64,000 bases of DNA. Origin: Balanoglossus misakiensis. Lineage: Eukaryota; Animalia; Hemichordata. Below the pieces are notes generated by a model that saw only the letters and a program-made list of their open reading frames with translations, had not been told where the DNA came from and ran no database searches. Location of the stretch: assembly GCA_040954595.2 (NCBI GenBank), contig CM082581.2:2348699-2412698 (forward strand), given 5' to 3'. A program made the position numbers and the translations under genes. Positions 1 through 64,000 of this stretch are shown here, piece after piece (the stretch's first letter is position 1; each line of letters opens with the position of its first letter).

Positions 1-59
1 GGAAGCAAGTAAAAGGGGATGCTGAGGATAATCACCCAACTAATCAGCAACGGGGAAAA

Positions 60-1525
60 GTGTTCTTTGAAGAAAAATATATCCATGATGTTATGACAAA
101 TAAAGACACAAAATACTTTTATTTTACAGCAAGGTGTAACCATAGCTACAAAAAACATGCAGAGCCACATAGACTGAAACTAAAGCTTGATCTTCTGGAT
201 GGTAATGTTGTACATGCTAACTGTACCTGTAAAGCCGGACTTGTAGGCTACTGTAATCATACCCTTGCATTATTATTTCTGATTTCACAATGCTCTTTAT
301 TTGATTTAGAGGATGTTCAAGAGTTTGTAAATATTCACTCAAACATTACTTCTCCAACCTCTAGATTACAAGTGTGGCACCATAGAAACAGAGGTTTGGG
401 GGTTTTGCCAGAACCTGTTACAAGTTTGGCCATTCGCAAAGTTAAAGTTGATAGTGGTGAGTCAAAATATGCTGTGACTTCAGCATTGTATGATGCCAGA
501 AGAAATCCAAATCATGACAACAGTGCTGAAAAAAGTTCAGAGAAAGTCTGAACCAAAAAAATCCACTGTTTGGGTTTGCGCAGTGCCAGGTCATGCCTGA
601 TGTATCATTAGTTGATACCAAATTTGGTAAAGTGCCAAATGGCTCAATTTTAAGCTATCAAACACGACACACAGAGTGTAGTTATTCTGTCTTTTGTGAC
701 ATATCATCAGTACCAAGACTGCCATCTTATAATTTGTTAATAGATTTAAATTCTTTTCCTAATTTACCATACAAAGAAACCCCTATATATGACATTAAAA
801 TTAACAATGAACAGGAACATGCATGGTTTCAATCAATCAAATGTAACAAAGACAGAGCAAATATGATTGAAGCAGAGACAAGAAAGCAGTCTGTCAGTGA
901 TAAGTGGTTTCTGTATAGAAAACCAAGGCTGACTGCATCAAATTTTCACGATGTATGTATAACAAAAAGAAATCACGATGCCCTGTGTAATAGCTTATTT
1001 AATTCTGAAAGTTTTACAAGCAGATATACTGATCATGGCAAAAAATATGAAAGTGAGGGGTTGATAAAATATGCCAAATACATGAATGACACAGATAATT
1101 ATGTATCTCTACACAAATGTGGTCTAGTTATAAACCCCTCGTATTGTTTTCTTGGTGGTACACCGGATTCGAAAGTGGTCGATAGAAAATCATCTGAGCC
1201 ATATGGTATTGTAGAAGTTAAATGCCCAGAAACAAAGAAAAATGTCACTCCGTTGGATGCATGCCTTGATCCAACATTTTATTGTTATGATGACAATGGG
1301 CAACCAAGGTTGAAAGTTTATCACAGATATTATCAGCAAATTCAGGGACAAATGGCAGTGTGTGGGCTGACTTGGTGCGATTTTGTTATATATACATTTA
1401 AAGGGCTCAGCATTGAGAGAATCATATTTGACAGTGTATATTGGCAAGAAATGTTGACAAAACTGGATGTTTTTTTTACCGAACATTACATGCCATTTAT
1501 CGTGACGAGAGAACAAAGTGCTTAA
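60..1525 (+). pseudogene. SWIM zinc finger + YqaJ/lambda-exonuclease-like nuclease, frameshifted near 550
   Basis: SWIM motif CTCKAGLVGYCNH; YqaJ motifs TRKQSVSDKWFLYRKPRLTASNF, HGKKYE, LGGTPD, EVKCP, YYQQIQGQMAVCG..WCDF. Confidence 0.85.
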
Positions 1526-1686
1526 CCATATTTTTATTGAATGTAGTTGATAAATGTAGTTGATGTTTTAAAAGATGTAAAATGCGTGCATGGTTGAAAT
1601 GCAAATAAAAGACATATTCATCAATTTAATATTTTATTTTATTATTCACATTACAGCTGTGCCACATCAAAGAACAGACAAAATCC

Positions 1687-3325
1687 TCATGCACTTATTA
1701 TAGGATTCTGTACATTACACAATAGTGCACTTACAGTCCACATTTCATTTACAATATTAAAAAGTGATATAGGGACAACTCTGTCCCAGATATGAAAATT
1801 CTTAACTTTATTAATTGCCCTTTCTACATGTATGCGCTCAGCAGCAATTTTTTGTGTTTCTATAACATCTTCTGCACTCATTCGGTCACGTTTCTCTAGA
1901 AATGGTGGAATATTCAGAGACACACCTATAGGCCTCAAGAGGTCAGCTATGGTGAATCCCTTGTCTGCCATTACAGAGTCACCGTGGTCAAATGGCATAT
2001 CCAGTAACCCTGATCTACATTCAATTTCTCTGTCAGATATGGAGCCAGTATATAAACTGCTGACAAATGTTACAGCTCCACTTGGAGCTATGCCTATTAG
2101 CCCCTTAAGTGTTACATGGTTTTTGTAATTAGACAATAATTGTGAATGTAAAATCAATGAACTGGGCATTTCCACCCTAACTTCTGAACAATCAATTATG
2201 ATGCGGGTACTTGGGTACTTCACTGTAAATGATGCAGGCATGTTTCTTGTGATACTGGCTTTGTCTTGCCAAATATTAAGGTGACCCAGTTTCAAGTAAA
2301 GGTAATTTATCCAAGTTATAAATATTCTGCTTACAGTTGACATTGAAATGTTAAACAGAAATGCCAGGTGACGCTCAAAGAAACCCTGCCTTAAAGGACA
2401 CAAAGTAAGAAGAAATTCATCAATTGGCCGTAGGGTCCGAGGGCGACCCATTTTCTTGTCTGCTTGGCTTTTATCAGTATCATGTAATTTATTTGTTGAA
2501 TTCCAGTAGTTAATATTTTCTCCCACTTTACCAGGGTCAATAAATTCAAAGACATCCATTAACGCCAGAAAATTTGGAAATCCTGTATAAGATGAAATTA
2601 CCTCATCACTCTCTTTCATATTTTCAATGTTGAATTGATTACTTTTCAAATTCTTTATTTCTAAATCCTTTTTAATTAAATCCTCCCTCAATAGTTTTAC
2701 TTTTTCTTTAAGCATTTCAATGGTTTTTGCATTTGAAAACTCTACATCAGCAATTTTGTCTCTGGTTTTCAAAAGTAAGTCTTTCAATTTTTTCAAGGAG
2801 TTGCTGTTCATTCCTATGATTTCCAGATGAGATGCCCAGATGTGATTGGTCAACTTCATGACACCCAAGTGTCTGTTGATGAAGTACTTCAGTGCTTCCC
2901 AGCTGACATCTCTCGTGAAGGTCTCCTGTGGCGGAATCACTTACAGTAGACAATTTACCACTTGGATGCATGCTGTGATTTTCATTTACCTCCATCAAAG
3001 TATTTTTCTGTGGTGCTGTTCTTGGTGTTTGTAACTTTCGTGCTTGTTTTGTGGATGTCCATTTGAACTGTGATGGTACAGCATTCGGTTTGAGAAAATA
3101 TTTATTGGCAAGGGTTCTTGATATGTCCTCATCTGTGAAATGCCTTGAGCAAACCTTTGTGTGATGTGTTATTTTGAAAAATTTTCCTTCATCCCTCTTG
3201 ATTTTTGTTATCCATTGTTTTCTTCGCATTTTATCGTTTGGAAAAGAAAAAAAGGAAATTTTCTCCCCATTCTCTCCTCTGTACCCAGCTCTTGTACAGA
3301 ACGGTACACAACAGTTATGAACCAT
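1687..3325 (-). pseudogene. THAP + HTH_Tnp_4 + DDE_Tnp_4 transposase, frameshifted near 2900
   Basis: THAP CCVPFC...FFSFP...W...VCSRHF...AVPS; YTGFP; IIDCSE; GSISD; MADKGF; RIHVERAINKVKNF. Confidence 0.88.
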
Positions 3326-3929
3326 GACTGAAAAAAAAAACATTCATTCCATTGAACATGAGCAGTTATCAAAAATTATCATAGAGATCACGGTCACCTT
3401 TTTAGTACTAGTGTACAATCTGACAGTTTTATATTCACAGTCCCTTCGAAACTTTTATTCAGTACTGAAAATGCATACCACAATATCACATTATGGCATA
3501 ATGCCACCTTGAGACTAAATAGTACCACAAATTATAGTTTTATTTACTGTATATCGACTTTTATTTTTTTTTCCGCTGAGTCGATCGAAGTAACAGTTAC
3601 ACTAAAACCCAAGTAACCGTATCGCGTGCTCTTTTTCGGTCGCTCCAAAAAAAATTTTGAGATCGCAAAAATTGAAAGAAATTCACACTTTTTTTGCTAT
3701 AATATCTCAGAAGCTAAACAAGAAGGTGCTTAAAATATGACTGAAAACAAAAATACAGCTGCGAATTCGAGAAATTCTTACCTTGAAAAAATTTATCGGC
3801 ATCGCCACTTCCGTCAACAAACCGCTGAGCCTGTGTTTACGAGCTGTCATCAACTCATCAGGGGCGTACACCCAGTGGCCTCGCTTTGAGGTCAAATTCA
3901 TGATAGCCACAAGAGGGCGCTAGACTTAT

Positions 3930-6060
3930 GAAACCCGTGTATGATTTGACTGCATTGATTTCTTCATGTAAAAGGCCCGTCCTTAAAACAACCCATGAAA
4001 ATATTCCCTCATGATCTTCTGATAAAATTTTCCGAATAATTACATATGGCAAGCCATCACACCTGATTATAACCCATTCCATATATGTACAATAATCTCC
4101 ACTGCCCTCGTCATAATTAAAATATTGTTTGATTTTTGCAAGTTTACCAATGTGATTAAGAATTTCTTTCACTGATTTGAAACAATTAGGATTTATAAAA
4201 ATAGGAGACATAACATAAATATTTGCTTTATTTGCTTGTTTTGGGGGCTTTTTAACAATTCTGGAAGTTTACTTTCCCATGTGAGCAACCTTTACTTCAC
4301 CAACACACTCATGCAAAATGGTTCCCTTCGAATGCCACAACCTCGACACTTAGCAATTCTCGATTTGCCCTTCGTGTGGGTGAAACCACACTTGGGGCAA
4401 ATCTCGACGCTGTCAGTCTGTTGTTTTTGTTGTAAGTATGTGTCAATAGAGTCAGTCTGTGGTGCATTTTCTACATTGATAGTGGCTACAGAAGATAAAA
4501 TTAAATCATCAACATAAGAAGCAATGGACTCTTTGACAACTGAATCAAACTCATCATACTTGCTGCCCTCTGTATTGGAAACATCTGTCTCTGAAACCTT
4601 CTGCCACTGACTTGGCTTCAACCCAGAATCATATTGCAGTGATGATTCTGGGTCCAGCTGAGAAGCAATAATGTTAGTAAAATATCCAAAGTAACTGAAT
4701 TACCATTTCTGTTAAAGGGGAAATCCGCTGTAGCTGATTTCTACATAATTTGGTAGCTTTGATGTCTCTCTTTCAGAAAAAAACATATTCGCCATGTATA
4801 GGTCGCGTGATTTTTTACAAAATCTAGGGAAAGTTGGCAAAATTTCCAATATGGCGTTTACTGTAATTTGAATCATGGGAAAAAAAGCGCCAGGACCAAC
4901 TTCCGCCCACCATGGTGTGGGTGATACCATTCTCCGATTGGTGTCACTGGGCGACAGACTAGGCGTATTTTCATAGCTATTGTTCGTTCTTTGCATCAGT
5001 TGATAAACAATCATCAGCAACGTCGAAAATTTGTCATCTATTGACAGTTTTCATGAGCTATAACCCAAGAAAAATATGCAAATACGCCTAGCTTGTGACA
5101 CAGTGACACCAATCGGAAAATGGTATCACCCACACCAAGGTGGGCGGAAGTTGGTCCTGGCGCTTTTTTTCCCATGATTCAAATTACAGTAAACGCCATA
5201 TTGGAAATTCTGCCAACTTTCCCTAGATTTTGTAAAAAATCGTGCGACCTATACATGGCGAATATGTTTTTTTCTGAAAGAGAGACATCAAAGCTACCAA
5301 ATTATGTAGAAATCAGCTACAGCGGATTTCCCCTTTAATGTAATTTTTAGAAAGATGTTGTTCATTATCAAAAGAAAATTCAACTCACCCCTCAGGTGCA
5401 TCTGGAAAATCAAAATTACCTTTGAAAAGAATATTGTTAATGACATCATAACATGGGCCTGCTGTTACGTGGCCCATGAGATCAACTGCCAGGCGACTTC
5501 TGGTCAAACTAAATAAAATAACTTGAATTGCAGAAATAAAACTACTCACAAACTTAGGATTCCTGGCAGTATAAAGAAGTTCAACGGCATGGGCAAGATA
5601 TTGAGTGTTATTTTGGATTCCAGTATTTGGCATACAAATCTCCTCAAGAAGGAAACCAAGACAAGATTCCATTATGACAATAGATAAGGTAAATCTATGT
5701 CTGATAAATTTTGAACAGACTACCTGTCTTGGTTTTGGCAGAGGAGATCTGCATGCCTGTAAATTTCTAAATTTTCTAATTTCCCAATTTCCCTTACAGC
5801 TTCCACCCTCTCTTCCCTTGTATTAACCTCCCCCCCGATTTCCCTTTTCAGTCTCTCAATTTCTTCCTCCAACTCTTTTATTTTCTCTTTGTCCTGAAAA
5901 TAAAATAAAATACACATGTTATTCAGAAATGCCATTTTGATCATTTCAAGGCCCAAACTGACAGCATTTTCTTTGCATTGATTGTAGACCATTTCAATTA
6001 CCTTGCTTCTGTCTTTCTCTTCGCCAGTCTTCTTTTGATTTTTTTTTCATGTTCACACTC
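3930..6060 (-). pseudogene. Degraded Academ/DUF6589-like transposase-related gene
   Basis: Minus-strand fragments FDNEQ (~5365), CPKC...CRGC zinc finger, CDGLPY and LRTGLLHEEINAVKS. Broken by stops, frameshifts and the MITE at 4716-5334. Family assignment is from motif recall only. Confidence 0.45.
4716..5334. mobile_element. Kolobok-type non-autonomous MITE with ~250 bp TIRs and TTAA TSD
   Basis: TTAA at 4712-4715 and 5335-5338. Termini AGGGGAAATCCGCTG / CAGCGGATTTCCCCT. Purine-purine termini with a TTAA TSD fit Kolobok better than piggyBac. Confidence 0.85.
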
Positions 6061-6220
6061 CTCAAATAAATGCAACAGTTTTAAAACATTAAATTATTAT
6101 TCGCTCATGTAAGTAAGACCAGTAGAACAATTTTAATTAATTCTGAATAGAAAAAAATTGTTACTGACAACTGGACAAAAAACTACTTAATCTGTAGTGT
6201 ATTATTTGAACATGATTACC

Positions 6221-6369
6221 TTTATTTTATTTTCATCCAAATCAAGTCACAACAAACTGTCCTTGTAACTTTTATACTCATGTGTATCACTACAATTTCA
6301 TTTAATCTCTATATTATAAAAGTACAAGGAGAGTTTGTTGTGACTTGATTTGGATGAAAATAAAATAAA
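6221..6369. repeat. Inverted repeat, ~55 bp arms, ~40 bp loop
   Basis: tttattttattttcatccaaatcaagtcacaacaaact... mirrored by ...agtttgttgtgacttgatttggatgaaaataaaataaa. Confidence 0.8.
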
Positions 6370-6706
6370 CATCTTCGACAAAGCTTCAAAAATTAAGCTT
6401 GTTTAAAGGTTTGTTTAGTAAAGCATTGTTGAATTTTTTTCACCAAGCTTTGAAGACGCTTGGCCAAAGATTGGAATTATAAGGTTTCTCAAAGGTCAGT
6501 ACAGCTTAGGTTCAACTAAGGCTAGTAATAAGAAGCTTCAGCGAAGGTTGGCACACGACACGACCCCTTCAGCAAAGGTCGGCACGCAAACTCTTGTAGC
6601 AAGCTTCAGCACAAAGCTTTTTGCAACATTGTTCCAAGCTTAGTCCAAGGTACTGCACAATCGCGTGAGTAGAAGGTGCCAAATACAGGCGTTGCATGTA
6701 TGATAA

Positions 6707-8763
6707 GGCTGGGCAAATTCAAAATTATGTTTGACGTCAGCGCGCGCCTAGGTTTACGAGAAATTTCGCAAATACAAACAAATATGCAAATGAGGTCGAA
6801 CGGGGTCATTGATGTCATATGTCTGTTCGTCTCACTGTGTCCTATCGACCGTGGTTGTTGCATGACGAGAACGTGTCGTCTGTAGGTTTCAAAGTCGCCT
6901 GTGGGTAAAATTGGAGAAAGATGGCAAAAGATGTTCATAAAACGAGAGTACGCGAAATTATAAGTTGCAGAGTTACACAGAACAAGAAGGTGGCAATAGA
7001 TTGGTATGCCTTCGAAGTCAGTCCAAATGACAGCTTCGCTGCGCTGTACAAAGGGCTAGTTCTCCTTAGTCAGACTAAACACGATCGGTTCAAAACAAAA
7101 ATTGCAAAAGATGGCAGAACGTCTTGTTACCTGTTACAGTCGGAAAAATGTGGTGAAGGTGAGAAGATAGAGGTGTGTCCACGATTGTCTATCGCAAAAA
7201 CGTGTGATCGGTTCCACAAGTATTACATTCTTTTTGATGTAAAATCAAAAGGAGACGAAAATACCAACGCTGACGTAGTGCAAACTCAGAAAGATGTTTA
7301 TAGACCAGTCAGAATTATGGAGGTACCTCCATGGTCAGAATGAAAGGTGATTTCAAGGCTGTCCATGTGATCCAAGGTTAGTAAAACATTATTTTATTTA
7401 CAATTTTGTTGTATGTCAGTGAATAAATGTTGTGTATGACCATACTGCAGCCCAGAACAAGTTGTCTGAGCCAATTTGTTGCATTCCACATATAGACTGA
7501 AAACAAATTTGCTAAAATAAATTTTGTTTGAGTAGAATTACAAACTCTGATTTTTGTATCATTTAGTAGCACAGAACTTGGCACTATTCTGTTATAACTC
7601 TACAGCTTTGCCTTCTGTAGTGTTGGCCTAAGTAAGTACAGTTTATGCTGTAGTACCTGTAAAGTCATGTAAACATCCATTTAATTTATACTTTTTTCTT
7701 TGCAAAAGATCCTGTTCCGGATGAAAGTGGGGACCACTTTGAAAGGTTTACAGAAGTCCAAGGCAGACCAACACGTGAAATTAATTGCCCCAGCAGAAAA
7801 GGACTGGTACTTGATGCAGAAAACATCAACTTCAGGCTGAGTGGTGAAAAGTTGGAGCTGTGGACTGGTGCCCTGCATAGATTGCAAAAAGCCCGGGTAT
7901 GGTAAAGCATTGTATACAGTACTATATTGGACATTTTAATATCCATTGTAAATTGGATATTCCTTTCTCATTTGTCAATTTACCACACTGCAAGCCATAC
8001 AATGTAGTAAATAATGTGTATTGTGAAAAAGTGAAGAGAAAGGGACTGAACCTCGTACACTGAGACATTAACAGTGTCTTGTTATGTGTTTTCTATGTAT
8101 ATGTACATGTATATTAAAAAATTAATACAACTAAGACTTCTCTGTTTTTTATTTCTCTTTGATAGGTGTATTTATCTGCAAAGAGGCTTGATTCACAGCA
8201 AAAAAAACAGCAACTTCAGGTATTCCTAGATGATGGTCTTTATACCTGTGGCGGGGTACTAGTAAAACCAAGTCATCCTCTCTATGGAACGTGTGTTGTG
8301 AGCCAGAATCAGAGTTAAATTTGTTAAATTTTCAACTGTTAAATTTTCAACAGTTCCACTTCGCCAGAAAATGTTGTGTTTTGACTGTTTTCATGAGCAA
8401 GTTGTACAGAACTGATGGACTTCATCAAATGGAAATTGTGACTGTCAAAATGTTTGGCTGAAACTTTTTTCAATAAAATTGTTCAACTGATATATGCGTA
8501 TGTGCATTAATATTGAATTTACTGTTTACTCAGTATCTTTGAACGTGACACTGTTAACGTCTGTGGAATAATTTAGATGTAAAATATGTTTAAAGTTTAA
8601 GGACAAGGGTTTTCTTCAATGGATATTTGCTTTCAATTTAATAATATCTCATTTGAATATTTTGGAATATATAATTAGTTTGTTTTGTTGACCACCCCCC
8701 CCCCCCCTCATAGGTTTTAGGGTCTTGGGGTGACGTCAAACATAGTTTTGAATTTGCGCAGCC
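6707..8763 (+). mobile_element. Internally deleted TIR DNA transposon with TAA TSD (Zator-like; Harbinger not excluded)
   Basis: TIR GGCTG[G/C]GCAAATTCAAAA[T/C]TATGTTTGACGTCA at both ends; TAA at 6704-6706 and 8764-8766. Remnant exons: ORF 6921-7343, DPVPDESGDHF..F.EV.G near 7710, YTCGG near 8245. Confidence 0.8.
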
Positions 8764-9285
8764 TAATAGAGAGGTTCGTTATACGCGAACGTGAACGCGC
8801 AACGTCACGAATTTCTGTTATGACGTCATCAAGTTTTGTGTAAAGTTTGACGTTCACATAAAAGACTTCACGTTTTTACATGGAGATAGATGTTTTCACG
8901 TTAGTTGCGAACGTGAAAAGTTATTCTCATTTTGGGCAACAAAAATTCATATTATCTACGAAATATGTGTATGCCTTGTTAGCTTGAAATCTCATAATGA
9001 CAAACGAAAACGCATTTATTTCTTTTTAGTCATTTTATGTGAAATTTGGTCATCAATTTGTAATGTCGCCCGACAGTTGAATCCCTAGTTGCAGTGCAGC
9101 GACGCGGAATAATGATGTACACGCTCAAAATTCGAATACAGAGTGCGCGTTCCACACAAACAGACGTTGACGTAAAGCCAAATTCTTTTCCATAGAGAGG
9201 TTTAGTTACACGTAAATACGCGTAGGTCTGATGGCAGGCAGTGGCGTTCGCGTATGCGTAGTGACGCGTGAATTTTGCAGTTTAG

Positions 9286-11122
9286 TTGTCCGTTTTGAAC
9301 AGCTCGTCTCCGATCTTCTCGACAACAATGTGTTTTACTACTCAGATAATGAAACAGCACGGCAACAAATCCTGTATGTGGTGGGACGTTTATCAACAAG
9401 ACGCAAATGGTCCAAATCCTCAAGGTCAAAACGAAACGACAACAACACCGGTGCCGCCAATAACACCAAGTCACGCGAACGGCAGCAGTAACAACAACAA
9501 TGACATCAACGACAGGTACGGAAATTGTCAAGTTTCAAATGAAGAAATGGTTGATTTCGTTAGGCACCAAATCCCAAAGAACATAATCAGAAAACACCGA
9601 ACTGACATGAACCAGCTTCAAACTTGGCTTAATTTGACCCAGTCAGAGTATCGTGAAGTCCATCTTATCCCACCACACGAACTGGACCAACTACTGAGCA
9701 AATACCAGAAAACGAGATTGAACTGAATATGTAGCCCGGAGACCAGGGCGTCGAAAAGAAACGCCTGGTGACAGTCTCTATTTACGCACAGAATTTTGTG
9801 CGCAGAACGACACGGGCGGTAAATCTTGCATGTAAGCTAATTGGTCACTCAATGTAAACCAAATGACACCATCGCATTCTAAATAAGAAAATAGAGGCGT
9901 GAAATTCCCGCGATGGGATGTGGGAGTGGTTTTGAAGGAGTATGAATATTCATAACCAAGCTTTGTTAATTATATCATCCAACCACTGGCGCCCGTCAAC
10001 ATTTGATAGATCACTCGTTATCCATTCGTTACTAAGCGACCCTGATCGTAGCCGGGGCTACTATCTTTCAGCTCAGCATGACATTGCTCGACTGTCCCCG
10101 GGCGTTGTATTTTAGATCGACGCCCTGGTCTCCGGGCTACTGAATATGAGCCAGCGACAATGCACAGTTTCCTGAATTCAATCGACCGACTATTACGTGA
10201 AAATAAATATCAGTGGAATATTAAAACGGATGCTCTTTTCGAGGGCGCTAGACGAGTCTTCGCTGCTAAAAGAAGAACCTAAAAGCTATGGGCTAGGGCA
10301 ACGCACCCAATAAAACCGAGCCACTAACTGCCGACGACGTCGATGCACTTTACAATACTGGACAGCTTGGTATGCATCGCCCAGCAGCACTTCAGAATAC
10401 CGTGTGGTGGTTTCTAACAACCCAGTTCGGCCTACACCATGGAACTGGGTGATATTGTCGAGGGCACCGAAGTCATCGATGGCGATATCGTGAAATATAT
10501 CGAATACAACATCGAGAGACAGACAATAACAAGACAAGGAGAAAACCCACGAAACACGAGAAAAATAAAGCCCAGAATGTACGAAAATAAATCAAACCCA
10601 GAACTGTGTCCGGTTGCAGCTTTTAAGAAGTTTACCGAAATGCGTCCAACGTCAATGATGGCTGCCGTTAGTCCAGTTTACCTCGCCGTAAATCACAAAT
10701 ACAATGCATCTGACGAGAACAACTGGTACAAGAATCAGCGACTGGGCATCTACTCCCTCAGAGGCCTGATGAAAACTATGGCACAAGCGGCGAATCTTAG
10801 CAGTAAGAAAACGAACCATTCAGCTCGGACGACCCTAGTTACAGAACTGAACAACGTGGATGTACCCTCGACTCATATCATGCAACGGACAGCACACAAG
10901 AACGTCAACAGCATCACTCACTACGCCACAGTGTCACAGAAACAACAGCTAAAAATGTCCTCCATCATGAGCAACATGAAATCGGCCCCATCGTCAACTA
11001 GGCCTAACCCGCAAACGGACACAACAACTGCACAGTCATCAGATGACACCCGTAATGTTCATTCAAGTTCACTGTTTGGCCCTGGTAAAACGATAACGGG
11101 CGGTACATTCACTTCAGTATAA
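9286..11122 (+). pseudogene. Crypton (CryptonA / DUF3504-type) tyrosine recombinase
   Basis: N-terminal ELDQLL...EYEPATMHSFLNSIDRLL; ERQT.TRQG; CPV; catalytic KTNHSARTT, HIMQRTAHKN, THY. Interrupted by a MITE and by frameshifts. Confidence 0.85.
9732..10139. mobile_element. 408 bp MITE, TAG...CTA termini, 9 bp TSD (AcademH-like; MULE not excluded)
   Basis: TIR TAGCCCGGAGACCAGGGCGTCGA; TSD CTGAATATG at 9723-9731 and 10140-10148. Confidence 0.85.
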
Positions 11123-11511
11123 ATATCAACCAGCCCCTGAGATCAAACATGGGCGACAACGCATCGCAATATAAGCCAATAAGAAAACGGATTTATGTTA
11201 TAGATTCGGACAGTGACTCTGAGTGTTAAATGTTGAGTGAACTGAGTTTCATATTTAGGGGTTGCCTGTTCAAGTGTTCACACTATATTTCATATTAAAG
11301 CTAGGACTGTTATGTTTGTAAGTTCAGTATTTCGCCGTTAAGGGCCTGGTCAGAATTAACAGGGGGGAAGGCCGGTGCGATTGGGGGGGAGGGTCACCAT
11401 TTCTCATGCAACGGTTTGGGGGAGGGCCGCTACATTTTGGGCACTTGTCAAGGGGAGGGTCACTAATTTTTGTGCAAGGATGACACCGAAAATGTTTCAA
11501 AATTTGAAGTG

Positions 11512-13086
11512 TTACAGAGAAATACTGAAAAGAGACTTGCGCTCATAGGCACTCATGTATGGATATATTGACATCCCTTGTACTACAAAATACACCACAC
11601 AACTCACAAAACGTTTCTTAGCTAGCCTCCTATTTGGTTTCTTTTTACGTTTAATACTTGTGTGCTTCATGTAATGAAAAGAAAACATTTCATGTACTTT
11701 CTGCTTCCTGTCCTTCAACTTTATTTCTAACTCTTCAATTTGCTTATTCAACTCTTCAATTAAAGTTAAACATTTGGTGTTGAAATGGACGGCACACTCG
11801 TGGCCAGATTTTATTTTTCCATTTTTTGTATAGCATTGCTGGGTATCAGAAAGAAGTTTATCTTTCTCTTGTTGAAGAGATGTTTTGATTTCTCCAACTT
11901 TATGTTCATTCTGTTCTATAATTCTGCTGTGATGAGGTTTTAAAATCTCAGAAGCAAGAATGACACCAAAAGCTGCTGGGTTGTTAGTGCTTGTCACTTT
12001 CTCCACATCATTTTGGAAGCGCTCAAATTTCATTTCCAACTCGTATTGACGCCGTCCCTCTTCATGAAACTTCTTGCAGAAGTCTCTTGTGTTTTTGCTC
12101 CACTTAAAATTTGCTGAGTAAAAGTCTGGTAAGACCCGGTTCATGAAGACTGCCCGCTTTGTTTTACCATTAGGAATATAACCATATTTAGGTTGCATCC
12201 ACGGTTTCTGCTTGCTGCTCTCACCTGCACCTGACTTGGATTGGCTGGGTTGGAGAAATGACTCCTTGCTGGGAATTGGGTGTTTCAGAATGCTCCTTTT
12301 GAACCTATTGAGTCGCTTTATTTCAATAGACAGTCCTGAAATCAATAAAAATACGGATAAAAGCTAAATGACTACATACAAGTTTACATGGGTATTTTAT
12401 GCACAAGGCAAAACATCAGTCAATATCCCAATACATGATATATGATATTTGATTTATGCATTATTACAGAAAAGCCAAATTTAATTCTTAATTGTTGTCT
12501 ATCAAACGAGTATAAAAGTATAAAAGCAGCCTGCATTTATTTCTAATATCTGTTGATGCAATTTTCAGGGATATAAATTTGAAAGAAATGGTCATCTCTA
12601 CACATTGCCACTAGCTATTGCACCTGTGATTCAGAGCACTTTTTTCCATAAAAAATAATGTACAACTAAGAATAGATGCATTTTTTTAATCGGCAGATAT
12701 TCTAGATCTAAGAGGTATATAACATTTTTCAAACTGGGTAGAAATATTGTTTATATTAAACCCCAGCTACAATTTCATCTGAGTTTTAAACGCTAAAAGC
12801 TATCGTAGACGTTACGGTAGGTGTCAAAATTAAAGTTCCGGTCAAAGTTGCAGGGCGATGCATGAAAACACACACACTGCCTGTCTGATTACAGGCAGCG
12901 ACTGACTCCGCAGCCGCAGACAGAGCTGAGATGAGATGAGATTCCACACTTACCAATATCTTTAAGGTCGTCGTCATCAACATCAACTAGATGCTTTGCT
13001 TTTTGAACACCGGCGTCTAAAAAATATTGCGTGTAATTGTGCACAATGTTGCTCTCATCAGATGTTGGCTGCTCTTCCACTGCCAT
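11512..13086 (-). CDS. Two-exon accessory gene inside the Zator-like element: SAM-like N-terminus, coiled coil, basic tail
   Basis: Exon 13086-12954 (GT donor) joins in phase to exon 12335-11512 (AG acceptor), giving YTQYFLDAGVQKAKHLVDVDDDDLKDIG|LSIEIKRL. Heptad region LIEELNKQIEELEIKLKD; KRKKKPNRR. Confidence 0.6.
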
Positions 13087-16000
13087 GATGACACTATGGA
13101 GGTACACGTGTGTAGAATGTTATGATGGTAAGTTCACCTCTTTTCCGAAAGCTCAAGATTTTAAAAAAAATATTTCACAAAACGAAAATTAAATTACATT
13201 TCAGTGATAAAAAATCACATAATACTGATTTTAATGCAAAAATGCCACCTTTGGTGTGAATGTACCAAGCGCGCGATAAATTCCCGCGATAAATACACAC
13301 GTGACCTTTTTACTGTTCAAAATCAAAATGGCTGATGTCGCTCTCGGTCCGTATTCTAAAGAAAGCGAGAAAGATCGCGTCAAGTTGACATTTTCGGAGA
13401 GGAGAAGTGCCTCGCGGAAGCAGTCCAAGGTTGATGGCGGGTACGAACGTGTATCACAACAAACGTGTAAACCGGAACAATGTGAGGAGAAGCTCGAGGC
13501 ACTCTTGGACGTGCACAGAAAAGCGCCCGAGAAACAGAAAATCGTCCAAGGCCTGCTGTATGTTGTACACCAATTGATGGTGAGAAGTGATTTTGATGGA
13601 AAGGTGAAAGGGTATTTACCCTTCAAAGATGCCTATGGACTGTATTGCGGATTTTTTGAAACTCAGCCAACTGAACATGAATTCCGTGACCAACTGCTAC
13701 ATCCTGACCACGTACTCAATGTAACAGTTGTCACACTGGCAGGGTGTAGATATATCATACTCAATAACAGTTTTGTTAGCTTTACTGATTTGTTCGTAGA
13801 ACTAGAACATGCTACAGATCGCAAAGATACTGCAAGATTTCCTTTGACAATCGAATCCCTGCATGATATCATTGCAACCATGGACACAGAGTATGATAAA
13901 TCTGTTGTGAAAGCTGTTCTTTTTGCATCAAACTCAAGAAATGACATGCATATGCTTGGAGTAAAACCAAACAGAGCTGTACAGTTTCTTTCCAAAGTGT
14001 TAGTTTCTGCAGAAGAATTCAAAAATGCCACTGAAGCAGCCCAAGATGTCATTGTTCGTAAGGTGAAGGAAAAGATTAACAAAATAGTACAGCAAATAGA
14101 AGATGTTGATGCCAGACTAGACAGTTGTAGTTTGTCTGATAAAAGAAGAAGTGATCTATGTGCAGAGAGAGATTGCTTGGAAAAACGAAAGCGGGAATTA
14201 GCATTATTGTTAACTCCAGAAGATAAAAGTAGTAGGAGACGAGCCCTGCAATCTAAGAAGCGGATCGCTCAAACATTGCTGGAAGAAAATCGGGTAAAGC
14301 GTAGAAAGCTTGGAGGAGGTGCACCTCGCCTTCTAGATACAGAGGATGAACTTTTCATCGCAAAAGCTGTTGAAGAAAAAAGTACAGCACATGGGCGAAG
14401 ACATAATATTACACTTTACTCTCACCACCGTGTTAAGAAGAGACATTTTCTGTCCCTAGCGAATTACATGCTGCTCCAAAGGGGAAAGAAATTAATCAAA
14501 TCAGCAACAACAGTTCTTAATAGAGGCCGTCCTCGAAATGTACGATCCATACAGGCAAAAGCACACATGGGGAAGTCCTTGTTTTGTGCCAGAAAGCCAC
14601 CAAAGACTGAGCTACATTCAACGGAGTCCACTCATCATCAGAGGGCACATGTGAAGAATGCTAAATTTAATATGTTTAGCGATTCGGAATGGTCAAACAG
14701 CCTTATGATCAGTATGGATGATAAAGCTTACCTAAGACCAGGAAGTGATGGTGAGTAAAATTTTGTTGATTCATGGATTAAGAGCCCAGGACAAGAAACA
14801 GTCCCTTTCCAAACAGTCTCTTCTTTCAAATAGTGAAAAACCCATATGAACTATATATCATTGGAAAGCATGAAGCTGTGTGACATGAAATGTAATCAGT
14901 TTTTGTCTTCTGTTTTGGTTTAATAGTTGGAGCAAGAGATGTTAAGAAAGGTGTAATCTATGATGTTACAAACCCGTAAAAACAGAACAAACTCCCTCAA
15001 CATGATTTTAGTACGCCTGAAGTACATGTCACTCCGACCTCATTCCGCTTCATCTCTGCCAAAACTGTAACTGTTGAAGGTAAGTGTGATTAATGCACTA
15101 GTTTGCTGAATATACTTAGTACAGATATCTAAATTGCCAAATATAAAAATCCAAAACATTGTTCACATATGTACTTCTTGTACACTTGGGAAATGAGTAA
15201 TTTAATATAGGAATTGACCAATCAGAATCAACCTGTCTTTATGAGACCTTTTTACATTATCTCCTAATTTTCTTATTCCCTTATAAGGAAATAAAGAACT
15301 TGTCAATTAAAAGGATCAAACTGTGGTGGTGATTCGACCTAAACATTTCATTGGAAGCAGTGGAAGTGTCTGGGCCTCTGACTACTTGATGTTAAGGTAA
15401 CATTCTAACAATACCAAAGTATGATTAAATTTTGAGTTTTGTATAGTTGTTGAACAGATACATATCCTGCCTTACAAATACTAAGTGTGGAGCTACTTCC
15501 ATACATTTTGGTTTGTAGGAGAGAAGAGCCTGAGCTTTTTGAGAAGCAACAAGGACATTCTTCAAATAACCAGGCTTTGAAGATTTTCTATGCACAAGTC
15601 CATGATACAGTCTTCCACTTTAAAGGTAGGTTTGCTCTGCCACTGAAGCAATTATTATTAAATACCCCAAGTCTTGTTTTTTTGCAAAAATAAATAGTTT
15701 TTGAAACAAGTAGGCAGGACAAGTCAAAACAAAAGTTTTTTTCAGTATTTTTGTTGTGTCTTTCAACTACGCTGGATCCCTGAATCATGATCAAATACCC
15801 AGTGTATAGATTCTCAACACAACCTATATGAATATAATTACCATTGTTATTGTTGTAAATTGTATTCTAATCCAGACTAGAATTCATTTGTCAACAATAA
15901 CAGTGTCATTTCACATATACAGGTTATGTTGAGAGTGAGAATACTAGGCATTTCAGCATGATCTAGAGAAACGTAAAGCTGATATACACAGATCCAAAAT

Positions 16001-17883
16001 ACTGAAAAAAATAGCCGAAGTTACATCTAATGTCCCTTTAATTAATGCATTTTATTGTACCATAGTCCCCTTTGTCAGCTAAAGAGGACAATCCTGTTGG
16101 TGATTATCCATCCTTTAGTTATGCAGTTCAATTCATGCTTTATAACTACTTTTGTTTATAGATACAACTGTACAAGAAGATGTTGAATGTGTGACAACTG
16201 ATCAAAAATGTGTATTTCGCAAATATGAAGGTGACAGGCTGGCTTGGTTGCATCATCATTTGGAGCAGGCATGGACAAGATTGGATGAATATCTGAAAAG
16301 AAGACAGGAGGAGAGTTCATCAGATTTGCTAGAGCCAGTGAAACAGCTTATCCAAAATGCAGAGTCACTGCTGGGAGAAATAAGGTGCATTTGTAAAATT
16401 ATTTAATGAGTTCAGTCATTGGCTCTGTTATCGAACCCTGATGTTGAATATCACAGCAAAACATTACTGTCAGATTTCCCTTTTTGGAAAAATGGAACTA
16501 TCGCTTTTAGTCACTTTTGAATGCTTATCTTATTTGTTATCTTTTACATTTCAGGACCATTAACAAAGATGCCCTTTTTGTTGGTTTGACTGGCTTGATT
16601 GACATATGTGATATTATCATACAGAAGCTCTCTTTTGTTCAAGCACCTATGTATGGCAATATTCTCAAGACGACTGATGCAGGACCAGGTGTTGGTGTCA
16701 GCAATGTGGAAGTGAGATATAGAGATGCTGAACTTATACGAATTCATGGAACTGACCGCATGATACGACTACACAGAGCACCTGGGGATTCTGGTCAAAA
16801 TGAGGCAGAAAGATCAAATGCTGCAATAGGTAAGCAGTAGGGCTACTCCGGAATTAAAATGTTGTGCACAGACTACTGTAGTGTTCCATTGAAAACATAT
16901 GCGCAAGAAGTCATGTGATAACAGTACAAAGATATACGCGTTTGTGAGTGCATACATAGGAGTACATGCATTTCTGTGGACGTTTTACAACACATTGGTT
17001 TGTTTGTACCGTGGTGCATATTTGAAATCCGGTTTTCACCTGTTGTGGAATACTATTCTGTAGCGTATTCATTTGCATATAGGCCTATAGGCCTTATTCA
17101 CTGTCTTTTTATATCAGGCTCTTAATTATTTTGTATTTCTCTTGAAACATAGGAGAAGCTCTTGTTGATGGAACAGCCCTGAAGTGGGATTATCATTAAC
17201 CCTATGAGAACATGACAAGGGATGAAAAAACAGCCTAACAATTGACCAGACAAAAGAACTGGAGAAAACTTGCATGGAGAAAAATGTATGGCATGTGTCT
17301 AAAGAGGTACAGATGAGGATAGATGATGAACCAGGGCCAGCTGGTGATTACATGAAGAGATACATCACTGCTAGAAAAGGTGTAGTGTTAATTCTTGATA
17401 AATACTAGAATGTCTTTTAATGCTGCACACATTCCATGGACTCAAATGTTCACTTCTTTTGGGATTATAAACTAAACTAATTCCATGTTTACCTCTGCTT
17501 TGTTCAACTTCCTTAGGTAAAGCTGTTGCACACATGATATATATTTGAAGAAACAAAACTCAGAAAAGTGGCAAATGTAATACTGCTGTACATGACATTT
17601 CTGCATGTCCATTTTCTTCCAGACAACCAGTTCTTTTTCAACACCAAGTACCTGTCAGCCTGTGCATCGACTAGTTCACATTTAAAAAGAATGGAATTAC
17701 CTGGTCATGGTTATTTTCATCGTCTAGAACAGTTTATGCAGGACCACTTTTATGTTGGTGAAATGTTCTTGGAGTACTTGAAGGGGAGCTGTTTACAGTC
17801 TACTGGTAGAGTATTTCATATTTACATTCATATTTTTTAATTAGTAATATTGTAAATTCTTGACTGTTTTGAAAAACAATCAT

Positions 17884-18104
17884 TAGGGCCCAAGCGCAAG
17901 CAAGCGCTTGGGCCCTATTGGTTTCGTTGGAATTTTTACGGGCCCAAGCCAAGCCAGGCTTGGGCCCGTATTGGTTTCGTTGGGGTTTTTTACGGGCCCA
18001 AGCCAAGCCAGGCTTGGGCCCGTATTGGTTTCGTTGGGGTTTTTCTTTCTTTACGGGCCCAAGCCAAGCCAGGCTTGGGCCCGTATTGGTTTCGTTGGGG
18101 TTTT

Positions 18105-18136
<32 letters not shown>

Positions 18137-21100
18137 TAGGGCCCAAGCGCAAGCAAGCGCTTGGGCCCTATTGGTTTCGTTGGGTTTTTTTACGGGCCCA
18201 AGCCAAGCCAGGCTTGGGCCCGTATTGGTTTCGTTGGAATTTTACTTTCTTTCTTTCTTTATTCTTGTGTCAATTCTTTGACCCACGAGATCTCAGACAC
18301 CGCTGCAGGTACACTTCTGAAACTTGCTACAGTGGTCAAGGTCAATGAGTAGTCGTGCATTGAACCCTTGAATTTTTAATTAGTCACATGACCTGGCGGC
18401 CATCTTGGATTTTCTGAAAAAATGCAAATCTCAGATCTCAGAAACTACAAGTCAGATCGACTTCAAATTTGGCATGCTGGTAGACTACCTTCTTGCAATC
18501 ATTTTTGTAATTGGAAATTATACTGACAAAGTTGCAATTTTTTGCTACAATTTTTATTCTGAAATCTGGCTTAAATTTCAAAAATCTTCTTCTCCAGAAC
18601 CAGTGATAACCGAGTCACGCGGTTTGGGGTATGTGGTCACCTAACTGATGTCTATCAAGTTTGCGAAGATCATTGTGATTGGTTGAAGATTATGGCAGCC
18701 ATATTGGATTTTCGAAAAACCATAGTAAAATTTCAAAAATCTTCTTCTCAAGAACCGGCGATAACTGAGTCACAAGATTTGGTGTGTGTGGTCATTAAAC
18801 AGATGTCTATCAAGTTTGCGAAGAGGAATGTGATTGGTCGAAGATTATGGCGGCCATATTGGATTTTGTGAAAAACGATTAAAAAGTAAAAATTCCCTTT
18901 CTAGCCTTAAAATTGATAGCACAGAAATTCTTTTTACGGATATGAATCATCATATGCCAAGAATAAGCTATAAATATTTTGGTAATTTTGGCAATGACCT
19001 TTGACCTACTTTTGACGCATGATTTTTCTGCATATCTAATTCCAGGCTAACCAATAGGGCTATAAGTTTGGTTTTTGATGTATGTGGATTTGTATGTGAT
19101 CAAAAAATTTTGCTACTTTTCATGACCCCTTTGACCTCTGGTGACCTCATTAAATATGCACATACCTAATTACAGATGAACCAATAGACCTAGAAGTTTT
19201 GTTTTTGTTATACATGGACCAGTATGGGGTCAAAATATTTTGCCCAAATTTTGGGTGACCTCGGGTGACCTTTGACCTACTTTTGCATATCTTGACATCC
19301 ACAGCAGATACAGCCTTGGCGTTTGGAGGTATGGGGCAATAATGAAAAGCCAAAGTTTTGGGTCACCTGTGATACCTGCTTAACTCATTAATTATGTGCA
19401 TACCTAATTCTAGGCTAACCTAAAGGGCTAGAGGTCTGTTTTTTGATGGACATGGACCACTATGGGTCAAAATTTTCTGCCCAAATTTTGGATGACCTCA
19501 GATGACCTTTGACCTACTTTTGCATATCTTGACATCCACAGCAGATACAGCCTTGGCGTTTGGAGGTATGGGGCCATAATGAAAAGCCAAAGTTTTGGGT
19601 CACCTGTGACACCTGCTTAACTCATTAATTATGTGCATACCTAATTCTAGGCTAACCAAAAGGGCTAGAGGTCTGTTTTTTGATGGACATGGACAACTAT
19701 GGGTCAAAATTTTCTGCCCAAATTTTGGATGACCTCAGATGACCTTTGACGTACTTTTGCATATCTCGGCATCCAAAGCAGGTACAGCCTTGTCATTTGG
19801 AGGTATGGGGCCATAATGAAAAGCCAAAGTTTTGGGTCACCTGTGACACCTGCTTTACGCATTATGTATGTGCATACCTAATTCCAGGCTAACCAAAAGG
19901 GCTAGAGGTCTGGTTTTTGTTGGACATGGACCACTATGGGTCAAAATTTTCTGCCCAAATGTTGGGTGACCTTTGACCTACTTAACACTTTAACAGCACC
20001 AAACATACATATAACCTTGATATTTCATGGGATAAAACAGCATTATGTTTCTACTCATTAATTATGTGCATATCTAATATCAGATCAGATAATAGAGCTT
20101 GGGCCCGGACAATGCTGCTTGCAGCTTTAATCTTTCTTTCTTTCTTTCTTTCTTTATTCTCCTGTCCATTTTTTATCGCTCTAGATCTCAGACACCGCTG
20201 CAGGTACAGTTCTCAAACTTGCTACAGTGGTCAAGGTCAATGAGTAGTCGTGCATTGAACCCATGAATTTTTAATTAGTCACGTGACATGGCGGCCATAT
20301 TGGATTTTCTGAAAAAATGCAAATCTCAGATCTCAGAAACTACAAGTCAGATTTACTTCAGATTTGGCGTGCTGGTAGTGTACCCTCTGCCCATCATTTT
20401 TGTAATTGGATATTTTGCTGTCAATGTTGCAGTTTTTTTGCTACAGTTGTTTTTCTGAAATCTGGTCAAAATTTCAAAAATCTTCTTCTCCAGAACCGGT
20501 GATAACCGAGTCACGCGGTTTGGGGTATGTGGTCACCTAATTGATGTCTATCAAGTTTGCGAAGATCATTGTGATTGGTCGAAGATTATGGCGGCCATAT
20601 TGGATTTTTGAAAAACCATAGTAAAACTTCAAAAATCTTCTTCTCCAGAACGGGCGATAACTGAGTCGCAAGATTTGGGGAGTATGGTCACTATACTGAT
20701 GTCTATCAAGTTTGCAAAGACCATTGTGATTGGTCGAAGATTATGGCGGCCATATTGGATTTTGTAAAAAGCAGTGAAAAATTAAAATTCCTTTTTCTAG
20801 TATAAAAATTAATAGCATACAAATTCTTTTTATGGATATCAATCGTCATATGACTACAATATGTTACAAATTTTTGGCGATTTTTCACTTGACCTACTTT
20901 TCACACATTATTATTTCTGCATATCTAATTCCAGGCTAACCTATAGGGCTAGACGTTTGGTTTTTGATGCATGTGGATTAGTGTGTGATCAAAAAAATTT
21001 GCTACTTTTCATCACCCCTTTGACCTCTGCTGACCTCATTAATTATGTGCATAGCTAATTACAGGCGAACCAATAGAGCTAGGGGTTTGGTTTTTGTTGA

Positions 21101-24100
21101 ACATGGACCAGTATGGGGTCAAAAATTTTTGCCCAAATGTTGGGTGAACTCTGGTGACCTTTGACCTACTTTCGCATATCTCAGCATCCAGAGCAGATAC
21201 AGCCTTGGCATTTGGCAGGATGGGAGGTAAATGTAAAGCCAAATTTTTGGGTCACCTGTGACACCTGCTGACCTCATTTAATATGCACATACCTAATTAC
21301 AGGCGAACCAATAGAGCTAGAGTTTTGGTTTTTGTTGGACATGGACCAGTATGGGTAAAAAAAATTGCCCAAATGTTGGGGTACCTCAGGTGACCTTTGA
21401 CCTACTTCACCCTATTTCAGCAGCAAAAATACACACATCCCTGTTATGTCATGAGATATTACATCCGATATTAAATTTTGTTTATTCTCATTCATACTGT
21501 GCATATATAATTCAAGATCAGCGCTTGGGCCCGACAATGCTGCTCGCAGCTTTAATTATTCTTGGTTCACTTCTTTCGCGCTCTAGATCTCAGACACCGC
21601 TGCAGGTACAGTTCTCAAACTTGCTACAGTGGTCAAGGTCAATGAGTAGATGTGCAGTGACTTGTGAATACTTAATTAGTCACGTGACATGGCGGCCATA
21701 TTGGATTTTCTGAAAAAATGCAAATCTCAGATCTCAGAAACTACAAGTCAGATCGAGTTCAGATTTGGCGTGCTGGTAGTATACCCTCTGCCCATCATTT
21801 TTGTAATTGGATATTTTGCTGTCAATGTTGCAGTTTTTTTGCTACAGTTGTTTTTCTGAAATCTGGTCAAAATTTCAAAAATCTTCTTCTCCAGAACCGG
21901 CGATAACCGAGTCACGCCGTTTGGGGTATGTGGTCACCTAACTGATGTCTATCAAGTTGCGAAGATCATTGTGATTGGTCGAAGATTATGGCGGCCATAT
22001 TGGATTTTCGAAAAACCATAGTAAAACTTCAAAAATCTTCTTCTCCAGAACGGGCGATAACCGAGTCACAAGATTTGGTGTGTGTGGTCATTAAACAGAT
22101 GTCTATCAAGTTTGCGAAGGGGAATGTGATTGGTCGAAGATTATGGTGGCCATATTGGATTTTGTGAAAAACGATTAAAAAGTAAAAATTCCTTTTCTAG
22201 CCTAAAAATTGATAGCACAGAAATTCTTTTTATGGATATGAATCATCATATGACAAGAATAAGCTGTAAATATTTTGGTAATTTTGGCAATGACCTTTGA
22301 CCTACTTTTGACGAATCATTTTTCTGCATATCTAATTCCAGGCTAACCAATAGGGCTATAAGTTTGGTTTTTGATGTATGTGGATTTGTATGTGATCAAA
22401 AAATTTTGCTACTTTTCATGACCCCTTTGACCTCTGGTGACCTCATTAAATATGCGCATACCTAATTACAGATGAACCAATAGACCTAGAGGTTTTGTTT
22501 TTGTTATACATGGACCAGTATGGGGTCAAAATATTTTGCCCAAATGTTGGGTGACCTCGGGTGACCTTTGACCTACTTTTGCATATCTCGGCATCCAAAG
22601 CAGGTACAGCCTTGGCATTTGGAGATATGGGGCCATATTGAAAAGCCAAAGTTTTGGGTCACCTGTGACCTCTGCTGACCTCATTTATTATGTGCATAGC
22701 TAATTACAGGCGAACCAATAGAGCTAGAGGTCTGGTTTTTGTTGGACATGGACCACTATGGGTCAAAATTTTCTTGCCCAAATTTTGGGTGACCTCAGAT
22801 GACCTTTGACCTACTTTTGCATATCTCGGCATCCAAAGCAGGTACAGCCTTGGCATTTGGAGATATGGGGCCATAATGAAAAGCCACAGTTTTGGGTCAC
22901 CTGTGACACCTGCTTAACTCATTATTTATGTGCATACCTAATTCCGGGCTAACCAAAAGGGCTAGAGGTCTGGTTTTTTGTTGGACATGGACCACTATGG
23001 GTTAGAATTTTCTGCCCAAATTTTGGGTGACCTCGGGTGACCTTTGACCTACTTTTGCATATCTCGACATCCACAGCAGATACAGCCTTGGCGTTTGGAG
23101 GTATGGGGCCATAATGAAAAGCCAAAGTTTTGGGTCACCTGTGACACCTGCTTAACTCATTATTTATGTGCATACATAATTCCGGGCTAACCAAAAGGGC
23201 TAGAGGTCTGGATTTTGTTGGACATGGACCACTATGGGTCAAAATTTTCTGCCAAAATTTTGGGTGACCTCAGATGACCTTTGACCTACTTTTGCATATC
23301 TCGGCATCCAAAGCAGGTACAGCCTTGGCGTTTGGAGGTATGGGGCCATAATGAAAAGCCAAAGTTTTGGGTCACCTGTGACACCTGCTTAACTCATTAT
23401 TTATGTGCATACCTAATTCCGGGCTAACGAAAATGGCTAGAGGTCTGGTTTTTGTTGGACATGGACCACTATGGGTCAAAATTTTCTGCCAAAATTTTGG
23501 GTGACCTCAGATGACCTTTGACCTACTTTTGCATATCTCGGCATCCAAAGCAGGTACAGCGTTGGCATTTGGAGGTATGGGGCCATAATGAAAAGCCAAA
23601 GTTTTGTGTCACCTGTGACACCTGCTTTACTCATTATTTATGTGCATACCTAATTCCGGGCTAACCAAAAGGGCTAGAGGTCTGGTGTTTGTTGGACATG
23701 GACCACTAGGGTCAAAATATTCTGCCCAAATTGTGGGTGACCCCTGGGTGACCTTTGACCTACTTAACACTATATCAGCACCAAACATAGATATAACCTT
23801 GATATTTTATTGGATAAACACAGCATTATGTTTCTACTCATTAATTATGTGCATATCTAATAATCAGATCAGATAATAGAGCTTGGGCCCGGACAATGCT
23901 GCTTGCAGCTTTAATTCTTTCTTTATTCTTGGTTCATTTCTTTCGCGCTCTAGATCTCAGACACCGCTGCAGGTACACTGCTCAAACTTGCTACAGTGGT
24001 CAAGGTCAATGAGTAGATGTGCAGTGACTTGTGAATACTTAATTAGTCACGTGACATGGTGGCCATATTGGATTTTCTGAAAAAATGCAAATCTCAGATC

Positions 24101-27100
24101 TCAGAAACTACAAGTCAGATTGACTTCAGATTTGGCGTGCTGGTAGTATACACTCTGCCCATCATTTTTGTAATTGGCTATTTTGCTGTCAATGTTGCAG
24201 TTTTTTTGCTACAGTTGTTTTTCTGAAATTTGGTCAAAATTTCAAAAATCTTCTTCTCCAGAACCGGCGATAACCGAGTCACGCCGTTTGGGTTATGTGG
24301 TCACCTAACTGATGTCTATCAAGTTTGCGAAGATCATTGTGATTGGTCGAAGATTATGGCGGCCATATTGGATTTTCGAAAAACCATAGTAAAACTTCAA
24401 AAATCTTCTTCTCCAGAACAGGCGATAACCAAGTCACAAGATTTGGTGTGTGTGGTCATTAAACAGATGTCTATCAAGTTTGCGAAGGGGAATGTGATTG
24501 GTTGAAGATTATGGCGGCCATATTGGATTTTGTGAAAAATGATTAAAAAGTAAAAATTCCCTTTCTGGCCTAAAAATTGATAGCTCAGAAATTCTTTTTA
24601 TGGATATGAACCATCATATGACAAGAATAAGCTATAAATATTTTGGTAATTTTGACAATGACCTTTGACCTACTTTTGACGCATCATTTTTCTGCATATC
24701 TAATTCCAGGCTAACCAATAGGGCTATAAGTTTGGTTTTTGATGTATGTGGATTTGTCTGTGATCAAAAAAATTGGACACTTTTCATGACCCCTTTGACC
24801 TCTGGTGACATCATTAAATATGCACATACCTAATTAAAGATGAACCAATAGACCTAGAGGTTTTGTTTTTGTTATACATGGACCAGTATGGGGTCAAAAT
24901 ATTTTGCCCAAATGTTGGGTGACCTCGGGTGACCTTTGACCTACTTAACACTATATTAGCATCAGATCAGATAATAGAGCTTGGGCCCGGACAATGCTGC
25001 TTGCAGCTTTAATCTTTCTTTCTTTCTTTCTTTATTCTTGGTTCATTTCTTTCGCGCTCTAGATCTCAGACACCGCTGCAGGTACACTGCTCAAACTTGC
25101 TACAGTGGTCAAGGTCAATGAGTAGATGTGCAGTGACTTGTGAATACTTAATTAGTCACGTGACATGGTGGCCATATTGGATTTTCTGAAAAAATGCAAA
25201 TCTCAGATCTCAGAAACTACAAGTCAGATTGACTTCAGATTTGGCGTGCTGGTAGTATACACTCTGCCCATCATTTTTGTAATTGGCTATTTTGCTGTCA
25301 ATGTTGCAGTTTTTTTGCTACAGTTGTTTTTCTGAAATTTGGTCAAAATTTCAAAAATCTTCTTCTCCAGAACCGGCGATAACCGAGTCACGCCGTTTGG
25401 GTTATGTGGTCACCTAACTGATGTCTATCAAGTTTGCGAAGATCATTGTGATTGGTCGAAGATTATGGCGGCCATATTGGATTTTCGAAAAACCATAGTA
25501 AAACTTCAAAAATCTTCTTCTCCAGAACAGGCGATAACCAAGTCACAAGATTTGGTGTGTGTGGTCATTAAACAGATGTCTATCAAGTTTGCGAAGGGGA
25601 ATGTGATTGGTTGAAGATTATGGCGGCCATATTGGATTTTGTGAAAAATGATTAAAAAGTAAAAATTCCCTTTCTGGCCTAAAAATTGATAGCTCAGAAA
25701 TTCTTTTTATGGATATGAACCATCATATGACAAGAATAAGCTATAAATATTTTGGTAATTTTGACAATGACCTTTGACCTACTTTTGACGCATCATTTTT
25801 CTGCATATCTAATTCCAGGCTAACCAATAGGGCTATAAGTTTGGTTTTTGATGTATGTGGATTTGTCTGTGATCAAAAAAATTGGACACTTTTCATGACC
25901 CCTTTGACCTCTGCTGACATCATTAAATATGCACATACCTAATTAAAGATGAACCAATAGACCTAGAGGTTTTGTTTTTGTTATACATGGACCAGTATGG
26001 GGTCAAAATATTTTGCCCAAATGTTGGGTGACCTCGGGTGACCTTTGACCTACTTAACACTATATTAGCATCAGATCAGATAATAGAGCTTGGGCCCGGA
26101 CAATGCTGCTTGCAGCTTTAATTAGGGCCCAAGCGCATACCAGCGCTTGGGCCCTTTTGGTTTCGTTGGGGTTTTTCAGTCTTTCTTTCCTTCTTTATTC
26201 TTGGTTCCATTTTTCGGCCACCTAAATCTCAAAAACTGCAGCACCAACCAGGCTGAAACTTGGTAGGCAGATAGGGGCCAATGAGTAGATGTGCAGTGGC
26301 TCGTGAATATTTAATTAGTCACGTGACCTGGCGGCCATATTGGATTTTCTGAAAAAATGCAAATCTCAGATCTCAGAAACTACAAGTCAGATTGACTTCA
26401 AATTTGGTGTGCAGCTAGTATACCTTATGCCCATCATTTTTGTAATTGGATATTATGCTGTCAATGTTGCAGTTTTTTTGCTACAGTTGTTTTTCTGAAA
26501 TCTGGTCAAATTTTCAAAAATCTTCTTCTCCAGAACCGGCGATAACCGAGTCACGCCATTTGAGGTATGTGGTCACCTAACTGATGTCTATCAAGTTTGC
26601 GAAGATCATTGTGATTGGTCGAAGATTATGGCGGCCATATTGGATTTTCGAAAAACCTTAGTAAAACTTCAAAAATCTTCTTCTCCAGAACGGGCGATAA
26701 CCGAGTCACAAGATTTGGTGTGTGTGGTCATTAAACAGATGTCTATCAAGTTTGCGAAGGGGAATGTGATTGGTCGAAGATTATGGCGGCCATATTGGAT
26801 TTTGTGAAAAACGATTAAAAAGTAAAAATTCCCTTTCTAGCCTAAAAATTGATAGCACAGAAATTCTTTTTATGGATATGAATCATCATATGACAAGAAT
26901 AAGCTATAAATATTTTGGTAATTTTTGCAATGACCTTTGACCTACTTTTGACGCATCATTTTTCTGCATATCTAATTCCAGGCTAACCAATAGGGCTATA
27001 AGTTTGGTTTTTGATGTATGTGGATTTGTATGTGATCAAAAAATTTTGCTACTTTTCATGACCCCTTTGACCTCTGCTGACCTCATTAAATATGCACATA

Positions 27101-30100
27101 CCTAATTACAGATGAACCGATAGACCTAGAGATTTTGTTTTTGTTATACATGGACCAGTATGGGGTCAAAATATTTTGCCCAAATGTTGGGTGACCTCGG
27201 GTGACCTTTGACCTACTTTTGCATATCTCGACATCCACAGCAGATACAGCCTTGGCATTTGGAGGTATGGGGCCATAATGAAAAGCCAAAGTTTTGGGTC
27301 ACCTGTGACACCTGCTTTACTCATTATTTATGTGCATACCTAATTCCGGGCTAACCAAAATGGCTAGAGGTCTGGTTTTTGTTGGACATGGACCACTATG
27401 GGTCAAAATGTTCTGCCCAAATTGTGGATGACCCCTGGGTGACCTTTGATGTTTCTACTCATTAATTATGTGCATATCTAATAATCAGATCAGATAATAG
27501 AGCTTGGGCCCGGACAATGCTGCTTGCAGCTTTAATCTTTCTTTCTTTCTTTCTTTATTCTTGGTTCATTTCTTTCGCGCTCTAGATCTCAGACACCGCT
27601 GCAGGTACAGTTCTCAAACTTGCTACAGTGGTCAAGGTCAATGAGTAGATGTGCAGTGACTTGTGAATACTTAATTAGTCACGTGACATGGCGGCCATAT
27701 TGGATTTTCTGAAAAAATGCAAATCTCAGATCTCAGAAACTACAAGTCAGATCGACTTCAGATTTGGCGTGCTGGTAGTATACCCTCTGCCCATCATTTT
27801 TGTAATTGGATATTTTGCTGTCAATGTTGCAGTTTTTTTGCTACAGTTGTTTTTCTGAAATCTGGTCAAAATTTCAAAAATCTTCTTCTCCAGAACCGGC
27901 GATAAACGAGTCACGCCGTTTGGGGTATGTGGTCACCTAACTGATGTCTATCAAGTTTGCGAAGATCATTGTGATTGGTCGAAGATTATGGCGGCCATAT
28001 TGGATTTTCGAAAAACCATAGTAAAACTTCAAAAATCTTCTTCTCCAGAACGGGTGATAACCGAGTCACAAGATTTGGTGTGTGTGGTCATTAAACGGAT
28101 GTCTATCAAGTTTGCGAAGGGGAATGTGATTGGTCGAAGATTATGGCGGCCATATTGGATTTTGTGAAAAACGATTAAAAAGTAAAAATTCCTTTTCTAG
28201 CCTAAAAATTGATAGCACAGAAATTCTTTTTATGGATATGAATCATCATATGACAAGAATAACCTATAAATATTTTGGTAATTTTGGCAATGACCTTTGA
28301 CCTACTTTTGACGAATCGTTTTTCTGCATATCTAATTCCAGGCTAACCAATAGGGCTATAAGTTTGGTTTTTGATGTATGTGGATTTGTATGTGATCAAA
28401 ACATTTTGCTACTTTTCATGACCCCTTTGACCTCTGGTGACCTCATTAAATATGCGCATACCTAATTAATGATGAACCAATAGACCTAGAGGTTTTGTTT
28501 TTGTTATACATGGACCAGTATGGGGTCAAAATATTTTGCCCAAATGTTGGGTGACCTCGGGTGACCTTTGACCTACTTAACACTATATTAGCATCAGATC
28601 AGATAATAGAGCTTGGGCCCGGACAATGCTGCTTGCAGCTTTAATTACGGGCCCAAGCCAAGCCAGGCTTGGGCCCGTATTGGTTTCGTTGGAATTTTTA
28701 GGGCCCAAGCGCAAGCCAGCGCTTGGGCCCTATTGGTTTCGTTGGGGTTTTTCTGTCTTTCTTTCTTTCTTTCTTCTTTCTTTCTTTATTCTTATGTCAA
28801 TTCTTTGTCGCTCTAGATCTCAGACACCACTGCAGGTACAGTTTTCAAACTTGCTACAGTGATCAAGGTCAATGAGTAGTCGTGCATTGAACTCATGAAT
28901 TTTTAATTAGTCACGTGACCTGGCGGCCATATTGGATTTTCTGAAAAAATGCAAATCTCAGATCTCAGAAACTACAAGTCAGATCGACTTCAAATTTGGC
29001 GTGCAGGTAGACTACCTTCTGTCAATCATTTTTGTAATTGGAAATTATGCTGGCAAAGTTGCAGTTTTTTTGCTACAATTTTTTTTCTGAAATCTGGCTT
29101 AAATTTCAAAAATCTTCTTCTCCAGAACCGGCCATAACCGAGATACGGGGTTTCGGGTATGTGGTCACCTAACTGATGTCTATCAAGTTTGCGAAGATCA
29201 TTGTGATTGGTCGAAGATTATGGCGGCCATATTGGATTTTCGAAAAACGCTAGTAAAATTTCAAAAATCTTCTTCTCAAGAACCGGCGATAACTGAGTCA
29301 CAACATTTGGTGTGTGTGGTCATTAAACAGATGTCTATCAAGTTTGTGAAGGGGAATGTGATTGGTCGAAGATTATGGCGGCCATATTGGATTTTGTGAA
29401 AAACGATTAAAAAGTAAAAATTCCCTTTCTAGCCTAAAAATTGATAGCACAGAAATTCTTTTTATGGATATGAATCATCATATGCCAAGAATAAGCTATA
29501 AATATTTTGGTAATTTTGGCAATGACCTTTGACCTACTTTTGACGCATCATTTTTCTGCATATCTAATTCCAGGCTAACCAATAGGGCTATAAGTTTGGT
29601 TTTTGATGTATGTGGATTTGTATGCAATCAAAAAATTTCGCTACTTTTCATGACCCTTTTGACCTCTGCTGACCTCATTAAATATGCGCATACCTAATTA
29701 CAGATGAACCAATAGACCTAGAGGTTTGGTTTTTGTTGGACATGAACCAGTATTGGGTCAAATTTTTTTGCCCAAATGTTGGGTGACCTCGGATGACCTT
29801 TGACCTACTTTTGCATATCTCGACATCCACAGCAGATACAGCCTTGGCGTTTGGAGGTATTGGGCCATAATGAAAAGCCAAAGTTTTGGGTCACCTGTGA
29901 CACCTGCTTAACTCATTATTTATGTGCATACCTAATTCCGGGCTAACCAAAAGGGATAGAGGTCTGGTTTTTGTTGGACATGGACCACTATGGGTCAAAA
30001 TTTTCTGCCCAAATTGTGGGTGACCTCTGGGTGATCTTTGACCTACTTAACACTATATCAACACCAAACATAGATATAACCTTGATATTTCGTGGGATAA

Positions 30101-33046
30101 AACACAGCATTATGTTTCTACTCATTAATTGTGTGCATATCTAATAATCTGATCAGATAATAGAGCTTGGGCCCGGACAATGCTGCTTGCAGCTTTAATT
30201 CTTTCTTTATTCTTATGTCAATCTTTGCTCTCCTAGATCTCTGAAACGGCTACAGGTACACTTCTCAAACTTGCTACAGTGGTCAAGGTCAATGAGTAGA
30301 TGTGCAGTGGCTTGTGAATATTTAATTAGTCACGTGACCTGGCGGCCATATTGGATTTTCTGAAAATCTTTAAATGGCTTCCTCTCAAAAACCACAGGGC
30401 CAATCAAGTTCAAATTTGGTGTATGGTACACATGTCCTCTGCCCTTTAAAGTTTGACAATAAAATCCTGAGCGGTCACATGACTTTGGCCGCCATATTGG
30501 ATTTTCCAAAAAGTACAGTAAAATCTTCAAAAATCTTCTTCTCCAGAACCGGCAATAACCGAGTCATGGGATTTAGGGTATGACATCACCTAACTGATGT
30601 CTATCAAGTTTGCGAAGAGCGTTGTGATTGGTCGAAGATTATGGCGGCCATATTGGATTTTGTAAAAACCAGTGAAAATTAAGAAATCATTTTTCTAGTC
30701 TAAAAATAGATAGCATACAAATTCTTTTTGTGGATATGAGTCGTCATATGACTAGAATATGTTGCAAATTTTTTGGCAATTTTCACATGACCTTTGACCT
30801 ACTTTTTTAAGAACATGCATATATGCATATATAGCTCATACTACATGTTCTAAATGTACCAGAGTTCTGATTTTTGTGCACATTGGTATCACCCCTGCCA
30901 GGACCTACCCCAAATATTTTGGTAATTTTGGCAATGACCTTTGACCTACTTTTGACACATCGTTTTTTCTGCATATCTAATTCCAGGCTAACCTATAGGG
31001 CTATCATTTTGGTTTTTGATGTATGTGGATTTGTATGTGATCAAAAAATTTCGCTACTTTTCATGACCCCTTTGACCTCTGCTGACCTCATTAAATATGT
31101 GCATACCTAATTACAGATGAACCAATAGACCTAGAGGTTTGGTTTCTGTTGGACATGGACCAGTATTGGGTCAAAAATTTTTGCCCAAATGTTGGGTGAC
31201 CTCGGGTGACCTTTGACCTACTTTTACATATCTCGACATCCACAGCAGATACAGCCTTGGCGTTTGGAGGTATGGGGCCATAATGAAAAGTCAAAGTTTT
31301 GGGTCACCTGTGACACCTGCTTAACTCATTATTTATGTGCATACCTAATTCCGGGCTAACCAAAAGGGCTAGAGGTCTGGTTTTTGTTGGACATGGACCA
31401 CTATGGGTCAAAATTTTCTGCCCAAATTTTGGGTGACCTCAGATGACCTTTGACCTACTTAACACTATATCAGCACCAAACATAGATATAACCTTGATAT
31501 TTCATGGGATAAAACACAGCATTATGTTTCTACTCATTAATCATGTGCATATCTAATAATCTGATCAGATAATAGAGCTTGGGCCCGGACAATGCTGCTT
31601 GCAGCTTTAATTCTTTCTTGCTTTCTTTCTTTCTTTCTTTATTCTTGTGTCAATTCTTCGGCCAACTAAATCTCTGAAACTTCTGCAGGTACACTGCTCA
31701 AACTTGCTACAGTGGTCAAGGTCTATGAGTAGATGTGCAGTGACTTGTGAATACTTAATTAGTCACGTGACCTGGCGGCCATATTGGATTTTCTGAAAAA
31801 ATTCAAATCTCAGATCTCAGAAACTACAAGTCAGATCGACTTCAAATTTGGCATGCAGGTAGACTACCTTCTACCCATCATTTTTGTAATTGGAAATTTT
31901 GCTACAGTGTTGCAGTTTTTTGCTACAATTTTTTTTCTGAAATCTGGCTTAAATTTCAAAAATCTTCTTCTCCAGAACCGGTGATAACCGAGACACGGGG
32001 TTTGGGGTATGTGGTCACCTAACTGATGTCTATCAAGTTTGCGAAGATCATTGTGATTGGTCGAAGATTATGGCGGCCATATTGGATTTTCGAAAAACCA
32101 TAGTTAAACTCCAAAAATCTTCTTCTCCAGAACGGGCGATGACTGAGTCGCAAGATTCGGGGAGTATGGTCACTACACTGATGTCTATCAAGTTTGCAAA
32201 GAACATTGTGATTGGTCGAAGATTATGGCGGCCATATTGGATTTTGTAAAAAGCAGTGAAAAATTGAAATTCCTTTTTCTAGTCTAAAAATTGATAGCAT
32301 ACAAATTCTTTTCATGGATATCAATCGTCATGTGACTAAAATATGTTACAATTTTTTGGCGATTTTTCACATGACCTTTGACCTACTTATCACACGTTAT
32401 TATTTCTGCATATCTAATTCCAGGCTAACCTATAGGGCTAGACGTTTGGTTTTTGATGAATGTGGATTAGTGTGTGACCAAAATATTTTGCTACTTTTCA
32501 TGACCCCTTTGACCTCTGCTGACCTCATTAATTATGTGCATAGCTAATTACAGGCGAACCAATAGAGCTAGAGGTTTGGTTTTTGTTGGACATGGACCAG
32601 TATGGGATCAAAATTTTTTGCCCAAATGTTGGGTGACCTCTGGTGACCTTTGACCTACTTTCGCATTTCTCAGCATCCAGAGCAGATACTGCCATGGCAT
32701 TTGACAGGATGGGACCAAAATTTAAAGCCACATTTTTGGGTCACCTGTGACACCTGCTGACCTCATTAAATATGCACATAGCTAATTACAGGCGAACCAA
32801 TAGAGCTAGAGTTTTGGTTTTTGTTGGACAAGGACCAGTATGGGTCAAAAAAAAATTCCCAAATGTTGGGTGACCTCAGGTGACCTTTGACCTACTTCAC
32901 CCTATTTCAGCAGCAAAAATACACACATCCTTGATATGTCATGAGATAATACATCCGATAGAAAATTCTGTTTCTTCTCATTCATACTGTGCATATATAA
33001 TTCAAGATCAGCGCTTGGGCCCGACAATGCTGCTCGCAGCTTTAAT
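17884..33046 (+). mobile_element. Nested stack of 9-10 Helentron-associated non-autonomous elements (HINE/DINE-1-like)
   Basis: 5' stem-loop GGGCCCAAGC..GCTTGGGCCC, then TATTGGTTTCGTTGG, a (TTTC)n microsatellite, internal ~120 bp and ~240 bp tandem repeats, 3' subTIR GCTTGGGCCC and terminal hairpin GCTGCT[T/C]GCAGC-TTTAAT. Insertion at T|T without TSD. Confidence 0.85.
23916..26122 (+). repeat. Near-identical tandem pair of HINE bodies, period 1109 bp
   Basis: Identical ORFs at 24230 and 25339. The copies differ in TTTC tract length and at least one base (ctctggtgac vs ctctgctgac). Confidence 0.9.
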
Positions 33047-35559
33047 TAAAAATGTTTTTGTGTTAAAAGGTTACTGAAATTTTGCGAGATTATTGTCAAT
33101 TGAATGTTTGCATTCTGAGTTTACCTCAGTACAGAAATTACCTGTTCTGTAGCAATATATGGCATTTCACATTATATTGAGTTACATTTCATACAGTGAA
33201 ATTCAATATTTATTGATTCAATGTTTACTCAATGATATTTCCTGTGTTCACTCAATAGTCTGTGTCCAAGTATGCATAGACAGTTTTAGTGCATCATATA
33301 AATACTATTCATTGAATGAGGATTGTGAATGTCACCAAATGCTGGTATGATCCCTTGTGTGTGAGTCTGTGCTCACAATGTTGTATTCTTTCAGGCAAAG
33401 TATGTGAATACTGTGCTCAAGGAGGATTTGACCCTGACCTTCAAAGAATCCCTTGCCCAATGCCAGACAAACACAGGCTACCAGACTTTCACTATTTGGA
33501 TCCGTGCGCTACACCATTAATAACAGATGATGATAATGTCAGAGAAATTGATGATTTTCATCCAAGGGTACAGCTTAAACGGCAATTTGCAGCAGGTATG
33601 TTAGGTTCAAAATACACCTGTGACCATAGTTTATCAATGTGTTTTCTTATACTTGACTGAATAGTGCAAAAGCCATATCAGGTTGGCCATCTTGTCAGGC
33701 TAATTTCTATGCATGCATTATTTTAGAGTTAAATTAACCTATGTTATTGCCTTATTTTCTATATTTTATTGAGTCAGGAGAAATTTTCAAATGACAAGAA
33801 TGAGAAAGTGAAAGAGTTCTCAGAAAGGTTCATAGTGAAGGAGCCGCTTGTACGGAGATACATAGAGCATCTCCAACATCTGAAGGAAATGCAAGAAAAA
33901 CGAAAGAATCAAAACATACAACAGACAAGAGAAGAGCTTCAGAAGGACTATGTAGATATTGACTGGCTAAATCTGTATGAAAGTGGCCAAATACAAAAGC
34001 AGAAAGTGACTGTGCTGGACAAGTACATTGTAGCAAAAAATCTAGGAGACATCAAAAGAATGAAAAAAAAATGGAGAAAGTAAGACTCATTAATGCAAGT
34101 ATAGCACAGGTTTTCTTGCAAGGGGACAAAACTAGTGTGACAAGAGATGAAGAGCCAGCTGATGAAGAGTCAGATGGAGAGGATGACTCGGAGACGCATG
34201 ATGGTACTGATTCTGATATTGACACAGAAGATGATATGGTGCTCGCTGAAATTGGAGAATCCTCAGACAGTGACACAGAACAACCTGAACAACCTGTGCT
34301 GCTTAGTCGTTATGGAAGGAGGACAACAGCCTACTGGAGAAGACAGTTTTTTTGGGATTGAAGACTGTAAATAATTTCTTAAGGGAAGGGGAGCACAGTA
34401 CGATATTTTACCCACAATTCTCCATGATTTGTATCATCGAGGTTGTCCATTTAATAACTTTTTCTGTTTTAGATACTAACAATGATATGAAGTACATATA
34501 ACTATTTATCTAGGAAAAGTACGTTGAAGAACGAGAGTGGAAATTTCAAAATCAATATTTAAAAGCCATAGGAATCAAAGTATTCATGTATTGCAAATGT
34601 CACACTTTGGAGGAAACAAGCAAATAACTAACTGAGGTGTATTTAATAGTGGTCTACAATTTTCTGTACACATGTGAACATTGCCTGGTTTGACTGAGTA
34701 ATCTCTGATTGTACAAATCAGAATGAATCATCAGATATTGTGGGGAGGGTCACTTGATTTTGTTCATGGAGAAGGGGGAGGGTCAGCATTTTTTGTGCAA
34801 GAAATCGGTGGAGGGTCAGTATTTTTCATGCATGCAGATTTTGAATCCACCGGCCTCCCCCCCCCCCCTGTTAATTCTGACCAGGCCCTAACCATTTTAA
34901 AAATGAAAACAAAAATACCATTTAATACACTTTGAATGTTTATTATAAATTTCATAAAATTGCTTCAAGACATTGCCAATAAATCAAGTTATCACTATAT
35001 ACACTGTACTCACTTCTTGTCCTGTCTACCCTATCTTTCATCTTCTCACTTGAAAACTTTCCTAAACTGCTAAAATATCCAGATTGCATTTGTAGATGCA
35101 TGGGAATGATCGAGTCCAAATTAACTGCATTTTACGCGCTGAAAAAACAGCTGATCACTGGAAAGCAGGTCATGCAGCGCAGACGCTCTATGGACCGCAA
35201 GATTACTCTGAAGGGTCGTCCATGTTTCTACTTTCGAATATTAGACATGATTTTCTTTCAAAGCTAATATCTGAGTCTACTGGTCGTATACACACACTAT
35301 GAATAAAACACAACAGTGTTTTGAAATCTACAAAGACAGTTCAATGATAAAAACTCTCAGTGTTAAATTCCCAATTGAACCCCTCTAAATTAATGGTATA
35401 GCCCTTACGAGGGCTGATATCACTAGGTGATACGGTCGACGTCAACTCACAACTCAATCATATCAGTATGATTACGCCAATAAAACGAATGGGAAATTAT
35501 AGATTTATATCGTTTTTGCTGCTTATTTCGGCGATTCCAAACGCAAACAGTCAAAGCAT

Positions 35560-35880
35560 GTATGATAAAGGGGTTATTACACGGATTTTGGTCGATAACG
35601 CGTCGTATTCAAGTGATGTCCGTATTTTGCCGAGTTGCGCTTCGTAAAACGAGTCAAAATACGGACATCACGAGAATAACCCCTAATTATATTATATATT
35701 TATATATATATTATATTATATTATATCATGCTACCGTCCGCGATTCTGATTGGACGAGAGCTATGGTAAAATACTGTTTTACCACTCCTGGCAGTGGTAA
35801 AACGGGCCCCTGAACTAGCAAGCAGCAGGGAAAATGTGCGGTTAAAGGGACAAAGTCTCTGTGTCGCTGCCCTTTTTCCA
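35560..35880. mobile_element. Crypton-like terminal sequences: nested inverted repeats, TA-rich tract, then an ATTCTGATTGG-containing start
   Basis: 17 bp arms gtgatgtccgtattttg / caaaatacggacatcac (35613-35671) inside aggggttatt / aataacccct. Lies about 1 kb downstream of the Crypton YR gene once the Zator is excised. Confidence 0.45.
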
Positions 35881-35934
35881 TTAATTATATTTGATACAAG
35901 ACACCATTTATATTATTCTACATGTGGATATATA

Positions 35935-38350
35935 GTGATTCAGCGTTCAACGTTGAGTATTCTTTCCACCACGGTCAAATTTGGTTTCTTTCTCAACAAA
36001 CTGTACAATCTCCAATATTATACCAGGATCCTGAAAAAATACAAGATCAAGTGATTCGTAAATACTCTGACAAGGTAATTTGGCATAATTTTGTATCTGG
36101 ACAACATTGTACATAATACAAAATGTTTTTAAAAAATCACACTATGTTTGCTTCAACAAGCCTAATAATGATATCACCACCAGGATTTGATGCATCTCAA
36201 TGCTGGATTACATTATACGGTATGTAAGATACTGTTTTATTGGCCACTTTGTACAGTTCTTGTGCATTTTACATTTCCATTTATTGACCTGTTTACAAAG
36301 GTCAGTATGGGAAAGTCCCTTGACTGTCCACTATAGAAAGGATTGACTGTACATGTTATAGAGTTGACAGGGTTCAGGAAACAATGTCCATCAACCAATA
36401 AAGCACCCTACTCTTGTGGTTGATGCTGCTACAAAATCCGAAATCATCAGTACCACCAATTAATATGTTACTTACATCTGTGCTGTTTCCTTCATCCACA
36501 GTTTTCCCTGTCATGACCATACTTGTTGCAATTACTTTCTTCATTTGTTCAGATATTTCTTTTAACCTTTCATTACCAAATCTGACAGCAAATTCAAATA
36601 ACACCTGTTGGATGGGGGGAAAGACGTTACAAACAGTGACACAGTGGGTGTATGGTCGATAAAAGTCTCAATATTAGGAGGATACTGGGTGAATGTACAT
36701 CATCATCTGAATTTAACTTACAAAAACACCATCAGTGAAACAGGGAAACTCTTCCACGACATCCTTCAACAGACTCTTGTCATTCTTCTTTAGTATTTCA
36801 TCTCTGTACTTGACTGTCTCCCTCAATAAAGCCTTGATATTGGCTGTGTTTCTACTGTTCTTGCTCTTAGACCACTCCTCTCTTAATTCTGTGACAAGTG
36901 CCTTGATGTCCTCCTCTGATTTCTCAGCTGATGGAGCTGCTACGGCTGACTTGAATCTCGTGCCTGGTGTGGCTTTTGGGGTATCCGGACGCCTTGGTTG
37001 CTTACTCTTGACTTTCAAACTGTGACGTATGTGCCTTATCTTCTGTGATACTGCTTTTGAGAAGAAGGACTAGAGAAAAAATCACTGAAATTAGAGTTTG
37101 ACCATTTGTAAATTAATTGGTTAATGGGGAGAAGGCTACCTTTACATGAAATTGTTAAGTCTAAGTTTCTGTTGTTTCAAGAAGTAGCAAATATAGACAA
37201 AGTAAAATCATAATAGATTGGTGATTATGAACCACTGATGGTATATCTTACCAAGGGATGGTTTCCTGACTCCATCCTTATGCATGGCCAAGCAAGATAC
37301 ATTTTTTCACCCAATTTTCTATAGTGACTGGTTTCTCCAATCTCAGGGCATCTTGAATAATAATACTCAGCTGTTTCTGCAATTAACTTGTTCCATACCA
37401 ACTCAATGTTCTTCTCCCTCAAATGTTGTATGACTAATGGTGAAAATGCTGGCAGGCTACTATCGAGGATAGTTTGAAGAACATCTCCTGTCAAGATTCA
37501 AACAAACAGATAAAGAGGAACACTTACTGAAAAAATATTGCAAATTAATACATGTACATGTACATGATTTCTAAGGAAATACAGATTGACAATTTGACAT
37601 ATTGAACAATATGCACAGCGTAGCTATTTACTTACCTGTATGCTGAAATGTTGGACTAGCACACTGGCTGTGTGTTCCACTTGGTTCTCCGACTTCAGCA
37701 TCTTCCGCAGGAGGTTTGGTGGGTGTCATCTTTAAGTGGCCAGTTCTGTCTGCATCGCCTGATGGTGATGTCATGCTTTCACTTGGATGTGAGATCTGTA
37801 TTGGTCTTGATTCATTCCTATCTCTTTCTACCCTAACTTCAGAATCTTTCAGGAAAATCAAAATTTCCCCTGCCATTTCTACCAGTATATCATCTTCTTT
37901 AATTTCTGTACCGTCTGCTTCTGTAACGATTCTTACATTTCCAGTTAAATCCAACTTTTCACATCCTGCAAATAATGCAAAAATAAGTAATAGGGTGACG
38001 TGTGACTTAAGAAAGATCAGATGTCCTGGTTCAGAAATAGGGGTGACTTTCATGTTCAATTACGTTAAAAGTGATGTCTTAACTGTCACGATGAAAAATC
38101 AAACAAAACATGTCCATGCAATGATGCATATCATTGAAATATGTGTTTAGTATGCCAGGCATGGAAAGAACAAAAAAATGTTTCTATTATTTCACAATTA
38201 TTTTTCAAGGAATGAGAGTACAGATAAAACCTAAACATTTTACACATATTACTGTTTTGAACTTACCTTTTTTATCAGATCTTCCAGTGTTTTTGCAGCA
38301 ACGCACTTCTTAATGCTTCTGTCAGCATTCCAGACTATGTAAACAGGCAT
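35935..38350 (-). CDS. Spliced EnSpm second gene with N-terminal CIDE-N domain, 3' truncated
   Basis: Exon 38350-38267 joins exon 37965-37637 to give MPVYIVWNADRSIKKCVAAKTLEDLIKK|GCEKLDLTGNVRIVTEADGTEIKEDDIL. Further exons near 37490-37252, 37069-36722, 36605-36390 and 36029-35935. Confidence 0.65.
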
Positions 38351-38417
38351 GTTAATAAACTGTTAATAATGTTTTTGATGCCAAATGTCCTTCAAATTTA
38401 GTAGAAATAATTTGGAG

Positions 38418-40891
38418 TTATAATATTTGACATACATGGGCATTGATGTTCATTGTAACCAGCTTCCCATCATATCTGTATACATTTAGAGGCCACTGAA
38501 ATTTCAGAGACTGAACCGAGTGAATATTGTGTCTGCCATTTGCTTCCAGTACATAGTGAAGGATGTGAATGTCAAACACAGATGGCGTGGCTGTACACTC
38601 AATTACAAAATACTTCACTTTATCATATACTATTATATCCCTTACCAAACCAAACAATGGTTCATCCTCCTCATAATCAAGTACAAGGGCACAACCCAAT
38701 TGAAACTCAAGACCATGGACAGTGATAGATGTAGTTCTGTACATTAGCCATTCATCACATGGTTCTTTTTCACATAAAACACTCATGTCATGTACCAAAG
38801 CAGGATAATCATTGCTGAAATTGAACTCACGACCACTCTTTACCACATCACCATCATATAGAAAGTTACAAGACATTTCTCCATCAACTCCAGTTTGTCT
38901 CAGACACATGTACAACTGATGATGCATGCTAAGAGAGTAAGGAAGATTCTTGAAGTTTTTTCTTTTCACAGCTTTGAAAAATGAGTGCTTGCCTTCAAAC
39001 CTCACACACCAATGGTGTCTTAGTGGGCCATACATAAGCATTTGATTAGGGAAATGTACTGTGTAGTGTTTTTTGGGGATAAATGATGATTTAGGGTATA
39101 GTGCCTGGCTTGTCCTGAGGTAAATTCCAATAAGGATGCGAAGAACTTGTGCCGTTTCTCTAGTACAATAGGTGCTTGTACATAACAAGATAACTTGTAC
39201 AAGTCTGAGAAAATTTACCGAGTTTTCATTTTGTTGTGTTACCTTTTGTCCGAGAATTAAAGGGATGATTTGACACAGTGTATACAGAGCTGATGATGAT
39301 TGTTTCACCGCCAAACAGTTTTCAACATCTCCTTTATCAAATGTAGCTTCAGGCTTACTTTTCCGATGTATGTATGAATAGGGAAATTTGTTTATTTGAC
39401 CATTAAACCATTTCAGTGAGAACAACTTCAAATTGTAGACACAATGATACAACAGACTGGATAGGTCTCTTGGAATTATTCCTTCCAAAAACACATGCAT
39501 CGGATCTTGTACCAAGCCAGTTGTGATTGAAAAGTTTTCCAATTTCATCAAACAACTTGTACCATTAATGCCCCACATTTTGCTCCAATATCTCCGAGTA
39601 CGCTTTGAAAGCTCCTCCAGCGTTTCACAACGCTGTTTATGTACTTCACCATTCCTCATTGGGCATGTAGAATCAAGCAACCTGTTTTTAAGGTCATTAA
39701 CAGACAAGTCACACATTCTGATATTTTATATGCAAAGCCTACTCCTTCCTTAAACTTTCCAAGCCAGTTTGCAGCAGAAGTGTCAGCTGGAACAATCACT
39801 AACCCGCCATGAACGTGATGGTGATTACCTCCAATAACCATATCAACACCTACACCTGATACTTGATTTACCATTGTGATGAAATCATTTAACATCTTCT
39901 CTAAAGCTCCACTTTCTCTGATGTCTCTTGTTTTTGCTATTCCAACAAGTTGTATTGCACTTAACCTTGATCGATATTGAGGTGGAATATTTGCCAACAA
40001 ATAATAAAATATTGTTATTTTGTGCTTCTTAGTATGGCTCCCTAATGGATTCACAATTTCCAAATCATCAGTATTCAAGATTAGCATCAATGCATCGGGA
40101 TTTTGCTGGAAAAGGGGATTATTTCGAATATAGTCCCCATCACAAATGTCGAACATGAATTCATTTTGGGAAACATGTGGATGTTGAACAAAATCCCATA
40201 CCTCTGGCAACTCCAACAACTTCTGCAAAGACTGACAAAGGGGAATGTAATAGCCAACTTTTTCTTTTTCAAGCAAGCAGTTATTCCTTGTTACATGATC
40301 TATCCCCAACCCAACCTCGAAAGGCTTCACAAAAGGTAAATCTCCACATTTCTCATAAAACACCAACCTTTTACTCTGTGTATCCAATCCATTCAACATG
40401 TGATCAGCAGTGAAATTGTCAACAAATTCAGAATCAACTCCCCGTTCATCAAGTTCTTGCTTTAACTTTGTTTTGAAGTATTCTTGCTGTGCATCAAGCA
40501 ATATGCCCATGGATGAAACTACATCATTTATTGCTATTTGGGACAGATTGTGTCTTGCCTCTAAGGCCAGAGTAAACATGGCATTTTGAAAAGATAAACC
40601 ATCTCTGTCATTGAAAGGCACAGGATTGTCAACATCTGCCATTTCGATGTCGCCTGCATCTCCAAGAGGTGCAGGTCTTGGAATATCGACTATTCTGTGC
40701 TTTCTGTGGACATGAACTTTAAACGTATTCCATCGGTGGGTAGTATAACTACATGATCCTATACCACAAGAGACTGAAAAGTTGGGATCGTTTTTGTGAC
40801 GCCTTATATAATGTGTTTGATAATAATCAAAGAAATTCGTGCTATAAGAACACAAATTACACATTAATGTGTCTCCTTCCATTGGAAACAT
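38418..40891 (-). pseudogene. EnSpm/CACTA transposase with N-terminal C2H2 fingers, one frameshift near 39720
   Basis: TDDLEIVNPLGS, NIPPQYRSRL..IQL, ADT.AAN..G.F.E, DPMHVFLEG, PKKHY..HFP, GPLRHHWCVRFEGKH. Confidence 0.9.
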
Positions 40892-41746
40892 TAAATAAAG
40901 AATGAATTCATTGAAGAAAAGGACATATGATTATGCAATGCTCATGAAAAATGCAACAGTAGAGTGCAGTAAGGTGCATACTTCACTACCCGCTACCGTT
41001 GATAGGTCTGATGATGAATAAATTTGACGTTAAAAGCCGATGGGAAGCTCCAACAATGACGTGTATCAACATATTCATAGAAGGTTTTGGTGTTTCATTC
41101 AAAAATGCCTTACCAAAGTCTGGTCTTGCTTCCGCACGACTGCCTTCTGCAGCGCACCTCATGCATTCGCGCGTTTCCACAAACTGTCGTTCTTTCGAAA
41201 TGATGCATGACGGGATGAAAAAAAGGGCGCCAAAATTAAACACCAAGTGTTTAGGGATAGAACGCCACCTTGCACGCCAATGTTAGAAGTAACAAAACGA
41301 AATGGTTTTCTAATGTTTTTTTGCAATTTTTCAAATTTTCAACCGGAACTAAATATCTGAAACTATTGTGTGGACCTTCTTTTCAGGAAAAACATGCTTT
41401 TGGCAACTGCAGACCGGAGATATTTTTCGTGCACTTGGTGTGCCACACCTTATATGAAAATCGTATATGTTTGCCGGGCAGCCAGGCAATTGCAAATTTG
41501 ACAAAACCATATTAGACTAAAACAACCGAAAATTGTTCATTCTTTCACACATATTGCAAAATTACGATCTTGCATTGGTTTTGAACACTTGAGGGAGATG
41601 GGTTGTTAACGCCTTGTGTGCAGGTTAAGTGTGTGCAATATTTAACATGGCGTTAACACTATGAACACTATGTGTTCAAATTTGTACACCAACGTCTAAA
41701 GTTTGAACACGTAATTACGCGTCTGGCGTCCGCTATTTTTACAGTG

Positions 41747-42760
41747 TGGGGAGGTACTGTTTAGTTTCTTCAAATTTCTGCTGTGGCACACTCATAGTCA
41801 TGTCAATAGTATTGAATTGCCGACCCAGGAAGGTCATTACTGGGGACGGGGAACAAGCTTTTCCCGGTGATTCATCAAGACCAAGCTCAATAAGTAAATT
41901 GCCCAACTGAGTGAATGCAAAATCAGCCTTATCGACTGATTCCGCACCAGCAAAATCATCTAAATAATTCACACAATCGCTTCCCTCCTGTTGTGATATA
42001 TACCGGACTGCATTGGTAGTGCGCTGGCATGCAATGGAGGCCATTCGTAACCCAAAGGGCATTTAGTGTCAAAGAAAATCATTTCTCTCCACCTATACCC
42101 CAATAGGAAATAGTCATGCGGATCGGCAGGAATTTGGCGATAAGCCCGTTTCAAATCACGCTTGTAAAGTAAACAACCAGGGCCTTTTATTCTGATAAGC
42201 TTAGTGAGATCATCGACGCCAGGGTAAGTCAAGGAAAAAGGCCCATCCAAATAGAAATCAGAAGGTATCCCATCATTCACTGAGTGGCCGATAGGGAAAC
42301 TCGGATCGATAACCACCCGCCGATCCGGCGAATCCTTCTTGTCAACAGTTTGAAGCGGGGATAACATAACGGGGATAACATAAGAGGTTTGTCAAAGGGA
42401 TTGTCGTGAAAGGGCCCCACTGACCCGCCTAGGGCTACCTCCTTAGAGATATATCTGTCTATGTGATCTGGGTACAGCACTGCTGATTTGTGGTTGGTGG
42501 AAACTGGAAGTGGGTGATGGGATAATGTGTAATTCAATGGCCATCCAAATTCTAAGAAGTCACAAACTGCATAGTCATCATACCCTTGTAGTTTAGCTCG
42601 CCAAATTGGAATGCATAGATTTGACTGAACTGGAACGCGGCACCCTTTGTAATTGGGTAAATTTGAATTGTAAATTTTGACATGATTTTGAATAGACAGT
42701 GAGGCTGTGGGGGACAATGGAGATGGCCAATACTCTATTGGGATGTGAGCGCTGTGACTT
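41747..42760 (-). pseudogene. DIRS/Ngaro-type reverse transcriptase fragment, cut by the EnSpm
   Basis: FLEFGWP, NHKSA, GPF, SVNDGI, KRDLKRAYRQIP, MPFGLR, NYLDDF. Frameshifts include a 14 bp duplication cggggataacataa at 42356-42383. Confidence 0.85.
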
Positions 42761-43419
42761 TGTTCAAAATCACAATCTTCCATATGCGGATCTGAAAGTG
42801 TATCTTTTGTTGAGGTATGCTGCATATCATCTATGATACCTGCCTGGATAAAATCACAATTACTATTGTAGGAGGACCCGGATTGTGGATGTTGTGGCAT
42901 GTTGGACAATATATCAACAGGCATGTCATGATTGTTATTGTTGATGACTGGTGGGGAAATTGGGAGTCTGCATTATGAATGCCACCATCACAATGTCGGT
43001 TTTTAGAGTCATAATCGCTGTTATTAGCCTGGGCCATGCCCAAGTGGCAATCGTGGGAGGATTCAGATTGTAATTTTTGTGGCACACTAGAATTTTTGCG
43101 AACGTATCACAGCTGGACAATTTTTGATCATGATGAAAGTATGGTTTATCCTGACTTGTAATATTTGTAACTATCGGTTTAGGTGAAATTGGAATACCTA
43201 AACAGTGTGTGCCGTCGTCACAAGCTGGATTCTCAGACGCATACACAACATCATCTAAACATTCATGTTGAGTGGAACACCATGAGTACATAGGTTAGTG
43301 ACTGATGAAGGCCGACCTGAAATTTCATTGTGTGAAGACATGGTACTATCAATAGGAAAAGTACTGAGAAGTGTTTGAGTAGCTGTAAAACTCTCTGAAT
43401 CGTTAGGGGCCCAAGCGCC

Positions 43420-45255
43420 CACTTTTTTCTATTTTTTTGTGTGAGAACTTTTAACGACATCGTGATGGCGAAGGGTTCAGGAAGGCTTGCCTTTTACCTG
43501 AAGATGTCAACTGATGTTTGTTCGAGACCACTTTTTTCTATTTCTTTTTATTGTGAAAACTTTTAACGACATTATCATTGTAATTTTTATCATTTTCATA
43601 AATCCAATTCATTTCAATATCTACGCTGCGTTTTTATATGTCGGGTATAAGAAACATGCAGCGAAACTTGGTCATTTTTTTGTCGCGGTTTACTTGGGCA
43701 AGTCTGAATACAGAGTGCTCAGGAGAGAGAAACATAAACTCGCTAATAACGTGTCTTTCCGTCCGCATGACCAACCAAGGAGCGAAAAGGTCGTTATTTA
43801 GGCCGTAAAAAAAACGTTTTTATTGCCGAGAAGTGAATAAAGAACGGTCAGATCATTGCGGTGCAGAGAACTCTTATTTTGCACCGCTGCGGTGCAGGGA
43901 ACTCTTAATGTGCGGAAAATTTCCGACTTTTTCGAGTACACATTGTGATGGCGAATGGTTCAGGAAGGCTAGCCTTTTACCTGAAGGAGTTAACTGATGT
44001 TGGTTCGAGACCACTATTTTTTCTATTTCTTTTTTTTGTGTGTGAAAATTTTTAACGACATTATCAGTGTAATTTATGTCATTTTCATAAAGCCAATTCA
44101 TTGCAATATCAACGCTGCGTTTTTTATCTGTCGGGTATAAGAAACATGCAGGAAAACATGGTCATTTTTTGTCGCGGTTCACTTGGGCAAGTCTGAATAC
44201 GGAGTGCTCAGCTAAGAGAAAGATAAACTCTCTAAAACCATGTCTTTCCGTCCGAATGACCAACCAAGGAGCAAAAAAGTCATTATTTAGGCGTAATAAA
44301 ACGCTTTTGTCGCCGATGAGTGAATAAAGAACGGTGAGATCGTTGCGCGGCAGGGAACTCTTATTTGCACCGCTGCAGTGCAGGGAACTCTTATTTGCAC
44401 CGCTGCGGTGCAAATAAGATCATTGGAGTTATGCAGCAATATAGTGCGGAAAATTTCCAACTTTTTCGAGTACACATTGTGATGGCGAATGGTTCAGGAA
44501 GGCTAGCCTTTTGCCTGAAGGTGTCAACTGATGTTGGTTCGAGACCATTTTTTTTTCTATTTCTTTTTTTGTGTGAAATTTTTTAACGACATTATCAGTG
44601 TAATTTATGTCATTTTCATAAAGCCAATTCATTGCAATATCAACACTGCGTTTTTTATCTGTCGGGAATAAGAAACATGCAGGAAAACATGGTCATTTTT
44701 TGTCGCGGTTCACTTGGGCAAGTCTGAATACAGAGTGCTCAGGAGAGAGAAAGATAAACTCGCTAAAACCGTGTCTTTCCGTCCGCATGACCAACCAAGG
44801 AGCGAAAAAGTCGTTATTTAGGCCGTAATAGAACGTTTTTGTCGCCGAGGAGTGAATAAAGAACGGTGAGATCGTTGCGGTGCAGGGAACTCTTATTTGC
44901 ACCGCTGAGATGCAAATAAGATCATTCGAGTTATGCTGCAATATAGTGCGGAAAATTTCCGACTTTTTCGAGTACACATCGTGATGGCGAATGGTTCAGG
45001 AGGGCTAGCCTTTAACCTGAAGGTGACAACTGATGTTGTTTCGAGACCTTTTTTTCTATTTCTTTTTTGTGAGAATTTTTAACGACATTATCAGTGTATT
45101 TTTATCATTTTCATAAAGCCAATTCATTTCAATATCAACGCTGCGTTTTTATCTGTCGGGTATAAGAAACATGCAGGGAAACTTGGTCATTCTTCTGTCG
45201 CGGTTCACTTGGGCAAGTCTGAATACGGAGTGCTCAGGATAGAGAAAGATAAACT
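43420..45255. repeat. Tandem repeat, ~490-530 bp unit, ~3.7 copies
   Basis: ttttaacgacattatca...cacttgggcaagtctgaatac recurs near 43560, 44050, 44580 and 45077. Unit length varies through a 27 bp sub-repeat gcagggaactcttatttgcaccgctgc. Confidence 0.9.
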
Positions 45256-45539
45256 AGCAACACAACGACATAGAAATCCCAATTTTCGAAAACGAAGATA
45301 AAATCGGATTTTGTATGGAAAAACTCATTATCAATGTCAGCCTAAACAAAAATTACGAAATTCCTTTGAAAAAAACCCATGGTTGTCAAAGGGAAATTTT
45401 GAAATTGATTTTTCAATGGAAAAGTGCATAAATGTTACATTAAAGACCCTCATTAATATTTTTATTGAATAAAAAACTAACTTTGAGCGATGCTAAATTT
45501 GATTTGACTTTTTTCAACAGAAAAACGAGCGCAGTTTAA

Positions 45540-45902
45540 TTGCCAATGGGAAAGGAATCTTGTATAGCTTGAAATCTTGCCAATTGGCAGGAAAACCGCA
45601 ACGACTTAGAAATCCCTGCCAATTGGCAGGATTTTCAGGCTGTACTAGACTCCTGCCAATCGGCAAGATTTCCAGGTTGTACAAGACTCCTGCCAATTGG
45701 CAGGATTTTCAGGCTGTACTAGACTACTGACAATCAGCAAGATTTCCAGGCTGTATAAGACTCCCTGCCAATTGGCAGGATTTTCAGGCTGTACAAGACT
45801 TCTGCCAATCGGCAAGATTTCCAGGCTGTATAAGACTCCCTGCCAATTGGCAGGATTTTCAGGCTGTACAAGACTACTGACAATCAGCAAGATTTCCAGG
45901 CT
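45540..45902. repeat. Minisatellite, 39 bp monomers alternating as a 78 bp dimer, with palindrome CCTGCCAATTGGCAGG
   Basis: Seen directly; translated as the repeated peptide VQPENPANWQG in the ORF track. Confidence 0.9.
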
Positions 45903-47184
45903 GACGTACCAGTTCCTGCTCATCGTCGCTATCAAATTGCACAAGTGAGCACGTATTTTCGAGCGCACGATCGCTGAGCACGACATATTCGTCACTTGAA
46001 TCAAATTACGTACTGGTTGATGAAAAAAATACTGCCATTAATCGACATGCTGGCGGGCGCAGAAGACGGCCCTGATACACGGCCGAACAACCTGGCAGTA
46101 GCCCTGACCTCGAACGCCGCGGGCCAGCTTAGGCTTGTAGTTAGTTTTGGCACAGTCACTTGGTAGATTCCATTCAATTGAAGGGTTTCCTGATTTAAAG
46201 CACCGGTCAAGTAGGCGAAGTAATTGGACTTTTACTAGCTAGAAATACTAGAAAGTAGTCATACTGAAAAATTATAACCCATGTAAGATTTCAGTAACAT
46301 ATATCCGTCAGTTCGTATTTTTTACTGAAAACATACTAGTACTCAATCATTGAAGCGCCTTTCCCAAGGTTGGCCCAACCTAAACATAATGGTTTATCTA
46401 TTCTCTAATACTAATTTGAATAGTAAAGGTTAAGGGTTATAAGATATATCCAGGCACAAAGGTGGCGACCCCCGCGGCTAAGGTGTGAATCGCCAAACAT
46501 ATCTATGGAACAATAAAAATCTCCGGATTGTCGGAAATTTCTATTGTTTCTGTGGACAGCGACGGTTTTCGCAAAGTTCTCAACGATGCGATTCAAACCC
46601 GGGTTTGAGCAGAGTGCCCAGTGCAAACTGTCGACGTCCAACGTTATAGCGTTGCTATCTTGTGGAAGAAGACCGGTGCACTTTAAGTAAATAAACAAGA
46701 ATCGAAGAAAACTTCCAGGCTGATCAACAAGCGCAAGGGTGAACCGTTCTGGCCATTGAAAACGTGTCAAGCTTACAAGGACACCCATAAGGTGATTGTC
46801 GTCCACTAGGTCTCTCTGTTTCCGTGATGTATGGTGACTGTGTCGCCGTCCCGTGAAGTTTTGTAGCCAGCAACATTCCTCAACGATGGGCATGTGTGTC
46901 AGGAAAGACCACCCTTTCCGACCACACACCTGTGTTGTGATCGCGTTCTTTATTGTAAGTTATGTAACATGTATTTGATGTTTGTTCAACAACCTTCAAA
47001 GTCGCGCTTTTATTATATTTTACATATGGAATGCTTTTTTTTCTTTTCAGGGAACAACGACATCAATGGAGATGCTCTATGATTGGCCAAGCCACTCTTA
47101 TAACCATTTTGGACCCAGAAAAGTTTTCATTGTAAAATTTCCAGGAGTTTTTATATTTTAAGCGAGTGGATGTGTAATGTGTGT

Positions 47185-47346
47185 CTCTGCCAATTGGCAG
47201 AGTCAGCCATCTTGTCTCTGGCCTCTGCCAATTGGCAGAGTCAGCCATCTTGTCTCTGACCTCTGCCAATTGGCAGAGTCAGCCATCTTGTCTCTGGCCT
47301 CTGCCAATTGGCAGAATCAGGCATCTTGTCTCTAGCCTCTGCCAAT
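47185..47346. repeat. 38 bp minisatellite with palindrome CTCTGCCAATTGGCAGAG, left part
   Basis: About 4.3 copies of tctgccaattggcagagtcagccatcttgtctctggcc. Confidence 0.9.
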
Positions 47347-48026
47347 ACTCGAGTTTCGAGATTCTCGCGAGATTTACGAAAACGAGGCTGAAGGTGACCA
47401 GCTAGCTAGCTAGCGCAATAATGGCTGCGGTTGTTGGCACTGGTACGGTAGCTCACATTCACGTACGGAAAAAGTCACTAAGGTAAGATATATTGTTTTC
47501 AAAGAGAGTTAACTTTACTGATTAGTCATTTTAGAAGGTTTTGTGAATGTTCACGATATTTCAGTGTCGGGAAACAAGGCATTACTGCAAGTTGACTGTA
47601 ATTTGACTGTGGAAACTGCAGACGACAAGTACAAAACTGACAAGCCGTACGCCGTAGCGCGCAGAAAAGCAAGCATAGTGAAACTTTCTGATTATTTAGC
47701 TTAGCTGCGGCAGGGTCTTGGCTGTGGTTGACATTGTTGATGGAAGCATATTCCTCCGTAATCTATTGCCGCGTACGTTCAGCTTCAATGGTTGTAGCCT
47801 AACATTGAATCAAAGTTGTCTGTGCGCTTGGTTGCAGCCTGCAGGCAGACAAAGTCATTGAATGCGGAAGTGACCTCTACAATCATCGCGTACGTTGCAA
47901 TGGTGATAAATAACTAGTATACGTACAATACATGATGGCCACCTAAAAGTTTGACAGCGTCATTACCAATACCTCAGTCGAATTATTATTATTAATATAT
48001 AATATGCTTTATTGTTATTTTGACAG

Positions 48027-50240
48027 ATGCTCAGAATCAGTAGAGGTAAGCAGTGCTGTGCATATGGATGTACAAATACTGCCAGGGACAGCAAAGGAAA
48101 CCCAACTGGAATCCATTTTTTCAGGTTTCCCAGTAAACCATCAACAAAGAACCTCTGGTGCAGTAAGATATGTCGTCAAGATGGAAGAGATGGCTTTCAT
48201 GTTCGAGGTTCTACTGTTGTCTGCCATAACCACTTCAAAAACGAAGACATATCAGTATCATTTGGAGCAAAGATATGGAAATTGAGACCAGGCAAGTAAA
48301 GCTTGTTAGTAAACATTTATGGTTTGTGACATTGCATTTATGGGGGCAGAAATTTACGGTACTTGAAAAAGTATAATTAGTGAGTTGCCTCTGCAAAGTC
48401 ACTGGATATAATTTGGTACAATTTCAATGGGGATTATTTTCACACTTTATTTGCATACTATTGCCAGTGAAAATATCATTTGTGTTTTGCTGGCAGCTAT
48501 GTAATGAGCACTGCAAGAGTAAAAGAATGTTGTGTGTTGCATTAATATGTATTTAAACATACATTTCTAAATAGTTCATCAATCTTTAACTTACTGTAGG
48601 AGCTGTTCCGAATTCTGTGCAGCCAGCTAAGAAAATTATACGGCGAGAACATCCAAAACAGAGAAACCTGATAAAACCAAAAGCAGTTAAAAGGTTAGAC
48701 TTTGAAGATAGGAAAGAAAACAAGAAGGTAAGCATCATTCATTAATGGAGACTCTTTACCTTAGTCATTTAAAAAAAACCATCACCAAACTTTACCCCCG
48801 GATAGTCAAATAAGAAAATATTTTTCCCAATTGAAATAAACTTAAATATATAATTTGTTCAAACATGTTTTGTATTTTTTTCTCCGATATAGTGTGATAT
48901 TGAAGAAAGGTTCAAATTTTTAAATGTATAAATGTTATGTAGTTGCCACTTTAAAAATAATAGTCTGTGACGTGTGAGTGACATCTCAGATTTGTACTTG
49001 TTACAACATATTGTTATATTTTGAGTGATTTTTATTTTTTTTCAGATTGGTTTGAAAGATGCTGCTGTACAGACAGATAGTGCTTTATTCAACCACCACA
49101 GCCATTTGTTCAGCCACCACAACACATTGAAGAACATTCGTATTGTTTTACTAAGCCTTCCTTTATGTGTAATGATTATATTTTATATTTAGAGAAAAAA
49201 GTATCAGAATGTACTGCAGAAATACAAAACTTAAAATCCAAACTTGGGCAACTACAAATTGAGGTTGATGAATTGAAAAACAGAAAATTTTGTGTCGATA
49301 ATTTCAAAGATGACAGTGCAGTCCAATTTTATACAGGTTTTCCAAATTATGATAGTTTTTTGCATTTTTTCATTACCCTGAACCTAAAGCCACCAAACTG
49401 CAATATTGGAAGGGTGAAAAACAGATGAAACAATCCGTGCCCTATCAAGATCATTCCAAGTCAAAACCGGGACCAAAACGCAAGCTTACTTTATTAGATG
49501 AATTTTTTATGGTTTTAGTCAGATGTAGGGTTGGACTGTTTGTGAAGGATTTGGCTGACAGATTTGGCATATCACCATCTTCTGTATCTAAAATTTTCAC
49601 TACATGGATTATTTTCCTTTCACATGAGCTTTTGTTGTTGTTTCCCTTCCCTTCTCAGCACTCTATACAAAAGAATATGCCCCATGCATTTGAGCTATAT
49701 CCTACAACACGTGTGGTACTTGATTGCACAGAATTCTTTATCGAGGTGCCTTCCTCCATGCTTGCTCAATCACAAACATGGTCAGCCTATAAACACCATA
49801 ACACGTGGAAGGTTTTGGTTGGAATTTCCCCAAATGGTCAGGTGATATTTGTTTCTGATTTGTGGGGTGGGAGGGTCTCTGATCACAAAATTACTAAAGA
49901 TTGTGGTACTCTTGCAAAACTTGATGAAGGAGATAATGTCATGGCAGACAGGGGATTTGAAATTGGGGATGTTCTACCACCTGGAGTAACTCTAAATATA
50001 CCTCCATTTAAGAGGGACCGTGCCCAGCTAAGTTCAGCTGAAGTTACAGAGACCAACAACATTGCAAGTGTAAGGATACATGTTGAAAGGGCTATTGGAA
50101 GATTGAAAAATTACCATATCCTTGATGGAGTAATTCCATTGTCCCTAAAACACATCACCAATGAGTTAGTGACAGTATGTGCATATTTGACAAATTTCCT
50201 TCCCCCTTTACTTCCGCCAAAGACCATTGCCCCTCAATAG
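48027..50240 (+). pseudogene. Spliced THAP + HTH + DDE_Tnp_4 transposase, frameshifted
   Basis: CCAYGC..FFRFP..W..VCHNHF; AVP exon near 48600; FYTGFP; LDCTE; GGRVSD; MADRGF; RIHVERAIGRLKNY. A further upstream exon is possible at 47420-47481. Confidence 0.88.
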
Positions 50241-50846
50241 AAATTAATATGATATAAGATCATGCAGGACATGCATGTTCTCATTGACCCCACTTTAAAA
50301 TATCACTGAATCAAGTTCACGATTGTCAGCCAGTCCTTTAAAATATTATTCTTGTCACTGTGTCCTCCAGTCTGTCCAAAAGGTCAACTTGACACTAAAA
50401 TGTGCACTTTATAATATTAAATTTTCATTCAGATTTTTTCTTTCATTGGATCAAGGAAACATACAGTCCTGTTTCATTGTAAGAGATTTTATTCTGTATC
50501 AGTGTAACTGATTTATCTTTATTGTACATAGTTGATCAAAAAATGCAAGAATGAAGTATGACAAGCTGTGACCATTTAATATTAATATGAAATAACTTTT
50601 GACATTGTAATGATTTATTTATGGGTACACACATATACCATTGTATACAAAGGTCAAAGAATTCATTGAAAAAGTTGTGTGATTTATCTAATTTATTAAA
50701 TGTATCAAAATGTAATATGCAGTGAACACTTGTAAATATGTTTTAATAAAAAATACACTCACTTATGGCATGTAAATACATGTATGGATTCTGCGTTTAT
50801 TCATTTCGTAAATTGGCAGAATTAGTCCCATTAACATACAGCTAAA

Positions 50847-53412
50847 TTATGATACATATGGCTTCCAACCCAACTGCGTGTATAAAGTGAGACCACGTTC
50901 AACTCTCCGCGTTAGCAGCTCAGGATAAACAGCCCTTCTATAGATATAATCTACTGCTGGCAGTGATGTTCTACACCAGCACTCATCAAAATAAATTCTT
51001 TCAATAAAGAGTGGTAGTTCCTCACCCCAAAAAATGACAAAATCAGCACATCTTATTCCTGTGCAATACATTTGACCTTGAACTTGATGCCAGTAAGCAT
51101 GGTTTGTTTTCAAGTGTGGACCCCCCTCATCTAAGCGAAGACAAAATGATTTGTCTTTACATGCCTCAGCAACAGTCATACCTGCTTTTGATGATGGGCA
51201 TTTGCACTCCAATATCACATCTCCCTCTGGATCTCCTTTCACAAGGCCATCAATACTTGCACCCAAATATGGCTTCTCTGAACTTAACCATAATCCCACT
51301 TTTTCAACATCAATATCAGTACCCACTTTCTTTTTCATTTCAATGTATTTTTGTCTTGCAATATGTTCATAAATATTGCCATATTTCATGGACATGGTTT
51401 TGATATCTCTGTACAACATATTTCTAAGATACTTAGATGGTTCCACTCTACATTTTATTGCCATACCAAAATTTGAAGCAGTGAGTTTGGTTTTTCTGAT
51501 CTCTAACCATTCTGTCGAGTCCCTTTGTTCCCTTGTTTTCAATTTTATGGCATTTATTTCATCATTTGACACTTTCATATTGTTCACTTGGCAATCAACC
51601 ATGTCCTTGAAAGATGTTGAGCTAATATCATAGTCATTACTGAATGGCATGGTACCCTGAGTACCAGTAATATCAACTGTGACAGGAACATCAACTTCTG
51701 TACACTCTAGATGTTGCAGTGGTTGAAGGTCATGAAACAGGAAAAACGAGGAGGATTGCAGACACTGCTGTAATGTGCTGCAGAGCTCTGGAAATCTTTC
51801 ACCCAGCTGTCGATCTTGAGGTGCCCTGACATCATATCTTGAAGATGACTGACACATAAGCCTCCCTGACCTCCCATAATGAGGCTGAAATATAGTGATT
51901 TCATTTAGAGGTTTTGGGTCAACCTGAAAAGGATAGAAACAGACATGACAAAGGTTATGATACCAGATATATCAAGTGATGATACCAAAATATAAAATAC
52001 AGCCATGTATAAATGAGGGTTCAAGAGACAAATATATGCTGCTACCCTCCCTTCATGGCCAGTCAACATGTGTATGTGTTGTCATACATGTATACACATG
52101 TATTGATGCAGTAATACTGAAATTCAGCAACTTACCTTGAGATTCCTGGGTACAACCCATACAGAGAGTCTTGATGTACATGATAAAGGCTCTGGGTGAT
52201 CATGAAGTCCACGTCTATGGAAGTCCTCCAATGCAAACAGAACACCACCAACATGTGAACATTTTCCAAGTCCATTATTTCAACGTCTGTAAACATATAG
52301 GTTACAATAATCAGGCCAGTGTATGCTTCCATGCTTATTTTTATGATACTAAAATAATAGTACCCAACACAAAAGTTACACAATGTCATACATGTACTAT
52401 AGAAAAACCTAAGTTAAAGGGAACCAACTCCTAAATGTAAAATTATAAGCATGCATACTATCTGAGTGTTTTAACAAACAATAATAACAATTAAAGCTCT
52501 CATATAAATGCTGGGAAGTGTTTTTGCTAAAGATGAACAGAAAAGTCTTCAGAAGTTACAGCTACTGTCGCTTTAAACATAACAAAATTAAAAAAAATGA
52601 AATCAACAGCCAAAAAAATGGGTACTTTTTCCTTAAAAGCACAAGCTCTATATTTGTTTATAATTCTGTAATTCTAGTGTAACAAAAAAAGGTGATATAT
52701 CAGAGCAACATTAAGATTCACTGCCCACAGAAATCTTGTAGCAGGAAACTAAAAATGCACATCTTGTGCTTGTGAATAAAGTTTCAGTTACCCAGCTGGA
52801 CATTCACAGGCTGCCTTGACAACTTCTCATGAGCTTATGGAAAAGACAATCATTGCCATGTATGGCTTTGGTTTCATTGAAGGTAGAACTTTAGCCTTTA
52901 AATACTTATATTGGTCTTTCACCATAACCTGCATATCCTTAATGTTTCCTTCATAGAAGTATTTGTATGATTTAAGTCTCTTGTATTTAATCCTGCCAAC
53001 GTCAAGTTTATTCATGTGATATCTTTTTGTCTTTATCACTAAATATTCATAGAGCTGAATAAATGTCAATGGTGGAACCTCTCTCGAGTCTCTCAGCCAT
53101 GTTCCTCGCTCCTACTGTCTCTTTTAACAAGTCTCCATACGTAATGTCCCTATTTGTTTCCACATCACAGGGTAAATTTCTGGTTCTACATTCGCCTACA
53201 GAAGACATCACTGCATATGCCCTCAGTACAAGATCTGCTTTCCTACACTTAGATGGAACTTGGTAATCACCATTCTCCGTCAACATGGCCCTAAGCTGAT
53301 TCGTAGTTAGCTGTTTAATACCATTCAAGGAAGAAACACAAACCTTTCCCTCCCAATGTCTGGCTGCTCCGGTCAACGTTTTGTGATTCCATGCTGCTAC
53401 ATGCAGAAACAA
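50847..53412 (-). pseudogene. Spliced SAP/HeH-like + SWIM + YqaJ nuclease gene
   Basis: LTTNQLRAML..KADLVLR; KAKVLPSMK; CECPAG with the remaining SWIM ligands in the next exon; TREQRDSTEWLEIRKTKLTASNF; LGASIDG; ECKCP; YWHQVQGQM. Confidence 0.82.
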
Positions 53413-54278
53413 ATGTGAAAGAGTTATGGATTATTTTCTTCGTTCTACCCCAATTTAAAAAATGTTTACACTATTACAAACGTGTAAAGTTTAGATGTAG
53501 TACTAGTAGGCACGTCATTTGTTGCCATAGTTTGACAAGAGAACCTGTTCAACCCACAACAAAATTACATGTACAGGGGCACACAATTTCAAATCATAGC
53601 AGATGACCTGTCAGTCAAATTCGCGAGACCAAGGACCTAACAAGTTATGCAAATAACCAATCATGCAATATCGAGTGAGTGCGTCTGCCACAGACTACAG
53701 TCGTCCCACATTGTAAACAGTCTGCAAGGTCACGCAAAACCCAACAACTTCCGGGACAGTTGCCATGGCTTCAGTGCAACAGTCCGTCTACTAACTACGG
53801 TACGACTAAATGAAAATTTCCAATCGTCATATATGCAAGGCTCTTGAAATCATGCAACCTCCGTTACTCAATCACAACACAACATTTAACGTCTGACAGC
53901 GACGTACGTGGTCGTACGGCTAACGATGATCCCCTCCGCCTGTACCCACGGACGGTCGATCGTGGGCCGGGCGCGGGCTACACCAAAGCCGGCGACAGAT
54001 TCCGAAAAAAAAAAAAACGAAACATGTTTTGACACGCTCCTCGGAATTATCCTCACCATGAAATAGTTAAGTTTCGAAAAATTGAGTTTCTTACCTGTGA
54101 TTCAGCATGTACTGTGCACACAGACTGAGAGTACGCGTTCGGTGACTGATGTCCACGCTGCTTTCACTATCACTCAGCGAACAGCCTGTCGTAGCATTGC
54201 TTTGGTCACCCTCAGCCTCGTTTTGAACTATAATCGCGCCCTGTTCGAGAATCTCGTTCCTGATCTCGAAAAGGAAGT

Positions 54279-54425
54279 ATTGGCAGAGTCAGTCATCTTG
54301 TCTCTGGTCTCTGCCAATTAGCAGAGTCAGCCATCTTGTCTCTAGCCTCTGCCAATTGGCAGAGTTGACTATCTTGTATCTTGCTTGGAAGGCTAAAAGG
54401 CAGACTTTCTGCCGATTGGCAGAGA
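54279..54425. repeat. Continuation of the 38 bp palindromic minisatellite
   Basis: Same unit, orientation and phase as 47185-47346. Confidence 0.88.
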
Positions 54426-54812
54426 TACAGTAAAAGAAAACATGTTTTTTTTCAATAGAAAAATTAAGTACACTTTTGAATGCCTAGAAATTCTGATTTT
54501 TCTTTGTCCATTTTTGATGTATTATTTTTAAGTGCAATAAAACTCTGATTTTCTATAGAACTTTCTGCCATTTTACTAAGTAAAAAATACATAAACGAAG
54601 CGGATATAAGCAAAACACACACATGTGCACAAGGTTAATATAAAATACGTATATATGTAAAAAAAACTAAGCTAATTTCTATGGCGCCCTACTCGTTAAG
54701 TAAAAACAAATTTTAATTTCTCGTCCTTAGTCTTTTCATATATTCATATATTCCATCTTTTGTTATCGTAAGTCTTGTTTTAACTTATAGTTAATACCGT
54801 TATACTTTCTCT

Positions 54813-57800
54813 TTAAGGGGGTGAGCCGTACTCAATCATGGCGTCCCGTACACTACTACTAGTATCTTTCCTCTCCATGGGAATGTGGACTTTTAATTTG
54901 ACGTCCTTAGTTTCCCTTACACGAGAAGTTTTAGAGGCAACCGCCGAAACAGAAGCGGACGTTTTTGGTGGTAGAGGGGGTGGAGGTGGCAGAGGAGGTG
55001 GAGGGAGTGGCCCCTCTTCAATAAATGGCAAATTTCTATAACCTTTCGTAGGTTGGACTTCCGATTCTATTTTGACTATACCTATTTGAGCCTTGTGGGT
55101 TGTTCTATTCCGATAAGAGTGACCGTCTTTGTCGTCGTCTGTATCGTCAGTTGATACATTGCGGTATCGTGGTTTGTCAAGTACCTCTTCAGGGTATTTT
55201 AGATGTTTGGGGATGCGACGTTGGATTTTCCGTCGCTGTCTATGGATGTTGGGTTCGTCGTCGTGTCCGTAGTGGAAAGGTGTAACATCACTCTCTAGGT
55301 CAGAAACTGAGTGACAAGCTGGTGGCAAAATGCCGAAAGCTCGTCAGAGATGGGCAATTTCTCGACTTATTTCAAGTAATTCTAGGTGAACAGTCTGCAA
55401 CCTAGAAGTAGGGGTTTGAGAATCAATGATTTTAATCTCAGAGTAGATGGAATGTTGAGAATAACCCGCTAAGAGGCGTAGACGAAGGGAGGGTAATGGA
55501 AGCGACCTTAGTTGGCGATAAGTGAAGTATGGGAGACGTATTTTACTTTTCAATTCCAAATCATTGGTGATCAAAGGACTAGCACCGTCACACTGAATAA
55601 CGTGCAGTGGAGACCATGATATCCGCAAATAATTTGACAACAATGATTTCTCCGAGATAGTCAAACTATCCGATGTGAGTGGTGGCGTTCGAACCGAACA
55701 CGGAGAGTAGCGGATGGTGTCAATGAAAAGTATTAAAGCTGCAAGCAGCATTGTCCGGGCCCAAGCTCTATTATCTGATCTGATGCTAATATAGTGTTAA
55801 GTAGGTCAAAGGTCACCCGAGGTCACCCAACATTTGGGCAAAATATTTTGACCCCATACTGGTCCATGTATAACAAAAACAAAACCTCTAGGTCTATTGG
55901 TTCATCATTAATTAGGTATGCGCATATTTAATGAGGTCACCAGAGGTCAAAGGGGTCATGAAAAGTAGCAAAATGTTTTGATCACATACAAATCCACATA
56001 CATCAAAAACCAAACTTATAGCCCTATTGGTTAGCCTGGAATTAGATATGCAGAAAAATGATTCGTCAAAAGTAGGTCAAAGGTCATTGCCAAAATTACA
56101 AAAATATTTATAGCTTATTCTTGTCATATGATGATTCATATCCATAAAAAGAATTTCTGTGCTATCAATTTTTAGGCTAGAAAAGGAATTTTTACTTTTT
56201 AATCGTTTTTCACAAAATCCAATATGGCTGCCATAATCTTCAACCAATCACATTCCCCTTCGCAAACTTGATAGACATCCGTTTAATGACCACACACACC
56301 AAATCTTGTGACTCGGTTATCGCCCGTTCTGGAGGAGAAGATTTTTGAAGTTTTACTATAGTTTTTCGAAAATTCAATATGGCCGCCATAATCTTTGACC
56401 AATCACAATGATCTTCGCAAACTTGATAGACATCAGTTAGGTGACCACATAACCCAAACGGCGTGACTCGGTTACCGCCGGTTCTGGAGAAGAAGATTTT
56501 TGAAATTTTGACCAGATTTCAGAAAAACAACTGTAGCAAAAAAACTGCAACATTGACAGCAAAATATCCAATTACAAAAATGATGGGCAGAGGGTATACT
56601 ACCAGCACGCCAAATCTGAAGTCGATCTGACTTGTAGTTTCTGAGATCTGAGATTTGCATTTTTTCAGAAAATCCAATATGGCCGCCATGTCACGTGACT
56701 AATTAAGTATTCACAAGTCACTGCACATCTACTCATTGACCTTGACCACTGTAGCAAGTTTGAGAACTGTACCTGCAGCGGTGTCTGAGATCTAGAGCGC
56801 GAAAGAAATGAACCAAGAATAAAGAAAGAAAGAAAGAAAAACCCCAACGAAACCAATACGGGCCCAAGCCTGGCTTGGCTTGGGCCCGTAAAAATGGTGT
56901 CTGTGGTGGATGCCAATTCTAAGTAAATGTTGGCCTTAGGAGAATTGCGACAGATGAATGAGTTCTTCACAAAATGCCCGAAAAGGTATTTACGACCTTG
57001 TATGAGAGCCAACTTCAACACTTTGTATGTGATGACGAGGACAACAATAGCGAAAATAACAGTTCGAAGCGTCTGCAAGTCAACAGAAAGGTGTGAGGCG
57101 AAGTCAAACGGAGTAATCCAATCTGTGACAGGCATGTTGGTTGTGTCCCAATAGAGAAATTGTGGTGGGGTGGCAGCATGAACCACTTTGGGTACTTTCA
57201 ATATCATTACAGCAAGTGCCAACTTTCGTATGCGGAGAAAGAGATAGATCTGGAATAGTAAAGATAGTCCTATAACAACAACTGCAGGAATTGCAAGTTT
57301 CATAGAAAAGGAATTGGTTAATATGTCTGTCCAATCATAAGAGAAGGCAGCCTCATCTATAGGGCTAATGAACGCTTGTTCATGGTCTTTGATAACTTGA
57401 GCTGCCCTTTTTAAGTCAACCTTAATATTCTTGTCGACCATTAGAGAACGATTCCATTGTTGTTGCAATACCAATGCATTAGGAAGTTGTGTGATCCAAG
57501 GCTTATTAAAAGTAGAAATACCAGAGAAGTTACCAAGGGCTTTCATAGGATAGAAAGAGTTAAGATAGACAATATTGGCTGCATGAACCACCGAAATAGA
57601 AGAGTTCGGCTGACAAGTTGTAATTACAGCAGGTAAATATAAATCAGCGGAATGTAATTTGCAATCACAAGGAACGTCAACAATGCAAAAGTTGCATTTT
57701 CGCAGAGGAACTATGGATTGATTATTACAATGGAATTTCCAATCATAAGTGGAACCTTCAATCAAAGCCTTAGATTCCGTGAGTTGAATAACACGTGATG

Positions 57801-59160
57801 TCTTTTCCGGAAGAAGAGTCAATGATGTTTGACAATGTGCGTCTATACCAGTCACATTGTCTTGAAACAGATGCCAACTACAACGATCAAATTCCTTTTT
57901 ATAGACTTGAAAAGGTGTAATGCACCGCTTCACCTTACCACCAGTACAACATGAAAATTGATCACTTGTCAATTCAAAGTAAATGGATCCGTCAGTTGCC
58001 ACACCAAAATATGAAGGTAATTCTTGGATCTCAGTGACTCCATTATCAAACACAGAATCTGGCTGTCGGGAACCAAAGGAACCAGGGAGATGAACCGGAA
58101 AGGACAAAACCCTATACAGTTGGTGAATGGTGTCCATCTTGGTTAATGGAACGGTCAACTTGATGTATAAATTGGCATTTGTGTGGTGAAACATTATTTG
58201 ACCTTGTTCATAATAATATTTAGGATGTTGATGAGCTATATGAAAGTGAGGATATTTGCGATCGAGAACTTTAGTGATGGATTGAAGTGCTTGTCGGATG
58301 TCCGATGTGCTGACCAACTCAGGAGGCAAATGACCTAATACTAACGTTTTTAAGGCAGCTAACCTTCCCTCGGCTAGAAATAATAACCTCAACAAGTATG
58401 TGGTCCTACGGTTTAATTCAATATACGTGTGTAATACATCATGTATTAAGTTAATCTCGTCTGCTATTATTACTTGGTCCTCAGCCCCCATATTAATATA
58501 ATCCCTCAATGATTCTACAGTTAACGTCAAGGCCATTACTGTACTATGAGTCTCACTAAAAGATTGCCATAAGTTATCAATCCTATTATTAGTAAGTTGA
58601 ACAACGGTATTTAATCCCTTTTCAAAATTCTAAATAAACCGTTTGTTCTTATTGGCAGTTGTTTCTGCTTGCTGTACGTGCTGGGCCAAAATCTCGACAT
58701 CTTTTGACGTGGCTGTCCCAAATAAGGACTTAGATAATTTGCCAATAATTGGTATAAAAGCCTCTCTCTTAGAACGGGAACTTTGATTATCCTCAAAATC
58801 ATCTGTCCCTAATACATCATTAATTTCACGTCTAACCCGATGAGCATCCCTGAGCAATTGGACAGTTTCTTTCTGATAGGCCTCCAGAGACCTATCGTGT
58901 ATTGAGCAAGATCGAGGTAGAGTAGGTCCTGCACAGGGATATTCATCAGGCATGGAAGTAATGAGATCGTCTATACCAGAAAAGTTGAACCTTGGTACCG
59001 AGAAGGTAACGTGCCAGTGGGAATGAGCAGCTTCAACCAAAGCGACAGGCTCAAAGATGACTCCAAAATTCTGCCGAACGACCAAGTCTGGATTCACACT
59101 ACTGGCGACTTGAAATAGGCAGGTGAAACATGCTACGAAGATCAGGGCATGCACCAAAGC
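54813..59160 (-). pseudogene. env: F-type (baculovirus F/errantivirus-like class I fusion) envelope ORF, with two stops and a HINE insertion
   Basis: Signal peptide; furin site RSKR followed by fusion peptide EAFIPIIGKLSKSLFGTATSKD; Cys-rich ectodomain; TM LAIPAVVVIGLSLLFQIYLFL. The four ORF pieces are in one frame after HINE removal. Confidence 0.85.
55732..56890 (-). mobile_element. Solo full-length HINE copy, 1159 bp
   Basis: Same head, TTTC tract, body and tail as the stacked units. Removing it restores the env frame (acc att tta ctt ttc), consistent with a T|T target and no TSD. Confidence 0.92.
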
Positions 59161-59200
59161 CTAAAAGTAACGAATGCAAAAGAAAATGTAGGGAAACTAG
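59161..59200 (-). promoter_or_regulatory. Putative env splice acceptor
   Basis: Polypyrimidine tract ttttcttttgcattcgttacttttAG directly before the signal-peptide codons; no ATG in frame. Confidence 0.55.
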
Positions 59201-59503
59201 GAAAAACAATAAAATAAAGAAAGGAAAAGCAAAGCAAAGAATAAAAATAATAAAGTATGGACAGCTTCAAGTGTGTATAGCCACGCATGAAGTGATTAAC
59301 TTGTATCAATGGCATACTTGGTTACATAATCAAGTTCTCATGAATGAAATTCTTTAGTTACGTAAACAACAGGTCAAGAAACTATGTCACCTCTAATACA
59401 CACTCTAACACACGGGGGCCCCCTCGTACGCGTACTATCATACTAAACAAACACTCCAGTGACTAGGTTTAAGGTCCTGCTGCAATACGGCGCTAACTTT
59501 TCA

Positions 59504-62500
59504 TTAAATGTTGAAAGACGCTATTATCGGCTTCCCCGTTATCTTCACAGGATTTTTCTGCAATCCTTTTCTAACAACCTCATTTAAGTTTTCTTCGTCT
59601 TCCCAGGTATTATTCCTATTTGAATACCCCTTCCACTTTATTAAATACTGTAACTTCCCATTTCTATAACGTCCTTTTAAGACTCTTTCAACTTCGTAAT
59701 AAGAGTCAGACGAAGTATCGCTAGCTTGCTAATTGGAATCGTCCGATTCCGTATCTGAAGAATGACGTGAATCATTCTGTGTATGTGAATTAATGTCTGA
59801 TTGCTCAACCCTAGAAGAAATTTCATTACCAGATAAGTGAGGGTTGTTGGTATGCGAGAGTGGCAATGGTTCATTCTCCTCTTCTGATTCTGATGATGAA
59901 AATGAAGAGTTAAACTCTGATGGCCTGAGATAAGCACGTTTAAGCCTATTAGCATGAATGACCTTGCGATAATTCTTATTGCTATTTAAGTGTCTCAATT
60001 TATAATTCCATGGGGAAACTGCTTCTGAAAGTACATACGGACCCGTCCATTTATGTACAAACTTCTTATTAACCCCAGGCTTAACAGCGGGTGTATATAA
60101 ATAAACAGGATCCCCTACTTTAAGAGTCTGTGACCGCTGGATATTTTGATCATAGCGGTCTTTCATATTCTGCTGATATCTATCTATGTTTTGTTTGGCG
60201 TATCGATGAGCTATATCCCTTTTTGTGGCTAAGTGTTTAAGGTGTGTATCTATATTTCTTGTCCTACCCTCCACTGGTTGGAATTCAACATCCATGGGCA
60301 ATGTGGGATGCCGACCGTATAACAGATAATACGGGCTGAACCCACTGGACTCTTGAGGGCTAACTCTATAAGCGAAAAGCACTGAACTTAGGCACCGATC
60401 CCAATCTTTCTGTTTACTATCGACAAACATGGATAGCATGTCGACTAAGCAACCATTAAAACGCTCTGTAAGGCCATTAGTTTGTGGACGATAAGGGGTG
60501 GAAACTTTCCTTTGAATGTTGAAGAATTTACAAGTTTCTTGAACAACTTGAGACAAAAAATTCGATCCCTGATCACTCATCAAAACTCTTGGACTGCCAT
60601 AAGTAGCGATGACTTCATCAAACAAGACCTTAGCAACTGTCTCAGCTCGGGCATTTCGTAATGGATACGCTAGTGGGATTTTAGAAAAGTAGTCAGTGAG
60701 TACTAGAATGTACTTATGACCATCATAAGTTCTAGGGAGTGGTCCCACAATATCCATACCCAATCGGTCCCAGGGTCCTGAAACTGGAATAGGTAACAAC
60801 TTGGCGTGTGTTGGGGGTGTGGCTCGTTTTCTTGTGTGGCAATGTGCGCACGTCTTAACGTACATGTTTACGTCCCGAGGCATTCGTTCCCAAAAATATC
60901 TCTGCCTCAGAACTCCTAACGTCTTGGTATACCCTAAATGTCCCCCCAAAACACAATCGTGAGCCCCCCTTAAGACATAATTTCGTAAAGATTTAGGTAT
61001 TACGACCTGCCTAACACAGTCAAGCTTATCAGTTGATTTCCCCGTGGGTTTCCAAAAATGATACAAAACCCCGTCAACAATGTCATAATTTGGAGCCATA
61101 TTAACGAATTTACGAGCTAGCTTGAGATCAGTAGGCAATTCATCATTCTCCAAATAATTAAGAAATTTATTTAGATAACTATCCTTTCTTTGCTCTCCCT
61201 TCATTTGTGATTGAACCTCTTCATCAAATGTATCCTCGATTTGTGACTGAGAGGAATTATCGGAGCTACGAGTTAAAGTCCCGTACCCTGAGGTGGCCTC
61301 AGTATTAGGAGAATCATTAACCTCAGGTTCCGGTCGATGCCTTATCTCAACATTATTTACACCAAGCGGATGTGATGGCTCAGTATTTACAGACTTATCT
61401 AACATTACGATTTGGCTATTAGGTTTGTAGTTTATCTCGGGTGCCTGCTCTAAGTCAGTTACATCAGACTTGTACCCTTCACACTGGGGATAAGGTCGCC
61501 TTGACAGCCCGTCAGCATTCATATGTTTCCTACCAGGTCTGTAAATAATTTCATAGTCATATTGTTGCATGGTCATGATCCAACGTCCAATACGGCCTTT
61601 AGGTATTTTCTGTTTGAACATGTATGTTAAGTTGGAATGGTCCGTTACTATGGTGATATGATTATTACGAATGTATGGATCACAATAACGAATGGCATGG
61701 ACTACCGCCAATGCTTCCATTTCAGTTACTGTATAATTTCGTTCATGACAATTTAAACTTCTCCCGCCATACAAAAAAACTCGTTCAATACCATCCTGTT
61801 GTTGTGCCAATAAAAAACCAAGTGCATGAGTGGAACAATCCGTATAAACAATGAAATCTTTACTGGAATCAGGATACCCCAATATCGGTGCTTCGCATAA
61901 AACCTGTTTCAACTGTTGAAATGCAGCTTCGCACCTTTCATTCCAAAGGAATTTTTCATCCTTACCCAACAACTTATGCAATGGCCTGGCGATAATGGAG
62001 AAATTCTTAATGAATTTCCGATAGTAATTAGCTATACCTAGAAATGACTTAAGTTGCGTGACAGTGTGAGGGCGGGGATAATTCTTGACAGCGGTCACTT
62101 TGCTCTCGTCAACAGCGATTCCGTCTCGGTCTATAATATGACCTAGAAATTTAACGCTCTTTCTCATTAATTGACATTTGCCGGGTTTTAACTTAAGTCC
62201 GGCGTCGCGTAATCTAGTCAAAACTGTGTCAAGATGTTGCAAATGCTCTTCGAATGTGCTACTGAAAACTATTATGTCGTCGATATAACAAAGTACATAT
62301 TGCCACATAATATTGCGCAAAACAAATTGCATGGTGCGTTGAAAACAACTAGCACTGTTGCGTAATCCTTGAGCTAGGCGACGATATTGGTATAACCCTT
62401 GATGAGTTACAAAAGCTGTCTTAGGTCTACTCTCTTCGTCTAAATCTAACTGAAAAAATCCAGACTGTAAATCTAAAGTGGAAAAATACTGCGGCTTGCT

Positions 62501-63731
62501 TCTCCCTAACATTTCAAGTGATTCGTCTGTTCGCGGCAAGGGAAAAGAGTCAGGCACGGTAATTTAGTTCAATTGTCGAAAATCAGTACAAAATCGCCAC
62601 GATCCGTCGGGTTTGCGAACTAAAACAACTGGACTCGCGTATGGAGAGGTAGATGGTTCAATTATACCCTGCGCTAATAATTTGTCAACTTGTGATTCTA
62701 ATTCTCGCCTTTTCTCCGGCGTTACTCTGTACGGTGGACGTCTAAATGGTACGGCCCCCTCCTCAAGTGGGATTGTATGCTTGATTATATCACAATGACC
62801 TAATTTGCCAGTAGAATCAACAAAAGCATCAGAGTTTCTGAGCAACACCTGTTTAAGTTGTTCCCTCTCTTCATTATTTACATCTAAGTTGTCTAATCGC
62901 AATTGAGTCAACAAGTAATTTGTTTTGGTCTGTTTAACACTTGACGATACTGTGCTAACATTAGGCTTATCTAAAGGAATGATATGACTTTGAACAGGCA
63001 AGGGCGAGAACATTCCGACAACAGTATTTTTCTTTATACAAACTTCAGATTCTATAGTATTAACAACACGCACAGGAATAAATTTCTTGTCGGAATATGC
63101 CAAACTTCTCGCCATTAGAACACCAGGAGGTAATTTAGACCTCTTATCGTTAACACAACCTAGAATACCATTTCGAAATTTAGAAGACACTTTAGTTGTA
63201 AATATTGCTTCGCTATTTGGAGGAATTAAAACATTATTACTAGCCCTGACAGATACCTTTGATTTTAAATTTATACTATTGGTTTGGAAATTAACAACAG
63301 CACCATAACGTCGCATAAAATCAACACCCAAAATTAAATCATGGCTGAGAGTGTCGACAAGGTTAACGTATAAAATTACCGTTTGATTCCCAACTTGAGC
63401 AGGTATTTTCATAAATCCCATCACATTTAGTTTACTTGCATCAGCAGTTTGAACAGAATGATAACGAGATTTATAAATTTGATATTTGCTCAGTTCAGGA
63501 ACCATTTTCAACAGTCGGATTGGTGCGACAGTTATGTTTGCTCCGGTATCAATTAAAGAATGTACATCTCTTGAACAAATGGAAACAATAATCTTATTAT
63601 CACTAAGAATAGGGTTTCATCAGATTGACCACTAGTGCCCCTTATGTCCTGCGCTCCCTTACGAGTCTGATTAAATCCAAATTGCGGCCGTTCACTGGGT
63701 GACTCAGCGGAACAAATATCCCAAGTGGGCC
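59504..63731 (-). pseudogene. pol: Pol polyprotein: protease, dUTPase-like spacer, RT, RNase H, integrase, chromodomain
   Basis: LIDTGA; YASPVVLVRK; LDLQSGFFQ; YIDD; YTDCS; TEMEALA; GGHLG..CAHC; GMDIVGPLP; SDQG; NGLTER; WTGPY; [19 protein letters not shown]. Stops at 62564 and 59729, frameshift near 63600. Confidence 0.93.
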
Positions 63732-64000
63732 TTAATTGTTTAAATGAGCATGTCGACAATTTCGTGCGATATGCCCAGGTTGTTTACAAGAATAACAAAT
63801 TCGAGTATCAAAATATCTGCGGGAGTTACTAGGACAATTGGGAGCACTATGACCTATTTGACGACAATTAAAGCATTCTACCTGAGCATTTCGTATTGCT
63901 CGTCCTCCATAGGTAGCAGGTGGTCGTCTTGCGTAGTTGGCAGGTGGTCGTCTTGCGTAGTCGGCAGGTGGTCGCCTCTGTTCTGAACGTCGGTCCCCTG
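63732..64000 (-). CDS. gag: Gag C-terminus with two CCHC zinc knuckles (partial)
   Basis: CFNCRQIGHSAPNC and CYSCKQPGHIARNC, stop at 63732-63734. A 24 bp repeat (about 3 copies) at 63917-63977. Confidence 0.88.
   Translation of the reverse strand, partial: GDRRSEQRRPPADYARRPPANYARRPPATYGGRAIRNAQVECFNCRQIGHSAPNCPSNSRRYFDTRICYSCKQPGHIARNCRHAHLNN
63738..63744 (-). promoter_or_regulatory. Putative -1 ribosomal frameshift heptamer T TTA AAC
   Basis: In the gag phase two codons before the stop; the -1 frame is open toward pol. Confidence 0.65.

What the first reader, a model, noticed from the sequence alone, without database searches (positions are those of the whole stretch)
17884..33046. Matryoshka stack: HINE elements repeatedly inserted into each other's T/TTTC tract, closing like balanced parentheses
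Seen: this is not a simple tandem array. Six 5' heads are stacked with no bodies (about 17884 type A, 17937 B, 17991 B, 18052 B, 18137 A, 18191 B), and three more lie at about 26123, 28646 and 28699. Ten 3' tails end near 20131 (B), 21556 (A), 23915, 25013, 26122, 27536, 28645, 30199, 31611 (all B) and 33046 (A). Type A heads (GGGCCCAAGCGCAAGCAAGCGC) match the only two GCGCTTGGGCCCGACAATGCTGCTCGCAGC tails in last-in-first-out order: head 5 with tail 2, head 1 with tail 10. The microsatellite is split complementarily: head 4 keeps a long (TTTC)n and its body resumes at 21557 with none, while heads cut early resume with a long tract. There are nine heads and ten tails; the extra body is probably the 1109 bp duplicate, or else 27537-28645 lost its head. 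Known: Helentron/HINE elements insert at TT without TSD. Inference: these elements prefer a site ~50-80 bp inside their own 5' end, always in the same orientation and up to six levels deep. That would be a self-homing safe harbour, possibly through Rep binding to the resident head hairpin, and it records insertion order.
Basis: partly seen in the sequence, partly recalled or inferred. Interest (0 to 1): 0.88.

Follow-up and report, generated by a model that had tools for sequence, protein, structure and literature searches.

The report
Rolling-circle transposons stacked inside each other
Nine small non-coding jumping elements sit nested up to six deep, each splitting the same short T-rich spot just inside the front end of another copy, which likely means this family prefers to land in itself, a habit already proposed for related fungal elements.

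Summary
Confirmed. Window 17883-33045 holds 9 heads and 10 tails of a HINE-type (non-autonomous Helentron) family that parse as brackets, six deep. All six head-in-head cuts lie 53-85 bp inside a head, in the T-run/(CTTT)n linker; none lies in 14.4 kb of T-rich bodies. Last-in-first-out rejoining restores an in-phase linker every time; head 3 plus body 4 aligns without gaps to a solo copy at 55733-56891. A contig from sequencing data joins the two outer flanks directly: TT target, no duplication. The same run shows head-in-head junctions absent from this window. The extra body is a near-exact duplicate (1 difference). A simple model needs about 10-20% or more of insertions to hit an existing head. 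Not shown: the genome-wide rate, the assembled order in long reads, and whether the head hairpin (Rep binding) or the microsatellite alone attracts insertions. Same orientation follows from the T-strand target and is not extra evidence. Self-insertion at the 5' end is already proposed for Fusarium Helitrons (up to five 5' ends), and this scan noted the same stacks in three windows of other genomes. A clean variant of a known habit.

The parts
11342..34888 (+). Host TIR DNA transposon (23,547 bp with the stack, 8,384 bp without); perfect 26-bp TIRs, TAA on both sides; carries a multi-exon gene of unknown family
   Evidence: empty-site contig at depth 304 against 37-58 for two unique-flank contigs suggests several copies
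17806..33394 (+). Predicted GT-AG intron holding the stack (426 bp without it); flanking exons read in one open frame
17883..33045 (+). Whole nested stack, 15,163 bp, inserted at a TT without duplication
17883..17935 (+). Head 1 (A type), cut at 53 bp; pairs with body 10
   Evidence: 14-bp hairpin, -19.1 kcal/mol, z -5.9
17936..17989 (+). Head 2 (B), cut at 54 bp; pairs with body 7 or body 5
17990..18050 (+). Head 3 (B), cut at 61 bp; pairs with body 4
   Evidence: rejoined unit 1159 bp, gapless to the solo copy, first 100 bases identical
18051..18135 (+). Head 4 (B), cut at 85 bp near the end of the microsatellite; pairs with body 3
18136..18189 (+). Head 5 (A), cut at 54 bp; pairs with body 2
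18190..20130 (+). Element 6, intact and innermost (B head, B tail; 155-bp x2 and 237-bp x3.5 repeats)
20131..21555 (+). Body 2 with A tail
21556..23914 (+). Body 3 with B tail (237-bp x5.6)
23915..25012 (+). Body 4 with short B tail
25013..26121 (+). Body 5: the extra body, 1 difference from body 4, with the linker start and length of body 7
26122..27535 (+). Element 7, intact (A-like head, B tail), joined tail-to-head to the copy before it
27536..28644 (+). Body 7 with short B tail; with head 2 it differs from the solo copy at 13 of 1159 aligned bases
28645..28697 (+). Head 8 (B), cut at 53 bp; pairs with body 9
28698..30198 (+). Element 9, intact (A-like head, B tail)
30199..31610 (+). Body 9 with B tail; divergent 5' half (19-26% from the other bodies overall)
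31611..33045 (+). Body 10 with A tail, closes head 1
55733..56891 (-). Solo intact copy (1159 bp, B head, short B tail), T on both sides; natural reference for the uncut linker

Best explanation
The block is a stack of non-coding HINE-type elements in which each copy interrupts another copy 53-85 bp inside its 5' end without target duplication, and it was likely built by repeated rolling-circle insertion that prefers the T-rich linker next to a resident head hairpin. Shown: nesting, cut positions, TT target, no duplication (about 0.9). Inferred: a family-wide preference of roughly 10-20% of insertions or more (about 0.75). Inferred and untested: a RepHel transposase supplied in trans binds a resident head, its normal start site, unwinds the top strand, and so exposes the first T-tract behind the hairpin as a single-stranded target for an incoming circle (about 0.45). 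The extra body likely arose later by unequal exchange between bodies 4 and 7 (about 0.5); loss of one 54-bp head from the head tandem is the main alternative.
For: Bracket parse and offsets 53, 54, 61, 85, 54, 53. All 7 last-in-first-out joins tried give an in-phase linker; 4 of 5040 assignments fit all three features. Rejoined units match the solo copy. Empty outer site in a contig, 29 of 30 letters matching the right flank. The linker holds 1-11% of TT/TTT/TTTT sites in four intact copies, yet takes 6 of 6 head-in-head cuts (at most about 2e-6 by my arithmetic on the largest fraction); bodies offer 1728 same-strand TT, 97 runs of 5+ T in 14,404 bases and take none. Bodies differ by 3-26% (except 4/5), so donors were independent. 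Two junction motifs in run X1 are absent from the window, and tail-to-head joins appear in X1 (3 contigs) and X4 (1). Simulation gave no stack of 9+ copies and depth 6+ at f up to 0.05 for N 2,000-50,000. HUH nucleases act on single-stranded DNA and circles are intermediates (PMC5876387, passages).
Against: The linker microsatellite is the only pure pyrimidine tract of 12+ bases in the element, and a model that ignores the head was not rejected (P of no insertion into headless tracts 0.21-0.48). No (TTTC)3+ tract exists outside elements in the window as a control. The founder and the solo copy sit at ordinary TT sites, so a head is not required. Heads 7 and 9 are A-like with B tails, and element 9 breaks the linker-marker rule. 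No genome was held; read tables were cut (9 of 26 loose-end rows, 10 of 299 pieces shown), so no rate was measured and no listed contig bridged flank to head 1. The window was picked for being odd. No RepHel frame was found in the window. Helraiser, a Helitron1, shows no local hopping (PMC4778049).
Confidence: 0.55

Rival explanations
1. Same nesting, but the target is the sequence itself: a T-run plus (CTTT)n pyrimidine tract. The element carries its own preferred target, and the hairpin and Rep binding play no part.
For: The linker is the only long pyrimidine tract in the element; 2 of 6 cuts lie inside the microsatellite; HINEs prefer T-rich sites (PMC4067079, PMC7492417); microsatellite targeting builds TE clusters in plants (PMC5907723); model not rejected.
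Against: 4 of 6 cuts lie in the T-run at 53-54 bp, before the microsatellite; no headless tract behind a tail is cut internally (expected 0.7-1.3, weak); the founder inserted at a plain TT in A-rich sequence.
Confidence: 0.3
2. No family-wide preference: this locus is a local hot spot or a survivor, with insertions tolerated because it is an intron of a multicopy transposon.
For: One window, selected for oddness; the host is a TIR transposon intron; 47,680 non-element bases carry only two insertions.
Against: A regional hot spot would also hit the 14.4 kb of bodies; other head-in-head junctions exist in run X1.
Confidence: 0.08
3. Not insertion: heads amplified by slippage as a 54-bp tandem and headless bodies by rolling-circle or unequal exchange, or the block is a mis-assembly.
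For: Heads 2-4 are identical over 54 bp; bodies 4 and 5 are near-identical; the order was not confirmed in reads.
Against: Complementary microsatellite phase at every junction, A/B and marker pairing in bracket order, nine distinct bodies, exact empty site. It may explain only the extra body.
Confidence: 0.05

Closest known systems
HINE / DINE-1 non-autonomous Helentrons (PMC4067079, passages; oyster Cg_HINE, PMC7492417, passages)
   Same: 5' subTIR plus inverted repeat, microsatellite, internal tandem repeats, 3' subTIR and short palindrome, TT target, no duplication, variable T number at the ends.
   Different: The passages read report T-rich targets and clustering, not repeated insertion into the element's own linker. 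The 3' subTIR ends 23-24 nt from the end here against 38-60 in mite HINEs.
Fusarium FoHeli non-canonical Helitrons with multiple 5' termini (PMC5148889, passages and section 10; PMC13342296, passages)
   Same: Stacked 5' ends of 31-85 nt, up to five per copy, in 8 of 15 longer copies of one isolate, ascribed to self-insertion. Closest precedent.
   Different: There several heads share one 3' end after chimeric transposition; here each head keeps its body and tail in place, so target base and nesting order can be read. Animal-type element with a microsatellite. Their supplements were not read and may give cut positions.
Xenopus HelenXT233 with two left termini (PMC11417382, passages); maize Helitrons with multiple termini (PMC3288121, passages)
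   Same: Double heads from two subfamilies; multiple termini explained by nesting; insertion near or inside other Helitrons.
   Different: No fixed target site or balanced deep stack described in the passages read; maize elements are Helitron1.
SaTar microsatellite-targeted MULEs (PMC5907723, passages)
   Same: Clusters of unrelated donors built by microsatellite targeting; about 30% of copies linked.
   Different: Cut-and-paste class, external microsatellite, explicitly non-nested.

Membership tests
HINE (non-autonomous Helentron / HLE2) | 5' subterminal inverted repeat a few bases from the end, with an adjacent inverted repeat | tested here: met
   subTIR starts 3-4 nt from the end; 14-bp hairpin, z -5.9 and -6.2
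HINE (non-autonomous Helentron / HLE2) | Complementary 3' subTIR | tested here: met
   10-12 bp, ending 23-24 nt before the end in the 5 tails printed; motif in all 11 tails
HINE (non-autonomous Helentron / HLE2) | Short palindrome near the 3' end | tested here: met
   5-bp arms 5 nt from the end; folding is weak and no better than shuffles (z about +1)
HINE (non-autonomous Helentron / HLE2) | Microsatellite after the left module; internal tandem repeats | tested here: met
   (CTTT)n linker; 155-bp and 237-bp repeats
HINE (non-autonomous Helentron / HLE2) | Insertion at TT with no target duplication (empty-site test) | tested here: met
   outer empty site in a contig; rejoined head 3 and body 4 equal the solo copy over the first 100 bases
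HINE (non-autonomous Helentron / HLE2) | No coding capacity | tested here: met
   no frame of 150+ codons in the stack except one across the head tandem; no Rfam match
HINE (non-autonomous Helentron / HLE2) | Autonomous RepHel(-endonuclease) partner with the same ends | not testable with these tools
   no genome held; 0 of 22 long frames in the window carry recalled Rep or helicase motifs
Helitron1 (HLE1) | 5'-TC and CTRR-3' ends, no inverted repeats | tested here: not met
   ends are TTA(C)GGG and TTTAA with subTIRs
MITE (cut-and-paste) | Terminal inverted repeats flanked by a target duplication | tested here: not met
   repeats are subterminal and asymmetric; no duplication

The most novel reading that the evidence does not exclude
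Helentron-type elements carry a built-in landing pad: transposase bound to a resident head hairpin directs a tenth to a third of new copies into a fixed spot 53-54 bp downstream, across subfamilies and across animal lineages. This would be the first programmable site preference in eukaryotic rolling-circle transposons and would give dated insertion series.
Probability: 0.35. Interest if true: 0.75.

Novelty: new variant of a known kind. Interest (0 to 1): 0.5.

Why it matters
How HLE2/Helentron elements choose targets is known only as 'TT in T-rich DNA'. Balanced stacks give the exact cut base for each event and a partial order of subfamily activity, and they offer a direct explanation for the multiple 5' termini seen in Fusarium and Xenopus. 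If the head hairpin guides insertion, a short cassette could aim a rolling-circle transposase, and the test is simple. Practical point: such stacks inflate introns (426 bp to 15.6 kb here) and are read as head satellites plus truncated copies by repeat annotation.

Tried and rejected
No whole genome was available, so the genome-wide count was not possible. Collection scans for head or tail motifs found 0 in metagenomes, 0 in viral contigs, 0 in prokaryote genomes and 1 locus, L001, a lone tail-like end with no nesting. Laying four runs on the solo copy showed a very repetitive family in X1 and X2 (2877 and 5737 contigs; 50 each in X4 and X5) but the head was not covered, so no junction count came from it. 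X4 did not cover the left flank; that proves nothing. Tree shape against a random-head model was borderline (P 0.049 for both features, 0.10-0.11 each) and the window is selected, so it is not used. Headless-tract test had no power. Inner-versus-outer age could not be tested without a consensus; bodies are mosaics. Rfam: 0 matches. Pfam: 0 families for the 8 host frames scanned; a second Pfam batch of 20 other frames did not run. Atlas hits for the host protein were under 0.9, leads only. Simple slippage between tails 3 and 4 was rejected for the extra body because it predicts a 1098-bp period and a different linker start. PMC12001565 and PMC13085455 (passages) held nothing on linker self-insertion.
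Full report
Observation. Defining the element from TTA(C)GGG to GCAGCTTTAA, there are 9 heads and 10 tails between 17883 and 33045, and they parse as ((((()))))()). No other piece of the family lies in the window and no piece inside the stack is reversed, apart from the self-complementary head hairpins.

Anatomy. Each head is a 14-bp hairpin (z about -6 against 200 shuffles) followed by a short spacer, a T-run and (CTTT)n. Bodies carry 155-bp and 237-bp tandem repeats. Tails carry the complementary subTIR, a 5-bp palindrome that folds weakly, and TTTAA. There is no coding frame of note and no Rfam match. This fits the HINE description in PMC4067079 and PMC7492417 (passages). The autonomous partner could not be sought: no genome is held.

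Test of nesting. The six head-in-head cuts lie at 53, 54, 61, 85, 54 and 53 bp. Rejoining in last-in-first-out order gave an in-phase linker in 7 of 7 joins tried (five fixed pairs and both candidates for head 2). Of 5040 assignments of six cut heads to seven headless bodies, 72 keep the phase, 8 also match A/B type, and 4 also match a linker-to-body marker; the bracket order is among the 4. These features were chosen after looking, and two intact elements break them (heads 7 and 9 are A-like with B tails; element 9 breaks the marker rule). Head 3 plus body 4 is 1159 bp, aligns to the solo copy without gaps (33 mismatches) and is identical over the first 100 bases; head 2 plus body 7 has 13 mismatches and one more repeat unit. 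Bodies differ by about 3-26% apart from pair 4/5, so they came from different donors.

Empty site. Five runs from two studies hold the region or part of it; X1 and X2 may be the source sample and are not independent. In X1 a 956-bp contig covers the left flank and continues with letters that match the right flank at 29 of 30 positions. The whole 15,163 bp is therefore an insertion at a TT with no duplication. The site is in a predicted 426-bp GT-AG intron of a gene inside a DNA transposon with perfect 26-bp TIRs and TAA on both sides (Harbinger-like ends by recall, no Pfam family). The contig's depth, 304 against 37-58 for two unique-flank contigs, suggests several host copies, though the tool warns that depth is not copy number. 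No listed contig bridged the flank to head 1, so the assembled order is not confirmed by reads.

Is the site preferred? The linker holds 1-11% of the TT, TTT or TTTT sites in four intact copies yet takes 6 of 6 head-in-head cuts; the two further events (elements 7 and 8) sit at the same linker junctions. The 14,404 body bases hold 1728 same-strand TT and 97 runs of five or more T and show no insertion; 47,680 other bases with 9,975 TT sites show two. Plain T-richness does not explain this. In X1, a loose end and a joint show linker-to-head junctions whose motifs are absent from the window; a third contig crosses a head-to-head junction after a different flank but with only 23 letters on one side, below the tool's bridging threshold. 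Tail-to-head joins appear in 3 X1 contigs and 1 X4 contig, and heads with other flanks in 8 X1 contigs. Only 9 of 26 loose-end rows and 10 of 299 pieces were shown, so this is presence, not a rate. A preferential-attachment simulation (each new copy hits a random head with probability f) gave no stack of 9+ copies and depth 6+ at f up to 0.05 for 2,000-50,000 copies, 0-0.3 at f 0.1, 0.05-8 at 0.2 and 3-55 at 0.33. This assumes no local hot spot and an unknown copy number.

Mechanism. Shown: nesting, offsets, TT target, no duplication. From established work on Helraiser, a Helitron1: the HUH domain acts on single strands, the plus strand moves, circles form (PMC5876387, PMC4778049, passages). 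Inferred: transposase bound at a resident head opens the top strand and exposes the first T-tract behind the hairpin, which would fix the offset. The rival is that the T-run plus microsatellite is itself the preferred sequence; it is the only pure pyrimidine tract of 12+ bases in the element. My test did not separate the two: no headless tract is cut internally, but 0.7-1.3 were expected and P(0) is 0.21-0.48. Same orientation is expected under both, since the T-tract is on one strand. A safe-harbour benefit is untested.

The extra body. Bodies 4 and 5 differ at 1 base; body 5 has the linker start and length of body 7 but differs from it at 33 positions, the first at base 75. An unequal exchange within those first 74 bases, between a copy where bodies 4 and 7 were adjacent and one carrying element 7, gives exactly this. 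The alternative is that body 5 belongs to head 2, body 4 is a sister copy, and a tenth 54-bp head was lost from the head tandem or collapsed in assembly. Long reads would decide.

Prior art. Ten full-text searches found no paper describing a balanced deep stack or a fixed linker target in animal HINEs; the library lacks most subscription journals. They did find the habit: FoHeli copies repeat the first 31-85 nt, ascribed to self-insertion, with one three-copy case in Metarhizium (PMC5148889, passages and section 10); FoHeli1 copies have up to five 5' termini, 8 of 15 longer copies in one isolate (PMC13342296, passages); Xenopus HelenXT233 has two left termini (PMC11417382, passages); maize Helitrons with multiple termini arise by nesting (PMC3288121, passages). 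No supplements were read; those of the two Fusarium papers may give cut positions. Three earlier notes of this scan report the same stacks in other genomes; they are unchecked leads, and one pointed me to the frog and maize papers.

Verdict. Real, cleanly parsed, and more than T-richness predicts. It is a HINE by every end feature tested. Self-insertion at the 5' end is a known proposal for fungal relatives; the added value is the intact bracket record and the exact target. Novelty: new variant of a known kind. Interest 0.5.

Noticed in passing
window 11342-34888: Host DNA transposon with perfect 26-bp TIRs, TAA on both sides and a multi-exon gene with no Pfam family; a weak Atlas lead to DDE_Tnp_ISAZ013 (score 0.76, 16% of members).
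   Followed up: partly
window 54816-63616, minus strand: LTR retroelement with RT, RNase H, integrase and a Baculo_F-like env frame; the solo HINE copy lies within the env-like region. Described only.
   Followed up: partly
window 20131-33045: Bodies are mosaics: body 2 resembles B bodies over part of its 5' half and body 10 in its 3' half; body 9 has a strongly divergent 5' half. Heads 7 and 9 are A-like with B tails.
   Followed up: partly
window 43407-45258: A different repeat starting with the same 10-base subTIR word, with long direct repeats of about 500-bp period at 86-91% identity; possibly another HINE-like family.
   Followed up: no
window 45613-45903, 47185-47346, 54279-54381: 37/75-bp and 38-bp minisatellites, the 38-bp one at two separate places.
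   Followed up: no
window 4712-5338; 6221-6369; 15736-16011: Long imperfect palindromes (634 bp at 89%, 150 bp at 83%, 284 bp at 70%).
   Followed up: no
window 530-2940 and 10418-11119: YqaJ plus DDE_Tnp_4 frames, and a DUF3504/phage-integrase frame; a similar-looking pair at 49356-51971 was not scanned.
   Followed up: partly
runs X4 and X5 against window 13200-19200: A second sample under another organism label holds 63% of the region's words but only 50 contigs of the HINE, one with a tail-to-head join. Unexplained.
   Followed up: partly
L001 905-933, minus strand: A metagenome contig with a related tail motif followed by ordinary T-rich sequence, no nesting.
   Followed up: yes
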